Numbered from the stretch's first letter, positions 1 to 64,000 are shown. The stretch: 64,000 nucleotides of DNA from a virus (IMGVR_UViG_3300032223_000428:12580-76579); one strand, 5' to 3'. The notes: generated from the letters alone by a model not told the origin. Made by a program: numbers and translations.

Positions 1-916
1 CGAATGGATTGGATTCATCAAAGTTAATAATACCAATAGATTCTTTCTTAAATTTATTATTATCACCGAAATGTTCATATGTGTTATCTGTATTAACAAC
101 AATAGAACAAGTAGCAGCAGCATTTATTCCACCACCACCAGTAAAACTAATATGTGGAGCAGTCATATATCCAGCACCACCAGATGTTATATCAACACGA
201 ATAACTTTCTGAGATAAACTACCAGTACCAAGAACAGCAATACCACTTGCACCAGAACCACCATTAGTCGGAGTGAATACAACACTTGGTATAGATGTAT
301 ATCCGCTACCTTGATTTGTCATTGTCACTGCAACCACTGCACCTTGTCCACTTCTAGTTGTATCTGTATTGAATGTTTTGAGTGTTTCAAATGCATCAAT
401 TTCTGGGATACCAGTATCAATTTGCTCAGAAGCATACTGAAATAATTCAACTTGTAATTTGTAAACATATAGTTTACCCAATTGATAAAATGGATCTTGA
501 TGTTTAACAAACTTAATTTCGAACATATTGTTCGAAAGTGGAAACCATATTAAATCACCTTCACATGGACGATCTGGAATGATGGTTTTACCATATCTTC
601 CAATAAATTTTTCCCATCGTCTACGAGCAACTACCAATGTAGCCTGTTGTTCCATCATCAATCCAAATTTTTGAATAAATGCGCCATCACCACCATACGA
701 GTCTACGTTTTCAAAATACATCTCAATAGGATAAGATGACATAAATTTAGAAAGACGATCTTCACCAAGAATAGAATCTTTTGATACTAATGTTCGTGGA
801 ATATAATAAAACTCTTTTCCGTAAATGCGAAGAGACTCTATGATCAGATCTTGAACAAGATTCTGTTCACCTGCAGTTCCCTGCGTAAAATACGGATTAA
901 GTGTTGAGTTAACCAT
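1..916 (-). CDS. gp14: Neck protein gp14 (runs off the left edge, nearly complete; missing from ORF track)
   Basis: ATG at 916 reads MVNSTLNPYFTQGTAGEQNLVQDLIIESLRIYG...HQDPFYQLGKLYVYKLQVELFQY...FDESNPF, typical T4-like gp14; directly follows gp13. Confidence 0.9.
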   Translation of the reverse strand, partial: MVNSTLNPYFTQGTAGEQNLVQDLIIESLRIYGKEFYYIPRTLVSKDSILGEDRLSKFMSSYPIEMYFENVDSYGGDGAFIQKFGLMMEQQATLVVARRRWEKFIGRYGKTIIPDRPCEGDLIWFPLSNNMFEIKFVKHQDPFYQLGKLYVYKLQVELFQYASEQIDTGIPEIDAFETLKTFNTDTTRSGQGAVVAVTMTNQGSGYTSIPSVVFTPTNGGSGASGIAVLGTGSLSQKVIRVDITSGGAGYMTAPHISFTGGGGINAAATCSIVVNTDNTYEHFGDNNKFKKESIGIINFDESNPF

Positions 917-917
917 A

Positions 918-1880
918 TTAGCCCATTATGAAATTTAATGGTGCTGACTTATTCAGCAAGTCTTGTTCTAGTGAAGTAATCTCATTAGTGGCTTCCAGAT
1001 AAAGAGAATCGCCATCTAATGTAACGCCACCAACCATTTGAATTCCTTTGAATTTCTTAAGGTTTGTTGCCCATTGTTTCTTAAACAATGCAGTTGTATA
1101 TCTACGCAACCACAATTCGTTCCAAACTTTTGTGAATGCAGATGGATCTAAAACACGATATGCTTTAACGATCACATAATCACCTAAGTTAATATTCTGT
1201 TTCCAGTTAATGTCTAAGTATAAACAACTTGACATTCTGTTGAATCTAAATGTATCTTTACCATTCAGAGTCCAATCCAACAAATCTAGGTGTTGCATTA
1301 CCTGAGTGAAGTAGATAATGGATGTAGAAGTTAGATCATACAAATCATTAAGACGTAGTTGATACTGCAGATCGAACATACTCTTAGAAGATGATGACTG
1401 TCCAATACTTAATACGTCTGTTACACCAAATACATAATCTGGTATTGTTAGATATTTGTTATCATATTCACGTAAAGTAATTGGGGTTGTGCCAAGAATT
1501 GCAGTATGACCAAGAGAACCAGTAATAGTTTCTCCTGCAATGAATGTCCCAGAAACGTCCATTACTAACAAAAGAGTTCCAGATGAAACTCTGCCTGTTT
1601 CTTTACAAACAGTGGCTTTGGCACCAGATGTTCCACCTGTGATAACTTCTGTTAAAGTGAAATTAGAGGCAACAGATGTAGTGAGATTTATTTCAGAGGC
1701 ACGAATCTGCTGCTTCAGAAACATTTCTTCAATACCATCATAATGATATAGACGCCAATAATCCAAGGCTTCGTCAATACGATCCTCCAACTGCATATCG
1801 TCCACGTTAATTTCAATAACAGGATCGCCCAGTTCTCTTAAGCAATATTCTTTTAATGTTTCTCTAGAGTTTACAGCCAT
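918..1880 (-). CDS. gp13: Neck protein gp13
   Basis: SRETLKEYCLRELGDPVIEINVDD...KKQWATNLKKF..GGVTLDG, characteristic gp13 termini. Confidence 0.93.
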   Translation of the reverse strand: MAVNSRETLKEYCLRELGDPVIEINVDDMQLEDRIDEALDYWRLYHYDGIEEMFLKQQIRASEINLTTSVASNFTLTEVITGGTSGAKATVCKETGRVSSGTLLLVMDVSGTFIAGETITGSLGHTAILGTTPITLREYDNKYLTIPDYVFGVTDVLSIGQSSSSKSMFDLQYQLRLNDLYDLTSTSIIYFTQVMQHLDLLDWTLNGKDTFRFNRMSSCLYLDINWKQNINLGDYVIVKAYRVLDPSAFTKVWNELWLRRYTTALFKKQWATNLKKFKGIQMVGGVTLDGDSLYLEATNEITSLEQDLLNKSAPLNFIMG

Positions 1881-1924
1881 TTTGGTCTCTTTTTGGTTAT
1901 ACTTCTATTTATTAGACTACATAT

Positions 1925-4900
1925 TTATATGTAGATCTCGTCGTCTATTGCAGAGTCGATAAGAGCAATATTACCATAAATTACATCAATATTATCAATG
2001 TATATTTGATCGACTGTTACATCTATATCAGCCATAATCTTAGATGCGTCTAGGTAGAATACATCTATATCATCAAAATATATTTCATCAGAATAACTGT
2101 CAATTAACATAGAAGGTCTAGATGAAACCAACTCATAATCCATTGGATAGAATATCCAAACAACAGTTGATTCACCAGCTACTGTAATTTCAGTAACATA
2201 AGAAGTCAATATTAATTGAGCAAGTTCTGTTTCATTTGCATTAATTTGTTCTAATATTCCAGCAGTTGCTAGTTGAGTTGCAAATTGAGCAGCAGTTAGA
2301 GAACCTGTTTCTGTTATAAACGCTGGCAATGCAGTAACAGCACTAACAACTGCATTCAACAATTCATTGATATTAACAGCATAGAATGGTAACCCAGTTG
2401 AAGAATCAACTGCAGACAGTATTTCTGCTGCGCTTCTATTTGAAACATTGTTACCAAAATCAGTTTCAATTGCATTTAGTGCTTCTTGAATCGAAGAAAT
2501 AAATGCTGTTTGAACTGTAGATAAATCTTGTCCAAGTAATGTCTCGACAATATTTCCAAGATCAACAGCAGAGGCTGAATCAGTGTCAGAAACATTACCA
2601 GTTTCTGTAATAGCTGGATAGAAATTAGCTTGAGATGTTTCTGAATCAGATGCATTTCCAGTTTCAGTTAATGCTTGGTTTGTAGTTATAATATTTGTTT
2701 CAGTTTCTGATGCAGAACCAGTTTCTGTATTAGAAGATACAAACGCAGCACTACTTGACTCACTCTCTGCAGCTGATCCAGTTTCTGTTCTTGTTTGAGT
2801 AGTTGTACTTGAACCTGAATTAGATTCATTACCTGTTCCAGTTTCAGTAATGACTGGATAGAAATTAGCTTGAGATGTTTCTGAATCAGATGCATTTCCA
2901 GTTTCAGTTAACACCTGATTAGTAGTAATTATGCTAGACTGAACAACTGTCTCGTTTGGATCTACGAACGCAGTTACAGAAGAACCTAGTTCTACCTGTG
3001 GTCTCCACAGATAAACAGTTTGACCAGTAAATGCAGTTCCACTATATGATCCAACCCAGAATTTAGGTCTAAATGTGGCACCAGCAATAAGTGTATATGT
3101 CATAGTGGCGAGATACCAGCTATTACCAACAGAGGTTAGAGTTGCAGTTGCGTTAGATGCCCCTTGCAGAACTGGTGTTCCAGACATAGTGAATGTAGCA
3201 GAATGCGCTACAGGATCTACACCAGTAGTTGATTCATTTACTATTGTGAAATATGTTGATGTACCATACTTAACATATACGGATACTGTGTATGTTCCAG
3301 GTAAAATTCCAGGAGTTATATTGTATATGGAAGAAAACGCAAGGTTGGCAGTTAACAAGAATGCAGTTGTGTCACCATTTGGATCTGTTTGTCCAGATGT
3401 TATTGTTGAAGACCCAGCCTTAATCCAGATTGAATTTGATAGATCGCTTGGAACATAAAATAAGTTTTTATTAGTGTTTTCTAATAAAGAAGAAACAAAT
3501 CCAATCTGAGTAGACTCTGTTTCAGATGCGGATCCAGTTTCTGATGAATTAGATGAAGTAGTCCAATTACCGACTGGAGAATCTGCACTAGTGCCAGTTT
3601 CTGTAATTGCTGGATAGAAATTCGCTTGAGATATTTCAGAGTCAGATGCGCTAGCAGTTTCAGTTAACGACTGAGTAGTTGTGATAACATTAGTCTGAGT
3701 AACTGTCTCGTTTGGATCTACGAACGCAGTTACAGAAGAACCTAGTTCTAACTGAGAACCCCAAACATAAATTCCAGATGTTCCATCACCAGTTGCAGTT
3801 CCAACACCATTTGCATCACCAAGAGATATCTGTAAGTTGGCTGGTATCATGCCAGCAACACCAAACTGCCATGGCAATTTCGTTGTACCAGTAACAGAAC
3901 ATCTATACCATCCATTACCAACAGAAGTTACAGTTGTTACTGTTGGAGTGGTACCAGAAGTTGAACCATCAGTTAAGTTTATTAAAGCACCAGCACCTTG
4001 ATATCCATTTGGTCCAATATTTGCAAATGGTATATCAAACCAAATAGTAGCATTGGTAAATCCAGCTTGTTTTAGATAAACGCTATACGTGTAAGTTGTG
4101 TTTTGAGTTAAATATGCACCACCATAGTAAACTGATTTTCTTATTGTAACCCCACTATTGCCAATAATTTTATCTGCAGTTTGTGTTCCATCAGGTGCGA
4201 CCGCAACATTTGTAGATAATGTAGAGTTATATGTAGTCCAAGGTGATGCTGATATATCGTTTGGATATTTTATTATGTTTGTACTAGTATATTCCCACAA
4301 CTGATTTAGAGCAGATAAAGATGTTGTCTCAGAATCAGATGCAGTTCCAGTTTCATTAGTAGACTGATTAGTAGAATTTGAACCTGAATTAGATTCATTA
4401 CCTGTTCCAGTTTCTGTAATAACTGGATAGAAATTCGCTTGAGATGTTTCAGTTTCAGTAGCTGTTCCAGTTTCTGTATTATATTGAACTTGGAATACTG
4501 TTTGAGTTTCAGTTTCAGATGCATTTCCAGTTTCATTAGTAGATTGATTGGTTGTAATTATACCAACATCAGAATCTAATGTATTATTTGCTTGATATGC
4601 AGTTAATGAACCAATTTCAAATTGTGGTCCATATATGAATAAACCAGAAGTACCATCACCAGTATATGTAAAGTTGCCAAGATTGTCTATTAATCTAAAT
4701 GTGTGGGTAACTCCAGAAAGATTAGTTGTTGCTGTGAAAGTAAAGGATGCTCTATACCAACCATTACCTTCATTGGTTAATGTGCTACTAGTAATAGTAC
4801 CAGTTCCTGTGAAATAATTTATTTTAGTTCCTGCAATTAGGTCTAATTGCAAACCTGCTCTATTTGCACTGTTTCCTTCTTCATGAAAGAAAACAAATTT

Positions 4901-7900
4901 ACTTCTAGTGTCAGCTTTAACATAAACAGATAATGTATAAACTGTTCCAGCAATATGAGGTGTAGTATATACCTCTCTGTGAATAGTGTTTAATGTATCT
5001 TCAGCTAATCTGTATGCACCATTACCACCAAATGGATCTGTTGTAAGAGCAGTAGATGTAAGAGTTCCATTATTTACTGACCAACCAGAACCGAATATAT
5101 CAGAATTGGCATATATGTTTTTACGAGTAGTTTCTAGATTAGATGAATACTGAACTGATTTGTTAGACTCTGTTTCTGTAGCAGTACCAGTTTCAGTAAT
5201 AGCTGGATAGAAATCAGCCTGAGATGTTTCATTTTCAGTAGCTGTTCCAGTTTCTGTTAACACCTGAGTAGTAGATATTATATTTGAACCAGAATCAGTT
5301 GCACTAATACCAGTATTTTCAGTAACAGACTGACTAGTAGTAATTATATTTGATTCTTGTTCATTAGCTGAACCAGTTTCAGTAACGTCTCTAGTAGCAG
5401 TTAATGTTCTATCTTCTGTCTCATTAGCTGAACCAGTTTCAGTAACGTCTCTAGTAGCAGTTAATGTTCTATCTTCTGTCTCATTAGCTGAACCAGTTTC
5501 AGTAACATCTCTTGTTGCAGTTAATGTTCGATCTTCTGTCTCTGCTGCAGTTCCAGTTTCAGTAACGTCTCTAGTAGCAGTTAATGTTCTATCTTCTGCC
5601 TCAATAGCTGAACCAGTCTCAGTAATAGTATTAACTGCGCCTGAAGTAGATTGTGTTCCAGATTCTGTGGCACTAATACCAGTGTTCTCTGTAATAACTG
5701 GATAGAAATTCGCTTGAGATGTTTCAGTTTCAGTAGCTGTTCCAGTTTCTGTTCTATCAGAAACGAACGCTACTGTAGTAGTTTTTGTATCAGTGGCTGT
5801 AATACCTACGTTCTCATATACAGTTTCACCTGCGCCTGGAATATTACCAATTCCAGAATCAGTGGCAGTTGTGTTACTATTCTCAGTAATATTTTTATTA
5901 ATTAATAATCCACTAATAGGTGTTTCACTGGTATTAGTTGAATATTCAATTGATAGTGGTGGAACAGGATTAATATATGGATTAGTAGTAGTATCCCATG
6001 TAAAGCCAGAAGTCAATCCTGTAGTTGTACCTACAGTACCAGTACCATAATAATATGTTTTACCAACTCTGTAGCCAAACCATGCAGCAGGATCTGTTCC
6101 ATTTGAATTTTGGGTTTGAATAGACCAAGTTTTGGTGCTAGTATAATTCCAATCAGAACCTGTGGAGAATATTACTGCATATGATATTCCAGCAACTAAA
6201 ACTGCACCTGATATGTTAGAAAAATCCCAAAGTGGTGCTGGACCAGTAGATGGGAAATCTGTTGCTGCAACTGGTATTGATGCAACCAATATTGTGGCAG
6301 CAGTACCAGGAGCACCAGCAAGTTGCCATAACTCTAATGCACCATTACTAACTGATGGGTTTGCATTACCATTAGAATAATTACCACTACCACCAGTACT
6401 ACTTCTAACCCAACTAACTTTACCTAATTGCCCAGTAGTAGTTGCAGTAAAACCCCAACCAGTTCTAGAATTTGCATTCATTGAATTAGCATCACCAGAT
6501 ATTGTACTAAACTGATAGTCGTTAAATAATGGTGCAATTCCAGAAGAAGTTTCTACAATAGCACCTGGAATTCTTTTTAAAGAAGCTGATGTATCGAGAG
6601 AATAACCAACTTCTGTTGCGGCACTTGCAGCAGAAATGGTAAATGTATTGGTGTCGCTTGGTACATACCCAGTTATCGTCCATGGATAGAGATAGTCATT
6701 TTGTAAAGTAGTATTTACATACCAAGTATTTGAGGCTGCAGGATAACTACTGCTAAAAGATTTAGTTTTTCCTTCATAATCAGTTGTGAAATTAGAGATG
6801 CCAATATATCTTCCACGTGGACCACATACCGTACTAGGACCACCAGTAGTATTCCAATCTGATCCATTTAAAAATACTAAACCATATGCAACTCCAGATG
6901 TTACTGATACGCCTAACGATGACACATCAACGACTACTCTTTGATCACCACCACTAATATAAGAAGATCTTATGTCGGAAACATAAACTGGATAAGATAA
7001 AAGTAAAGATGATGGAATTGCTGATATAGAATTACTTGCAAGTTGCCACAGTTGGAAATATCCAGGATTTGTTGAATCTGAAGAACCAGAAGCAAACATT
7101 GTTAGAGATATTGTTTTGACGAGTCCTGTATAATTTGATATGAATGTTTGTCCAGCAGCATATTCTAATCCAGCACGAGGAGTGCCTGTATATGATAGCT
7201 CAGGCGACATATCAAATATTGGTTCTTCTACCCTTTCTCCTATACTTGAATTCTGACCACGAATAGTATTTAATGTGTCACTAGCAGCAGCCTGCTCACC
7301 AACAAATGGTGTTGTTACCTGAGAACTATCTGTAACATCAGCTGTGTTATATGTGCTATACACAGCCATGTTAAATTGGTAAGGTTCACTAACCAAAGCA
7401 ATAGCCCAAATTCCAGTATTTGCACTTCTTGTTATTGGAGTTGAATTGTAAGGGATATATAAATTATCACTATTAGCATACACAGCAAGATACTGTGTAT
7501 TAGTTAAATCCCAATCTGATCCAGCAGTAATTGCAAGCGCATATCCAACACCTGATGTTAGTGTAATGTTTAAAGAACTAAAATCAATTCTAACTGGTCC
7601 ACCAGAAGTAGTAGCAATTGATGGCATTACAGCAATTTGCCCAAGTAAAGTATTTGGTAGTGCTGATATAGAATTACTTGCAAGTTGCCATAATTGAGCA
7701 TAACCAGTTTGTACTGGTGCTGGTCTTACCCCACCATAGGTATTAATTAAATCAAATTCAAGGTAACTTACTGGTCCAGTAAATCCAGCAATAAATGTTC
7801 TACCGCAAGAAAGATTTCCACCAGTAGTACCCCAAACAGAGTACCCACCATTTCCATGAGGAGTACTAAACGTGCTTAAGAATGGAGCCTGTGATGATGT

Positions 7901-10900
7901 ATGAACCTGTCCAGTATATGCTGTAACTGTGCTCTTTTGTGTTATTGAATCAGTAGCAAACAGTGGCTCATTATAACCTTGTGTTTGAGAAAGATATAAT
8001 GCATCTGTTGAATCTGCTGCTATGTTTGCATATCCAACACCTAATAATGCCAAAGTACCTAGAGCACTTCCTTGAGGATTGCCAATTATACTAGAGTAAT
8101 ATGCGAAATTACCAGAATTGTATACATTAATTAAATTAATGCCATTTAAATATGCTGTTGGGTAAACCCAATCAGTTCCTTTGTAAAATCTTATTGCATA
8201 TCCAACACCTGCAGTAACTGTCGCCCCAGAAACATTACTAAATCCTTCAATCAGAGTACTCTGAACTGCATCACTGCTTGTAATATAAAGAGGTTTAGAA
8301 GCCAACAGTGTTGTTGGTGTGGCAGTTACACTATTAGAAGCTAACTGCCATAATTGAATTGATCCTGCTGTTGTTCCATTACCAACAGCACCAGCACTAG
8401 GAATAATAATTGAACCAAGTTGTCCAGTTTTTGGAGCAATGAATGAAATACCCCATCCATCAGTTAGGTTTCCAGGAAATACATAACTAGAATAATTACC
8501 AGCACCAGTTCCAAGGTCATACGCATTAACTGCAAAATTTTCTGCTGCTAATCCAAATTTTGGAATAGCTCTAACAGAAGAATCTAATGCAGATCCTGCT
8601 TCTGCATCTGCTGCGTAATATGTGCTAGCTGCAACTACATCAATATCAGTTGCATAGGATTCTTCTGTAGAATTTACAGTGAACCTAAAAATATTATTTG
8701 TATCTGTTGATGGAGCAAACCATGTACTTCCATTATTTGCTATTGGAGTATATACAGATCTTAAATACCAATATATTGGTAAACCATAGAAGGATCCACC
8801 TGTTAATATGTTATGATAACCAACAGCATCATGTCTATAAAGACCTAAGTAAGAAGATGCAGAAGAAGACCAATCTGAACCAGCAGTAACTGTAACTGCA
8901 TATGCAACACCAGAAGTTAGTGATAGATTAGCAGAAGAAAAATCAATATTTACTGGTACATATGCATAAGGATAACCAGTTGTTTTAGAAACAAGTCTAA
9001 AACCCACATTAGTATAAGAAGTTGTTGGCCATGCACCAACTAATGCCTCCTCAGAATACACACCCCATAAAGTAGGAAGAAGCGGAAATGAACCATCGGG
9101 GAGGGTAATGCCATATCCACTAAAACTTCCACGTAAATTTGCTCCAACCTGTATATCAATTTGAGATGTATTGTTTTCATAGAACACTGCTTCCCAAAGC
9201 AGTGTTGGAGAACCAAGTGTGCCAACAGTATTAGCAGTTCCTTCAAATACAATACGATATGTTCTATTTGGAGCAGTACCCTCTGTTCCATAATATATAC
9301 GTTGTGCAGAATTATCTGTAGAAGATATGCAAATTTTTGGAACTGCTGGGTTTGCTGCATCTACCGCAACATATTGAGTGGCACCAGCACCAAAAGTTAA
9401 ATAACTATTAGTCCCAACAAAAACTGTGCTATAAGAATTACCAAGATAATTTACACTCCATGGTAAAGAAAGTGTCCAGTATCCATCATCATTATTACCA
9501 GCAGTTGGAGTTGTGCTAGAAGTTAAAGAAGCTGCGCCAAGTAAACTATTCGTGATAGATGACATCGATTGTATTGGCGATGGCAAATCATTTAAAGAAA
9601 AGTTTCTAGATGCTAATAATGTAGATGGATTACCAGTAAGAGTATTGTTATTTAACTGCCACAGTTCAACTTTACCTGTAGAAATAGGTGGGGTGCTAGA
9701 AGATATACTATTGTTAATTCTGTATGCATTAATTTGAATATTTGAAAGAGTCTTAGTTTTATTTGCAATAAACTTTAAACCCTTACCATATCCACCACTG
9801 GTAATTGGTTCACCAATAGCTGCTTTTGGATATGTTCCAGTTGATATAGATGTAACAATAGTATCCAAGAATGGAGAAGTATTGTTTATGTATGCACCAG
9901 CAGTATTTGTTTGAGATAATGATTCAGATGCTGTTACAGTTTCAGTTATAGGAATAGCATTGATAGCATTTTCTACATCAACAGCAGTAGATGCATATTC
10001 AATAGTCATAATAGGGCTATTTTGGTATGTGGACCACAAAGTTCCACTAGCAATAGTTCCGCTTGCGCCTATTGGCGTTGAACTAGTAGCATAATAAATA
10101 TAATAATTAGAAGAATATTTTGCAAACTCTTGATACCACTGGTCAGAGCTGGTTGTTGGATTACTAACAAATAATAATCCACCACTAGTCGCATAGTTTC
10201 CAGTATTTACCCAATCACTGCCACCAGCAAGTAATATTGCATATGATGTTCCATTAGTAAGAGATGCACCAGAAACTGTGGAAAAATCAAATAATGGCGA
10301 ATAACTTCCATTTACATAACCACCATTTATGTAAAATGGTATTGATGCAAGTAATGTTGAAGTAGCTGTAGCTGTACCAGGGGCAGCGGCAAGTTGCCAT
10401 AATTCTACTGCACCTGCTGTTGTAGTTGAAGAAGTTAAACCACCATTTGGGAATGCCTGTGCAAGTGCTACTTTCCCTAATTGTGCAGTTCTAGAAGCAG
10501 TGAATGCAATACCATATTTTTGATTGGCATACAGAATTTGAGCATTACCTCCGCCAAAAACGCTTCTTACAAAATCCCATGAATCAAATAACGCATTACC
10601 ATCATCACCATTGATTACACTTTTTTGATATCCTAAAAACGATTTATAAGTTGTTGAAACATCACTAGCATACAAACCTTCTAAAACAAATGCTGGCACA
10701 AATAAATCTTGTGAAGTAGTTACTGTTCCAGATTCGTTTATTGTTTGATTAGATGATAATCCAGAAAGAGAAGAATCAGAACTAGAACCTGATTCTGTTA
10801 TTGTGTATGCTTGATAAATTACGCTTGCGGCTGCGCTGGCTGCTGCTGAGGCAGACTCTTTGATTACACTACCACGTGATAATGGTAATGCACTTAATGG

Positions 10901-10930
10901 TGCTGACGATAAGGGAGAAAAACCTAACAT
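1925..10930 (-). CDS. Giant (3001 aa) repetitive fibre/adhesin-like virion protein
   Basis: T/S/E-rich 20-aa ITETG shaft repeats, six LWQL-containing beta modules, three GWYR..GxQxExGS carbohydrate-binding-like domains; within the structural region. Confidence 0.75.
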   Translation of the reverse strand: MLGFSPLSSAPLSALPLSRGSVIKESASAAASAAASVIYQAYTITESGSSSDSSLSGLSSNQTINESGTVTTSQDLFVPAFVLEGLYASDVSTTYKSFLGYQKSVINGDDGNALFDSWDFVRSVFGGGNAQILYANQKYGIAFTASRTAQLGKVALAQAFPNGGLTSSTTTAGAVELWQLAAAPGTATATSTLLASIPFYINGGYVNGSYSPLFDFSTVSGASLTNGTSYAILLAGGSDWVNTGNYATSGGLLFVSNPTTSSDQWYQEFAKYSSNYYIYYATSSTPIGASGTIASGTLWSTYQNSPIMTIEYASTAVDVENAINAIPITETVTASESLSQTNTAGAYINNTSPFLDTIVTSISTGTYPKAAIGEPITSGGYGKGLKFIANKTKTLSNIQINAYRINNSISSSTPPISTGKVELWQLNNNTLTGNPSTLLASRNFSLNDLPSPIQSMSSITNSLLGAASLTSSTTPTAGNNDDGYWTLSLPWSVNYLGNSYSTVFVGTNSYLTFGAGATQYVAVDAANPAVPKICISSTDNSAQRIYYGTEGTAPNRTYRIVFEGTANTVGTLGSPTLLWEAVFYENNTSQIDIQVGANLRGSFSGYGITLPDGSFPLLPTLWGVYSEEALVGAWPTTSYTNVGFRLVSKTTGYPYAYVPVNIDFSSANLSLTSGVAYAVTVTAGSDWSSSASSYLGLYRHDAVGYHNILTGGSFYGLPIYWYLRSVYTPIANNGSTWFAPSTDTNNIFRFTVNSTEESYATDIDVVAASTYYAADAEAGSALDSSVRAIPKFGLAAENFAVNAYDLGTGAGNYSSYVFPGNLTDGWGISFIAPKTGQLGSIIIPSAGAVGNGTTAGSIQLWQLASNSVTATPTTLLASKPLYITSSDAVQSTLIEGFSNVSGATVTAGVGYAIRFYKGTDWVYPTAYLNGINLINVYNSGNFAYYSSIIGNPQGSALGTLALLGVGYANIAADSTDALYLSQTQGYNEPLFATDSITQKSTVTAYTGQVHTSSQAPFLSTFSTPHGNGGYSVWGTTGGNLSCGRTFIAGFTGPVSYLEFDLINTYGGVRPAPVQTGYAQLWQLASNSISALPNTLLGQIAVMPSIATTSGGPVRIDFSSLNITLTSGVGYALAITAGSDWDLTNTQYLAVYANSDNLYIPYNSTPITRSANTGIWAIALVSEPYQFNMAVYSTYNTADVTDSSQVTTPFVGEQAAASDTLNTIRGQNSSIGERVEEPIFDMSPELSYTGTPRAGLEYAAGQTFISNYTGLVKTISLTMFASGSSDSTNPGYFQLWQLASNSISAIPSSLLLSYPVYVSDIRSSYISGGDQRVVVDVSSLGVSVTSGVAYGLVFLNGSDWNTTGGPSTVCGPRGRYIGISNFTTDYEGKTKSFSSSYPAASNTWYVNTTLQNDYLYPWTITGYVPSDTNTFTISAASAATEVGYSLDTSASLKRIPGAIVETSSGIAPLFNDYQFSTISGDANSMNANSRTGWGFTATTTGQLGKVSWVRSSTGGSGNYSNGNANPSVSNGALELWQLAGAPGTAATILVASIPVAATDFPSTGPAPLWDFSNISGAVLVAGISYAVIFSTGSDWNYTSTKTWSIQTQNSNGTDPAAWFGYRVGKTYYYGTGTVGTTTGLTSGFTWDTTTNPYINPVPPLSIEYSTNTSETPISGLLINKNITENSNTTATDSGIGNIPGAGETVYENVGITATDTKTTTVAFVSDRTETGTATETETSQANFYPVITENTGISATESGTQSTSGAVNTITETGSAIEAEDRTLTATRDVTETGTAAETEDRTLTATRDVTETGSANETEDRTLTATRDVTETGSANETEDRTLTATRDVTETGSANEQESNIITTSQSVTENTGISATDSGSNIISTTQVLTETGTATENETSQADFYPAITETGTATETESNKSVQYSSNLETTRKNIYANSDIFGSGWSVNNGTLTSTALTTDPFGGNGAYRLAEDTLNTIHREVYTTPHIAGTVYTLSVYVKADTRSKFVFFHEEGNSANRAGLQLDLIAGTKINYFTGTGTITSSTLTNEGNGWYRASFTFTATTNLSGVTHTFRLIDNLGNFTYTGDGTSGLFIYGPQFEIGSLTAYQANNTLDSDVGIITTNQSTNETGNASETETQTVFQVQYNTETGTATETETSQANFYPVITETGTGNESNSGSNSTNQSTNETGTASDSETTSLSALNQLWEYTSTNIIKYPNDISASPWTTYNSTLSTNVAVAPDGTQTADKIIGNSGVTIRKSVYYGGAYLTQNTTYTYSVYLKQAGFTNATIWFDIPFANIGPNGYQGAGALINLTDGSTSGTTPTVTTVTSVGNGWYRCSVTGTTKLPWQFGVAGMIPANLQISLGDANGVGTATGDGTSGIYVWGSQLELGSSVTAFVDPNETVTQTNVITTTQSLTETASASDSEISQANFYPAITETGTSADSPVGNWTTSSNSSETGSASETESTQIGFVSSLLENTNKNLFYVPSDLSNSIWIKAGSSTITSGQTDPNGDTTAFLLTANLAFSSIYNITPGILPGTYTVSVYVKYGTSTYFTIVNESTTGVDPVAHSATFTMSGTPVLQGASNATATLTSVGNSWYLATMTYTLIAGATFRPKFWVGSYSGTAFTGQTVYLWRPQVELGSSVTAFVDPNETVVQSSIITTNQVLTETGNASDSETSQANFYPVITETGTGNESNSGSSTTTQTRTETGSAAESESSSAAFVSSNTETGSASETETNIITTNQALTETGNASDSETSQANFYPAITETGNVSDTDSASAVDLGNIVETLLGQDLSTVQTAFISSIQEALNAIETDFGNNVSNRSAAEILSAVDSSTGLPFYAVNINELLNAVVSAVTALPAFITETGSLTAAQFATQLATAGILEQINANETELAQLILTSYVTEITVAGESTVVWIFYPMDYELVSSRPSMLIDSYSDEIYFDDIDVFYLDASKIMADIDVTVDQIYIDNIDVIYGNIALIDSAIDDEIYI
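5361..5625. repeat. 60-bp coding tandem repeat (~4.4 copies; VTETGSANETEDRTLTATRD)
   Basis: Consecutive 60-nt lines 5341-5640 are nearly identical. Confidence 0.95.
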
Positions 10931-10973
10931 TTATTATTTTCGTTTTCTATTAGTATTTTCTACTAATATTAGT

Positions 10974-11936
10974 TTACCAACTTAGAATATAAACGAACCC
11001 TGGACCACCATCACCTGGTCTTGCTAATGTTGTTACAGTTGTATTTGATCCACCAGCACCGCCACCACCACATCCTGGTGCTCCATTTCCACCTGCGCCA
11101 GCAAGACCACCTGCTGTTGTAGTGGAACCACCACCGCCAGCACCACCTGTATATTGGAACATCTTTAGCATAGTGCCACCAGAGCCAGCACCAGCAGGAG
11201 TAGATGTGACTGCTGCCGCACCACCTGCAATTGCTGGAAAACTATCACCGAATCCTGCAAGTGTGATTGCGCCACCAGCTTGTGCTGATCCACTAGCTGT
11301 ACCACCTCCACCTGCTCCACCCTGAACCATAAGACCAGTTGTTGGATATGTTTGTGCAATCCCTGCTGTAGTGTTAGTACCACCTGTTGAGCCCACTTGC
11401 CCTGCATAGAACTGATATGCGCCACGACCAGCCAGTGGCATGTTAGCAATAGTGGCGATAATAGCAGCAGTACCACCACTACCGCCAGTTGATGTAGTGG
11501 CTGCTGTTGTCACAGTTCCAGGCGAAGCAAAGAGAACTGTTAATTGAGCAGACAATGTATTCCATGGCTCAAGAGCAACATAGGTAATTGTTCCAGCAAC
11601 ACCAACAGCAGCAGAAACTAATGTTGCTGGTTGTGAACCACCAAGTCCTGCTTGAATATAAAGAACATCAGGTAAAAACATGGCAGGAATCATCAGTGTA
11701 CTTTGAGCACCAGAGCCACCTCCTGCACCACCACCAGAGTTTGTGGCTGATGTGTTTAGACCGCAACCACCAGATGCGCCACCACCAACAGCAATCATGT
11801 AAACAAATCTTGCTCCACGTGGTTTACGCCATGTTTTCCATTCACCAGAAGATGCACCAGCAGTCGTCTGCGCTTGACCAATAAATGTTTGAACATCTAT
11901 GTTTGGATTAGTTAATATATGATTAAAGTCTAACAT
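10974..11936 (-). CDS. Glycine-rich putative fibre-associated protein (paralog of 11941..12894)
   Basis: W.KPRG...MIAVGGG...GGGGG..GDGG.GFVYI.SW glycine-rich domain. Confidence 0.7.
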   Translation of the reverse strand: MLDFNHILTNPNIDVQTFIGQAQTTAGASSGEWKTWRKPRGARFVYMIAVGGGASGGCGLNTSATNSGGGAGGGSGAQSTLMIPAMFLPDVLYIQAGLGGSQPATLVSAAVGVAGTITYVALEPWNTLSAQLTVLFASPGTVTTAATTSTGGSGGTAAIIATIANMPLAGRGAYQFYAGQVGSTGGTNTTAGIAQTYPTTGLMVQGGAGGGGTASGSAQAGGAITLAGFGDSFPAIAGGAAAVTSTPAGAGSGGTMLKMFQYTGGAGGGGSTTTAGGLAGAGGNGAPGCGGGGAGGSNTTVTTLARPGDGGPGFVYILSW

Positions 11937-11940
11937 GTTA

Positions 11941-12894
11941 TTACCAACTTATTATGTAAACGAATCCGTCGCCACCGTCACCAGCACGACCTGTTGTTGT
12001 GTATCCTGGACCACTTGCGCCACCGCCACATCCTGGTCCACCATTACCACCAGAACTACCTGTTGAGCCGTTACCAGTTGCAGCAAAAGCACCAGAACCA
12101 CCACCAGATCCACCATAGAACATAAATGGTTTTACCATGTATCCATTAATACCGTTACCACCATTGGTACCAGATGCTGCCGCAGCACCACCAGCCAAGG
12201 TAGGAAAAGTTCCACCTAAACCAAGACCAGTAATTGCACCGCCAGCACCACCTGCACCACCAGTGACATCTTTACCACCAGAACCTGCGCCACCTGTTAC
12301 CATTAATCCTGTTGTTGGTAATGTAATTGAACCACCAGCACCGTTCTGCGTTGCGCCAGCTGCACCACCATTCTGTCCTGCAAAATTCTGGCTCCAACCT
12401 CGACCAGCGAGTGGAAAGTTACCAGACATTGCTGTTGCAGTTCCACCAGTTGTTGAAGCAGCACCATTGGCTAATAAGAAAAATAAATTAACAGAAGATG
12501 TAACTGTAGTCGTTGGTTCAACTGCCACATAAGTTGCTGAACCTGCCACTGAAGCCAAAGCACTTGTTATCGCAGTACCCTGACGACCACCCAATCCTGT
12601 TTGAATGAACAATTCATTCGGAACAAACATCGCAGGTATTAAAAGCATACTTTGAGCACCAGAGCCACCTCCTGCTGCACCAGCGGCAGCAACAGATGTA
12701 TTAGTAAATGTTCCACCAACACCTGATGCGCCAGCACCAACAGCAATCATGTAAACCCAGTTTATACCACGTGGTTTAGTCCAAGTTCTCCAATCAAGTA
12801 TGTTAGTTGAAGTTTGGCCAGTAGAATCCGAATCTCCAAAGAAACTCTGGATATCTACGCCAGGATTACTAACAACATGACTAAAATCTAACAT
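11941..12894 (-). CDS. Glycine-rich putative fibre-associated protein
   Basis: Same N- and C-terminal motifs as 10974..11936 (MLDF.H...NP.VD.Q; GFVYIISW). Confidence 0.7.
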   Translation of the reverse strand: MLDFSHVVSNPGVDIQSFFGDSDSTGQTSTNILDWRTWTKPRGINWVYMIAVGAGASGVGGTFTNTSVAAAGAAGGGSGAQSMLLIPAMFVPNELFIQTGLGGRQGTAITSALASVAGSATYVAVEPTTTVTSSVNLFFLLANGAASTTGGTATAMSGNFPLAGRGWSQNFAGQNGGAAGATQNGAGGSITLPTTGLMVTGGAGSGGKDVTGGAGGAGGAITGLGLGGTFPTLAGGAAAASGTNGGNGINGYMVKPFMFYGGSGGGSGAFAATGNGSTGSSGGNGGPGCGGGASGPGYTTTGRAGDGGDGFVYIISW

Positions 12895-12897
12895 TTT

Positions 12898-13320
12898 TTA
12901 ATAAGCACCAGCAACTACTGTAGCTACCCATCCTGAAGCTACGGTAGTTGCAACTCCAGCATATATTCTATAACCAGCTGGTAATGCAAGGTTTAATGGA
13001 TAATCAATATCAACTGTGGCTGCTGTGTTTGAAGCTGTAGTTGCTGGTAAAGAAATTTCACCATAAAACACGTTGTTGGTTGCAGTACCATTGGTTGAGC
13101 CGTTGTTTATGTATATACGCATTACTGTGGCGATGTTAGTACCAATTGCTTTAAATCTAATACGTTGTACAAAACCACCATTGGTTGCATCTGACGTAAA
13201 AATCAAAATGTTGTTGGCACCAATACCAGTGTAATCAGCAGTTGCCGTTAATATTGTAGTAGAACCAATACCACCGATGGCACCGATTCTTGAAAAGATT
13301 GGGGTTGTATTTCCTGCCAT
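12898..13320 (-). CDS. Hypothetical virion-associated beta-rich protein
   Basis: 140-aa ORF with AGGA RBS, in the fibre cassette. Confidence 0.65.
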   Translation of the reverse strand: MAGNTTPIFSRIGAIGGIGSTTILTATADYTGIGANNILIFTSDATNGGFVQRIRFKAIGTNIATVMRIYINNGSTNGTATNNVFYGEISLPATTASNTAATVDIDYPLNLALPAGYRIYAGVATTVASGWVATVVAGAY

Positions 13321-13330
13321 TATTATTCCT

Positions 13331-13699
13331 TTAAGTTAAATTCCATCCCATCGCAGTCGTTACTCCGAGTCCTATTGCATTACCCATGTTAACTGCCATC
13401 GCTGCAGGATAATCACAAAATACCACATAACCAGCAGATACACTGATCTTAGCCAGCGATCCTGCTGAGGATGCTAGCACAGTGTCTCGAGAAAGGGTAG
13501 TTCCAGATAATGTGTATGTACCAATACCAACTTCCCAGTTGGCACCAGTAGTATTATCTGTTATTGTATAATATGTTTGATTGCCGTTACCAATAGCAGC
13601 AAATGACTGGTAACCAGCAACAGCACCTTGTAGGGTTATTGTGCCAGTACCAGCAGCGTTTGTTGTCTCTTGGACACGATCAGCTAATACGAGAGCCAT
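13331..13699 (-). CDS. Phage structural protein (MALVLADRVQETT type, fibre N-terminal-like)
   Basis: N-terminus MALVLADRVQETT..GTGTITL.GA and WEVGIGTY resemble phage tail-fibre attachment proteins; GGAG RBS. Confidence 0.65.
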   Translation of the reverse strand: MALVLADRVQETTNAAGTGTITLQGAVAGYQSFAAIGNGNQTYYTITDNTTGANWEVGIGTYTLSGTTLSRDTVLASSAGSLAKISVSAGYVVFCDYPAAMAVNMGNAIGLGVTTAMGWNLT

Positions 13700-13724
13700 T
13701 TAATCACTCCTTGCAGAGCGATTA

Positions 13725-13901
13725 TTAAACCGCCTCTACTTCGCTTACTAAGAAATAGCGTTCTTGTGGAACATTATCGAAATCAGTATATTGAACTAGA
13801 TACTGCATTTCGAATGTAGTACCATCAACAGCTGCGCCAGTTACTACTCCAGTAAGAGTAGTATTTTTAATTTTAACTTGGTCGTCTTTTTTAAATGCCA
13901 T
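13725..13901 (-). CDS. Small hypothetical protein (58 aa, below ORF-track cutoff)
   Basis: MAFKKDDQVKIKNTTLTGVVTGAAVDGTTFEMQYLVQYTDFDNVPQERYFLVSEVEAV*, GGGA RBS, fills gap in operon. Confidence 0.75.
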   Translation of the reverse strand: MAFKKDDQVKIKNTTLTGVVTGAAVDGTTFEMQYLVQYTDFDNVPQERYFLVSEVEAV

Positions 13902-13913
13902 TTTAATCCCCTA

Positions 13914-14495
13914 TTATACTGAAGCAGTGTAAGTTACGTTCAATGTATCGCCAGAAGCAACAGCTTTGTTACCACCAGTGAAAGAACCAGCTGAGTAAAG
14001 AATACCACCACCACCGTTGGAAGCAGTACCACGAGCCTGAGTTGAGCATAACAATGTACCAGCAATAGTAGCAGTACCAGTGATAGCGAATGCAGTTGCA
14101 GTAGTTGCTTTAGAACCAGCAGAAGCAGATGACCATGATGGAGTTGCTCTGTTAGTTGCGGAACCACCAGCAGTATAAGTAACAGAAGCTGCAATTTCTG
14201 ACCAACCAGAGTGTGATGCTAAAGTATCACCAGCAGCGTATGTTGGAGTTGTACCACCATCAACTAGACCTAGATACCATGCTGCAGTATATGCAGAACC
14301 TGCTAGGTATTTATCTAGTAAGTCGTTTTTACCAACTGTTGTTACTAAGTTTGTATAAGTGTCTGTCCACTTTAAATTACCTTCTGAATCATAGCATGTT
14401 GCTGTATAAACACCAGATGCCTGAAGCATTTCGTCCATGCTGTTTCCAGTAGAAATACCACTAGAAACTACAGAGTTCGCATTTACTTGTTCCAT
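13914..14495 (-). CDS. Phage tail-associated protein (homolog of 30569..31036)
   Basis: NLVTTVGK...GDTLNVTYT motif shared with NLVMTVGK...GDSIAVTW. Confidence 0.65.
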   Translation of the reverse strand: MEQVNANSVVSSGISTGNSMDEMLQASGVYTATCYDSEGNLKWTDTYTNLVTTVGKNDLLDKYLAGSAYTAAWYLGLVDGGTTPTYAAGDTLASHSGWSEIAASVTYTAGGSATNRATPSWSSASAGSKATTATAFAITGTATIAGTLLCSTQARGTASNGGGGILYSAGSFTGGNKAVASGDTLNVTYTASV

Positions 14496-14513
14496 TTAAA
14501 TCTCCTTGTTGAA

Positions 14514-14840
14514 TTAAGCGAATTGTGCTCTTACCTGAAATTGAAGTGTATCATAAACTGTCTGTTTAGTTCCAGAGTAATTTAACTCAACTTCGCCTTC
14601 GTAATACCCTGGATCCACATTTAATGCAGTCCCAGAAAAATTAAAAATTACTATCCCATCAGATCCACCATTTGGCTTAGTGCATGCGATTGTAGAAAGA
14701 ACGGTAGTAGAACCTTTCGCTCTAAAATACATCTGAACTGTTGCCGCAGATACATCTATTGGAAGACCAGTAGCATGTTTAAGGGTGAGTCTGATATAAG
14801 GCAAATTATCGCCCTGAACCAGTTTAATCCTTTCAGCCAT
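14514..14840 (-). CDS. BppU N-terminal-like Ig-fold adaptor protein
   Basis: IKLVQGDNLP..L...PID.S.ATV...G.Y.GEVE.......T pattern. Confidence 0.6.
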   Translation of the reverse strand: MAERIKLVQGDNLPYIRLTLKHATGLPIDVSAATVQMYFRAKGSTTVLSTIACTKPNGGSDGIVIFNFSGTALNVDPGYYEGEVELNYSGTKQTVYDTLQFQVRAQFA

Positions 14841-14852
14841 CTGTACTCCTTT

Positions 14853-14859
14853 TATTTAG
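14853..14859 (-). promoter_or_regulatory. T4-type late promoter (CTAAATA) for the fibre cassette
   Basis: Intergenic [C/A]TAAATA; same motif precedes many structural genes. Confidence 0.65.
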
Positions 14860-14892
14860 TTACTCTTTATTTATAAACGATTGTATTTGTAA

Positions 14893-15933
14893 TTAATCGT
14901 TAAGAATATTTTGATAGTTTTTAAGAAGAAATAACCACTGTTGATTCGTAAACTGTAACACTGATGTTCCTTTAGATTTGTTTTTGGAGTAGTGTTCCTC
15001 TCCGAACAAATCTCTAAGAGCCTCTCTCATCTGCCATCTATGAGTACTAGAATCACCACGAACTTTAATAAAAGGTTCATTAGTAGTCATGGACCAAAGT
15101 TGAAAATCATCTGTAGCGAAAAATGGAATTATTCTCTCTGCCTTTTCATTATGCATCATTGTTTTATGATCGTATAAACCAGTATACCAGTTTAAATTAA
15201 ATAGACAATACCATCTTAAATCATAGATCGTTTCGATTTTCCTATGAGATGCTTTAATCATAGGATCGAAAAACTCTAACAATTCTGGATTAATATGTTT
15301 CTCATAGGATTCATAAATCGTATCTTTATTACCTAATTTGTAGTGAAACGCCATAGATCCATCTGTATCGAACATGTCATCAGTTGGACCAAATAAATGA
15401 TTGGCACACATTCCACTAACGAAGATACAATCTATTGCATTAAAAGAATGCACATTAGGTGGAGGAACCTCTATTCTATATTTAAATTCATCTTTAAGTC
15501 TTCTATCAAATAAGTCACCAGATTCTATTAAAGAATTAAATGTACCCCAGACTCTAACTTGATCTGGATCATTTGAATAATATTTTAGAAGAAATAAAAT
15601 AAAAGTGCTATCAAGTCCTCCAGACCAAAGAACATGAATAACTTTGTTTTGATTTAATAACTCTTTGGCTCTTTCTTCACAAACTTCCATAAAAGTTTTA
15701 TTAAATGGTTTTATGGCAGGAAGATGATTAGATTTATCAATGTTTAAATAATGCGGTAAAATACCAGATCTATCGTAAACCATATTACTAGAATTTAATC
15801 CTAGTTTATTATAAGTTTCCAATAATGAATCATCAAAATCTTCAGATAAAAATGGTACCAATACATTACGATGTGTTTTTATTAAAGATGGAACCTCTTT
15901 ATAATTATAATATAAAATGTCTTTTTTAAGCAT
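14893..15933 (-). CDS. Asparagine synthetase C-domain-like ATP pyrophosphatase (PP-loop), no GATase domain
   Basis: LWSGGLDS PP-loop; FVSGMCANHLFG matches the AsnB SGEGADELFG position. Confidence 0.7.
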   Translation of the reverse strand: MLKKDILYYNYKEVPSLIKTHRNVLVPFLSEDFDDSLLETYNKLGLNSSNMVYDRSGILPHYLNIDKSNHLPAIKPFNKTFMEVCEERAKELLNQNKVIHVLWSGGLDSTFILFLLKYYSNDPDQVRVWGTFNSLIESGDLFDRRLKDEFKYRIEVPPPNVHSFNAIDCIFVSGMCANHLFGPTDDMFDTDGSMAFHYKLGNKDTIYESYEKHINPELLEFFDPMIKASHRKIETIYDLRWYCLFNLNWYTGLYDHKTMMHNEKAERIIPFFATDDFQLWSMTTNEPFIKVRGDSSTHRWQMREALRDLFGEEHYSKNKSKGTSVLQFTNQQWLFLLKNYQNILND

Positions 15934-15944
15934 AGAATCAAACT

Positions 15945-15967
15945 AAAAGTGGGGTTAAAACCCCACT
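15945..15967 (-). terminator. Intrinsic terminator-like hairpin
   Basis: AGTGGGGTT-TT-AACCCCACT followed by TTT on the minus strand, between the DctP-like and AsnB-like genes. Confidence 0.65.
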
Positions 15968-15985
15968 ATAATATATTTTTTATAA

Positions 15986-16918
15986 TTAAGATTTAAGTTT
16001 ATCAATAAGTCCTTCAGAAAATACATCATTGTATTTTCCATAAACAGAAGATGTCGCCTGTTTAATTTTGTCTTTTTCTTCTTGTGTTAATTCAACTATT
16101 TCAATTCCCTCAGTTTGACATGCAGTTTTAATAGCTTCAAGATTTGGCATAGAAACGAATGCAGCATTAGTAGAAGCAGTTAATAATGCTTCTTTAGTTT
16201 CATCATCTAATTCATCAAAGAACATTTTATTAATTACAATGCAACCTAGCGATAGACTATGTTCAGTATCACTAACATATTTAAAAGATTTACTCTTTAT
16301 TAAAGGTAGTAAATTAAAATAATCTATTTCTGCAGAATCAATAATATTAAATTTTGCGGAAGAAACAATATTCTGATATTCGATATTATGGACTGGAGTA
16401 GATTCAATAGACTTAAACGTCTCATTAGAAACAGAGTTATTTCCTGTTTTAATTTTTTTATCTTTAAATGATGTTAATGTATCGCATTTAACTTTAGAAG
16501 CTATTACATTAGCTCCATTAGAAAACGTGAATTTTAATGCTTTGATACCAACTTTATTTTCTACACCAACCAATAGGTCAGATCCAGCTTCTCCATTTAA
16601 TACAGTATAAGCATCTGAAATGCTGTCGAAAATAAATGGTAATTGCAATGCATCAAGATCTTTATTGATATCTGCCAAGACTTCAGTTGGCAAAATACCC
16701 ATAGTAATATCACCCTTACCAATTAGGTGTAGGATATTACGTGGATTGCTGGATGAGTCTGGTGCATATTTCTCAACATATTCAGAAGAAGACATTACTT
16801 CAAAACTGAGTTTATCACTACACTTTTGGTCTACTTCTTTAACGAAAGAATCTGTAACATTAAAAGATACATCGAATGGATCCACAGAAACAACCCATTT
16901 TACTTTTTTAATTTCCAT
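15986..16918 (-). CDS. TRAP transporter DctP-like solute-binding fold protein, no signal peptide
   Basis: G.I.M...LQLPFIFDS, KKIK.....S.E.FK.I...PV, INK.FFD.L..E.K.AL motifs of DctP. Confidence 0.7.
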   Translation of the reverse strand: MEIKKVKWVVSVDPFDVSFNVTDSFVKEVDQKCSDKLSFEVMSSSEYVEKYAPDSSSNPRNILHLIGKGDITMGILPTEVLADINKDLDALQLPFIFDSISDAYTVLNGEAGSDLLVGVENKVGIKALKFTFSNGANVIASKVKCDTLTSFKDKKIKTGNNSVSNETFKSIESTPVHNIEYQNIVSSAKFNIIDSAEIDYFNLLPLIKSKSFKYVSDTEHSLSLGCIVINKMFFDELDDETKEALLTASTNAAFVSMPNLEAIKTACQTEGIEIVELTQEEKDKIKQATSSVYGKYNDVFSEGLIDKLKS

Positions 16919-17210
16919 TTTTTATTTCTCCTAATTTACTAGTATCGAACGACCAACTGCTTGTTTGTTGTTCTATTGTTCTTTGAGCGATCATTATCTT
17001 ACTATTTATAAAGTATTTTAGTATGTCCATTGTAAACTGTTCTCTATTTTCAAAACATTCCAATGGAATCAAAGTATCTCTAGACTCATAATTTTTGTTA
17101 TTAGAGTCGTAATAAAATACATCTTTTATACAAAAATATTCAGTAGTGTGTTTTAATATTCTAGGATACTGTCTTATTTCAACCATGTATCCTTCAAAAA
17201 ATGAACTCAT
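16908..17210 (-). CDS. Hypothetical protein (100 aa)
   Basis: Overlaps both neighbours (translational coupling). Confidence 0.6.
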   Translation of the reverse strand: MSSFFEGYMVEIRQYPRILKHTTEYFCIKDVFYYDSNNKNYESRDTLIPLECFENREQFTMDILKYFINSKIMIAQRTIEQQTSSWSFDTSKLGEIKNGN

Positions 17211-18598
17211 GCAACCACCGAAATTGGTATAATTTTTCTTGGTTTTCTAACATTAGATGGTTTACCATTAGTCCACCAGAATATATCTTTCCTATCTTCC
17301 CTTAGTGGACCTTCGATATATTCTGGAATGCACCCAGTAATTTCTTCTATTGCTATACTAAACATAACGATATTATCACTAAATGCATTATCGCATGATG
17401 CATCCCATAGTGGTCCAGAAAGAAACATACATGCACCTTTACATATATGAATAACAGGACAGTTAGGGCACTCTTTTCTATCACTCCAATGAGTGGCAGT
17501 ATTTAATTGAGAAGAATTTAAATCAGAGATATGTCCTATCTTATGAGACATTCCTGCAGGATTATTAGAAACTGCGCTAACATTCTGACATGTCAAAACA
17601 TTACCATTTAAGTCTAATGCAATAGAATCTGATTTATCCATACCACACTTTTGTGGTAAAGATTCTATTCTAGAACCATTCTTAATAGAATTTAAAAATG
17701 TATTAAATTTACTGCCAATTACAGAAAATCTGCTGGCACCACCACGTCTTAATTCATCTAGAGAAAGATTTCTAAATTTATTATCCTCTTCCCCATCCAA
17801 TAATGAATTGGCAAGACCACCTTCATCATAAGCATCAACGAACGCACCTTCACCAATAGTTAAAAAATCACAGTATTCTTTTCCAATATTATCAGTAATA
17901 AATTTGATAAAAAATTCTTGGATTTTTGTTCTGCTTATATTTTTAGAGTTAATCATAGAATTAAAACTAAAACGACGTTTAGGTGCCAATCTTTTATAAA
18001 GATCTAAAATGGCTTCTTTTGATACTGGATCGTCAAAAGGATCTGGTCCACGAACTGGTTGTCCTGGACCATCATGAGAAACTGCAATACCAAACCCTAA
18101 AGATTCTAGCCAGTCATTCTTTTCTTTATCCAATAAACTACCATTAGTGATAATACCCATATTGCAATTTGGATATTTTTGTTTAATCGCTTCAGCTAAA
18201 GGTTTTAGTGTTTTCCAATAAACAAATGGTTCACCACCCCAAAATTCAAAGGTTGTATTTTTTCCTAATAAATCATCTCCTCCCTCAAACCATGAGGACA
18301 TATTTTCTACGAAAGGGAGAACATCATCGGGATTGGTTTGATCGGCATGAGGAACGAAACGCTGGTTGCAATAATCACACTCGAAATTGCATGAAAGACC
18401 TAGCTGTATTTTTACAGTCTTTAGGTCTTTCTTCCCATGTTCTATTTTTGCTGGAGCCAGAACATCTGGTTGTGTCATTACATTATCATAAATTGGAGTT
18501 CCATCTTCCCATGTTAATGTACTAACACTACTATCATAAATTATCACTTTATGTTTTTGTTCTTTAACATCCCATGATTTAATTTCAAATTTTGCCAT
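17207..18598 (-). CDS. Radical SAM/SPASM-domain protein (anSME/peptide maturase-like)
   Basis: CNFECDYC (CxxxCxxC), WGGEP, ITNG, and C-terminal SPASM cysteines KCG..TC..CPNC.....C...C..C. Confidence 0.92.
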   Translation of the reverse strand: MAKFEIKSWDVKEQKHKVIIYDSSVSTLTWEDGTPIYDNVMTQPDVLAPAKIEHGKKDLKTVKIQLGLSCNFECDYCNQRFVPHADQTNPDDVLPFVENMSSWFEGGDDLLGKNTTFEFWGGEPFVYWKTLKPLAEAIKQKYPNCNMGIITNGSLLDKEKNDWLESLGFGIAVSHDGPGQPVRGPDPFDDPVSKEAILDLYKRLAPKRRFSFNSMINSKNISRTKIQEFFIKFITDNIGKEYCDFLTIGEGAFVDAYDEGGLANSLLDGEEDNKFRNLSLDELRRGGASRFSVIGSKFNTFLNSIKNGSRIESLPQKCGMDKSDSIALDLNGNVLTCQNVSAVSNNPAGMSHKIGHISDLNSSQLNTATHWSDRKECPNCPVIHICKGACMFLSGPLWDASCDNAFSDNIVMFSIAIEEITGCIPEYIEGPLREDRKDIFWWTNGKPSNVRKPRKIIPISVVA

Positions 18599-18643
18599 AT
18601 AATTTCCAAAATTGGCACTCTACCATAGAGCACCTCATAAATC

Positions 18644-18650
18644 TATTTAG
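18644..18650 (-). promoter_or_regulatory. Late promoter (CTAAATA) upstream of the rSAM gene
   Basis: Overlaps upstream stop codon; followed by leader hairpin GGTGCTCTA-TGG-TAGAGTGCC. Confidence 0.5.
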
Positions 18651-19567
18651 ATCGTTTTAGTGAATGTGGTTTGAGCAAGCCAAAACTTAAATCCAATTTT
18701 AACTGAAACTGTATCTCCAGAATCTAATCCTGTAGTTATAACTTTAAAAGAACCAGTTCCATTAGTTAATGGAATTTTTGTTTTTGGCAAAAATCCAGTA
18801 TTTGTTTGTAAATATAAAAAATCAATTCTTTCATCGGTTGTTACATTCACAGTAATAACATCACCAGAAATACTCGAGGTCGTGTTTATCTGAGCCATTA
18901 ATTCTTCTGGAGGAGATATAAATTCTTTTAATAAAGATAAACTAGTATCAACTTCTATAGTATGATCAGCGAAGCCAGTTCTATCTACAATATTATCACC
19001 ACCTGGTCTAACAGTTTTTGGTGGATAATAATCTCTTGTGTCAGATATCGCCATTGGTTTTTGAATAACCAAAATAATGTCATCAGAAGTAGGATTATCA
19101 CTTGTGACAAAGAAATTAAATAAAGATTTACCACCAAAAATATTATTCACACCATTCCCATATGATAAAGAATATGCATTATAAATTTTATCAGATGGAA
19201 TTGTGGTAGAATTAGTAGGAAGTAAAGATTCTATAAAATCCTGATCAATTCCCCATGCTGTTTGTGCTGGAGATTTTAGTAAAGGAGTGATATCAATTAA
19301 AAAATCATAAACTTTTAAATTTTCTGTAGTGTTAGTTAATACAATTTTAAATAAATTATCTTGTACGTTCTGTATTTCCCATTTAAAATGTATTGGAGTA
19401 GTCTCCCATAAAGGGTGATCTCTTAAGTCATCTTGTATTTCTTGAGAAAACTCTGATGCGTTATCCCAATCTAAATTTGGATATAATCCATGTTTCCAAT
19501 TTAAACTAATAGTATTATTAACAAAAGAATATTTTCTACTATCTGTTAGTCTTAGTGCGTATTTCAT
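18647..19567 (-). CDS. Hypothetical protein with a C-terminal Ig-like beta domain
   Basis: 306-aa ORF between tail fibre and rSAM; AGGA RBS. Confidence 0.7.
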   Translation of the reverse strand: MKYALRLTDSRKYSFVNNTISLNWKHGLYPNLDWDNASEFSQEIQDDLRDHPLWETTPIHFKWEIQNVQDNLFKIVLTNTTENLKVYDFLIDITPLLKSPAQTAWGIDQDFIESLLPTNSTTIPSDKIYNAYSLSYGNGVNNIFGGKSLFNFFVTSDNPTSDDIILVIQKPMAISDTRDYYPPKTVRPGGDNIVDRTGFADHTIEVDTSLSLLKEFISPPEELMAQINTTSSISGDVITVNVTTDERIDFLYLQTNTGFLPKTKIPLTNGTGSFKVITTGLDSGDTVSVKIGFKFWLAQTTFTKTI

Positions 19568-19576
19568 GCATATTCC

Positions 19577-20905
19577 TTAACAATTACAATTGCAGTTAAT
19601 ACAATTTAAATAATGGTGATGTGGGTCAAGACCTGTGCCAGTATCTAAATGTTCTCTTCCATAACAATTATATGAGTGAAAGAAATGAGAATATTGGCCA
19701 TGATTACCAGATCCAGCACCACGCCCCCAGACACTAACGAAGCTGTTTACCTTTGTATTGGCTGCTACTGCCATATCATTTGTGAACTGTGATAGATGTC
19801 CTGGTCTACCTTGAATACCACCCCATGGTGCATGTGAAGAATGGTGAGTAAAGTCACTACTATGTGCCGCATGAGAATAAGAACTATTGAAGGCATGACT
19901 GACATTAGAAACAATAACAGCACCAGTGTTACCCTGAACAGATGATACTGGAACAGAAACGATTACGTTACCAGTCGCACCATTAACAGATTGAACTGGC
20001 ACGTTAACAATAACAGCACCAGTGTTACCCTGAACAGATGTAACTGGAACAGAAACGATTACGTTACCAGTATTACCCTGAACAGTTAATACGTTTGCAT
20101 TAATAGTTGGGTTACCACCAGTACCATCACCATTCTGAACAGTAATACCTGATCCTGCAGCTATAGATCTTACCGTTGCAGTCGCTGCGCCAGTTCTAAT
20201 GTAAATACCGTTAGACGAAACACTAGAAAGACCAGCAAGGTTATTAGCATATGCTTGGACATCTGTACCAATTGTTAAACCTAGACCAGTACGAGCAGTT
20301 GCTTGATCGGCAGACGCTTCCAATCCACGCATAAATGCAGAAGAAGTATATGTACCAGCTGTTCCTACCCCAGTAAAATATGGAACAGCACCAGCAGCAG
20401 AAGATACACTGGCCAGTGCAGCAAGTTCAGCATCATAAGCCTGAACGTCTGTGCCAATTGCCAAACCCAATGCAGTTCTTGCAGCAGGGGCATTATTAGA
20501 TCCAGTACCACCAGAGCCAATAGGTAGAGCAGTTGTAAGTGTTGTAATAGAACCACTAGTAATTGCTGCTACGCCAGTAAATGTACCAGAAAAATTCGTA
20601 GCTGTAATGGTGTTACCAGCGAAGTTACCAGAACTATCACGAACTACAACAGAACTTTTATTGACACCTGCAGGTAATGCAGAAGATGTATCTAATCCAT
20701 CTAGAAAGTCAGCGTCTAGAAGAGAACCTGTACCATCAACGGTAATAAGTTTAGCCAGTACATCTGCAGCAGTATAACTAGCAGCAGTAAGACCTGTTTG
20801 AAGAGCTGTATTGAGGGCTGAGAAGTTATTATCAACTTCAGTATTAGTAAGAGGACTGCCCTTAGTACCTCTTAACGTAATGGTTGCAGCGGATATATTT
20901 GCCAT
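19577..20905 (-). CDS. Tail fibre protein with His-rich, Asn-Cys-repeat C-terminal tip
   Basis: ITLRGTKGSPLTNTEVDNNF N-terminus, LDAD.LDG, ARTALGL.IGTDVQAY and SVQGNTGAV fibre repeats; ends YLNCINCNCNC. Confidence 0.82.
   Translation of the reverse strand: MANISAATITLRGTKGSPLTNTEVDNNFSALNTALQTGLTAASYTAADVLAKLITVDGTGSLLDADFLDGLDTSSALPAGVNKSSVVVRDSSGNFAGNTITATNFSGTFTGVAAITSGSITTLTTALPIGSGGTGSNNAPAARTALGLAIGTDVQAYDAELAALASVSSAAGAVPYFTGVGTAGTYTSSAFMRGLEASADQATARTGLGLTIGTDVQAYANNLAGLSSVSSNGIYIRTGAATATVRSIAAGSGITVQNGDGTGGNPTINANVLTVQGNTGNVIVSVPVTSVQGNTGAVIVNVPVQSVNGATGNVIVSVPVSSVQGNTGAVIVSNVSHAFNSSYSHAAHSSDFTHHSSHAPWGGIQGRPGHLSQFTNDMAVAANTKVNSFVSVWGRGAGSGNHGQYSHFFHSYNCYGREHLDTGTGLDPHHHYLNCINCNCNC
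19910..20090. repeat. 48-bp-period coding repeat (VPVxSVQGNTGAVIVS, ~4 copies)
   Basis: ccagtgttaccctgaacagatg and actggaacagaaacgattacgttaccagt recur at 96-bp spacing. Confidence 0.85.
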
Positions 20906-20922
20906 TTAAGGATTCCTTTAAA

Positions 20923-21150
20923 TCAATCTTTTTTATTCATAAATTCGATAATTAATGATTTTATCTCTTTTAGATCATTCTTTATATTATTTATGTCTTC
21001 TTCATGCTGAGAAATTTGACGATTACGATCTTCAGCGATACGTCTTCTTTCCATATATTCTTGATATTCCGTTTGACTAGTATTGATGATAGCCCCAGTC
21101 GAAACATCTCGAACTAGGCTATCATGACCAACAACTTTTAAGTAGTCCAT
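20923..21150 (-). CDS. Small coiled-coil protein conserved after DUF4815 genes in T4-like phages
   Basis: KV.GH..LVRD.STGAIIN motif; start overlaps upstream stop (TAATG). Confidence 0.75.
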   Translation of the reverse strand: MDYLKVVGHDSLVRDVSTGAIINTSQTEYQEYMERRRIAEDRNRQISQHEEDINNIKNDLKEIKSLIIEFMNKKD

Positions 21151-24100
21151 TATGGGCAAGCAATAAGTCTAAAATCTTTAATAATTGGGACTGCAGCACT
21201 GTTTGCAGACTGCATTACTAGTTTAACCACAACAGTATCAAAAGGAATCATATTATTTAATGTATAGTCAACATCATAAAATGTGTTGTTTCCATTATCT
21301 ACTTTGGTTAAACCAGTTCCATCAGCTGTAGCTAAAGTATATTTAGTTGTGTCTAGTTGGGAAGCATCACCCAAACATGTTTTATAATATACCTTAACGT
21401 CTGCCTCACTTGGGCAATTTGCACTCAATTTAATTCTAGTGTATGTAGAAGAATTTGCAAATTTTACAGGTGTGGTTACATATTTACTAATACTATTGCT
21501 ACCAACTGGAGCGATCTCGTCAAAGAATAGTTCTTTCAGAGAGATAGTTGTACCAGAAGCTGCAGCTTCCGAAGCCATAACTGCCTCTGTAGAAGCAGTA
21601 GATGATACGTTAACTGTTGCTGTTGTTCCATTATCAGAGAAACCAGTAACTATCCATGTTCCATTATTAGAAGTAGTTGTAGCACTGGCAATAACAATGT
21701 ATCTACCAATACCAAGTCCTGACAATACGCCTCTGGCTGTTGAGTTTGTAGAAGTAATAGAAGATGGATTACCAACATATCCAAGAAGAGCACTACCATG
21801 ATAAGCAGTACCAAATGTATGAGATGGAGCACTAGTACTACCAGTTCCACCGATCAAACAGATGTATAATTTATTACCATAATAATACTGAGTTCCTGCA
21901 GTCAAAGATTGAGAACCAGTTAAAGTTAACAATGTTCCAGTAATGGCAAAGTTAAATGCACCAGAAGAACCTATGTGAACTTGTTTCAAATCTAATGCAG
22001 CCACGTTAGTGTTTGCTTCTGTTGGCCAGTTTAATTTATTTGAAATTAACTGAACGCTAGAACGTGCAGTATCTATAACTGGAGAGACTGAATCATTTGT
22101 AGTGGAAATCTGTGCAGTTAATATTAAAGATGGAGAACGAGTTGAAGGATCTAATTCTGCAGCAATAAGTTTTGTCTGTTTAAAGATATTATCTTGTTTC
22201 ATCAAAACTGATGTAGAAGTATCTGTAGAATATGCAGTTTGATTACCATCCATTGATGTACCAGTAGTTGTTGTAACAGAATAACTTACTTTATTATCAG
22301 AGAAAGCCTGAACTTCCATTGTTGGGTTTAAAATATCATAAGTGATATTATGTGTGGCTCTCAATAAATTACCACCAGCATATCCAGTACTAGTTGCATT
22401 AGTAGCAGTTGTTATTGTATAACAATGCATATCTACGTTGCTAACAGTTTTACTTCCACTAGACAAAGTTGGTGCAGAGCATATTTCTGTGTATGGAATT
22501 CCATTAAATGTTGTTAATGAAATATATGTTAATACAGCAGTACCATTAGTTGCTTGGCCAACAGTATGAGTTGGCGCAGAAGATCCAGTGGTTCCAGCAG
22601 TTGTTACCTGATAAACTTTACCACTTGATATTACATAAGAGTTTAATGTAACTGCAGTAGATGCTGCCCATGTTGTCGATCCATATGTAATCCATGGCAC
22701 TGTAAGTTTAACAGATGATGCTGTTACAGGACTGAAACCATGGTTAGGGTGCCAGACTCTTACTGTGTTGCTTCCACTAACAGTCTGTAGAGGATCGCCA
22801 TAAAGTTGATCATATGGTAATACGTTATTAACAAATGATACGTTGGCGATCGAATTTGTAGTAAACTTAGCACGATATAAAGTAAATTTAATATCTTGAT
22901 TTTGATCTGGAGTCCATGTTGAAGCATTTTGAGACTTAAACATTACACCAGCATATGGTTGCTCAGAAATAGTTCTACTAGTTCCAGGAATCTCGTCACC
23001 CATATTAGAGATCCAAACTTTATAATTGTTTGAATCTGATTGGATAACGAAACAATATTCTTGACCATCCATCACATAAACAGGTGCATCAAATTTAAAA
23101 TTAGTTGCAACATTATAGTCAGCGTAAGAATTTCCATCCCATATTGTTACTGGATTGTATCCAGAAGCTGTAGGATCTGCACCAGCAACTGGGGCATTAA
23201 CCGAATCTGATTTCAATGATACTGTACTAAATGGAAGAACATATTTTCCTGGAGTACCATTAACTATTTCACGAATAGAAACAGTGACAGGAATATTTGC
23301 ATCTTTAGTTGCAAAGAAAATATCAATAGATGTTAAGAATGCTCCACCTTTATTTTGAACCAAGAATGATTGTGCAAGTGGATCATACCAACCAGTATCA
23401 GAAATAACTGTTGTAACCCCACCACCATAACTTCCATCTTTAGATAAAGTTTGGTACATATTAGGATTATTTGCATCATAATTAATCTGTTCTTGAACAT
23501 ATTCTGGAGATCTAATAGATTGAACTACAGATTGAACAGTCTGTAGTGTTCCAGTAGCATCATACATGCCCATAGCACGTGATGTATAGTTTCCGAATGC
23601 TGTAGAAGAATCAACTAGTTTAAGTTGAGACTTGCCAGTTCTGAAACGAATAGATTCAGTATTTGGAATATAGTATAAGAAATTAAGTTCACCAGCCTGA
23701 TTAGTGGTTAAAGTAGTATTAACTGTTGTTGATATTACAGTACCAGTAGCACTATTATTAAGAGTACCAGTGATAGTTTCGTTTGCACTGAATGTTCCAA
23801 TAATATTGACTAAATCTAAGGCATATGAAGTTGTACCATCAGAATTTAATATTGTATATTTTCCAACAACTACAGCAGAAGCTGTTTGTGCCTGATTATT
23901 GATGACATCACCTTTTGTTAAACAAACCTGTGTATCACCAGCTATTCTTCGCTTAGCATCTGTACCTGCACCACCAACATTTGTTGTAGTATCAAATAAT
24001 TTATGTGTAACCAGTTTGGCAGAAGAAGTTGAGCCAGTTGGCGTATAAATCATCGTTGTTGTTGGAGTGCAATAGTCAGAAACTGCAATCTCATTAAAAT

Positions 24101-27100
24101 ATGCATAGAATCTTGTATTTGGTTTTAACCCTTTGGCTTGAACCAATAAATTTCTAGATCTTACATAAGGAATCATTGCTGTAGAAAGAACCTTATCGCC
24201 AACAGTGACTCTATCTGTTTTAGGAATAACAGATGTTTTAGTTCCTGTTCTAGATTTAAATCCAGTTTGTGACCATGTAGTTACACCTGTAGTAGATGTT
24301 GTTAGAGATCTAAGAGCCATTCCACCATTGGCTGACCAATTTCCACCTAGATTATTTAATTGATCTCTACTTGTACTATTTTGATTATATGATTGAATCG
24401 TTGATGGTGCAGTAGAAGATTGAACGCCATTCCAATGGTCATTCCATTCTCCCCAAATAGGGAATCCATTATTTGAATCAACCCAATTTTTAACAGCGGT
24501 ATAATTATCAATATTCTCAACCAATTCTGGCGCACGAGCAGTATCAAACCAATCATCAGATGGTGGATTAATTTGAACAGTTCCTAAGAATGTAAATATT
24601 GCAAATGGATTAACATTCTCAAGTCTAGATGCATATCCTTGTTTAATAAATTCTTGTGATGTATATGGTAAAGTTATAACATCACCAGTTAATTGATATC
24701 CTGAAGAAGTTCTAGCAGCAGTGTTAGAATTTTGTTCAATTAAATCAACATTATGGGATGTGTGCGCTGGACGTAATAAGTTATTCTTCATATCAATAGA
24801 ACAAACATAGTCTTTTGACGTAGTATTTGCTAATGAAGAACCACCGAAATTGTCAACGACAAATCCGTTTTTCATTCTATCAAGACCAGTACTATCTGTA
24901 ATTTTAAGTGTACTAGTTTCTGCTTCTAATAAAGATAAAGAAGTATAGTATTCTAAGTTATCAATACGTTTTTCAAGTTTACCAATATCACGCATTGTGT
25001 AGCGTTTGTTATCGACTTTAATGACAGCTACGCTAGATGTAGTAGTACCAAATGTATATGGTTCTAATGTTAGATTATAAAGAACCATCGCATTGGCTGG
25101 TGCTGTTGGCTCTCCTGGAGAAACAGATGAAACACCAAGAACATCAAAGAATGTTCCATTTTTATCAATAGAAATTTTATCTTTTCTACCAAGATAATAG
25201 CTAAAGTCTAATGTTGTATATTCACCTCGTTTTGGTGGATTAGACCATGAAGAGCCAGTACCAGCAAATACTCTAGTAGAAGCATTAACAGATTTATTGG
25301 CAACTCTTGGACGGAAGTCCAAAGAGTCTCTCAATAGAGGAGGAATTTGTTTATAATCTATCGAATAAGAATCTCTATCAAAATAATCTCCAGCACCATG
25401 TTCAAAATATTCATATTGAATTTGAATTGGATTTGATGGAGCTGTATATGAAGGTAATAGATTTAATCTACCCAAATCATAATGAGTAGTTCTTTGTCCA
25501 TTATCAAAACTGTAACGCTCAGAGATATCTTGTGTATAATAAGAAGGGTCTTTAGAAGCTGTACCACTAAAAGACAATGATGGAGCCATCTTAATGCTTA
25601 TAATTCTAAACACATCAGCTTTATCTAATAATAGAGTTGTAGCCTGTGCAGTATCAGCAGTAATAAAGGTATCATGATCTTTTGTACCATCACTAGAGAT
25701 TGGTGATACAGTTGTGGTTAATGATTTAGTCTTTTCGAATCCTGATCCACTTTTCTTAACTGCAGCAATAACTGAATATGTTCCAGCTGATGGGACAGTT
25801 ATGGTTACGTTACTTCCAGAAACAGAAATTTTATCATATGTAATATTCTGTATACTTCCATCAGAATCTTTAGTTACAATATAATTGTCCTGATCTGCAG
25901 CTGGAGCAAATGTTCCAGCGACACTTAAACCAAGAGATGTAGTTGCTGTTGTGACACTGGTAAATTTAACGTATGAATAGTAGTTTAAGTTATTAACACC
26001 ACCACTACCAGAAGTTCTTACATTCTTAACAGAAGAATATGGAAGTGGGAAAATTAATGATGTATTTGTTGCTTCATTAATAGCAGTACTTGCAATTTGC
26101 ATTGCACCACCACTAACTGTAATTGCTGAATCAACAGTTATTGAAGTTTGGCTGTTAATTGCTGTAACTTTACGATAACTAGAAGCAGAGCCATCAGTGA
26201 TTAAAAGATAATCATTAAGTTTAACATCAGTTTGGAAAGATGTTCCAGTACCAGTTAAAGTGGCAGAAGCAGAAGCAGTGACAGATCCAGTTATTTTAGT
26301 TAATATAGGTTGGATATCTGCTGTGAAGATAAGAGTGCCACCTGGATTATAGTATATTGATTTTACGTTTCTGCTAAAATCATAACCAGAATACATCTGA
26401 ATATCAAATAAACCCAATTTGTAAATCGATGTGCTACCATATGGAAGGACACTTTGCCATTCCATAAAACGAACACGTGCGGTTCCAACTGCAGTTCCTA
26501 GATTGGATGCTGTTGTAGTTCCTCTATATGATGATCCAGATAATCCATTATACAATGTAACAATACCAGCACTGTCTACTGGTGGTGGGTTATACACGTT
26601 TGTTACATTAATGTAATTTCCGATTGTTGGTGCCAATACTGAACTTGTTGCTTGTTCATAATCTCTGGCTTTTGGCACTGTTAAGTATGATGTTCCAAGT
26701 TTTTCAATCTCAACACCTCTAACATAAGCCTTACCAGCTTCTAAACCAATAGCCAATTTTGTTTCATCACCATCTAAATTAATACCACGATTGTATAGTG
26801 GATTTATATCATAGAACCATGTGATAGTACCATCTGATGCATTACCAGATGTATGAGTTGGAGCTGTACTACCAGAAGTTGCGCTAGTTCTAGCTGTATA
26901 AGTTAAACCAGCATTTGTTACAACATCACCAATTATATAAGCAGTATTCTGTGTCCACTGCCCACGATTATTATTTCTATGTTCACGAACATCAATGTTA
27001 AAATCACGAACAGTGTAATCTCCAGATTCATCATAAGTACGACGTGCAAGTTCGACATCAATATCTGAATAGATCTGATTTAATGGATTATCAGGAACAA

Positions 27101-27926
27101 TTGTTGCAACTTGTCCATTAGTTACACGGATAAGTTCAATAAAATTATAATCACTAGTATCTGATAATGAACGCTTTGCTAGAGTCAAATCAATATAGTA
27201 ACGATGCGCTCCAGGCGCAGCAAAGTTGTAACTATTTTGAGCATTATCTAATAAAGATTCATCATCCTCTGATGTGATAATTTTCTCAGATACTTCCAAA
27301 CCAATACGATAAGATGGAGTACCAGTATATTTGTCTAATACTAAATTCTGTTTTTCAACTAATACGAAATTCTTATTGACATAATAAACACCACGTTCTA
27401 CAGTGGTCATGGAACCTTTACCAGTAGAACTAGTAGAGTATGCCTGAACATAAAGAGAGCTAGAATCAGTTGTATGAATAACTTCGTTATCAGCGAATGT
27501 TTTTGTTACTTTATCTGTTCCAGAAGCAGTATAACGAATATAAAGTGTGGCAGGATCAGTATTCTCAGCTGGCAGTGCTACGATAACTTGAGCAGTAACA
27601 CCAGTAGTTCCACCAACAATAGTTTTTCCATTTAACGAATTAATAAATGTAGCAACAGCAACACCATTATAAGAATTCTGTAATTTAACATAATCTATAC
27701 CTTTGGTGTTTGAGTAGGCAGTTTCAACAGAAGCCTGTCCAGGAACAACCATAGCACCTTGTTTAAATGCATTATCACCATGACGAGATATTTGATTTTG
27801 CAGAATAGTCTGCAATTGAGTCAATTCACGTGCCTGAACTGCAAAAGATGGACGAAATAGTATACGATAAAACTTTTTATCTTCACTATAATCGTCATTG
27901 TATGGTTCGGTATTAAAATCGATCAT
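21150..27926 (-). CDS. Large virion structural protein (DUF4815/VrlC-like)
   Basis: FNTEPY.DDY..DK.FYRILFRP..AVQARELTQLQTILQNQI, ARRTYDESGDY, RYTMRDIGKLEKRI, DPLAQSF, FKSQNASTW motifs. Confidence 0.88.
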   Translation of the reverse strand: MIDFNTEPYNDDYSEDKKFYRILFRPSFAVQARELTQLQTILQNQISRHGDNAFKQGAMVVPGQASVETAYSNTKGIDYVKLQNSYNGVAVATFINSLNGKTIVGGTTGVTAQVIVALPAENTDPATLYIRYTASGTDKVTKTFADNEVIHTTDSSSLYVQAYSTSSTGKGSMTTVERGVYYVNKNFVLVEKQNLVLDKYTGTPSYRIGLEVSEKIITSEDDESLLDNAQNSYNFAAPGAHRYYIDLTLAKRSLSDTSDYNFIELIRVTNGQVATIVPDNPLNQIYSDIDVELARRTYDESGDYTVRDFNIDVREHRNNNRGQWTQNTAYIIGDVVTNAGLTYTARTSATSGSTAPTHTSGNASDGTITWFYDINPLYNRGINLDGDETKLAIGLEAGKAYVRGVEIEKLGTSYLTVPKARDYEQATSSVLAPTIGNYINVTNVYNPPPVDSAGIVTLYNGLSGSSYRGTTTASNLGTAVGTARVRFMEWQSVLPYGSTSIYKLGLFDIQMYSGYDFSRNVKSIYYNPGGTLIFTADIQPILTKITGSVTASASATLTGTGTSFQTDVKLNDYLLITDGSASSYRKVTAINSQTSITVDSAITVSGGAMQIASTAINEATNTSLIFPLPYSSVKNVRTSGSGGVNNLNYYSYVKFTSVTTATTSLGLSVAGTFAPAADQDNYIVTKDSDGSIQNITYDKISVSGSNVTITVPSAGTYSVIAAVKKSGSGFEKTKSLTTTVSPISSDGTKDHDTFITADTAQATTLLLDKADVFRIISIKMAPSLSFSGTASKDPSYYTQDISERYSFDNGQRTTHYDLGRLNLLPSYTAPSNPIQIQYEYFEHGAGDYFDRDSYSIDYKQIPPLLRDSLDFRPRVANKSVNASTRVFAGTGSSWSNPPKRGEYTTLDFSYYLGRKDKISIDKNGTFFDVLGVSSVSPGEPTAPANAMVLYNLTLEPYTFGTTTSSVAVIKVDNKRYTMRDIGKLEKRIDNLEYYTSLSLLEAETSTLKITDSTGLDRMKNGFVVDNFGGSSLANTTSKDYVCSIDMKNNLLRPAHTSHNVDLIEQNSNTAARTSSGYQLTGDVITLPYTSQEFIKQGYASRLENVNPFAIFTFLGTVQINPPSDDWFDTARAPELVENIDNYTAVKNWVDSNNGFPIWGEWNDHWNGVQSSTAPSTIQSYNQNSTSRDQLNNLGGNWSANGGMALRSLTTSTTGVTTWSQTGFKSRTGTKTSVIPKTDRVTVGDKVLSTAMIPYVRSRNLLVQAKGLKPNTRFYAYFNEIAVSDYCTPTTTMIYTPTGSTSSAKLVTHKLFDTTTNVGGAGTDAKRRIAGDTQVCLTKGDVINNQAQTASAVVVGKYTILNSDGTTSYALDLVNIIGTFSANETITGTLNNSATGTVISTTVNTTLTTNQAGELNFLYYIPNTESIRFRTGKSQLKLVDSSTAFGNYTSRAMGMYDATGTLQTVQSVVQSIRSPEYVQEQINYDANNPNMYQTLSKDGSYGGGVTTVISDTGWYDPLAQSFLVQNKGGAFLTSIDIFFATKDANIPVTVSIREIVNGTPGKYVLPFSTVSLKSDSVNAPVAGADPTASGYNPVTIWDGNSYADYNVATNFKFDAPVYVMDGQEYCFVIQSDSNNYKVWISNMGDEIPGTSRTISEQPYAGVMFKSQNASTWTPDQNQDIKFTLYRAKFTTNSIANVSFVNNVLPYDQLYGDPLQTVSGSNTVRVWHPNHGFSPVTASSVKLTVPWITYGSTTWAASTAVTLNSYVISSGKVYQVTTAGTTGSSAPTHTVGQATNGTAVLTYISLTTFNGIPYTEICSAPTLSSGSKTVSNVDMHCYTITTATNATSTGYAGGNLLRATHNITYDILNPTMEVQAFSDNKVSYSVTTTTGTSMDGNQTAYSTDTSTSVLMKQDNIFKQTKLIAAELDPSTRSPSLILTAQISTTNDSVSPVIDTARSSVQLISNKLNWPTEANTNVAALDLKQVHIGSSGAFNFAITGTLLTLTGSQSLTAGTQYYYGNKLYICLIGGTGSTSAPSHTFGTAYHGSALLGYVGNPSSITSTNSTARGVLSGLGIGRYIVIASATTTSNNGTWIVTGFSDNGTTATVNVSSTASTEAVMASEAAASGTTISLKELFFDEIAPVGSNSISKYVTTPVKFANSSTYTRIKLSANCPSEADVKVYYKTCLGDASQLDTTKYTLATADGTGLTKVDNGNNTFYDVDYTLNNMIPFDTVVVKLVMQSANSAAVPIIKDFRLIACP

Positions 27927-27964
27927 TCGTTTACTCTTCTCTAATTGTTAATTACTATTATTTA

Positions 27965-30562
27965 TTAGAATTTAATAACAGTTCTTAATGTTACTGTTTG
28001 GTCTGTAGTTGGTGTAAATGCCTGTTTATTATCTATAAACATAATATGACCAGAATATTTATCAACAGTCGGTGTAGTCACTCCAGCAGCTGTGAAACTA
28101 TTAGCAACAGAATTTAAAAATACAGATCCAACTGTTGGTACAGCATTATCCAAAGATTGTAATAATACTTGAGTTGATGTTATGGCAACAATTCTAAATC
28201 TTCTTCCTGTTGTAGTACCAACTGTTATTAGCATATCTTGAGTGAATTGATTTGTATCAATTTGTGCTGTAACAACCCAGCATGCTGATGCCAATGAACT
28301 TTTTAGGTTACCATAAGATCCATACTGTCTTGGGTTTTTAATAATACCTAACTGACGGAAGTCATTATTTACATCAAATCCTTGATTCTTATCTTTAGAT
28401 ATATTTGTATAGAACATTAAAGTGCTTGCAAACATACCAGTAATAGGATCTTTACCATGACCACCATATGGAGCCATTACCGCTCTAGCCTTAGCACCAT
28501 ATCCAGTACCAGAGATTGTAATATTCGCCCATCTATATCCTAGACCATAGTTATCTACCACTATTTTTTTAAGAACACCACCATCAATTACTGTATGTGC
28601 AGAAGCACCTGTTCCATCTCCATCAATAGTTACTGTTGGTGCACCACCATATCCATATCCACCAGAGATAATTGGATACGCCATAATACGTCCGTCTGGA
28701 GTAAGCAATTCGGTATTTGCTTGTAACGTATTAATATCTCCTGGACTTAAATCGACTGTTAAAGAAGCCTCTGTCCCAGTAGTTCCACCATCACCATCAC
28801 CACTAACTGTTAAGTTAGCATACGTATATCCAACTCCACCATCATCAATTTGTACAGAAGTAATTTGTCCATTATTAATAATAGGAATCAATTTTGCCTC
28901 TGATTTAACAGAAGAAAAATATCCAGTCGCACCTGATCCACCAGAAACTGGAGATATAGAAATGCTAGGTAATGAAGAATAACCAGAGCCGTATTTCAAG
29001 ATAGCTGTTGCAGTAGCTGGAGAACCAGCATATGTTAATACTGCAGTTCCATTTGTAACTGCGCCAGAAGTATGTGAAGGATAAATTGAGGAACTACTAG
29101 TTCCAGCTGTCGTTACAGTGTACAGACGAGTTTGATAATATATCTGCTGTCCTAAAGTATATGCAGTACTAGTGGAAAACTGAGTTCCAAATGTTACTGT
29201 CGGTACTGATGTATAGTTCTGTCCAGCATCTGAAATGTATACTCTTTGAACAGAAGTGCCACTCATTACAACAGCACCAACGAATCCAGATCCGCTTCCA
29301 CCTGTTACATTAACAGTTGGAGCAGTTGTATATCCAATACCACCAGAGGACATTGTTATATCATAAAGCATACCATTTAAGGCAATACTAGTCACTACAC
29401 CAGCAGTTACAACTGGAGTTCCAGTTACTCTGGTTCCAATATATTTTAAAGCAGCTGTTCCGTTTGCAACAATACCTGATTTATGAGATGGCGCTGGAGC
29501 AGATGTAACTCCAGTAACAGTTGCTTCATATAAGTTATTGTTATATTCTACTTTTTGTCCAAGCAAAATAGAATTACCTGCAACCCAAGTGTTTGCTCCA
29601 TTGAAAGGTGGAGCAAACAATACAGTGGCACCAGATGTATAACCAGTTCCACCATTATTAATATTAACAGAAGTCAATAGAAGAGGATCAGAAGCACGAT
29701 ATCCGTCACCTGAAACAGAAATACTAGCATAAGTATAGTTTTGTCCAGGATTTTCAATAACTATGTTTAAGATCTCACCATCTGAATAGAATTGTGATTT
29801 TAAAGAGTTCACAATCGGCATGTAAACATCTGTCAAGAATTTATTGCGTAAGGCAATTGGGATACTATACAAATATTTCCACATATATCCGTCAGGCATA
29901 ATAACTGGATCTACAACAGTACCAACTGGTTTATATGTAGAAATTGCATTATTATTGTTGTCAAGACATTTATATACGTTATATTCATCTGTCATAGCAT
30001 AACAATTGGTGTCTTCTAAACGCTGTGCACCTGAATATGCTTTACAAATAACACCAGTAGCATATGCACCTTCGCCCCCACCACCAAGAATGTTTATAGT
30101 TGGAGCAGATGTATATCCAATTCCTCTAGAAGTAAGTTCTACAGATGTAACAACACCTTCTGTTAAATATGCAACTGCAGCAGCACCTGTGCCACCACCG
30201 CCTGTAATTGTCACAGAAGGCACGTCTGAGTAACCATATCCACCAGAAATTAAATTTATCCCCTGCACTTCAGTGCTATACTGGTCATCATACATATCAT
30301 AAATCGTACCAGAAGTCCAATCACGTCTAATAATAACGAAAGAGCAATCAGTTGATTTGATTTCTTTCATCGTAATTATTTCATTACGTGTTTGTAATTC
30401 ATAGTTGTGACTGTCCACAGGGTAGGGTGGAGATGCTTCGTCTACCCAATTGATGGTTTTACCTAAAAAATAATAGTATCTTCCACTACGATTTTGAAGT
30501 TCATCATAGATACCCTCTGCAACAGAGTTATGCAATGGCGATTTCAGTAAAGAGGATGTCAT
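27965..30562 (-). CDS. gp8: Baseplate wedge subunit gp8 (with insertions)
   Basis: YYFLGK...W, YNVYKCLDNN, DGYMWKYLY, GGHG.D, NDFRQLGII.NP, DKYSG...IDN. Confidence 0.88.
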   Translation of the reverse strand: MTSSLLKSPLHNSVAEGIYDELQNRSGRYYYFLGKTINWVDEASPPYPVDSHNYELQTRNEIITMKEIKSTDCSFVIIRRDWTSGTIYDMYDDQYSTEVQGINLISGGYGYSDVPSVTITGGGGTGAAAVAYLTEGVVTSVELTSRGIGYTSAPTINILGGGGEGAYATGVICKAYSGAQRLEDTNCYAMTDEYNVYKCLDNNNNAISTYKPVGTVVDPVIMPDGYMWKYLYSIPIALRNKFLTDVYMPIVNSLKSQFYSDGEILNIVIENPGQNYTYASISVSGDGYRASDPLLLTSVNINNGGTGYTSGATVLFAPPFNGANTWVAGNSILLGQKVEYNNNLYEATVTGVTSAPAPSHKSGIVANGTAALKYIGTRVTGTPVVTAGVVTSIALNGMLYDITMSSGGIGYTTAPTVNVTGGSGSGFVGAVVMSGTSVQRVYISDAGQNYTSVPTVTFGTQFSTSTAYTLGQQIYYQTRLYTVTTAGTSSSSIYPSHTSGAVTNGTAVLTYAGSPATATAILKYGSGYSSLPSISISPVSGGSGATGYFSSVKSEAKLIPIINNGQITSVQIDDGGVGYTYANLTVSGDGDGGTTGTEASLTVDLSPGDINTLQANTELLTPDGRIMAYPIISGGYGYGGAPTVTIDGDGTGASAHTVIDGGVLKKIVVDNYGLGYRWANITISGTGYGAKARAVMAPYGGHGKDPITGMFASTLMFYTNISKDKNQGFDVNNDFRQLGIIKNPRQYGSYGNLKSSLASACWVVTAQIDTNQFTQDMLITVGTTTGRRFRIVAITSTQVLLQSLDNAVPTVGSVFLNSVANSFTAAGVTTPTVDKYSGHIMFIDNKQAFTPTTDQTVTLRTVIKF

Positions 30563-30568
30563 TTTTTA

Positions 30569-31036
30569 TTAACTTACAGTTACTTTCCATGTAACAGCGA
30601 TAGAATCGCCAGCTGCTTTGTTTACAACAGGGAATGTTGTACGGCACATCATAGTACCACCAGAAGTACCTGCGGATGCAGGATTAAAAATACCTGCTTC
30701 AGTGATAGCACCAGTACCAGTACCAGCTGGGAAAGTTGCAGTTGCAGTAACTTCGTTACCAGAAGTACCACCTGCAGAGAAAGATGCTGTTGCAACTCGA
30801 CCAGCCTCAGAAACTAATACAGTTTGTGTTGCAGCAGGAGTTGTAGTTCCAACACCAATAGCCATGGTATTCATAATCTGAGTACCAGATCCAGTCATAC
30901 GTTGAGCAATATACGCTTTACCAACAGTCATAACTAGGTTTTTAATGCTACGTGTTTCTTTAATCTGGCCAGCGTCATCAGTAACTACGATATCTACGTG
31001 TCCTGTTACTGTTAGATCTTGTTCATTTAAATCCAT
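30569..31036 (-). CDS. Tail-associated hypothetical protein
   Basis: NLVMTVGK..A...MAIG.G...ATF.AG.GTGAITEAGIFN...FPVVNK. Confidence 0.7.
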   Translation of the reverse strand: MDLNEQDLTVTGHVDIVVTDDAGQIKETRSIKNLVMTVGKAYIAQRMTGSGTQIMNTMAIGVGTTTPAATQTVLVSEAGRVATASFSAGGTSGNEVTATATFPAGTGTGAITEAGIFNPASAGTSGGTMMCRTTFPVVNKAAGDSIAVTWKVTVS

Positions 31037-31063
31037 AAAAATCTCCTATTATTGAGTAATTTG

Positions 31064-33640
31064 TTAAACTCCAGCACCAGTAAAGGTCTGGTATCCGAAT
31101 CCTTGCCCATCTACATATGGAACACCCAAATATTGACCACCATCATTCAAGAAATAGTCACCTAATACATATGGGTTTAAATCTACAGATCCACTTTCAC
31201 CAGAAGTTGGTAATAAAACATTATCATCTCCAGCGTATGTTCCACTTCCAACAATGAAGTACTGACTATTTAAAGTTGTAGTAAGAGCAAATGCTGGGTA
31301 TGTTCTATTTAGGTCAGTTGCACTTAGGGCATCAGTATCACTAATAAGTTGTGTCTCATTATCTATCGTAGTTCCATCATACAAATAATGCACAGCATCC
31401 AGCAATTTACTTGTACCAATAACATTAACACCGATACGTGTTAAACTAGAATAACCCATTGATACCGTGTCTTCAGTAATAACCTGTGTATTATTATCTA
31501 ACACATTATCATAATTAAAAGTTGTATTATCTAATGTTTTACCCACAGCGAAATAAGGAAGAGTTCTCGATAGATCATTAGTATTTCCAGTCTCATCCAT
31601 TATTACAGATTCACTATCTGTAGTAACCCCATCATTAATATAGTGATCTAAAGATAGTAATTTTGTAAAATCAAATACGTTTGCTCCGAGACGAGTACTA
31701 CTGTCTGCATAAGTTGCAGTAGTCTCTTGCATTGTAACATCTTGAGATTCAGCAGTTCCAAGATATGTTAATGTTGTGCTGTCAAGTGGTTTAAGTATAT
31801 CAAGATATGGCATCGTTCTAGTGCCATCAAGAGCTATACCAAATTCATTTATAGTGACAGATTCGCCTAATACGTTTCCATCATAATTTAATGTAGTACC
31901 ATCTAATGGTTTTGTTAAATACAGATAGGGAACTGTTCTTTGTAAATCTGATCCAACTCCAGAAGATGTCAAAACTCCATCATTGACTGTAACAGAAAGA
32001 ATCTTGATCATAGACTCAAGTGTTAACCCAATATCAAATTCATTGCGGATGTCATATTCACCAAAGATAGCCATACCAGCAGGATGAATTAAATTCTTAA
32101 CTGTTGTTTTATAACTGTTTAGCGTCTCATCAATTTTAATTACATATGAATATGATTGGTAATAGTAACTATCTTGAATGTAAATAGCATCATTCAAGAA
32201 ACCATCGTTATTGATGTAATAACCTGGATATTTCGCCAGTGGACCAAGAGAAACTTTAATAATTGCTGGAGATGTAGAAGTAGCTGTTGCGTCTATACTA
32301 CTAATACCGAATTCTCGAATAACTAAACCAGCAAATGCACCATCTAAGAAATTGCCTCTGACTGATCCATATGTTGCAATATCAGCTGCTATTTCAGATG
32401 CACTTTCTAAGTTATAGTCTGCATAGTTGAACGAACCATTTTCAGAAAAACCATCTAATCCTTCTGTTATACTTAAATTAACAAAAGAGTTAACACCACC
32501 ACCTGGACGAGATCTAGCAACACTTGTTAATCCAGAAGCAGTTGCGCCTTTGTAAGTTGTGGTTAAAACTAAAGTCGTGCTATTAGTTACACTTTGAACA
32601 GTGTAATACCCATTTGGGAAAAATAGATAATCTCCTGGGGCTACTTGACTTGTGAAAGAAGATGAACTTCCTGTAACTGTTGTTGAATTATTAGTGACAG
32701 ATAATGTACCTGACAAAGTAGTATTGGTTATTGCTTGGTCAACACGTTGGACGACAGTTCCAGCAGTTCCAGCAACATCTTGTCCAGAAACGCTTGATAT
32801 TGTTGTAGTAAAATCTGTGGTATAACCAATACCATATTTAATAAATTGCGCTTGAGCGATTCCACCATTACTATCAACAGCAGAAACTTTTAAAATTGAT
32901 CCATAACCATTATAGTTTTTAACATTATAAATATCACCAACTTTAAATCCAGTTCCAGGAACCTGTACTTGTAATCCTGCAGTCGTTGTTAATATTTCAC
33001 CGCTAAAATAAATCGCATTAGCATCATCACGAAAACGTATTCTATCACCAACAGAAATATTACCGAAGAAGCGACGATCTATAAAGAATTCATAAATATC
33101 GTCAGAAACAAAAACCGCACGATCTACTTCAACTTCAACGTATTGACGACGATCAACTAAAACTCGAATAACTTTACTAGTTGTAACAATATCTACAAGT
33201 TTACCAACAATGTCGTTTGGGTGTCCCTGCAATATTTTAACGAATATAGAAACGTCTTGATTCCATTTACCGTCAGATGCACGCAGCATCTGTTTGGCAG
33301 GATAATCAACAGTAACTTCTTTATTAAAAAGAATTTTAAAAAGAAGTTTATAAGATGATTCACTACCTTTGGCAAGATAGTGATCTTTAATATGTTGTAA
33401 TAAAAATCTTTGATCGACAGTACTATACGGAAGTTTTAAAGCAAGTTCATCTTTAAAATACGTAATAAAATCATCTAATGTTTTGTCTAAATCACGTGTC
33501 GTTAATAAATCTACTTGTGTAGATTCCAAGAATTCATAGTAAGCCTGAAGAAATGTTACGAATTGATCGTAGTCTTCTCTTACGAACTCTGGTAGCTGTG
33601 ACGCTATTAAAGATTTTAATTGTGGTTTAGTAATTGCCAT
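31064..33640 (-). CDS. gp7: Baseplate wedge subunit gp7-like
   Basis: QLPEFVREDY..F..FL.AYYEFLE, Y.AKGSE.SY.LLF, IQDSYYYQ.YSY, HPAGM; follows gp6. Confidence 0.75.
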   Translation of the reverse strand: MAITKPQLKSLIASQLPEFVREDYDQFVTFLQAYYEFLESTQVDLLTTRDLDKTLDDFITYFKDELALKLPYSTVDQRFLLQHIKDHYLAKGSESSYKLLFKILFNKEVTVDYPAKQMLRASDGKWNQDVSIFVKILQGHPNDIVGKLVDIVTTSKVIRVLVDRRQYVEVEVDRAVFVSDDIYEFFIDRRFFGNISVGDRIRFRDDANAIYFSGEILTTTAGLQVQVPGTGFKVGDIYNVKNYNGYGSILKVSAVDSNGGIAQAQFIKYGIGYTTDFTTTISSVSGQDVAGTAGTVVQRVDQAITNTTLSGTLSVTNNSTTVTGSSSSFTSQVAPGDYLFFPNGYYTVQSVTNSTTLVLTTTYKGATASGLTSVARSRPGGGVNSFVNLSITEGLDGFSENGSFNYADYNLESASEIAADIATYGSVRGNFLDGAFAGLVIREFGISSIDATATSTSPAIIKVSLGPLAKYPGYYINNDGFLNDAIYIQDSYYYQSYSYVIKIDETLNSYKTTVKNLIHPAGMAIFGEYDIRNEFDIGLTLESMIKILSVTVNDGVLTSSGVGSDLQRTVPYLYLTKPLDGTTLNYDGNVLGESVTINEFGIALDGTRTMPYLDILKPLDSTTLTYLGTAESQDVTMQETTATYADSSTRLGANVFDFTKLLSLDHYINDGVTTDSESVIMDETGNTNDLSRTLPYFAVGKTLDNTTFNYDNVLDNNTQVITEDTVSMGYSSLTRIGVNVIGTSKLLDAVHYLYDGTTIDNETQLISDTDALSATDLNRTYPAFALTTTLNSQYFIVGSGTYAGDDNVLLPTSGESGSVDLNPYVLGDYFLNDGGQYLGVPYVDGQGFGYQTFTGAGV

Positions 33641-35472
33641 TATGAACGACTAGAAGTAAACTGATAATTATATCCACCACGTAAATCTCCAGAAGCAGTC
33701 TGATCTGCTATTGCTGTTACATACAGATGGTCTGTTGCAATTTCTGCTATCTGAGTTAAGGCAGAAACTACGTCATTTGAAAGAGGACGAATAGAAATTT
33801 CGAAATCAACATCAGCTAATGCAACAATATTTAGGTTGCGTATATCGATATATCCTCTTGTATAGTCAATAGTTCCTAATTGATTATCAACAATGATTTT
33901 AATACCATTATCACCATATCTCCAAAGACGAACATAACTAACACCATCGTCATCAAGATAATGAATTTGATCTGAACCAGAGATATAAAAACCAGTACTA
34001 CTAAATGAACTTTCTGGTAAACCAGTGCTCAAAATTGGGTTAATCATATTAAGAATATATTGAGCACTAGTATTATATCTTGGTGACAATTTTCTACGTA
34101 AAAGGACTGTTGTAATATTGTTTACGATAGAAGGGTCAGTTTCATCTATTAGCTTGCTCAACTGAGAGTATCTAAATACACCATCAAATGTTTGTAGATG
34201 AGTATTGTTATATTCCATAACTGCGCCACGAACTGCACTGGCAATCTCAGAAGCAGTTTTCACAGTTGACTGTTCATTATAATAAACAGTAACATTTAAA
34301 GCGATATTAATATATTCTGGATCCACAATTTCTGGAATTACTGAAACTACGCTTCTAGAAGATAAAACGCTGGAAACAATTTCTGCTTTTTGTACAGTAG
34401 TTAGTTTAGTAGCATTTCTAGGTTTAACGCAAATAAATGTTTTTCCGTAAACAGGAGGATCGTTATCTTCCCCACCCCAAACAGTTACAGATTGTGCTTG
34501 TGGGATATTTGCATAAATTAACGCTTTATAATCATCTGGTGTTACTGCACGATTTTGAGCAGCATATGTTCTTGGTGCATTAAATCTGATACTATCAACA
34601 GTTTCTTTATCTGCTCCATTATTAGCATAATCTACTACAGTCACAGAAACGACTGAACCAGAAAGAAGAGTACTACCATTATATGTGAAAGATCTTGCTC
34701 CATTGGGCGCATCTAAACTAGAAACGAAATAATCTAAATGAACTATGTTACCATTAGTTAATGCACGTCCTATGTTATCATCTCCAAAAGTCATTTCATA
34801 AAGACCATCATCTATCTCTTTAACCCAATATGCATTAGAATCATTTGCTACATCTACTAAAACACCAGCTTCAGTCCATGCTTCATATACGTTAGAGTTG
34901 GAGTTTTCTTGAACTCTAACTTTTAATGTTTTAAGATCTACATTAGTATTTGGAATAATATAACGAAGTCCTTCTGAAACTGTATAGTTAAACTTTAGTG
35001 GAGTTCCTTCAACTATTTCTAAGTCATAAAATGTGTAAGTAGTTCCAATTTTATTAATAGTAACAGTACCAGTAGTATAAAACGTATATGTAGTTCCATC
35101 TACTGTAGTGGTAAATGGACTATATGCTGGAAGTGTTAAGTTGACTGGCAAATTTGAACCACCAGAAATAGTGACAGTTACATTTGCTTTAGAACATGTG
35201 GCAGATCTTGGGCTATATCCAAGCATTTTTGATATTGATACTACGCTATTTCTTTTACGAGCAGAATCTAAAAACATCTCATTAATTGCCATATTATTGT
35301 AAAGAGCATTGTAATGAGTATTGTAAGCCAAAATGTCCATAAGAACAGACATTGCTGATCCTTCAAAATCGTAATCTTGAAATTCTGTCTGTCCCTTTAA
35401 GAAATTTTTAAGATTAGTTTTGATGCCATCAAAATCTAATTCTGTTACTGTAATTCTTTTATTATTTGCCAT
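33640..35472 (-). CDS. gp6: Baseplate wedge subunit gp6
   Basis: ELDFD.IK.NLK.FL..Q.EF.DYDFEGS, LAYNTHYN, QNRAVT..DY, WGGEDN.PP.YGK. Confidence 0.93.
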   Translation of the reverse strand: MANNKRITVTELDFDGIKTNLKNFLKGQTEFQDYDFEGSAMSVLMDILAYNTHYNALYNNMAINEMFLDSARKRNSVVSISKMLGYSPRSATCSKANVTVTISGGSNLPVNLTLPAYSPFTTTVDGTTYTFYTTGTVTINKIGTTYTFYDLEIVEGTPLKFNYTVSEGLRYIIPNTNVDLKTLKVRVQENSNSNVYEAWTEAGVLVDVANDSNAYWVKEIDDGLYEMTFGDDNIGRALTNGNIVHLDYFVSSLDAPNGARSFTYNGSTLLSGSVVSVTVVDYANNGADKETVDSIRFNAPRTYAAQNRAVTPDDYKALIYANIPQAQSVTVWGGEDNDPPVYGKTFICVKPRNATKLTTVQKAEIVSSVLSSRSVVSVIPEIVDPEYINIALNVTVYYNEQSTVKTASEIASAVRGAVMEYNNTHLQTFDGVFRYSQLSKLIDETDPSIVNNITTVLLRRKLSPRYNTSAQYILNMINPILSTGLPESSFSSTGFYISGSDQIHYLDDDGVSYVRLWRYGDNGIKIIVDNQLGTIDYTRGYIDIRNLNIVALADVDFEISIRPLSNDVVSALTQIAEIATDHLYVTAIADQTASGDLRGGYNYQFTSSRS

Positions 35473-35862
35473 TTATCGTGTTCTCTCTAGAGTTAATTCA
35501 AGAGTTATTGGTTGAGATGTATGGATAATTTTAAATTCTATAGTTACACCTATTGTGTATTCATCTGGACTTATAGAAATAATAACATCTATTAGCTCAA
35601 CTCTTGGTTCAAAATTATTAATAGTATCAATAATAACACGTTTCATTGAAGCACCCAACATTGGGGTAGCTGGTTCGAATAGAAGACGTTTTATTGGACT
35701 TCCAATTTCACTATGGAAAGGTCTTTCATAATTTGAAGTTAAAATAAGAGATTTTAAGGAAGCCTTAATAGCATCCTCATCATATCTGCGTGTTATATCT
35801 TTAGTTACTGGGTGAGCAGTAAAATTAAAATCCAGATCTGAAAAAAGTCTTGTTTTTGCCAT
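35473..35862 (-). CDS. gp25: Baseplate wedge subunit gp25
   Basis: DLD.NF..HP...D, ERPF...IGS....LLFE, FEPRV. Confidence 0.93.
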   Translation of the reverse strand: MAKTRLFSDLDFNFTAHPVTKDITRRYDEDAIKASLKSLILTSNYERPFHSEIGSPIKRLLFEPATPMLGASMKRVIIDTINNFEPRVELIDVIISISPDEYTIGVTIEFKIIHTSQPITLELTLERTR

Positions 35863-35877
35863 AATTCTTTATTTAGG

Positions 35878-36177
35878 TTATTCTATGAAAGTCTTTGCAG
35901 AACCTTGCGCCACAGTATCACCATCAGCAATCCCATCATTAATTCTTGCAGCAAGATTTCCTTCAAAATAGGTTTTAGAAGCTCCAGAAGTTATTTGGCG
36001 AAGACTTGTTTGGTGTGTAGTTCTACCAACTGTATGTGCATCAAATTGATCCCCAACAACACCAATTAAACCCTCAGCAACATAACTTTTCGTGCACTGA
36101 ACCAACGTGTTTAAACCAGTAGGAGATCCACCATCGGATCCTGCTGATAATGCACCTTTGTATGTCACTGCTGCCAT
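35878..36177 (-). CDS. PAAR-like spike tip protein (gp5.4-like)
   Basis: 99 aa after gp5; H..H and EGNLAARINDG..G..V..GS..TF. Confidence 0.75.
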   Translation of the reverse strand: MAAVTYKGALSAGSDGGSPTGLNTLVQCTKSYVAEGLIGVVGDQFDAHTVGRTTHQTSLRQITSGASKTYFEGNLAARINDGIADGDTVAQGSAKTFIE

Positions 36178-39100
36178 TATGCTGGTTTATTCTTTGGTGG
36201 TATATCTGTTAGTAGATAGAATCCTGAAGGAATTCCTTTACTATCACGTTTGTATGTTGAATCATTCACCATCGTAAATGCCATTTTTCTGTTTCCATTG
36301 GGCTTATATCCAGTATGGATCCATACAGAAGTTGGGTTTCTATATTCAAGAATGATTTGATCGTAGGTTATTAATCTTTCCAGTTTTTGCACTAAATCAT
36401 AAGTTGATTGATAACGATCTGGTGATAATAAAGCGATATCGAAACAGTGTCCTTTACAGTGATCAGAAAATGGTGATTCAGTAGGAACAACACCCTTCAA
36501 ACGATAACCAGAAGAAATCTTCCACTGTTTATTGTATCCTCCGATACCACCTGGAAGTGCAGCCAAATATGGCTCTAATATGTTTTGTGCAGACATAGCC
36601 AGATTACAAACAATTTCCTGAACAGTATATAAACGCTCTGGAGTATTTGGACCATCTTTTAACATTTGATCCACTAGTTTATGTTTACCGTTAACTCCAC
36701 CATCCATACACATACCAAGAGTAAAATTCTTAGAAAGTGTATAATCATTGGTAAAGTTTTTAGTAGCGTAAATTATCTTACAATCAACTGGAACAGTCGC
36801 TCCTGTGCCACCACTTGCTGCAGGTGCTTCTTCAGTTGCTGATGGGGCAGGGGCATTAGGAATACCCTGTTGAGTCTGTTTATTAGAATTTTGACGACCT
36901 TCAGGTGTGTCATAATCTTCTGGAGTTTCTACTGCAGCTTTTTCTTCGACTTCTCGTTCAGGAGGAATTAAATATGGGATATTTGGATCTAATGGTGAAC
37001 CAGCATCTGGAGGTGTTAATTTAACTGCAGTTGGACTTGTTGCACTAACACCAAAGTTACCTTTACTATAATTAACATTAGTTACTCCAGAGGAATTAAT
37101 ATCAATGGTTCCACTTGATCCGAGTTTCATAGCAGTATCAGCCAACTGATTAATGTTTGCTGCCTGTAGATTAAAATCACCTACAGCTTTAATATTAAAA
37201 CTACCACCAATCGCAAAGTCTACATTATTTGCAACTCCAAGGGAAACATTATTACCAACTCTTACATTTGCATTTTGTGACACTTCGATATTAGCATCAG
37301 TTCTACAGAAAATATTTGCATTTCCATCAACTGTTAGATTATATTCACCAGCCACATGGATACATCCGTTACGTTCCATAAGGGTAAAATTATCACCAAC
37401 AATATAATTAACAACTGTACCATTGGCATCTATCTCGTAGAAAGTTCCAGCACGATGGTATGTATGGATTCTCTCATGACCTGGACTATCATCAAATTCT
37501 TGAAGATGACCAGATTCAGTTTCAAATACTTTATTGAATGGATACTTTGCACCGAATGCAGTTTTTGGTTGATCCCATGATCCCTCATCATATGCTTTTG
37601 GAACTCCAATTTTTATATTGGCATCTTTTTTCTCAACAATAGTTCCATCAATAATACCACGTGCGAGACGATTTGTATCTGGTTCATTAATGTAATCTTT
37701 TAAGGGATACTTATTATTTGGATCTCTAAATCCTGTATTGTCACTACCACGTTTAATACTATCTGGAGATGGTCCAGGTGTTGGTGAAGAACCATCTGCT
37801 GGTGGTTGTGCAGGTGGTGAACCAGCATCTTTTTCTACAGCACCAGTCGCTGCATCACCATAAAAATATTCATAGTATGATAATTTTCTTGCAGCAATGT
37901 CTGGAGAATTCACCCCAACTGCTTTTTTCGCTGCATAAAAATATCCTGGATGATCAGTTGATTTTACACCTGATGGTACACGATCCTTAATATAAAGTGC
38001 AGCAATGAGAGCACTGGTATTTAAATCATTATCCAGAGAATCTGGATTATTAAGAATATCAATCCCCAAACCCATCTTATTTGCTAGATCATTATATCGT
38101 TTGTAGTTTCCACGTCCAGTTAACTGAATAAAACCACGTCCATAATATTTACCACCATCTTCATCAGTTAAATTGCCAAGGAAACCTTTACCACGTTTCG
38201 TTGGTCCATAAATGACTTGGAAAAACTGCTCACGTGTAATACCTTTCTTTGAAGCATCAGAATACTGTTCTGCTTCTGCGTCAGTTAAGAAAGAGAAAAT
38301 TTGTTTAATTCTAGGTTTAGAATAACTAAATGATTCGTTCTGAGGAATCCATGTAGATTCACCTCCAGCAATTCCAAGTAATGCACACTTCTGTTCTTTT
38401 GTAGTTAATCCAACTCTATCACATGCAGCAATAAGTGCTTTTATACCATCAGAAGATCTACCTGCATTAGGAGAAGATTTTGGTGGTGGAGTTGTTGGAA
38501 TAGAAGTATTAGTGGAAGTTTGGGCAACAGGGCTGTTTCCTATTTGAACTGGTGTGCCATCAGAAGTTGTTACAGGTTTTCCACTAGAATCTGTAAGTGT
38601 AGAAGAAGCCTTACTAGAATTTACTGCATCTAAATTAGATGGTGCGTCCTTGAAAGTTATAATGTTTTCACCATAACCATTAACTTCTTGACTAATACTA
38701 ATTTGAGTAGGACTATCTACACTAGTAATAAATGTTCCATCTTTTAAACCAAATCCAATAACACGCATATTGGCTTTTAGATTTGATGTAAGATTAGTTT
38801 TACCAGTCTGTTTATCAATAAATGTTAATTGTTTTCCAGAAACTGGACCAACAATAGTTCTAAGTTCAATGTCTTTAGTTTTTGTTGCAGAATTTATTTC
38901 TACTGCATTGTCATCATCATCAATAGATGCAGGAATCTGAGGTATTCCACCAACAGTGCCAAGCATAATGGGTTGTTGGTTATGTTCATCTGCGAACATA
39001 ACAATAACAGTAGTACCTTCCACTGGACCAAGTGGAGTGAAACCTATACCATTCATAGCAGCTGAACCAATAGGTTGCACTGGCATTGACCATGGAAGGT

Positions 39101-39212
39101 CATTAGTTGGGAGTTGTGTTTTATCGTGGGTATGTAAACCTACTATTCGAACCTGACAACGTCCAAGTTGTAATGGATCTGCTCTGTTTTCAACTACACC
39201 TGTGTATATCAT
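36177..39212 (-). CDS. gp5: Baseplate hub/spike gp5 with GH19-like and peptidase M15-like domains
   Basis: GVVENR.DP..LGR..VRI.GLH OB-fold; YYGRGFIQLTG; YPFNKV.ETESGH..EFDD.PG.ERI; C-terminal SGYR...SDH..G...DI...WIH. Confidence 0.9.
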   Translation of the reverse strand: MIYTGVVENRADPLQLGRCQVRIVGLHTHDKTQLPTNDLPWSMPVQPIGSAAMNGIGFTPLGPVEGTTVIVMFADEHNQQPIMLGTVGGIPQIPASIDDDDNAVEINSATKTKDIELRTIVGPVSGKQLTFIDKQTGKTNLTSNLKANMRVIGFGLKDGTFITSVDSPTQISISQEVNGYGENIITFKDAPSNLDAVNSSKASSTLTDSSGKPVTTSDGTPVQIGNSPVAQTSTNTSIPTTPPPKSSPNAGRSSDGIKALIAACDRVGLTTKEQKCALLGIAGGESTWIPQNESFSYSKPRIKQIFSFLTDAEAEQYSDASKKGITREQFFQVIYGPTKRGKGFLGNLTDEDGGKYYGRGFIQLTGRGNYKRYNDLANKMGLGIDILNNPDSLDNDLNTSALIAALYIKDRVPSGVKSTDHPGYFYAAKKAVGVNSPDIAARKLSYYEYFYGDAATGAVEKDAGSPPAQPPADGSSPTPGPSPDSIKRGSDNTGFRDPNNKYPLKDYINEPDTNRLARGIIDGTIVEKKDANIKIGVPKAYDEGSWDQPKTAFGAKYPFNKVFETESGHLQEFDDSPGHERIHTYHRAGTFYEIDANGTVVNYIVGDNFTLMERNGCIHVAGEYNLTVDGNANIFCRTDANIEVSQNANVRVGNNVSLGVANNVDFAIGGSFNIKAVGDFNLQAANINQLADTAMKLGSSGTIDINSSGVTNVNYSKGNFGVSATSPTAVKLTPPDAGSPLDPNIPYLIPPEREVEEKAAVETPEDYDTPEGRQNSNKQTQQGIPNAPAPSATEEAPAASGGTGATVPVDCKIIYATKNFTNDYTLSKNFTLGMCMDGGVNGKHKLVDQMLKDGPNTPERLYTVQEIVCNLAMSAQNILEPYLAALPGGIGGYNKQWKISSGYRLKGVVPTESPFSDHCKGHCFDIALLSPDRYQSTYDLVQKLERLITYDQIILEYRNPTSVWIHTGYKPNGNRKMAFTMVNDSTYKRDSKGIPSGFYLLTDIPPKNKPA

Positions 39213-40486
39213 TTCACTGCCTTATCTACGCTCATTAATAAACTATCTTTGATCAATTCCATATGACATTCATGCATTTCTCTATTGATGTCATGATTAA
39301 TCGCAGAAACAATATAATTACCAGAAAACATCTTATCAGTAATATCTGTATCTTCTTTTCTTATTGGTTCCATTTTATTTAATGTTACCTTAAATTTCTG
39401 ACCAACTGTATAATCAAATCTTCCAGGAACAGTTACTGTAATTTTATTTGTTTCTGCAGCTTTTAATAATGATAATCGTTTTTGTATATTTTTATAAGTA
39501 GTGGCGTCACCATATCCACTAAAATTGGCATTGTCTCTTGGTAAATTTATAATCAAAGAATTCGTTCTAAAAATAGAATTTGTTGTACCGATATTATATT
39601 TGTTTAAATGGGTTTGCTTATCAAAAACATCAAACATATTATAATTTTTGACATTATATGATTTTTTAGTTATATCATAAGAAATAACTTTAGAAGCAAA
39701 CAATCCGCTACGAATTCTATCGATATAATCAAAACCTGTAGGGATACTTAGATCTGATATTCTTTTATAATCTTCTTTAACATCTCTAATGTCTGCTCCC
39801 ATTGGAAGTTTATCACGTGTGTATCTATCATAAATTAGTTCTTGATATACAGCATTTCCATATAATGTTTCTAAACTAATAAAATAAAATCCTTCTCTAT
39901 TTTCAAAAAACAAATAACTCGGTGAATTATTTTTATTTTCTGCAAATGAAGATGCATAATTAATAGATTTAACTGGTGACCAAAAATTAGAAATAAATTT
40001 ACAGCTTCTTGCTGTTGGTTCGATAGTTAAAGTTTTTTCAGATTGAAGACCATCAACTTTATTAGTAACTAAGTCTTTAACAACATCTCCTACGTTACCT
40101 GTATAAACTTTACTAAGTTTTTTATTGAGATCTATAATCGCTTCAGATGAAATAAAATGTAACTGATAAACTACACTTCTATCACCAAGAAGTTCTCTAT
40201 CAGTTAATTTGTATATGTAAAATATACCTTTAATTGTTGCTTTATCAAAAGCTGGAGTACTAATTTCCATTTCTAGTTCTTCTTCACCAGAAAATGGTAA
40301 TACATTTATAAAATCTAATGATTCTTTTATAATAAGAGAGCCTGTCATAAAAGGATTGAATATATCCTCGAATATCTGTATCCTAATAACCTGCCCTGTG
40401 ATGTCTTGTGAATTACCACTTCTAGTGATAATTTTAACTTTATCGATTTTTACATCGCCAGCAAATCTAATAGCTTGTTCACTCAT
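39209..40486 (-). CDS. Baseplate hub protein (gp27-like)
   Basis: I.EDIF.PF.TG, YLFFEN..G..F.S, VPG....TVG, SG.Y.V.AI.H; between gp53 and gp5. Confidence 0.65.
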   Translation of the reverse strand: MSEQAIRFAGDVKIDKVKIITRSGNSQDITGQVIRIQIFEDIFNPFMTGSLIIKESLDFINVLPFSGEEELEMEISTPAFDKATIKGIFYIYKLTDRELLGDRSVVYQLHFISSEAIIDLNKKLSKVYTGNVGDVVKDLVTNKVDGLQSEKTLTIEPTARSCKFISNFWSPVKSINYASSFAENKNNSPSYLFFENREGFYFISLETLYGNAVYQELIYDRYTRDKLPMGADIRDVKEDYKRISDLSIPTGFDYIDRIRSGLFASKVISYDITKKSYNVKNYNMFDVFDKQTHLNKYNIGTTNSIFRTNSLIINLPRDNANFSGYGDATTYKNIQKRLSLLKAAETNKITVTVPGRFDYTVGQKFKVTLNKMEPIRKEDTDITDKMFSGNYIVSAINHDINREMHECHMELIKDSLLMSVDKAVK

Positions 40487-41250
40487 TACATTAAATCTTT
40501 ATAATTTTTTAATATAACATTAATAAGAGAAGGAGAGATTATTTTTATTCTTCGTTTTTGTTCATTTAGATCTTGTTCATATTGCATATTAGAAACTGAT
40601 GTTGCACCTGCTTGATCCGAACTAACTACAAATCCATTTGAATCAATATAATGGTGGTCATCATATTCATTACCAGAACCATATTTGTCAGTAACATATT
40701 GTTCTAATGCTACACTTGTCAAAGGAAAATCTGCTCTATAATCATAAATGTCATTGGCCAGCATAACTATCCAATGGTAAAGAGCATTTCCATAAATCTT
40801 TTCTGCAATTATTTCTGGAGTTTCTCCATCAACAATATCATATTGATCATAAACAGAAACATTGGCTAAAACGTCTCTACGAAAACGGATATTTTTAGTG
40901 ATATCTTTAAGAGCCATTAATTTATGATATTTTTTAGTAATACCATAAGGTGAAGAGATTTCAATAGTCGGTGTTGATGTATATCCAGTTCCAGGATTTA
41001 ATACAAGAATAGATGATACCTGACCACCAATAACAATAACTTTACCTGTGGCAGAAACACCCTGCGCTCCATTATCTGGTGCAGAAAATACACATGTGGC
41101 AGAAACATATCCAGAACCAACATTAGTTACAGTCACAGAATTAACTCCACCGCCAGCTATATCACAAACTGCAGTTGCCTGCACACCTGTTCCAGTTTTA
41201 GCTTCTATATCGAAGTCGTATAATATGTCATCGAAATTTTTAAAATACAT
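40486..41250 (-). CDS. gp53: Baseplate wedge subunit gp53
   Basis: MYF..F..I.YD, Y.I.DGETPE.IA...YG....HW..MLAN, KYG. Confidence 0.88.
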   Translation of the reverse strand: MYFKNFDDILYDFDIEAKTGTGVQATAVCDIAGGGVNSVTVTNVGSGYVSATCVFSAPDNGAQGVSATGKVIVIGGQVSSILVLNPGTGYTSTPTIEISSPYGITKKYHKLMALKDITKNIRFRRDVLANVSVYDQYDIVDGETPEIIAEKIYGNALYHWIVMLANDIYDYRADFPLTSVALEQYVTDKYGSGNEYDDHHYIDSNGFVVSSDQAGATSVSNMQYEQDLNEQKRRIKIISPSLINVILKNYKDLM

Positions 41251-42392
41251 TATAGACCATCCTTAATTTTATCTTTGGTCAATAGAGCCAATTCACGGAA
41301 TGCTAATGTAATGTTTATATGAGTTGGCATGCCGTTATCAAAAGTAGTGAACTGACCATTTGGAGTATAATCTACATTCATGTTAGTCAACACACAAGAA
41401 GTATGACGATGTAAATTTAAGTTTTCTGATCCATCTTGATAGTAAAAAATATCAAATTCAGAAGGATACAAATATACAAAGTTATTATCATCCTTAAACT
41501 CTGGGTGCATATGATATTTAAATTCTTTGATAATGTTTAAAACATTCTGTGCTTCATCTCCATTTTTAGGGAAGAATGAATAATCGAAAGAGAATGTTCT
41601 AAAATCGACACCCTTAAAAACTTGTTCTTTCTTTGGGTTGGCTGCTAGACCAAGTAGTTGAGAGTTTGCTCCAGCATTTGGTCCTTTTGAAAGAGCCAAA
41701 TTTGTTATAACTGCTTGAGCAACTCCAGTAACATCACTATCTTTGCTACTAGAAGATAATGCTTTAAGTATTTCTTCTCCACCTTTAGCAAACATCATTA
41801 ATCCAGAAGTATCTTCTTCTGAGTATTGAACTCCATAACTAATGTTTAATTTGTGTGGGATATGCAGAGCAATAGCAGTTTTTAATCTTCTTTGAGAACG
41901 TAAAACCTCTGGAGACATTGTTGCAGCGATACCAACACCAACTGTTGCAACTGTACCGACAGCTGCACCTTTAACTGCGCCAGTAGTACCACCTGCTATA
42001 CCGCCAGCAATCGCACCACCAACCACGTTTGCTGAAGCATTCGCACCAACCAATCCTGCTTTGCTACTAATCATTTGACGATTATCTCCAACATCTCTAG
42101 CTGGAAAGTCATCTACTGTCTGTACAGCCTTATCCTGAAATAATTTAGAATCAGAAGCGACATTAATATAGAACAATACATAGTTGCCACCATATCTTAG
42201 ATCTGTTGTTAAATCAGAAGGATATTGGTGATTGTAAATGTCGTATTTTGTATCTTCAAAAGATGACGCAGACCCTCTTTTGTTATAAAGATTTGTGCTA
42301 GAATTTGGAGCCGTAGGTGATGGTGGGGCTGCTTGCGTTGCTGGATCGTATTCTCCGATCGCATTGCCCAGTTCGTCGTATTGGATGGCCAT
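41250..42392 (-). CDS. gp48: Baseplate tail tube cap gp48
   Basis: NP..EQ.FKGVDFR.F.F...F.PKN..E, YPSEF.I, CVLTN..V.YTPNG. Confidence 0.88.
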   Translation of the reverse strand: MAIQYDELGNAIGEYDPATQAAPPSPTAPNSSTNLYNKRGSASSFEDTKYDIYNHQYPSDLTTDLRYGGNYVLFYINVASDSKLFQDKAVQTVDDFPARDVGDNRQMISSKAGLVGANASANVVGGAIAGGIAGGTTGAVKGAAVGTVATVGVGIAATMSPEVLRSQRRLKTAIALHIPHKLNISYGVQYSEEDTSGLMMFAKGGEEILKALSSSSKDSDVTGVAQAVITNLALSKGPNAGANSQLLGLAANPKKEQVFKGVDFRTFSFDYSFFPKNGDEAQNVLNIIKEFKYHMHPEFKDDNNFVYLYPSEFDIFYYQDGSENLNLHRHTSCVLTNMNVDYTPNGQFTTFDNGMPTHINITLAFRELALLTKDKIKDGL

Positions 42393-42403
42393 ATATATTT
42401 TCT

Positions 42404-42426
42404 CTAAATAAGTGAGGGTTATTTAT
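42404..42426. promoter_or_regulatory. Overlapping opposed late promoters (CTAAATA + at 42404, ATAAATA - at 42420)
   Basis: Both in the short gp48/gp4 divergent intergenic gap. Confidence 0.6.
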
Positions 42427-42441
42427 CCTTATTACTTATTT

Positions 42442-42867
42442 ATGTTCCATAAAAGATTGTTCAAACCTATATTTCCAGAAAAGTATGCTGGGGATCCGAC
42501 TAATATCATAATGAGATCTAGTTGGGAGACCAAGTTCGCCAATTGGTGTGACAAAAATCCCAGTATTATTAGATGGAGTTCAGAAGAGACAGTTATACCA
42601 TATCGCTGTCCAACGGATAATCACATTCATCGTTATTTCGTTGATTTTAAAATAACAACATCTAATAACAAAACATATTTGATAGAAGTTAAACCAGAAA
42701 AGCAGACAAAACCACCTGAATATCCTGGAAAACAAACTAAAAGATATATTATAGAATCGTTAACCTATATGAAAAATCAGGCGAAATGGATAGCTGCACG
42801 AGAATATGCAAAAGATCGTGGGTGGGAATTTAAGATACTAACTGAGTATGAACTTGGGTTGAAGTAA
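42442..42867 (+). CDS. gp4: Head completion protein gp4 (TnsA-like nuclease fold)
   Basis: KY.GDPTNI..RSSWE.KF..WCD.NP....WSSEE, HRYFVDF, IEVKP; likely ATG at 42442. Confidence 0.92.
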   Translation: MFHKRLFKPIFPEKYAGDPTNIIMRSSWETKFANWCDKNPSIIRWSSEETVIPYRCPTDNHIHRYFVDFKITTSNNKTYLIEVKPEKQTKPPEYPGKQTKRYIIESLTYMKNQAKWIAAREYAKDRGWEFKILTEYELGLK

Positions 42868-42880
42868 CCTAAATAACATT

Positions 42881-43480
42881 ATGCCCAAAAAACCGATACA
42901 AGACGTCTTCGAAAAGAACCAATATGATTTAGCGACAGCTGTCAAAAAATCATCAAGTTGGTTTAATAAACAGGTTAGTTCTCTAGCCCAGCAGAACATC
43001 ACCCCAAATAAAATACTCGGTGGAAATGTATCGCAAAATACAACTAATATAATGCCTGGAAATCTATACATGTATATGTATGATCCAAAAACAAAAGAAG
43101 ATTTACCATACTATGATAGATTCCCCTTAGTCTTTCCATTTAGGAAAACTGCTGATGGATTCTATGGTTTGAATATGCATTATCTACCATATGATCTTAG
43201 AATTTATCTTCTTGATGCGCTTTTAATCTATAAATCCAATTCTAGAATGGATGATACTACAAGACTGAAATACTCTTGGGCTTTAATTGATGGAGTTTCT
43301 AAATTTAAAGCAGCTAGACCATGTGTGAAACAATATCTAATGGATCATGTTAGAAGTCCATTTAGAAAGGTAAGTTCCAACGATTGGGCGACAGCTATGT
43401 TATTACCAGTAGAAAGATTCGTTGGTGCAACTAAACAACAAGTCTGGAAAGAGTCCAGAAAAATAATTAGAAAAGCATAA
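42881..43480 (+). CDS. gp2: DNA end protector protein gp2
   Basis: G..Y...YDPK.K..LPYYDRFPL, GLN.HYLP, K.YL..HV.S, W..A..LP. Confidence 0.92.
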   Translation: MPKKPIQDVFEKNQYDLATAVKKSSSWFNKQVSSLAQQNITPNKILGGNVSQNTTNIMPGNLYMYMYDPKTKEDLPYYDRFPLVFPFRKTADGFYGLNMHYLPYDLRIYLLDALLIYKSNSRMDDTTRLKYSWALIDGVSKFKAARPCVKQYLMDHVRSPFRKVSSNDWATAMLLPVERFVGATKQQVWKESRKIIRKA

Positions 43481-44202
43481 TGGCAACAATAGACAAATTT
43501 ATCAGCGTAGTAAAGGGAGATGGTCTGGCCAGAACAAACAGATTCGTTGTTATGTTCACTCCAACATTTGTACCATTGGGTGGTGGCGATTGGCCATTAG
43601 AAAATATTTTAATGTTTTGCGATCAGGTACAAATTCCTGGAACAAACTTTAATACTACAGCGAATAGAGTATTTGGTGAAAGTAGAGAAACACCATACGA
43701 AAGATTATATGAACCAATTTCTATGTCTTTTTATGTAGACAGAGGTATGTTCGTTAAGGAATTATTTGATACTTGGATGGAAGCTATTCAAGATCCTGAA
43801 ACACGTTTATTTAATTTCTATGATAATTATACAGTTGATATTTCGATATACGTTGAAGATACACTAAACAAAAAAAGATATTTCGTAGGATTAAAAGAAG
43901 CATATCCAAAAAGTATTGATCCAATACAATTAGATACAAGTTCAAAAGATATTATGAAAATGAATGTTCATTTCGCATACAAATATTATGTAACTCAGGC
44001 GGTAGAAGGAGACTTTCATTTACAACAGTCAGAAATAGATCAGGCTATGAAAAATAGGTATAGTCCAGATTTTACTACAAATCCTGCTCCAGTTAGCCAA
44101 ACTCCACAAAATACATTCATGAGAAAACTACAAAACTTTGCGATTGGAGCCATTGGTTCTAAACTGGTAACAAAATTACCTAGTTTATTAAAAAGAAGAT
44201 AA
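43480..44202 (+). CDS. Tail tube initiator (gp54/gp19-like)
   Basis: GLAR.NRF, C....PG, F..W...I, L..AYP..I....L, V.F.Y. Confidence 0.75.
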   Translation: MATIDKFISVVKGDGLARTNRFVVMFTPTFVPLGGGDWPLENILMFCDQVQIPGTNFNTTANRVFGESRETPYERLYEPISMSFYVDRGMFVKELFDTWMEAIQDPETRLFNFYDNYTVDISIYVEDTLNKKRYFVGLKEAYPKSIDPIQLDTSSKDIMKMNVHFAYKYYVTQAVEGDFHLQQSEIDQAMKNRYSPDFTTNPAPVSQTPQNTFMRKLQNFAIGAIGSKLVTKLPSLLKRR

Positions 44203-44212
44203 GGAACTAAAC

Positions 44213-44686
44213 ATGACACAAGAAGTTAAAAAAGACGAAGATTGGATGCAAAAGAAGTGGCGTCCAGCAATGGGTTGGATGTACATGATTGTATGTATGT
44301 GTGACATGGTTGTATTTCCAGTATGCTGGAGTATTTTACAAGCATTAACTCATACACAAATCACTCAATGGAACCCATTAACACTTCAAGGTGCTGGTCT
44401 ATTTCATTTAGCAATGGGCGCAGTATTAGGTATCGCAGCATTCGGTCGCACACAAGAAAAAATTGCAGGGAGCGCAACAAATGCCACGCCAACTACTACC
44501 ACACCAACAACGCCATCCTTCCCAGTTGGCATGTCAACAACATCTAGCTTACCTGCGACAAACACAAGTTCATTCGGATCACAACCCTTGGCTAGTCCAA
44601 GTAGCTTTGGAAGCGCATCTTCAACAGGTTTTGGCTCTGGGCTATCCCCAGATGATCCTCCAACAAGAAACACGAGAAACGATTAA
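44213..44686 (+). CDS. Putative holin (GTA 3TM holin-like)
   Basis: WRPAMGWMY, W.PLTL.G.GLFH.AMGAVLG..A.GRT.EK; hydrophobic helices, low-complexity tail. Confidence 0.65.
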   Translation: MTQEVKKDEDWMQKKWRPAMGWMYMIVCMCDMVVFPVCWSILQALTHTQITQWNPLTLQGAGLFHLAMGAVLGIAAFGRTQEKIAGSATNATPTTTTPTTPSFPVGMSTTSSLPATNTSSFGSQPLASPSSFGSASSTGFGSGLSPDDPPTRNTRND

Positions 44687-44688
44687 TA

Positions 44689-45099
44689 ATGAAAATAGAT
44701 GATTCTTTATCAGAAGTCTTTGACATCCCAACGATGCCAAAGAATGAATTGGTTATATCAAATACTGAAGAAGTTAAACCCAATGAGAGGATTGAATCTG
44801 ACTATGACACAGCCAGAGAAAATCTACGTGAACTTTTAATAACTGGACAGAATGCATTAATGCATTCTTTGGAAGTTGCTAAACAATCTGAACACCCACG
44901 TGCTTTTGAAGTAGTGGGTAATTTAATAAAACAACTTGCTGATGTTAACCAACAACTTATGGATCTACATCAGCAAAAACAGAAGTTAGATGCTCCCGTG
45001 AAAGGTGAAGCGAAAAAAGTGACGAATAATGCTATCTTTGTGGGTAGCACAACTGAGTTGAATAAGTTTATTAAAAATAGTATGTCTAAAGGAGAATAA
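44689..45099 (+). CDS. gp16: Terminase small subunit gp16
   Basis: DY...R.NL, A..SEHPRA.EV...LIK, TNNAIFVGST.EL. Confidence 0.88.
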   Translation: MKIDDSLSEVFDIPTMPKNELVISNTEEVKPNERIESDYDTARENLRELLITGQNALMHSLEVAKQSEHPRAFEVVGNLIKQLADVNQQLMDLHQQKQKLDAPVKGEAKKVTNNAIFVGSTTELNKFIKNSMSKGE

Positions 45100-45100
45100 T

Positions 45101-45823
45101 ATGACATTGCCAGTAATGAGTACACCAACATATAGTTTGGTAATACCTTCCACTAAAGAATCTGTTAAGTACAGACCATTTTTAGTTAAAGAAGAAAAGG
45201 CATTATTGATAGCACAACAAAGTGAAGATGCTGTCGTTATGGTTGATACGTTAAAGAGTGTAATTAAATCATGTGTTTTAAGTAAGATAGATCCAAACTC
45301 TCTGTCTACATTCGATTTAGAATACTTGTTCACACAAATTAGAGCTAAATCTGTGGGAGAAATTATTGAGTTATTGTTTCCATGCGATAATGATCATGGT
45401 GAACAGAACGATAAAGCAAAGGTAAAAATTTCTATCGATCTTACTAAAATTGAAGTTGATTTCCCAGAAGGGCATCAAAGTAAAATTGAGTTGTTTGGTA
45501 ATGTTGGTGTTATGATGAAATACCCAACTATTGAGATTATGACTAAGTTAGAAAAGACTGACCATGATGATTTAGATAATATTTTTGATATTGTTGCTAG
45601 TTGCATTGATTACATTTACGAAGATGATGTTATTCATTATGCCAAAGAACAAAAGAAACAAGATCTACTAGAATTTTTATATAACTTAAACTCTGAACAA
45701 TTCGTTAAAGTACAAAATTTCTTTGCTACATTGCCTAGAATTAAAAAAGAAGTTGAATATGACTGCCCAATTTGCAATTTGCACCATAAGAAAACTTTGG
45801 AGGGAATGCAAAGTTTTTTTTAA
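45101..45823 (+). CDS. gp26: Baseplate hub assembly chaperone gp26
   Basis: LP....P.Y.L..PS.....KYRPFLVKEEK.LL, FD.EY.F..IRAKSVGE, ends LEGMQSFF. Confidence 0.9.
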   Translation: MTLPVMSTPTYSLVIPSTKESVKYRPFLVKEEKALLIAQQSEDAVVMVDTLKSVIKSCVLSKIDPNSLSTFDLEYLFTQIRAKSVGEIIELLFPCDNDHGEQNDKAKVKISIDLTKIEVDFPEGHQSKIELFGNVGVMMKYPTIEIMTKLEKTDHDDLDNIFDIVASCIDYIYEDDVIHYAKEQKKQDLLEFLYNLNSEQFVKVQNFFATLPRIKKEVEYDCPICNLHHKKTLEGMQSFF

Positions 45824-45861
45824 TAAATCTCTGCCATGAAAGTTTGGTAAATTACTATAAA

Positions 45862-46005
45862 ATGAATTTCGCTTTGATTCAATACCACAAATACTCTTTG
45901 GCAGAGATTGAAAATATGATACCCTTTGAAAGAGAAATTTATGTACACATGTTAATTAACTATCTTGAAGAAGAAAAACAAAGACTAGATTCACAAAAGA
46001 GATAA
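45862..46005 (+). CDS. gp51: Baseplate hub assembly catalyst gp51 (frame open from 45820; missing from ORF track)
   Basis: (LINLCHESLVNYYK)MNFALIQYHKYSLAEIENMIPFEREIYVHMLINYLEEEKQR. Confidence 0.85.
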   Translation: MNFALIQYHKYSLAEIENMIPFEREIYVHMLINYLEEEKQRLDSQKR

Positions 46006-46007
46006 AA

Positions 46008-47786
46008 ATGCCAAAAAGAAAAAGTAAACCACAACAACCTGCTGGAATCCAATCAATTCAGCAAACCATTACCCAATCAGTAGTTGCATGGGATGATGTC
46101 GCTTTTTCTAAATTACTCGAAACTCAAAAAGCAGCTCTTGGTGAACTTACCGCAGTTAAAACATTACTTGAACTTTCCAAAGAAGTTAAAAAAGCAGAAA
46201 CCCCTGTAGCAGAAGCACCCACTAATACTAGAAATATTTCTCCAGAGATATTAGCACTTAGAGCATTAAAAGAAAAACAAGCTAAACAAATAACACCAAC
46301 TGCTGCAGCTGCTGCACCTGATCTTGATAGAATCCAAGAAAAGATGTTTGAAATTGCTAAAGAACATTTAAAAGTTAGCAGAAAAACACTAAAAACTCAA
46401 GAAGACTTTCAAAAAGAGTGGGATGTTGAAGCAAAGAATATTGCTGAGATGGCAAAGGGTATGAAAGTATTTAAATCTTTCGGTGAAAAAGCAGCTGATA
46501 AAAAAGCAGCATTATCTGAGAAATATGGAATTGCAAATGGTGGTTTAAAGAAAACTGTACTTGGTGCAATGAATGTTGGTGGAATCTTTAATAAAACATT
46601 AGCAAGAGATGAGTTCGTTAAGAAACAACAAGCACTTGGTAGCAAAGCATCTGTTAAAGAATTGAAATCAGATTTTGAAGGTGCTCAAACAGCAACAAAA
46701 GCAATTCAAAAGAACGAAAAGAAAATCCAAGATCTAAAAGATTTAACTGGTGCGGACGAAGATGAATTAAAAGTTCATCATTCTCATCTATTCGAAGAAC
46801 GCCAGACACAAACAGAACAATTGAGTAAGTACGATCGTGGTGCTAGATTATTCAGTCCAGATAAAAAGAATGCAAAACTGGCTGGATTAATACCAACTGC
46901 TGGTGCTCCTGTTATGGGCAAAACACCTACATCTGCAGCAGCGGACGTTGGTAAAACTGCTGAATCTGAAGAAGAAAATGGAAGAGTGCAAAAAGAGCAA
47001 GAAGAAACACTCAAGAAAATTGAAAAAAATACTGAGGGGTTGGGACTTATAAGTGCCAAGAAAGAAGAAAAGAAACCAGAGCCTGTTAAAGAAGAAGGTG
47101 GTATACTTAATACCATTATGAGTTTCTTGGGTGCAGGTTTGATAGCATCATTTAAAGCGATGTTTAATCCAAAAAATATTTTGAAATTCTTAGGTAAAGC
47201 ATTCGCCATTGGTGCAATTATTGGTGCATTATGGGAAGGTATTAGTGATGGTTTCGATGAGTTTATGAAGACAGGAGATATCGGTAAAGCACTTATTGCT
47301 GGTCTTGCTGGTATTATAGACTTCTTAACATTCGGTCTATTCGATAAAGAAAAGATTAAAGCAGTTATCGGAGATATGGCTGCATGGACTAATGAACATA
47401 TCGTTAAACCAGTGACAGAATTTTTCACATCAATGAAAGATGCTTTTATGGGTATGCTATCTAAGATAGGCATCCCAGAAATAACATTATTAGATAATAA
47501 ATTAACTGGTAAAGTTACTGTTGGTCCATTCTATCCATTTAAAGATACTGCACCAACACCAGCAGGAAAAACACCAGAAGCACCAACACCAACTTCTGCA
47601 AATACAGTTGAACAAAAATCTAGTGACAACAAAGCAGCAGAAATACAGGCTGGTGGTGCCACTACTAATACAACAGTCGTTAACGCTCCAGTTAATAATA
47701 ATTCTACAACAAATAGAATGTCACAACCTGCTATTCGAAATCAAGAATCTAGTGTTTCTAGGTATATCGGTTCAAGATACGCATAA
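46008..47786 (+). CDS. Tape measure-like protein (gp29-like)
   Basis: 592 aa (T4 gp29 is ~590 aa), helical K/E/A-rich with Gly-rich amphipathic stretch, follows gp26/gp51. Confidence 0.65.
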   Translation: MPKRKSKPQQPAGIQSIQQTITQSVVAWDDVAFSKLLETQKAALGELTAVKTLLELSKEVKKAETPVAEAPTNTRNISPEILALRALKEKQAKQITPTAAAAAPDLDRIQEKMFEIAKEHLKVSRKTLKTQEDFQKEWDVEAKNIAEMAKGMKVFKSFGEKAADKKAALSEKYGIANGGLKKTVLGAMNVGGIFNKTLARDEFVKKQQALGSKASVKELKSDFEGAQTATKAIQKNEKKIQDLKDLTGADEDELKVHHSHLFEERQTQTEQLSKYDRGARLFSPDKKNAKLAGLIPTAGAPVMGKTPTSAAADVGKTAESEEENGRVQKEQEETLKKIEKNTEGLGLISAKKEEKKPEPVKEEGGILNTIMSFLGAGLIASFKAMFNPKNILKFLGKAFAIGAIIGALWEGISDGFDEFMKTGDIGKALIAGLAGIIDFLTFGLFDKEKIKAVIGDMAAWTNEHIVKPVTEFFTSMKDAFMGMLSKIGIPEITLLDNKLTGKVTVGPFYPFKDTAPTPAGKTPEAPTPTSANTVEQKSSDNKAAEIQAGGATTNTTVVNAPVNNNSTTNRMSQPAIRNQESSVSRYIGSRYA

Positions 47787-47811
47787 AAAAAGGGATCCAA
47801 AGATCCCTTTT
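47785..47811. terminator. Bidirectional intrinsic terminator
   Basis: AAAAGGGATC-CAAA-GATCCCTTTT between convergent genes. Confidence 0.85.
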
Positions 47812-47831
47812 AATTTATAGACAGTTAGATT

Positions 47832-48734
47832 TTATTCTTCCTGTGCAATCTTCTGGAAATAAGACATAACATCTTCGTCATCGTCCATTGATTTAACAAC
47901 AGGCGCAGCTTTAGATGAAATCTTTGGTGCAGAAGCAACTGGACGATCTTCTTCAGCAATCTGTGCAGCAGACTTGCTTGCAAAAGTATCACCAGACAAA
48001 ACATCATTTAGTTTTTTCTTCAATTCATCGTATGACTTAAAGTTCTTACGATCCAAAAACTCAGACAACTTATACTGAGAATTTACGATACGTACCATTT
48101 CCTCATCATCATTCGATACAGGAGATGGGTCTTGGAATGCAGACTCATCATAGTTAGCGTAACCATCTTTCTTACGCATACGCAGTTTGAAGTTAGCACC
48201 TTCCCACAAATCAAACACGTTAACTGGCTTTTCGTCTTCGAAAGTTGGCTTTGCTTTATCCATAATCTTATCAAAGATTTTCTTACCAAACTTAAACAAG
48301 AATACCTTGCCTTCGTTTTCTGGATGTTTAGGATCAGAAACAACTAACACGTTGGCAATAAATGACAACTTACGTTTCTGTTTACGAGCAATTTCTTTGT
48401 TGGCATCAGAACCAGAGTTCCAAAGAGTGGTGTTCAATTCACCAACAGGGTCGTTCTCACCAAGAGTTGTTAGGGAGTTTTCTATATACCACTTTCCAGT
48501 TGGACCTTGGAATCCATGACTGAAGATACGAACCCATGGGAGTTCATCGCCTTCAACACGTGGTAGGAATCGGAGAGTTGATGTACCATTGCCAGCCTTG
48601 TCACCTTCAAGACGCCAAATACGATTATCTTCGTATGACTTCTTTTCAGTTTGTGGATTAGCAATCTTATCGAATTCTCCAGAAATTTTAGAGAAGTCTT
48701 GATTGCGCATTTTGCGGAGTGTTTGAATGTCCAT
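47832..48734 (-). CDS. gp32: Single-stranded DNA-binding protein gp32
   Basis: DKAGNG...RFLP, HGFQGPTGKWYIENSLTT, FKFGKKIFDK, GANFKL, acidic C-terminus. Confidence 0.96.
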   Translation of the reverse strand: MDIQTLRKMRNQDFSKISGEFDKIANPQTEKKSYEDNRIWRLEGDKAGNGTSTLRFLPRVEGDELPWVRIFSHGFQGPTGKWYIENSLTTLGENDPVGELNTTLWNSGSDANKEIARKQKRKLSFIANVLVVSDPKHPENEGKVFLFKFGKKIFDKIMDKAKPTFEDEKPVNVFDLWEGANFKLRMRKKDGYANYDESAFQDPSPVSNDDEEMVRIVNSQYKLSEFLDRKNFKSYDELKKKLNDVLSGDTFASKSAAQIAEEDRPVASAPKISSKAAPVVKSMDDDEDVMSYFQKIAQEE

Positions 48735-48751
48735 AGTATTTTCCTTTGTAT

Positions 48752-48973
48752 TTACTTTGTATTAGTATTATGTTGTATATTAATCTCATCATCTAAATCA
48801 ATTTGATCATCAAAGTCTTCATCGTTTAAATCATAATCTTCTTCAACATAACTATTTAGCATTCTCATACCACCAGTTTTTTTACCGTTGGTATGTCTGG
48901 CAGTTTTACCTGAACGCTTACCAGAACCCTCATCATCATAACTCTTTGATGATTTATAATATGTCTTGCCCAT
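48752..48973 (-). CDS. Hypothetical protein (basic N-terminus, acidic C-terminus)
   Basis: 73-aa ORF between gp59 and gp32. Confidence 0.65.
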   Translation of the reverse strand: MGKTYYKSSKSYDDEGSGKRSGKTARHTNGKKTGGMRMLNSYVEEDYDLNDEDFDDQIDLDDEINIQHNTNTK

Positions 48974-48975
48974 AA

Positions 48976-49587
48976 TTACTCAACTATTTCGTCTAGGAAA
49001 TGAGAAAATATCTTATTGATTTTGATCTTATCGTATTTAACGAATCCAGTCAACTTTTTAATTCGCAATAGTTCTTGGTTCCAAATATACTTAACTGAAG
49101 TATTTGTTTCCCATTGCAATATGATTGGGTATATGTCATCAATAATCCTAAGTGTTTCTATTCCAATCTTTCCACCGATAAACAATTCTAGCGCAACAGG
49201 GTATGCTGAGTCAAAGAAATTAAATGTTGCAGATGGAGAAAGTTTATTTGTTTCAATATGTGTTAGTATAATCGCTAAGTCATCTATGAACTTTTGTGTT
49301 ATACTCTGCTTTCGTTTAATCCACTCTGTTAAATTATCTTCTGCCTGTTGCCCCTCATATATTGCAGACTCATTACAGTATGCAAAATTAGCAACAAAAA
49401 ATTGAATTAGTTCTCTATCTTCGCCATACTTGTTAGCGAGTTTCTCGAATATGTATCTATCATTACGAGCAGTAAATGCCTCACGAGTGCCTTTAACATT
49501 ACCTCGATTTTCGAAGACGTTAAATTTTTCTGTTGTGAAGTGAAGTTTAATTGCTAGGTAATAACGATATGCTTTAAATCCGTCCAC
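48976..49587 (-). CDS. gp59: Helicase loader gp59
   Basis: F.AY..YLA.KLHFT, F..R.D...F.KL, ET..I.D; upstream of gp32. Confidence 0.85.
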   Translation of the reverse strand: MDGFKAYRYYLAIKLHFTTEKFNVFENRGNVKGTREAFTARNDRYIFEKLANKYGEDRELIQFFVANFAYCNESAIYEGQQAEDNLTEWIKRKQSITQKFIDDLAIILTHIETNKLSPSATFNFFDSAYPVALELFIGGKIGIETLRIIDDIYPIILQWETNTSVKYIWNQELLRIKKLTGFVKYDKIKINKIFSHFLDEIVE

Positions 49588-49762
49588 TTAATTTCTTCCT
49601 ACAGGCTTCTTTTACTTGAATTGGAAAATCTGGTGAGATCTCAGCAATAGAACAATCATACTTTATAGTTCGTTTATCTGCTTGAACTGCAACATGCAGA
49701 ATTGCTGTCATCATCAAAATAAGAATAACGAAAGGTAAAAAAAGCCAAAAATATTTAAACAT
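49574..49762 (-). CDS. Small membrane protein
   Basis: N-terminal TM helix; YDC..AEISPD.P..VKE.CR. Confidence 0.7.
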   Translation of the reverse strand: MFKYFWLFLPFVILILMMTAILHVAVQADKRTIKYDCSIAEISPDFPIQVKEACRKKLSGRI

Positions 49763-49970
49763 CTAATTTTGCCTGTTTTGGTAAATAGTTTAACTCACGA
49801 AAATCCATTTCAATTTTATCTTTAAGTGATTTATTTATCAGAGATGCAACATCATCTGGTTCCAAATAATTTTCTTTACAATATTCTAAAACAGCATCCA
49901 TATAAGTGATTTTCTTATCACGGACGATCTCTTCTATATGTAGTGAAAATTCATTTGATGATTTAAACAT
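49755..49970 (-). CDS. gp33: Late transcription coactivator gp33
   Basis: FS..IE.......TYMDAVL.YC.EN..E......LI.K.LK.KI......LN.L; ATG at 49970. Confidence 0.88.
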   Translation of the reverse strand: MFKSSNEFSLHIEEIVRDKKITYMDAVLEYCKENYLEPDDVASLINKSLKDKIEMDFRELNYLPKQAKLDV

Positions 49971-50184
49971 GGGCTTGCTGTTTAATGTAATATTGGGTGA
50001 CTCTAAGTTCTCTAACGAGATCATGATATTCTTTCGATTTAGTTTTATACAGTTTCCAAATTGGTGTATCTGTTTTATCGGGATCCATCTTTCGTTCAAA
50101 TTTTTCTAAGAACATTGTAAAGAATTTATCCATCTTCATAATTTCAACTTGAAGGTTATTGTATTTAGTTTCCAATTCAGTCAT
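49963..50184 (-). CDS. Hypothetical protein (start uncertain)
   Basis: Compact ORF coupled to gp33. Confidence 0.6.
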   Translation of the reverse strand: MTELETKYNNLQVEIMKMDKFFTMFLEKFERKMDPDKTDTPIWKLYKTKSKEYHDLVRELRVTQYYIKQQAHV

Positions 50185-50185
50185 T

Positions 50186-50214
50186 ATTATACCTTATTTG
50201 TCATTGCAAGACAA
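50186..50214 (-). promoter_or_regulatory. Sigma70-type early promoter TTGTCT-17-TATAAT
   Basis: Exact 17-nt spacer; faces gp33-gp59-gp32. Confidence 0.7.
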
Positions 50215-50379
50215 GTTGATCATACTACCACCATAGAATGCAACATCTAAAGATAAAGCATCTACCTGATTCTGTAAATTATCTATCTTCAACTGCATAT
50301 TTCTAATTTCTTCAAAATGTTCTTTACGAATTATTTCTAACTCTGCTTCTTTTTCAATGCATTTTGTACAGAACATCAT
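50194..50379 (-). CDS. Small coiled-coil hypothetical protein
   Basis: ORF track; GGAG RBS. Confidence 0.6.
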   Translation of the reverse strand: MMFCTKCIEKEAELEIIRKEHFEEIRNMQLKIDNLQNQVDALSLDVAFYGGSMINLSCNDK

Positions 50380-50561
50380 TTCTTCTCCTTAATAGAATTG
50401 ATTACAAAATTGGCTTCTTTAAAATCACCTAGTTCCAAAAATCGTTCAATTATGATATCATAAATCATATCGACAGGTTTAGGTGTAGTAGAAACATAAA
50501 CATATGATTGATTCAACTTATCATAATTTACGTTATATGTAATACTTTTATAATCTTTCAT
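50376..50561 (-). CDS. Hypothetical protein
   Basis: ORF track; GAGGAG RBS. Confidence 0.6.
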   Translation of the reverse strand: MKDYKSITYNVNYDKLNQSYVYVSTTPKPVDMIYDIIIERFLELGDFKEANFVINSIKEKK

Positions 50562-50562
50562 A

Positions 50563-50910
50563 TCATCTCCTCATTGAAGCAATATCTTTCGCTTCATCAT
50601 CACTAAAAATTGGAACAGCATTAGACTTATGCATAGTTCCAATACCTATAATCTTAGTACCTGTATATACTTTTTCTGGTGCTTTGGTGCATGCACCACC
50701 ACTAAATGGAAGACTTGGAATCTTAGGCGTCTCACGACGAGCAGGTTTCCCAAGTGAGTACACATCACTGAGTGATTGTTCTTTCTTTGGAACAATCGTC
50801 TTTGTGGCATACTTCTTTATCAATGCCTCCCAAGAGGCATCTAACTCACGCTGTTTAGCGTTAGGTTTTCTTTTCTTGGACTTACCAAGAGATGTATGTA
50901 GCATTTGCAT
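50563..50910 (-). CDS. Conserved T4-like phage hypothetical protein
   Basis: YTG....GI.TMHKSNAVP.F....A.DI..MRR motif. Confidence 0.8.
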   Translation of the reverse strand: MQMLHTSLGKSKKRKPNAKQRELDASWEALIKKYATKTIVPKKEQSLSDVYSLGKPARRETPKIPSLPFSGGACTKAPEKVYTGTKIIGIGTMHKSNAVPIFSDDEAKDIASMRR

Positions 50911-50912
50911 AA

Positions 50913-51917
50913 TTATTTCACATAAACATTGATCATCGATACATTCTTAATTATATCGTTTTTTGCCATAAAAGTCAATGGAATTTTTTGTTCTTCTTCT
51001 TCAAAAATAAAAATAGCTGGTTGATGGTAGGTAGTTTTGTACTTATTCAACCATTTGTTTTGGATAGAATCTCCTGAAGAGATATGTTTGTAAAGAGTGG
51101 TGTTAAACAATTGTTCGTGGAGAACCACATCTTTATCATTAATCTTTCCAATTATAATAATCCTTGGAGTTTCTGGCAAGTACATAGTAGATTCTAGAGA
51201 AGAACATTTTACTGAAGAATCATATTTTGCACCAAAACATAACATAGTATCAGTGGAATTAGTAACATGTTCTGGTTTAGTTGCAGCAAAAACCCCAATT
51301 GAAGCAATAGCACCACCAATCCCAAATTGAGACAACATAGTAGAAAATAAACTTGTAGAAAGATTATCGTGGCTATTTGTGCTTACTTTACCTTCTTGAT
51401 CTATCACAGAAAGAAAAGATTTAGTATCCGATATCCATTTAGGTTGCCATGATAAATCTATGGAGAAAGAAACTGTTGTATATGAATCACCAATTTTATA
51501 AGATGGTCTATTTACATTTGCATAAAATGTAGTTCCCATATTATCTAATTTATTAATAATTTTCTTTTTAGATTTATATTCTTCCAATTGCTCTGTGTAT
51601 CGTTGTTTCTTGATAGTGTTATTTTTAGGAATAATATCAGCTATAATAGTAACTTCGTATCCAAGTGGAGTAGTAGAAACATTTATAATATTATATGTTT
51701 TTAAGACACCACCATTATATTGAGTTATGTCTTCAGAGAGATTACCATTTCTGGCTCTTCGTTCACCAATAATAAAAGTACTAGCACCTTTCTCAAGAGC
51801 AGATACTTTTGCATTGTCAAGAGCACCATTATAACTACTTCCATAGCCAGTAACAGTGACTTCTTCAGCTAAAACAATACTGGAAATAAGAGCTAGAGAA
51901 GAAATTAAAAATTTCAT
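50913..51917 (-). CDS. Exported protein
   Basis: Signal peptide MKFLISSLALISSIVLA; V.G.G.....AL.NAK..ALE (LPP20/FlgT-N-like). Confidence 0.65.
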   Translation of the reverse strand: MKFLISSLALISSIVLAEEVTVTGYGSSYNGALDNAKVSALEKGASTFIIGERRARNGNLSEDITQYNGGVLKTYNIINVSTTPLGYEVTIIADIIPKNNTIKKQRYTEQLEEYKSKKKIINKLDNMGTTFYANVNRPSYKIGDSYTTVSFSIDLSWQPKWISDTKSFLSVIDQEGKVSTNSHDNLSTSLFSTMLSQFGIGGAIASIGVFAATKPEHVTNSTDTMLCFGAKYDSSVKCSSLESTMYLPETPRIIIIGKINDKDVVLHEQLFNTTLYKHISSGDSIQNKWLNKYKTTYHQPAIFIFEEEEQKIPLTFMAKNDIIKNVSMINVYVK

Positions 51918-52465
51918 TGCGATTGTGCGAATGAGTTACGAATTTTTGCTGCTGCAACAACAGATCTTTTATCTACTTGAAGTGTCACAACAACCATAGT
52001 TTTGTCGCTGGAAATTTTCCTATCAGAGATATACGCACCTCTAATAATTCCATCTGATTGGACTGTAATCTTCTCTTGCAGTTTAGTCACAATATTACCA
52101 GCACGTTCACGTGTTTTGTTATCATCAGCCGATACATCTTTTGCCAATGCATTCGTGACAGTTTCAGCTGCTTTACTAGACTGAAGATCAGTTTGCATAA
52201 ATTCAACAATGTTACGCTTAGCACGCATGGTGGCTAAATTCATTGCTTGTTCCAGTGCAGCAGTGTCACTGAGAGGAATTGATGCAGTTGCAGTAGACTT
52301 TAGCGTTTCCCAATCACCTTTGTCAGTAAAGGTAACTTCTACCTTACCGAATTCTTGCGTGTATTTAACAGCATCCTTAGAAAGTGGGTCTATATCAGCA
52401 AGTTTAGTCGTACCACATGCAGATAACAAACCAGAAATTAAAACGACAAGCAGAACTTTTTTCAT
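51914..52465 (-). CDS. Lipoprotein (LPP20-like)
   Basis: Lipobox LSAC after hydrophobic signal; A...A.MRAK..I.EF. Confidence 0.75.
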   Translation of the reverse strand: MKKVLLVVLISGLLSACGTTKLADIDPLSKDAVKYTQEFGKVEVTFTDKGDWETLKSTATASIPLSDTAALEQAMNLATMRAKRNIVEFMQTDLQSSKAAETVTNALAKDVSADDNKTRERAGNIVTKLQEKITVQSDGIIRGAYISDRKISSDKTMVVVTLQVDKRSVVAAAKIRNSFAQSQ

Positions 52466-52469
52466 AATA

Positions 52470-52790
52470 TTACTCCAATGTTAAAGAATATACCACAGTA
52501 TTAGGGTTGTTGTAAAGTTTATCCATTTTATCACGCATAACAGGGTCTTGTAAATTCCTACCAAGTCGAGCAGAAGATTTAGGATCCACCAATTGAATTG
52601 TGTTGGGCTCAGTATTAGTATCCAAAAGTTTAGGTGGAGCTAATGCGTTGGCAGTTACTGATGCTACTACAACAGAATTACTTGGACGAAGTTTGACAAA
52701 ATCATTTGCGAATTTAGCCCACTCACTCTCAAAATCCAGCGCATAAGAATTGAATGATATGACTGCACCCAAAAGTAGATAATATCTCAT
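52470..52790 (-). CDS. Exported hypothetical protein
   Basis: Signal peptide ending SYA. Confidence 0.65.
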   Translation of the reverse strand: MRYYLLLGAVISFNSYALDFESEWAKFANDFVKLRPSNSVVVASVTANALAPPKLLDTNTEPNTIQLVDPKSSARLGRNLQDPVMRDKMDKLYNNPNTVVYSLTLE

Positions 52791-52791
52791 T

Positions 52792-53541
52792 TTATGCTGC
52801 TTTCAAGAGAATTGTAGGATACTTGACGAAACCAGAAGTGTCCTTCTTAGCACGTCCCTTAGCATAGAGACCAACAACCACACCTTTAGGATCTAAGAAA
52901 CGCAAGTCAGATTCATCGCCATTGAAGACGACACGACCATTATAAGTCTCAGGCATGGGCTCTGTTTTCTTCAAGCCAAACACAGTTGCCACATTCATAC
53001 CCTGTGCGTTAGCCTTCAGAACATCCGCATCATTACCATCAGCAGCTGAGAATGTAAGGTGATAGTTAGGGATGTGTGCAACTTTGCGACCAAGAATTTT
53101 AGTGTAGTCATAGAATTGTACCTCAGGGAATGCAGCGAAGATGTTAGGATACACAGTACCGTCTCGAGTCACTTCGTACTTCTCGAAGGCTAAGTCAGAT
53201 GTGCCATTAAGACGAAAGACTGGAATCATACCCTGCTTGGCAGACAGTTTGATTGCATTCTTGATCTCACGCACCAGCTGGAACATGAAGACTTCACGCA
53301 TCTCGAAGAACATCCGAGTGCGACGTTTGCGTGCTTCTTGGACCACGTTAGTCGTCTCGCCCTTCTTGAACATACCACCATGCCCAGCAGTATTCAGACA
53401 GGCAGCAGTACATCCAGCAGTGCGTTTGGCACAGGTCTCATAGCCAGACACATTAGCAGGGGAAAGATGCAAAATAAAGGTATTGTAACCTTGGGCTTGA
53501 CCCTTCAAGATTTTAGGATTCGCAGTGCTCAGTAGTTTCAT
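52792..53541 (-). CDS. GP88-family protein (radical-SAM-like Cys cluster)
   Basis: NPK..K, C......C...CL...G.G, RLNGTSD, QFYDYTK, NYHLTFS, GD..DLRFLD...VVGL.AKG.A; ATG at 53541 with GAAAGG RBS. Confidence 0.8.
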   Translation of the reverse strand: MKLLSTANPKILKGQAQGYNTFILHLSPANVSGYETCAKRTAGCTAACLNTAGHGGMFKKGETTNVVQEARKRRTRMFFEMREVFMFQLVREIKNAIKLSAKQGMIPVFRLNGTSDLAFEKYEVTRDGTVYPNIFAAFPEVQFYDYTKILGRKVAHIPNYHLTFSAADGNDADVLKANAQGMNVATVFGLKKTEPMPETYNGRVVFNGDESDLRFLDPKGVVVGLYAKGRAKKDTSGFVKYPTILLKAA

Positions 53542-53570
53542 AACAACCTTTCTCATTCACGATAAGGTAT

Positions 53571-53599
53571 ATTATGCCCCATGAGTCAATTAAAGACAA
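53571..53599 (-). promoter_or_regulatory. Sigma70-type early promoter TTGTCT-17-CATAAT
   Basis: Same -35 hexamer as the promoter at 50186-50214; exact 17-nt spacer. Confidence 0.75.
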
Positions 53600-53618
53600 C
53601 AACTTTCTGGATAGATCG

Positions 53619-53631
53619 TAAGTTGTTGATT
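53619..53631 (-). promoter_or_regulatory. IHF consensus site AATCAACAACTTA
   Basis: Exact match to WATCAANNNNTTR, ~20 nt upstream of the -35. Confidence 0.55.
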
Positions 53632-53635
53632 TTAC

Positions 53636-53666
53636 AGGAAAAATAAACCCCACCTAGAGTGGGGTT
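53636..53666 (-). terminator. Intrinsic terminator
   Basis: AACCCCAC-TCTAG-GTGGGGTT followed by TATTTTT. Confidence 0.75.
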
Positions 53667-53686
53667 ATTAAAAGTAATACTTTGGT

Positions 53687-53956
53687 TTACCTTTTAGATG
53701 GAGTGGAGACAGGGGAAGATGAGGATGCATATACAATACAAATTGTATCTGACTGTTTTGAGTAAGCACATCTAACTGCAATAGGATCAATCCCTTTAAC
53801 AATAGCTGACTCTATATTTCTTTCAATTGATTTTGTTTCAGTGTAATTTGTATATCCAAAAGTTGCAATTCCTGTGATAATAGCAATCAATAGTGATACA
53901 ACAAAAACATTATCATTCATACCCATTTCCTTTAAAAAGTTTTTAAATTTTACCAT
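53687..53956 (-). CDS. Membrane protein
   Basis: TM helix; AI.KGIDPI.VRCAY motif. Confidence 0.7.
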   Translation of the reverse strand: MVKFKNFLKEMGMNDNVFVVSLLIAIITGIATFGYTNYTETKSIERNIESAIVKGIDPIAVRCAYSKQSDTICIVYASSSSPVSTPSKR

Positions 53957-54141
53957 GATCCATCATCCCAAACTAATTTAATAACTAGTGGTCCAGCAGA
54001 AACATTTATTGCATACAATGCTGGATCCATATCATCAGGTTTTTTAGAATCAAAAGATAATCTCCAATGAAATGGATTTAATACAAAACTAATCCATATA
54101 CCACTATATTGTGCATAGTTAAGAAAGTTCTTTAATGTCAT
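53950..54141 (-). CDS. Hypothetical protein
   Basis: YSG.WI...LNP.HW...DDGSW. Confidence 0.65.
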   Translation of the reverse strand: MTLKNFLNYAQYSGIWISFVLNPFHWRLSFDSKKPDDMDPALYAINVSAGPLVIKLVWDDGSW

Positions 54142-54676
54142 CGCATAGCCCTAATTTTTTAGCTTCCTGCGCACTTAACCAAATATCTTGTGGTGGTAAT
54201 AATACTTCACGTATTTTTGACTCAGTAAGACCTGTACATTTTTTATAGTGCGCAATCATCTTCTTGGTAGTTAAGTCAAACTCTTTCACTGTAGCGAACA
54301 ATTCATGTTCTTTACCAAATGCACCCCAAGAGTATTGGTGCGAGAGTATTGATGTATTTGGTGTAAGAAGACGAAGTCCCTTATCACCAGCAATAAAAAT
54401 CATAAGTCCTGCAGAAGCAACTTGACCAAGCCCAATAGTTCTTACTGGAATTGATGAACCACGAATGGTATCAATTAAAGCAAATGCAGCATTTAAATCA
54501 CCACCTGGACTTGTAATAATTAAATTCAATAATTCAGGTGGCTCTTCAGAGAAGTTTGCCTCAAATACCCATTCAACTGCTTGTTTAACACTAGACATTG
54601 TAACTTCTTCCATAAGAAGAAAAAATGCATGTCTAGATGTTTCTTCCTTTAGTTGTAGGTTCATTTTTTGCATCAT
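54119..54676 (-). CDS. clpP: ATP-dependent Clp protease proteolytic subunit
   Basis: I.SPGG, G..ASAG (Ser), SHQ (His), D.WL.A.EA...GL.D (Asp). Confidence 0.9.
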   Translation of the reverse strand: MMQKMNLQLKEETSRHAFFLLMEEVTMSSVKQAVEWVFEANFSEEPPELLNLIITSPGGDLNAAFALIDTIRGSSIPVRTIGLGQVASAGLMIFIAGDKGLRLLTPNTSILSHQYSWGAFGKEHELFATVKEFDLTTKKMIAHYKKCTGLTESKIREVLLPPQDIWLSAQEAKKLGLCDDIKELS

Positions 54677-55229
54677 TTTTATTGTCACTTTCTTTATAAA
54701 AAATATGTCTACCTATTACAGTAGTTCGCTTCAGTTTCCATCGAGGGTTTACATAATCTGCATGATAGAATAATGCTCCCTGTGTGATGTCCTGTATCTT
54801 ATCGTAGTTAGCATAAACATTCAATGCTACATCTAATGCTTTATTGTATGCTACTTCGCTTTTAATCTTTACGGTTTCACAAAACCATGTAAATTGGCAT
54901 GTTGATTTGATTTTTTGTTTGACAACGCCACAAATGTCTTTTGGATATCTTGGATCTTGCACACGATTCATTGTAACTAAAGCAACTGCAAGTTTTCCAT
55001 CTTCTGGTTCAAAACCAGCTTCATGATAAATGTTTTGTGCGAGACAGTCAATTTGTTGTTGTGATTCTTTAGTTAACTGACTGTATTTTATATCGAGTAT
55101 TTTATCATTGTATGATAAGTTTACGCTTGCCAACTGAATAAGACTGAATGCAAGTATTAAAATTGGTATGTATACACGGAATATTTTTGTTTTAGATATT
55201 TCTGGAGTGCGTCTGTTGTATAATTGCAT
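54633..55229 (-). CDS. Cell wall hydrolase (SleB/Hydrolase_2)
   Basis: CLA.NIYHEA..E...G..AVA.V..NRV, CQF.W, GA.FYHADYV.P.W, IG.HIFY; ATG 55229 with AGGAG RBS. Confidence 0.9.
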   Translation of the reverse strand: MQLYNRRTPEISKTKIFRVYIPILILAFSLIQLASVNLSYNDKILDIKYSQLTKESQQQIDCLAQNIYHEAGFEPEDGKLAVALVTMNRVQDPRYPKDICGVVKQKIKSTCQFTWFCETVKIKSEVAYNKALDVALNVYANYDKIQDITQGALFYHADYVNPRWKLKRTTVIGRHIFYKESDNKNDAKNEPTTKGRNI

Positions 55230-55242
55230 AATTATCTCCTTA

Positions 55243-55272
55243 AAAAGAAGACAGGTGCGCAAACACCTGCCT
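55243..55272 (-). terminator. Intrinsic terminator
   Basis: AGGCAGGTG-TTTGCG-CACCTGTCT then TCTTTTT. Confidence 0.7.
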
Positions 55273-55281
55273 AATTCCCTA

Positions 55282-55557
55282 TCAGGTGGACTTTTTGCTA
55301 ATAGTCTTAGTATCTTGAGGGATGTTTGAAACAAATCCATTAAGTGCCGATGCTTTGGCAATAATGTCTTTCTCAGATGGGATAGCAGGGAATCCTGGAT
55401 GATCAGGAATCGTGCCACCATTTAGTTTAGCAGATTCGACTTTCATGTGCCAGTCGTTGCTAATTTGTTCACGCTTACCGAAATATTCATCGTTAAGCAT
55501 GTCTTTCGCCATTTTTAATAATTCGAGGCGAATCTCGAATGGTGTCATATTTGACAT
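55282..55557 (-). CDS. Conserved phage hypothetical protein
   Basis: TPFEIRLELLKMAK.ML...P....II.KA..LN.FVS; AAGGAG RBS; late promoter at 55623. Confidence 0.85.
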   Translation of the reverse strand: MSNMTPFEIRLELLKMAKDMLNDEYFGKREQISNDWHMKVESAKLNGGTIPDHPGFPAIPSEKDIIAKASALNGFVSNIPQDTKTISKKST

Positions 55558-55632
55558 AGTTTACTCCTTGTGTTGTGTGTGAAATGATGGTTTTATTGGG
55601 ATCCATCAACCCACGTGTAATATATTTAGGTA

Positions 55633-55821
55633 TTACTTCTCTTCAGTTTTCTTCTTTTTCGGAGTTGGCTTTGGAGATTTAGGTGGTGGAGGGCAATTAC
55701 CCTTTTTATCCTTTGTTACGCAATTCGTTTCTGCTTTTGCAGGCTCTTCCTTTTTAGTAGGTTCAGCTGCAAAAGCAAAAGACGCAATTAACAATGTTGC
55801 TAATGCGATTTTGATTTTCAT
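55633..55821 (-). CDS. Small exported Lys/Pro-rich protein
   Basis: Signal peptide MKIKIALATLLIASFAFA; two Cys. Confidence 0.7.
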   Translation of the reverse strand: MKIKIALATLLIASFAFAAEPTKKEEPAKAETNCVTKDKKGNCPPPPKSPKPTPKKKKTEEK

Positions 55822-55822
55822 T

Positions 55823-56383
55823 TTAGAAACTTCTTGTATATGCAACAGTAGTAGTATTGTTGGCACCATCACCACGTAGGCGATCATATCCAACAGTAAC
55901 TTTATCTGTCTTAGTTAAGTTGTATCCCAAAGAATAACGCATAGTGCGAGATTGATCAGGATTAACATCGTTAAAAGCATCACGATAACGATATGCCACA
56001 CGAGCAGTAATGTCACCAAACTTAGCATTAACTCCAGGTTCTACAGAATAGTAACCGAAAGATTCAGCACCAGACTTTTGCTTAGTACCAGCAGCAAGAC
56101 GAACATCACCACGGATAATAGAAGTGAAGTCATAACCACCTGTAGCACCAAGTTCAAAGCGATTAGTAATAGTATTTGCTACGTCAGCAGTAGTAGTGTA
56201 AATACCAGCATCTACTGATACGTCTTTAGTTACAGATGTTTTAGCAACAAAATTAACTACGTGATTTTGTACATTACTTGGTACCAAGTCCTGAACACCA
56301 TAAGTTGCTGTTACAGAAGAATCTGCAGAAGCAATACCAGCGAAAGCAAACAAAGTTGCCAAAAGAGTCATTTTAATTTTCAT
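55823..56383 (-). CDS. Outer-membrane beta-barrel protein
   Basis: Signal peptide, alternating amphipathic strands, C-terminal YTRSF beta-signal. Confidence 0.8.
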   Translation of the reverse strand: MKIKMTLLATLFAFAGIASADSSVTATYGVQDLVPSNVQNHVVNFVAKTSVTKDVSVDAGIYTTTADVANTITNRFELGATGGYDFTSIIRGDVRLAAGTKQKSGAESFGYYSVEPGVNAKFGDITARVAYRYRDAFNDVNPDQSRTMRYSLGYNLTKTDKVTVGYDRLRGDGANNTTTVAYTRSF

Positions 56384-56442
56384 AAGTTTCCTTAGTTAAA
56401 AAGTTTACGATAGTATATCGGCACTTTTGTCCACAATACCAA

Positions 56443-56775
56443 AAATGGTAGGTTATTCTGTTACGAGGAAACCTACCGAAACCCTAAGCAGTGTTTAGGC
56501 TGCTAATGCGAACAGTTCGTCGTTTGCGTTTACGTTGTTTTAGTTTTTACATCTACTCTGATGAGTTGTCCACTTCTGTACTTGTTGCCCTGTCGAAACC
56601 TAGTCACCCCCATCAGAAACATACTATGGTGAAATTGACTTACATCGTAGAGGTCACGGCTTACCAATCCTGATCCCAACCTTTCGGTTTTGTAGAGATT
56701 TAAGTATGCTTCTGGTGGAGGTGGGGAGAATCGAACTCCCGTCCAGAACACTTTTCTAGTTGCTTCACACAACCA
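56443..56775 (-). ncRNA. ssrA: Circularly permuted (two-piece) tmRNA; tag ANDELFALAA
   Basis: T-arm GGGAGTTCGATTCTCCC plus CACCTCCACCA (CCA at 56715-56713) lies upstream of the 5' acceptor strand GGGGGTG..TTTCGAC (starts 56611); G3.U pair; tag ORF at 56527-56495; terminal hairpin GGTAGGTT/AACCTACC. Ends approximate. Confidence 0.93.
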
Positions 56776-56782
56776 TATCACT

Positions 56783-56811
56783 ATTATACATTATTTATTC
56801 TTACAGAACAA
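56783..56811 (-). promoter_or_regulatory. Sigma70-type promoter TTGTTC-17-TATAAT for tmRNA, with embedded late motif ATAAATA (56792-56798)
   Basis: Directly upstream of the acceptor piece. Confidence 0.7.
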
Positions 56812-56813
56812 CT

Positions 56814-57776
56814 TTATTTGTCAAGTTGTTTCTTAACTACCAATGCAGTTGGGAGATATCGTTCTCTAAGATTATCGATAACTTTCTTTGCATCTACTGG
56901 GTTCAGATCTGTTGCTGCAGTCATATAATTATCAGCAAAATACTTCTTCACGTTTTCACTTTTCATTGCAGTAGAGAATGTAGAAACATACCAATCAACA
57001 ACTTCTTTCGGTGTATCTTTTGGAACAGTCACATTCCACATAGCCATAACTTCAACACCTGGAAGGTATTCAGCAATCTTTGGAACATCAGGATATGCTG
57101 GATGTCGCTTATCTCCAGTAACAGCAATAAGTTTTACCTTACCTGCATTAATCTGCGGAGCAGCAACAGCAAGTGGCATCATACCAAATTCAGTATGCCC
57201 ACCAACAACATCCATTAACGCTTGCATTGGACCTTTATATCCAATCTGTTTAACCATATCTCTATCACCACCTGCTTTATTCATAACAAGATTGTAGATT
57301 AATAACTGAACATTACTACCATAAGCGATGTTAACTGGTTGATCAGGTTTCTGAATATATTTAATAAATTCCTTGGCAGTGTTTACTTTGCTATTTGGTC
57401 TAGCAACGATAACCTGTGGAGAAGTAGCAATACTCAGAATCGGATAGAGATCTTCATACTTGTAACGAATCGCTTGAGTATCAAATGCTTCATTAGTAAC
57501 ATATGTGCTTAGATTACCACTAATATGAATAGTGTAACCATCTGGAGCAGATTTAGTCAATTCATTTGCACTAAGAACACCATCTACTCCTGGAATATTT
57601 TTAATTAAAAAATTTACTTTTGGATGAGTCTTTTCAATCTCGGCTGCAACACCTCTGAATGAAAGTTCATTTCCTGAACCTGGACCATATCCAATAATCG
57701 CAGTAATAGGTTTTGTTGGTTCCCATGCGAACGCAAGGGCTGGGAGAAGTAGCATAGCTACTAAGAGTTTTTTCAT
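56814..57776 (-). CDS. Bug/TctC tripartite tricarboxylate transporter substrate-binding protein
   Basis: Signal peptide, P.KPIT.II.Y.PG.G, N.PG..G, PDGYT, YKG...A..DV.GGH, PDVP...E, PK.TP. Confidence 0.9.
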   Translation of the reverse strand: MKKLLVAMLLLPALAFAWEPTKPITAIIGYGPGSGNELSFRGVAAEIEKTHPKVNFLIKNIPGVDGVLSANELTKSAPDGYTIHISGNLSTYVTNEAFDTQAIRYKYEDLYPILSIATSPQVIVARPNSKVNTAKEFIKYIQKPDQPVNIAYGSNVQLLIYNLVMNKAGGDRDMVKQIGYKGPMQALMDVVGGHTEFGMMPLAVAAPQINAGKVKLIAVTGDKRHPAYPDVPKIAEYLPGVEVMAMWNVTVPKDTPKEVVDWYVSTFSTAMKSENVKKYFADNYMTAATDLNPVDAKKVIDNLRERYLPTALVVKKQLDK

Positions 57777-57835
57777 TTTAAATTACCTTTTAATTTGTGG
57801 TTAAAAAGTATATTGGCACTAATCGTCCGTCAATA

Positions 57836-58321
57836 CTATATGAAACGAAACACTAACGTAAACCTTTCACCTTTTTTAACAGGTTCAACGAAGTGTATGT
57901 AGTCTTCACCAGCTGGCGCAATAACTAATGTGCCTATTGTTGGAAAAAACATACATCCTTGGTTTGGATACACCAGTTGTCCACCTTCGAAATTATTATT
58001 CAAAAATATAATTCCAGTGTGCGTCCAATCTTTAATTTTTTTTACTACACCATTATCTATTACGCAATTATCAGCATGTGGTTTATTAATAGAACCAGTT
58101 GGGTAGTAGGCTATTGAAACCGATTCTGTTTTGTATGGAACCCATCTAGTTATAAGTTGAACAACAGGATGTTCTGTACATTTAACTTTCTTAACACCAT
58201 ATTTGTCATCAACATTATTAAAATATGTCATATCCTGAGCAGTTTCTCTAGGATTAACATCAATCATTAGTGTATTTATGTCTTCTAATGATAATGCATT
58301 AGGATAAATCTCAATTTTCAT
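57836..58321 (-). CDS. 2OG-Fe(II) oxygenase (prolyl-4-hydroxylase-like)
   Basis: HAD, FLN..F.GG.L, H.V..V..G.R. Confidence 0.88.
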   Translation of the reverse strand: MKIEIYPNALSLEDINTLMIDVNPRETAQDMTYFNNVDDKYGVKKVKCTEHPVVQLITRWVPYKTESVSIAYYPTGSINKPHADNCVIDNGVVKKIKDWTHTGIIFLNNNFEGGQLVYPNQGCMFFPTIGTLVIAPAGEDYIHFVEPVKKGERFTLVFRFI

Positions 58322-58866
58322 AAAATAAGGTTTCTAACTTCATCTGGTAAGACTGGATCATCCATTCTTTCTGGGTGCCAAACAATTCCGTATATGGACT
58401 TGTATTTATGCTTGATTGCTTCAATACTATCATCTCCTGATAAAGCGATGACTTCCATATCTTGACCAATAGTTTCAATAGATTGTCCATGAAAACTATT
58501 AACCAAATGATTCTTACCGTCCATATAAACATAGTGTTCAGTCTGGACATGATTATCTATCGTTCCATTAGTTCCACCTGTTAAATCATTAACAGCGAAT
58601 GCACCATGGCAGAATCCGATAATCGGTTTACCTAATTTCTCTGCATGTTTGAATAACAAATCCTCTGTGAGGTGACGCTCAATGCTGTCTGGTCCACCAG
58701 TGAGTACAAGACAATCAAATTCTATCGTCTCATCAATACTACCCAAATTGGGCACTGGAACCAGATGATGTTTGTTCAAAAATACATTCCAACTTCTTTC
58801 TAGTGCATCAAACACGAAAAAAGATGGAGGGATGCGAACATCCCTCTGGCTAATCAAAATTCTCAT
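58318..58866 (-). CDS. Class I glutamine amidotransferase (peptidase C26/PuuD-like)
   Basis: LTGG, GFCHG nucleophile, VNSFH, WHPE. Confidence 0.9.
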   Translation of the reverse strand: MRILISQRDVRIPPSFFVFDALERSWNVFLNKHHLVPVPNLGSIDETIEFDCLVLTGGPDSIERHLTEDLLFKHAEKLGKPIIGFCHGAFAVNDLTGGTNGTIDNHVQTEHYVYMDGKNHLVNSFHGQSIETIGQDMEVIALSGDDSIEAIKHKYKSIYGIVWHPERMDDPVLPDEVRNLIL

Positions 58867-58880
58867 AACGAATTGTAGGT

Positions 58881-59609
58881 TTAGATTGCTACAGACAACT
58901 CACGAGTAGGTTGACCATACGCTTGCTTCATAGCAACTTGACCTTCTTCAGAAACTTGAGCGATAGACAAGCAAGTATTCTCGTAAAGATCCCAAACGAA
59001 ATTCTGAGTCATCTCTAAAGCACGTGCTTGCGCTTCTGGAGTAGTACAAAGTTTTTCTAGTTTCATACGACCAATTTCGCTATGGAATCTTTCATCAGTA
59101 GCAATTTTAGCGTAACGCTTAGAAACGTATTCGTCTTCGATAGACTCAGACATTGCTTGCCAAACAACAGAAGCACGTCCTTCAGCCAAGAACTGATAAA
59201 GAGCCAATACTAACTCATCGCCTTGTGCATTATACTTGTCTAGAATGAAAACACCTTGAGATGGCATTTTCTTGCCATGAGTAGCACCAATTGCAGCTAA
59301 GTCAGCTTCAACACCAGAGATGTGTTCGATAACTTCTTTAACCATACGGAAATGGTTTGCTTCGTCCCATGCTTGTTTAGCCAACAGTTGAGTCTCTTTA
59401 ATTGGAGTGTCAACTGGAAGGTTAGCAACTGCTTGTGATAATTCAACCATGTTCCATCGTTCGTTCATCAAACGAATCTTGAAGTAACCTAACAACTCAT
59501 CGTTGCTTGGTTTAGTTGCGAAATACTCACGAGTAGTTTTATCTGCTACACTGTAAAGTGTATCAAATGTTTTTCTTAAATCTGCTACGAATTGTTTAGA
59601 TGATTGCAT
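58881..59609 (-). CDS. Ferritin-like diiron protein (paralog 2)
   Basis: NE...DEANH...AEG...DERFH (4E/2H); ATG at 59609 with AGAGGA RBS. Confidence 0.85.
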   Translation of the reverse strand: MQSSKQFVADLRKTFDTLYSVADKTTREYFATKPSNDELLGYFKIRLMNERWNMVELSQAVANLPVDTPIKETQLLAKQAWDEANHFRMVKEVIEHISGVEADLAAIGATHGKKMPSQGVFILDKYNAQGDELVLALYQFLAEGRASVVWQAMSESIEDEYVSKRYAKIATDERFHSEIGRMKLEKLCTTPEAQARALEMTQNFVWDLYENTCLSIAQVSEEGQVAMKQAYGQPTRELSVAI

Positions 59610-59619
59610 TTTATTCCTC

Positions 59620-60318
59620 TTATAGTGTGCCGTAAGCAGATTCCATAATCGCTTTGCTTTCTGCATTCATACCAGATTTAGCACAAGTGATAAGGAACAA
59701 GTCTTTACGCATTTGATCAACAATTGCTAGCACACGCTCTTGAGCAACTGCATCTTGGCAAAGTTGTAGTAACTGACGACGACCGATAGATGCATGAAAC
59801 TTTTCGTCCTTAGCGATCTTGGCGTATGTTGATGCGATGAACTGATCATCGATGCAATCAGACATCATTTTCCAGTTACGAGCAGCACGACCTTCTGCGA
59901 TCAACTGATACACAGCCAACATCAATGGATCTTTGTCTCCACCATATTTCTTGATAAGTGCAGCACCTTTAGTATCTAATTTAGCTGAGTGTTCAATAAC
60001 TGCAGCCTCGACATCTAGTTTTTCACCAGAAAGGTGTTCGATTACGTTGCGAACCATACGGAAATGTTTCGCTTCATCTTGGGCTTGTTTAGCCAAAAGA
60101 TTTAATTCTGTGGTATCAGCGTTTGCTGGAGCAGAAGCTATCTGAGCAGAGATCTCGATCAAGTTCATACGTTCATTGACCATACGACCTTTAAAATGAT
60201 CGATCAATTCTTCTTTAGATGGCTTAGAGTCGAAATATGACTTTACTTGCAACTCAGAGGCACGAAACATAGCCTCATTGCCTTGTTCTAGTTGTTCAAC
60301 GAATTGAGCAGCTTGCAT
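59620..60318 (-). CDS. Ferritin-like diiron protein (paralog 1)
   Basis: NE...DEAKH...AEG...DEKFH (4E/2H). Confidence 0.85.
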   Translation of the reverse strand: MQAAQFVEQLEQGNEAMFRASELQVKSYFDSKPSKEELIDHFKGRMVNERMNLIEISAQIASAPANADTTELNLLAKQAQDEAKHFRMVRNVIEHLSGEKLDVEAAVIEHSAKLDTKGAALIKKYGGDKDPLMLAVYQLIAEGRAARNWKMMSDCIDDQFIASTYAKIAKDEKFHASIGRRQLLQLCQDAVAQERVLAIVDQMRKDLFLITCAKSGMNAESKAIMESAYGTL

Positions 60319-60350
60319 TTATTTTATCCTATAAGGGTTAAGTATTTTAT

Positions 60351-60357
60351 TATTTAG
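60351..60357 (-). promoter_or_regulatory. Late promoter CTAAATA for the ferritin-like cluster
   Basis: Intergenic, ~33 nt before the ATG at 60318. Confidence 0.6.
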
Positions 60358-60367
60358 TCATTTTAAA

Positions 60368-61021
60368 TCACAAGTTTTTCATATTCTTGTAATCTAGTCG
60401 TAATTTCCTAAAACCACCGATCCAGTTGTCTCTCTTTTCAATAAACAATCGTGGATCATCATTTTCCACTGCCATAATAATTACCAACCTTCCTACTGGA
60501 ATTCCTGTTCTTTCTTCAAAGGCTACAGCATATGCAGCGGTTTGCATGAAGTAATTGTGGATGTCGTCTCTATCTTTAGGTTTAGAGGCTGTCTTAAAAT
60601 CAATAATAGACAACTTTCCTTGAAAATCAGCGATACAATCAACAGTTCCAGCAACTTGCAAATAATCAGAATAGAGAGGATCTTCCAGAGCATGAATATT
60701 ATTTATGTCTTCGAGCCAGTATGATATACTTCCAAATAACTCTTTATCGAAGATATCAGGCTCACATGGTTCATTGCGGAGGTATGCTTCGCAGAGAGAG
60801 TGGATTCTTGTTCCACGTGCACTTGCTCTTCCTGAGATTTTGTTGGCTTCTTCATTTCCGACTCTCCTGCGCCACTCTGCGATTCCTTTTGCTGTGTGGA
60901 GTCCTGTAACTGTTGTGACGCTAGGATAGGCTCTACCTGACGGAGTTTTGTAGACTCTTGTACCATCTGGACTTGTCTCACGTTCGAGTTTAGGGAAATC
61001 ATGATATATAAAGTTTTTCAT
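60368..61021 (-). CDS. PD-(D/E)XK exonuclease (T4-like phage exonuclease A type)
   Basis: R.Y.TP.G..YPSVTT, RGT..H...E, AG.VDCIA, IDFKT, YF.Q..AYA. Confidence 0.9.
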   Translation of the reverse strand: MKNFIYHDFPKLERETSPDGTRVYKTPSGRAYPSVTTVTGLHTAKGIAEWRRRVGNEEANKISGRASARGTRIHSLCEAYLRNEPCEPDIFDKELFGSISYWLEDINNIHALEDPLYSDYLQVAGTVDCIADFQGKLSIIDFKTASKPKDRDDIHNYFMQTAAYAVAFEERTGIPVGRLVIIMAVENDDPRLFIEKRDNWIGGFRKLRLDYKNMKNL

Positions 61022-61641
61022 TAGGTTAGCAGTTCAATACACTCATTATAATGTTTAATACGATCTTCAAGTCCAATGTAACCACCATTAATCTTTTTGG
61101 TCATTAGCTTGATATCACCACTGTCTGCTTGAGCATTAAGTTTATTCTTATTCCAAAACCAGATGGCAGACATCAATGCAAAGTCACGATCAGCGGTAAC
61201 CCAATCTGGATTCTCAACAACATTTTCCCAGTCTTCAAACATTTCCTTTGCGAATGCGGTATAGTTTGCACGTCCAGTCAATTGAATTGGACCACGTCCA
61301 CGAAAACGATACCCATCACCAGATTCTGGACCACCATTACCCATACGATTCGCATAAATTTTATTTGCGATCATTTCTGGTTTTTTGGCGTATGGTTGTG
61401 CATCTTGAATTGTTGGAAAATATTTCTTAAAAATACTGCATAATCCCTGTGCAGAATAATTAAGATTTTCTTCAAATATTGTCCATCCACCAGATTCATG
61501 CCCACATTGAGCAAGGAATGATGCTACACGTTGTGGTGTATTAATATCATAGGTTGGAAATACTTCATTCATTGAACTAGCCCATGATTCTGGATCTTGG
61601 GCTCTAGGAAATAAATGATGAAATTGATCAGCTGTTATCAT
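61021..61641 (-). CDS. GH19 family endolysin (chitinase-like)
   Basis: FLAQC.HESG, ENLNYS, GDGY.FRGRG.IQLTGR.NY, TK.INGG..GL.DR. Confidence 0.93.
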   Translation of the reverse strand: MITADQFHHLFPRAQDPESWASSMNEVFPTYDINTPQRVASFLAQCGHESGGWTIFEENLNYSAQGLCSIFKKYFPTIQDAQPYAKKPEMIANKIYANRMGNGGPESGDGYRFRGRGPIQLTGRANYTAFAKEMFEDWENVVENPDWVTADRDFALMSAIWFWNKNKLNAQADSGDIKLMTKKINGGYIGLEDRIKHYNECIELLT

Positions 61642-62408
61642 TTCTTTTTGTCCTCATAGTCTTCGTATTTTAATTTAGCCAAGATATAATCTTTGACTAG
61701 CGATGAGCGAACAATATCGTCTACAGTAAATTCAATACGAGTAAATGCCTTCATATGCTGGGCAATATCAAAAAACTTCAAGATACCTGTAACATCGTTC
61801 TTTCTTTTATTTAGATCAGTTTGACGATAGTCTCCACACCAGATAATTTTTGACATATGACCAACACGAGTCATAACTGTGTCAATTTCCTCATATGTTA
61901 AATTCTGCATCTCATCCACGATAATGATAGCATTATCAAAAGACATGCCACGAATAAAGGAAGTTGATATAAAAGTAACATGTCCTTGTTCTTCTAAACG
62001 ATCCCATGCATCTTTACGATCAAATAACTGATGACAAATTTGACGATATGGTTGTTCGTAGATATCCATCTTCTCACCAACATCTCCTGGAAGATGACCA
62101 ATTTCACGAGATTGTACTGCTGAACGAACAACAATAATTTTATTAAAGGGATTTGATTTATCAAGAACTTCTTCTATTGCTTTATAAAGTGCAATGAAAG
62201 TTTTTCCTGTTCCTGCCACGCCATGTAATGCTATAAAGTAATCACCTTGTTTATATGCATCGTAAAAAGATTTTTGATTTTCTGTTAATGGTTGAAAAGT
62301 TTTTAGATTGTCTAACCTTAATCTTAACTGATTGCTAGCAACTGGCTTTGACTCACGTTCTTCATTATGAATTTCTACTACTTTTTTTGCTGCTGAAGTA
62401 CGAGCCAT
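61638..62408 (-). CDS. phoH: PhoH-family ATPase
   Basis: G.AGTGKT, IG.LPG...EK, RG.SF....IIVDE.QN, TR.G, GD..Q.DL, DIVRS. Confidence 0.95.
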   Translation of the reverse strand: MARTSAAKKVVEIHNEERESKPVASNQLRLRLDNLKTFQPLTENQKSFYDAYKQGDYFIALHGVAGTGKTFIALYKAIEEVLDKSNPFNKIIVVRSAVQSREIGHLPGDVGEKMDIYEQPYRQICHQLFDRKDAWDRLEEQGHVTFISTSFIRGMSFDNAIIIVDEMQNLTYEEIDTVMTRVGHMSKIIWCGDYRQTDLNKRKNDVTGILKFFDIAQHMKAFTRIEFTVDDIVRSSLVKDYILAKLKYEDYEDKKK

Positions 62409-62417
62409 TAAAATTCC

Positions 62418-62663
62418 TTATAATTGAGATGATGATTTGTCTAATTGACTTCCTGGAGTTTTTTCGTGAATTCTTTGTAGAACCTCCTTAAATCCTGTAT
62501 CCTTTTTAAGAATGATATGATCCCCAGCGAATGCAGGTGCAACGCCATTGTAATATCGTTCGTGGGTGGGGTTTTCAATTTTGTATTGATCAAGTTCAGA
62601 TATCCTCATAATCTTTTCGAAGATATCTCCATTCTCAGTATTTCTAAACAAATATGTCGGCAT
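62418..62663 (-). CDS. FmdB-like small protein (Cys-less variant)
   Basis: MPTY.F....G..FE...ISE.D.Y...NP; GFKEVL..I; precedes phoH. Confidence 0.7.
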   Translation of the reverse strand: MPTYLFRNTENGDIFEKIMRISELDQYKIENPTHERYYNGVAPAFAGDHIILKKDTGFKEVLQRIHEKTPGSQLDKSSSQL

Positions 62664-62688
62664 TAATTATCACTCCTCATGATTCTAT

Positions 62689-63288
62689 TTATGCATTTAA
62701 ATTAAATGCCACAACAATTCTTTCCTCATTTATAGTACTTTCTGGAACCTCGTGTTCCAGCCAACTTGGCCACATTAAAAATAATCCATCCGTTGGAGTA
62801 ATAACATATTCAGATAGTAATTTATATTTTTCTCTACTTTCTCCAAATTTTGGTGGATAGTACACATGGTTCCAATAACTTCTTGGATCAGTAAAAATTA
62901 TTGATGGAGCAGATTGTGGAATTTTTAAATAGAAACATCCAGAAAGTATAGATCCTGGATGGGTATGTGATGGATGAGAACCGCCAGAAGTTATTTTGTT
63001 AAACAAATAGTATGGAGAAAGACTCCAACCAGTAGAATCAATACAATGATCTTCAAAGTATTTTCTAGCAGCAGATTTAATATATGAATTTAGTTTATTT
63101 AATCTTTGATCAGTTCTCTGATGCACGGCAGCAGTATTTACATTATAAGTCGAAATGTATTTTTCTTGTGATCTATAATTTACACCAAAACAATCTATGT
63201 AATCTTCTGCTACTGGTAATATTTCTTTACTTAATTCTATCTCGCTACTAACATAAAGTGGTGTTGGGAATATGTCAATATATTCCAT
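62689..63288 (-). CDS. Putative 2OG-Fe(II) oxygenase (TIGR02466-like)
   Basis: IFPTP, H.H..S.LSG..YL, F.DPR, WPSWL.H.V, R...AFN. Confidence 0.85.
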   Translation of the reverse strand: MEYIDIFPTPLYVSSEIELSKEILPVAEDYIDCFGVNYRSQEKYISTYNVNTAAVHQRTDQRLNKLNSYIKSAARKYFEDHCIDSTGWSLSPYYLFNKITSGGSHPSHTHPGSILSGCFYLKIPQSAPSIIFTDPRSYWNHVYYPPKFGESREKYKLLSEYVITPTDGLFLMWPSWLEHEVPESTINEERIVVAFNLNA

Positions 63289-63821
63289 TACACAATCCAA
63301 TTTGGTTGTGGTCGGTTTTTCCAAGAGAACATTCGTGTTTTATCGCCAAGGTAATAGTTCTTGTAAGACTGAATTGAATCACCTGCTACTTTATAATCAT
63401 CAGGCATAGCAGGGGTAGGTTCTGTGAAAGAACCTGTCGGAATATTATTAGGTGTACTAGCCAGTACTAATTCTAATCGAGAAGTTGCATGGACTTTACC
63501 ATATCTATATGTGTATTCAGACATTAATGCTTGAAACATAGAGTATAGCCAATCATAGTTCTTATCAGATTGCCTTACCCAAACTGCTGAAGGGTGGTTG
63601 ATATGAGTAGCAGTATAAAGTATAGGTTCACGATCGTCAGAAAGAACGAATGCAGTTTGTTTTCGACCAGTTTTAGAGAGGCGAGTAAGTTGAGTGCCAT
63701 CAAGCACACGATGAGCAGTAGAAAGAAGCTGAGCATATTCGAGGATCATTTTTACGCAATGTTTATCGACATGCATTTCTGCACATTTACGAGGATCATT
63801 ATCAAGATAAAAAATATTCAT
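63288..63821 (-). CDS. Pyrimidine dimer DNA glycosylase-like protein (DenV-related)
   Basis: MNIFYLD.DP..CA..H.DKH.VKM.LE.AQLLSTAH, H.NHP...W.R, EY..RY.K.H, AMPD. Confidence 0.85.
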   Translation of the reverse strand: MNIFYLDNDPRKCAEMHVDKHCVKMILEYAQLLSTAHRVLDGTQLTRLSKTGRKQTAFVLSDDREPILYTATHINHPSAVWVRQSDKNYDWLYSMFQALMSEYTYRYGKVHATSRLELVLASTPNNIPTGSFTEPTPAMPDDYKVAGDSIQSYKNYYLGDKTRMFSWKNRPQPNWIV

Positions 63822-63825
63822 AGTG

Positions 63826-63975
63826 TCACCAATGTCTTAAAACCCCAGCAATAATAAAAAAATTAGTAATAATATAAACAGCAACGATACATGTTCTGAT
63901 GAGAGCGATCTTATCTGATTCAGAATCTGTTTTACCATGTTTCTCACCTAGTGCTTTACACCACAGTCGCCACAT
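63826..63975 (-). CDS. Small membrane protein (49 aa, below ORF-track cutoff)
   Basis: MWRLWCKALGEKHGKTDSESDKIALIRTCIVAVYIITNFFIIAGVLRHW*. Confidence 0.75.
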   Translation of the reverse strand: MWRLWCKALGEKHGKTDSESDKIALIRTCIVAVYIITNFFIIAGVLRHW

Positions 63976-64000
63976 AAGGAACCTGTACTCGTTCTACATC

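Follow-up and report, generated by a model that had tools for sequence, protein, structure and literature searches.

A candidate three-gene module for radical SAM-dependent maturation of phage tail-fibre tips

Introduction

Why would a phage carry a radical SAM/SPASM enzyme among its virion genes, close behind a tail fibre whose last residues alternate between asparagine and cysteine? This question is raised by a 64,000-nucleotide stretch of DNA (the window) from an uncultured myovirus, which is represented in IMG/VR by a record that is about 47% complete. An earlier note on this DNA had put forward a candidate six-gene, RiPP-like system for post-translational modification of the fibre. In order to examine this proposal, we analysed the six genes and compared their neighbourhoods across related phages and prophages. 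We consider it rather probable that three of them form a fibre-tip maturation module, in which a fibre with an (Asn-Cys)n tail and an Ig-domain partner would be served by a dedicated, thioether-forming radical SAM enzyme (rSAM).

Results and discussion

Gene content of the locus

The six co-directional genes, from the fibre to the AsnB-like gene, were all recovered in the ORF listing where the earlier note had placed them (Table 1). The late promoter of its own that had been attributed to the rSAM gene did not hold up: the sequence CTAAATA does occur 46 nt upstream of the rSAM start, yet this motif is not enriched in the window, where it was counted 14 times against 19.7 expected. The count of TATAAATA was 4 against 9.4 expected.

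Table 1 Features of the locus: feature, coordinates in the window, strand and basis of the call
Tail fibre, 442 aa	19577..20905	-	ORF listing, PHROG match
N-C-I-N-C-N-C-N-C tail of the fibre, abutting the stop codon; proposed substrate ("core")	19580..19606	-	
306-aa partner protein	18647..19567	-	ORF listing
Radical SAM/SPASM enzyme (rSAM), 463 aa	17207..18598	-	ORF listing, Pfam, PHROG, TIGR04085
100-aa protein	16908..17210	-	ORF listing
DctP-like protein, 310 aa	15986..16918	-	ORF listing, PF03480
Stand-alone PP-loop ATP pyrophosphatase, AsnB-like, 346 aa	14893..15933	-	ORF listing, predicted fold

Genomic linkage of tail, 306-aa family and rSAM

The expectation that homologues of this rSAM would sit beside fibres ending in (NC)n was borne out in both directions. 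A co-directional ORF with an (xC)n tail was found upstream of the rSAM homologue (35-77% identity) in 103 of the 108 dereplicated loci that have at least 4.5 kb of DNA upstream of it, or in 100 by the strict definition, compared with a background of 8 such tails among 4,219 ORFs. Conversely, 25 of 28 in-frame ORFs ending in NCNCNC-stop and having at least 5 kb of downstream DNA were followed by an rSAM within 5.5 kb. Three apparent exceptions to the upstream-tail rule carry variant Cys-rich ORFs, namely a tail fused to a Hint domain (L133), a small ORF that has NCNCAC and NCNCDC in its interior (L146) and a 15-Cys ORF (L182).

The conserved unit is made of three genes, encoding the fibre with its (xC)n tail, the 306-aa protein and an rSAM with seven SPASM cysteines. 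Of the six-gene system proposed earlier, this triad was conserved, whereas the 100-aa, DctP-like and AsnB-like genes were found to be clade-specific. Given the tight linkage in both directions, the idea that a structural protein carries a fused RiPP-type core is well founded on genomic grounds, although the modification itself is a prediction. Because the triad recurs in more than 100 phages and prophages, chemical modification of the fibre tips used in host recognition is probable in the viruses that carry it.

Accessory genes

The 100-aa, DctP-like and AsnB-like genes form a sub-module specific to the fibre clade of the window, and are missing from nearly all other clades. All three are present in 18 of the 24 same-clade loci with enough downstream DNA and are missing, wholly or partly, in the other six; they are not essential to the core function. 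The 100-aa protein occurs in 25 loci, only in this fibre clade and invariably beside the DctP-like gene; it had no match in Pfam, PHROG or NCBIfam, and a search of the ESM Atlas gave nothing informative.

The DctP-like protein had been described as a signal-less solute-binding fold, and this description proved apt. It scored 95.5 bits against PF03480 (cut-off 23.4; 4.8e-27) and 85 bits against NF037995 (cut-off 50), and it lacks a signal peptide, its N-terminus aligning with the mature start of the solved binding proteins 4p47 and 4pf8. Judged by its sequence, it is a cytoplasmic TRAP-type solute-binding fold. No DctQ or DctM (PF06808, PF04290) was found in the 76.6-kb record, itself about 47% complete. 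The arginine of the carboxylate clamp, present in 19 of 19 relatives, is replaced by lysine (KKIKT) in the window protein.

The assignment of the last gene as AsnB-type was upheld at the level of the fold but not by sequence score, as the protein reached only 13.2 bits against Asn_synthase (PF00733; cut-off 21), with the SGGLDS PP-loop alone being matched. Weak matches to PF00733 were obtained for 6 of 12 homologues, in all 12 of which the SGGxDST motif is invariant. A predicted model of the protein (pLDDT 83.4) gave as top VIA matches TsnB9 (Z 12.3, 239 aligned) and beta-lactam synthetase (Z 12.3), followed by asparagine synthetase (Z 11.9) and carbapenam synthetase (Z 11.5); other PP-loop enzymes scored Z ≤9.8, and Foldseek returned asparagine synthetase at E 2.3e-4. 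The glutaminase (Ntn) domain is absent from the 346-aa protein, and the structural alignments begin at about residues 142-204 of the targets, covering the synthetase domain only. Together with the 100-aa protein, the DctP-like protein as a cytoplasmic binder of carboxylates and the AsnB-like protein as an adenylating enzyme would probably provide an optional, clade-specific carboxylate-directed step, such as adenylation followed by amidation or ligation.

Alternatively, the three genes could constitute a cassette for auxiliary metabolism or host takeover that adjoins the triad without being related to it, which we find doubtful. Their patchy occurrence in and beyond the clade would agree with such an origin, as would the base composition, the G+C content being lowest in the window at 16-18 kb (0.306, against 0.42-0.43 at 10-14 kb). 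However, the genes stay contiguous with the rSAM gene even where their order is permuted (L020, L068, L012/L013), they lie within the virion gene block, and a distant PP-loop (AsnB-like) homologue is found near the rSAM in the Polynucleobacter locus L144. Moreover, in most other clades the accessory position is held by 2OG-Fe(II) oxygenases, with which the trio is mutually exclusive at that position; these observations speak against an unrelated cassette. A point against the maturation model itself is that, in most relatives, the oxygen-sensitive rSAM occurs alongside 2OG oxygenases, which depend on O2.

The fibre and its cysteine tail

The window fibre matches PHROG tail-fibre families (phrog_24210, 4.9e-13) and is built of a conserved N-terminal shaft of about 335 aa and a C-terminal part, some 100 aa long, that is hypervariable. 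Residues 1-335 contain neither His nor Cys, while 14 His and 5 Cys are present in the final 107, each Cys preceded by Asn, and the protein ends in NCINCNCNC-stop; the NC repeats and abundant histidines noted earlier are both present in this fibre. When 29 homologues were aligned, the shaft was conserved, the C-terminal region was rich in indels and the terminal Cys tail was invariant, but the His-rich tip was confined to a sub-clade. His-richness is, like the late-promoter motif, a non-conserved feature of the system.

In 125 unique tails, the residue preceding Cys was most often Asn (409 instances), followed by Ala (46), Cys (45) and Asp (42). A free C-terminus of the tail appears to matter, since Cys is the exact last residue in 90 of these tails and, elsewhere, a Hint autoprocessing domain lies directly C-terminal of the tail (JWF gp028, L140 and L133). 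The shafts that bear the tail belong to unrelated fibre families, phrog_24210 in the window and phrog_8469, phrog_8443 and the collagen-like phrog_5073 elsewhere, and the tailed fibres are found in the Ralstonia myovirus RSP15, the Achromobacter siphovirus JWF, and Burkholderiales and alphaproteobacterial prophages. Two loci (L025 and L061) carry three tandem ORFs of 81-87 aa, each with an NCNC-type tail end, for instance NCNCNC or NCNCACNC.

The radical SAM/SPASM enzyme

The rSAM is a complete radical SAM/SPASM enzyme, as had been claimed. It matched Radical_SAM (PF04055) at 29.6 bits (cut-off 29.5), phrog_1802 at 2e-62 and the SPASM model TIGR04085 at 35.2 bits (cut-off 27). The CX3CX2C motif (C70, C74, C77) and seven SPASM cysteines (C318, C337, C377, C380, C386, C390 and C402) are invariant in eight diverse homologues, the latter following the pattern CX9-15GX4C...CX2CX5CX3C...C as CX13GX4C (C318-C337), C377-x2-C380-x5-C386-x3-C390 and C402. 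The N-terminal extension before the core is short, at about 60 aa, and at least 2,903 clusters of homologues were counted at E≤1e-20.

Profile searches did not place the enzyme in a SPASM subfamily. Among the curated profiles, its best neighbours are those of maturases that crosslink Cys or act on peptides (PapB ranthipeptide, geopeptide, QhpD and CcpM), yet every curated subfamily cut-off was missed: the best match, to the PapB-family ranthipeptide maturase (NF047865), reached 50.1 bits against a cut-off of 340, and distant homologues reached 64-73 bits. Sactipeptide, ranthipeptide or cyclophane chemistry is therefore not assignable by homology. The nearest solved structure by sequence was 8vpo (E 1.2e-13), which is cited in a paper about RS-SPASM cyclopropyl synthases rather than in thioether-synthase work, and CteB was the second-best solved relative. 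A search for an RRE or PqqD domain gave no Pfam match at E≤0.1 in the rSAM, the 306-aa protein or the 100-aa protein.

We see a small likelihood that the (xC)n tail serves chiefly to bind metal or form disulfides at the threefold axis of the fibre, with the rSAM performing a non-thioether reaction on it, such as oxidising Cys to formylglycine in the manner of anSME, epimerisation or another C-H functionalisation. The gp37 needle of T4 contains His-x-His iron sites, of which the tail would be a cysteine analogue; alternation within a beta-strand would put every Cys on one face, and His-rich stretches precede the tail in the window fibre. For three of the 28 NCNCNC-tailed proteins (L231, L236 and L260) there was no rSAM in the sampled DNA, and so the tail may function independently of the enzyme, for instance in metal binding or disulfides. 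Against this, the His-richness is not conserved across the fibre family, and Cys-crosslinking maturases are the enzyme's best profile neighbours.

Formylglycine chemistry of the anSME type is suggested by the anSME profile (TIGR03942), whose full-length alignment to the enzyme spans residues 66-390, and by the annotation of the JWF homologue as an anSME, but the score was 39.1 bits against a cut-off of 349. The sulfatase motif recognised by anSME is C/S-x-P/A-x-R, which the tail does not fit. Furthermore, the auxiliary clusters of anSME are fully ligated, while CteB has an open Aux I site (PMC6231123). Instead of the eight SPASM cysteines of anSME-type full ligation, only seven are invariant in the rSAM family, which argues that one auxiliary-cluster site is open; in this the family would resemble thioether synthases and differ from anSME. 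Thioether crosslinking appears to be the most likely reaction on the tail.

The 306-aa partner protein

Among 156 dereplicated loci, many of which are incomplete, 112 contained the 306-aa family, which always lay between the fibre and the rSAM. In an AlphaFold model of the window protein (pLDDT 85.9), the C-terminal domain shows a Big_1/intimin-like Ig fold (residues 225-306 against intimin D1: Z 9.4, rmsd 2.4, 79 aligned); no fold was assigned to the N-terminal domain. The protein contains no Cys. It would be an obligatory partner, serving either as an adaptor or chaperone in presenting the tail or as a distal protein of the tip. It is improbable that the true substrate of the rSAM is the 306-aa protein itself or a covalent junction in which tail thiols are joined to Ig-domain carbons, thereby attaching a fast-evolving distal adhesin. 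In favour of this reading, the family is linked as tightly as the tail, its Ig domain is of surface type, it diverges faster than its neighbours (in L004 its identity is 39%, while that of the fibre is 59% and that of the rSAM 76%) and it is frequently duplicated. Against it, in some loci a JWF gp029-like family of 233 aa takes its place.

Proposed mechanism

We infer that the fibre tail is the substrate and a thioether the product. Inside the infected cell, the rSAM would bind the Cys tail of the fibre and a tail thiolate would ligate the open iron of auxiliary cluster I. A 5'-deoxyadenosyl radical would then abstract an alpha- or beta-hydrogen from a neighbouring residue, mostly Asn, and a C-S thioether would be formed, the process being repeated several times along the tail. 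Such links may be confined to a single chain or may join different chains of the fibre trimer, and the outcome would be a covalently stapled, redox-insensitive receptor-binding tip. No description of such a fibre-tip modification was found in the literature searched.

More tentatively, thioether stapling of (Asn-Cys)n fibre tails by a dedicated rSAM/SPASM enzyme might be a widespread and unrecognised class of virion modification, used by thousands of phages and prophages. If so, the staples might hold the trimer's three chains together or fasten the fibre to its Ig-domain partner. The tail would amount to a RiPP-like "warhead" within a structural protein, with a second, clade-specific tailoring by the AsnB-like enzyme and DctP-like binder or, elsewhere, by 2OG oxygenases.

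Comparison with known systems

The systems PapB/PapA (freyrasin) and CteB/CteA (SCIFF; PDB 5WGG) resemble the window module in that a C-terminal-SPASM rSAM acts on a Cys-rich sequence, and the seven-Cys SPASM pattern of the window enzyme fits the open Aux I site of CteB. PapB links Cys to the alpha carbon of a carboxylate, and the C-terminal carboxylate can serve it as a handle (PMC12373016). In contrast to both, the module described here has no RRE domain, leader peptide, protease or exporter and is phage-encoded within the tail gene block; its motif is (N-C)n rather than CX3D or SCIFF; and its "core" is the C-terminus of a virion fibre of 300-700 aa. The canonical RiPP layout, a short leader-core precursor with a peptidase or exporter, is not that of the window, where the tail sits on a 442-aa fibre and neither of these genes is in the cassette.

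At the level of the substrate motif, the tail resembles NxxcA, a streptococcal RaS-RiPP in which NxxcB forms a thioether from Cys-S to Asn C-beta. The N-C-N-C tail holds overlapping N-x-x-C motifs (N437...C440 and N439...C442 in the window fibre), and the residues found before Cys, among them Asn, Ala and Asp, overlap with the acceptors tolerated by NxxcB, namely Asn, Ala, Gln and Asp (PMC9389541). NxxcA is, however, a short quorum-regulated peptide and not a structural protein.

Precedents for a SPASM rSAM modifying a folded or foldable protein are provided by QhpD/QhpC and by anSME with its sulfatases. QhpD installs Cys-to-Asp/Glu thioethers in a dehydrogenase subunit. The QhpD and anSME profiles match the window rSAM weakly and far under their cut-offs, and these systems have other substrate motifs and are neither viral nor based on a C-terminal repeat.

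Fibre accessory proteins such as the T4 gp38/gp57-type chaperones and the T2 gp38 tip adhesin share with the window genes a place directly after the fibre and, with the 306-aa protein, rapid divergence. The Hint domain of some homologous fibres, which would expose the tail, recalls self-cleaving C-terminal chaperone domains. No similarity to known fibre chaperones was found in sequence or fold, and we know of no fibre system that contains a radical SAM enzyme.

The canonical RiPP layout was seen beside distant cellular homologues of the rSAM. One of these (L183, 36% identity) has a classic RiPP neighbourhood, including a second rSAM and a 61-aa peptide ending in ACACGGPCACGGPCY, and another (L159) adjoins an ABC exporter.

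Linkage of cysteine-tailed fibres to a radical SAM enzyme

An ORF listing of the window returned the six genes of the cassette in the order previously named, all on the minus strand: a tail fibre, a 306-aa protein, a radical SAM/SPASM enzyme (rSAM), a 100-aa protein, a DctP-like protein and an AsnB-like PP-loop protein. The fibre matched PHROG tail-fibre families and its unusual composition was borne out: residues 1-335 contain neither His nor Cys, whereas the last 107 residues contain 14 His and 5 Cys. Each Cys is preceded by Asn, and the protein terminates in N-C-I-N-C-N-C-N-C with the stop codon directly after. This tail is encoded by mixed codons (AAT/AAC, TGT/TGC), and no more than two hexamers recur in it; the codon variation rules out a DNA-level tandem repeat or slippage as its origin, and the tail is therefore a motif of the protein and not a DNA repeat.

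The earlier note had proposed that the phage crosslinks or matures its receptor-binding fibre tip, a RiPP core fused to a structural protein, and had made this idea depend on linkage of rSAM homologues to Cys-tipped fibres. About 180 loci around rSAM homologues (35-77% identity) were collected from viral contigs and prokaryote genomes, the latter limited to one per species. Among the 108 dereplicated loci with at least 4.5 kb of upstream DNA, 103 had an ORF upstream in the same orientation whose product ends in an (xC)n tail. A strict definition of the tail (at least three x-C units in the last 12 residues, or fusion to a Hint domain) was satisfied in 100 of the 108, against a background of 8/4,219 for the remaining ORFs of the same loci. 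Of the five loci without an (xC)n-tailed ORF, three (L133, L146 and L182) contain a Cys-rich variant. The converse scan of viral contigs for DNA encoding NCNCNC-stop gave 28 in-frame hits with at least 5 kb downstream, and an rSAM lay within 5.5 kb downstream of 25 of them. No rSAM homologue was found in the 5-11 kb sampled downstream of the other three (L231, L236 and L260); in these phages the tail may be functional without the enzyme, or the enzyme may be located elsewhere. These two-way statistics exclude chance adjacency or a moron gene.

The linkage extends to two cultivable phages, in which the question is directly testable. Ralstonia phage RSP15 (ORF045-048) encodes a fibre fragment ending in NCQCGN, a protein of the 306-aa family, one more gene and then the rSAM, while in Achromobacter phage JWF gp028, with NCNCDCNCNCSC joined directly to a Hint domain, is followed by gp029 and the rSAM gp030.

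Positions of the cassette genes, their virion-gene neighbours and tailed proteins of other loci (positions without a locus prefix are those of the window)
Feature	Position	Strand	Remark
Fibre, 442 aa	19577-20905	-	ORF
306-aa protein	18647-19567	-	ORF
Radical SAM enzyme, 463 aa	17207-18598	-	ORF
100-aa protein	16908-17210	-	ORF
DctP-like protein, 310 aa	15986-16918	-	ORF
PP-loop protein, 346 aa	14893-15933	-	ORF
Structural protein, 2258 aa	21150-27926	-	Upstream of fibre cassette
78-aa virion protein		-	phrog_473; upstream of fibre cassette
NCNCNC-ending proteins, 184-202 aa	L231:2672-3226; L236:11273-11881; L260:5055-5663		No rSAM homologue in the 5-11 kb sampled downstream
Hint-fused fibre, Achromobacter phage JWF gp028	L002:6670-8121
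Hint-fused fibre, Burkholderia paludis MSh1 prophage	L140:4778-6307
Hint-fused fibre	L133:4199-5329

Properties of the tail

Across 125 unique tails, the residue preceding Cys was Asn in 409 cases, Ala in 46, Cys in 45 and Asp in 42, and Cys was the exact last residue in 90 of the tails. The carriers belong to unrelated fibre families, phrog_24210 in the window and phrog_8469, phrog_8443 and the collagen-like phrog_5073 elsewhere. In the window's fibre family a conserved shaft is followed by 70-100 hypervariable, indel-rich residues, the terminal Cys tail being the only invariant part of the C-terminal region. Both Cys and His had been put forward as hallmarks of the fibre tip; the Cys tail is invariant in this family, but the richness in His is confined to a sub-clade.

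Three fibres carry a Hint/intein-like autoprocessing domain (C-F-P-A-G-T...) immediately after the (N-C)n tail. By cleaving itself off, the Hint domain would expose the tail as a new C-terminus, possibly via a thioester, and these variants suggest that the tail must end as a free C-terminus. Two further loci, L025 (3799-4608) and L061 (2868-3651), each contain three tandem ORFs of 81-87 aa, all with an NCNC-type tail at the C-terminus (NCNCNC, NCNCACNC or NCNCNCNC). Downstream of them come two genes of the 306-aa family, 2OG oxygenases and the rSAM. The small proteins resemble a set of precursor-like substrates or, alternatively, small subunits of the fibre tip.

The radical SAM enzyme and proposed chemistry

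The window rSAM matched phrog_1802 at 2e-62; the SPASM domain model was over its cut-off and Pfam Radical_SAM barely so. The CX3CX2C motif and seven SPASM Cys are invariant in eight homologues of 43-72% identity. None of the curated rSAM subfamily models reached its cut-off: the best was that of the ranthipeptide maturase PapB (50 bits vs 340), followed by geopeptide, QhpD, DynA and anSME, all below cut-off. The nearest solved chains, all distant, were 8vpo (cited in a paper on RS-SPASM cyclopropyl synthases), CteB (5wgg) and anSME (4k36). The family comprises at least 2,903 protein clusters at E<=1e-20; RiPP-associated rSAMs number about 15,000 (PMC10288494).

With seven conserved SPASM Cys to ligate two auxiliary clusters, Aux I should have an open site, as in CteB and as proposed for AlbA, unlike anSME with its fully ligated clusters (PMC6231123). 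NxxcB forms its link between Cys and the beta-carbon of the Asn at position -3, tolerating Ala, Gln and Asp as acceptors (PMC9389541), and its N-x-x-C spacing is present as overlapping motifs in an N-C-N-C tail. PapB couples Cys to a carbon in the alpha position of a carboxylate, and the carboxylate of the C-terminus can serve (PMC12373016). By analogy with these precedents, and given the implied open site on Aux I, we propose that multiple thioether links would be formed in the tail; they could be intrachain or could connect the chains of a trimer. Alternatively, the tail could bind metal or form disulfides and be altered by the rSAM through some other reaction. More speculatively, since the DctP-like and AsnB-like folds both handle carboxylates, these accessory proteins might act in a second step on a carboxylate group, perhaps that of the free C-terminus.

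Partner and accessory proteins

Module content was derived from clustering of all neighbouring ORFs. The idea of a six-gene system held for the triad of tailed fibre, 306-aa family and rSAM; the other three genes are not general members. The 306-aa family was present in 112/156 dereplicated loci, always between fibre and rSAM and sometimes duplicated, and in some loci a 233-aa family resembling JWF gp029 takes the partner position. In a model of the 306-aa protein (pLDDT 86), the C-terminal domain is a Big_1/intimin-like Ig fold (Z 9.4). A Foldseek search of the PDB found nothing at E<=0.001. The Ig domain is the only part assigned, the N-terminal 220 residues giving no fold match in a VIA-wide search. 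The protein evolves faster than its neighbours (39% identity at L004, vs 59% for the fibre and 76% for the rSAM), and it could itself be the rSAM substrate or a crosslinking partner. Co-folding with the fibre tip (residues 333-442) in three copies, run without controls, scored 0.01 against a mark of 0.32, which says nothing either way about binding.

The 100-aa, DctP-like and AsnB-like genes are confined to the window's fibre clade, where all three occur in 18 of the 24 loci with enough downstream DNA, some or all being absent from the other six. The 100-aa protein has no family in Pfam, PHROGs or NCBIfam, and its ESM Atlas matches (0.77; own model pLDDT 0.46) were uninformative. The DctP-like protein is, as had been recognised, a clear TRAP solute-binding fold (PF03480, 4.8e-27) without a signal peptide, and no DctQ/DctM partners were found in the 76.6-kb parent IMG/VR record (estimated completeness 47%). 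Its carboxylate clamp has Lys, vs Arg in 19/19 relatives. It is also an outlier of its family, with about 36% identity to relatives whose flanking rSAM and AsnB-like genes are 53-76% identical to those of the window. In the PP-loop protein, which lacks a glutaminase domain, the SGGLDS loop alone matches known families by sequence; the AsnB-like call was upheld at the fold level, an AlphaFold model (pLDDT 83) best matching AsnB-family synthetase domains (TsnB9, beta-lactam synthetase, asparagine synthetase and carbapenam synthetase, Z 11.5-12.3; Z <=9.8 for other PP-loop enzymes).

Most other clades have one to three added 2OG-Fe(II) oxygenases (PF13759, PF13640), which never occur in the same locus as the accessory trio. 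Such oxygen-dependent enzymes are the usual accessory neighbours of an oxygen-sensitive rSAM (for example L017:6207-8001), and in a few loci a 288-aa family resembling RSP15 ORF046 (L001:8078-8944) fills their position. The trio could be unrelated to the fibre; a connection with the rSAM is supported by its adjacency even where the order is permuted (L020, L068 and L012), by its mutual exclusion with the oxygenases and by a distant AsnB-like homologue near the rSAM of L144. A simple model was rejected in which the tail is encoded with Asp that the AsnB-like enzyme then turns into Asn: Asp-Cys is encoded in 1/22 tails of AsnB-containing loci vs 37/69 tails of 2OG-oxygenase loci, a comparison confounded by phylogeny.

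Relation to RiPP systems

The most distant cellular rSAM homologues lie in ordinary RiPP settings. A Bacteriovorax MAG locus (L183) encodes a 36%-identical rSAM, a second rSAM/SPASM gene and, between the two, a stand-alone 61-aa peptide ending in ACACGGPCACGGPCY (L183:1976-2161), and resembles a classic RiPP cluster akin to the phage system; at L159 the rSAM homologue adjoins an ABC exporter. These settings support the view that phages have joined a core of RiPP type to a structural protein. No RRE, leader, peptidase or exporter is present in the window, and its system is not a canonical RiPP system.

A literature search on radical SAM enzymes with tail fibres, receptor-binding proteins, JWF or thioethers found no account of the system or of a fibre tip covalently modified by a phage-encoded radical enzyme; a cyanophage 'antibiotic synthesis' rSAM that it returned is unrelated. 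SPASM chemistry is already known, and the new element would be its action on the C-terminus of a virion fibre. If this is correct, phage receptor-binding proteins are substrates of RiPP-type radical chemistry, with a bearing on gains in fibre stability or specificity, and SPASM maturases gain a large, easily recognised family, each member with a ready-made substrate motif. Enzymologists would also gain a natural example of a maturase that works at the C-terminal end of a large folded protein, useful for protein stapling. Engineered or therapeutic phages with such fibres would depend on the host for Fe-S and SAM, and this could affect them.

Genomic surroundings of the cassette

A late promoter had been proposed for the rSAM gene; this claim was dropped because the window shows no enrichment of the T4-type motifs TATAAATA and CTAAATA. 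A nucleotide search of a phage collection with the 6-kb cassette gave no match. The cassette (14001-20000) is the G+C minimum of the window (0.306 at 16-18 kb vs 0.42-0.43 at 10-14 kb), which may point to a separate origin or history of acquisition. Downstream of the cassette, the same strand encodes a 3001-aa ORF (1925-10930). The homologue of the 2258-aa structural protein in RSP15, ORF044 (L001:10301-15235; 29-34% identity in pieces), is directly downstream of the RSP15 rSAM, and the neighbourhood is thus partly common to both myoviruses.
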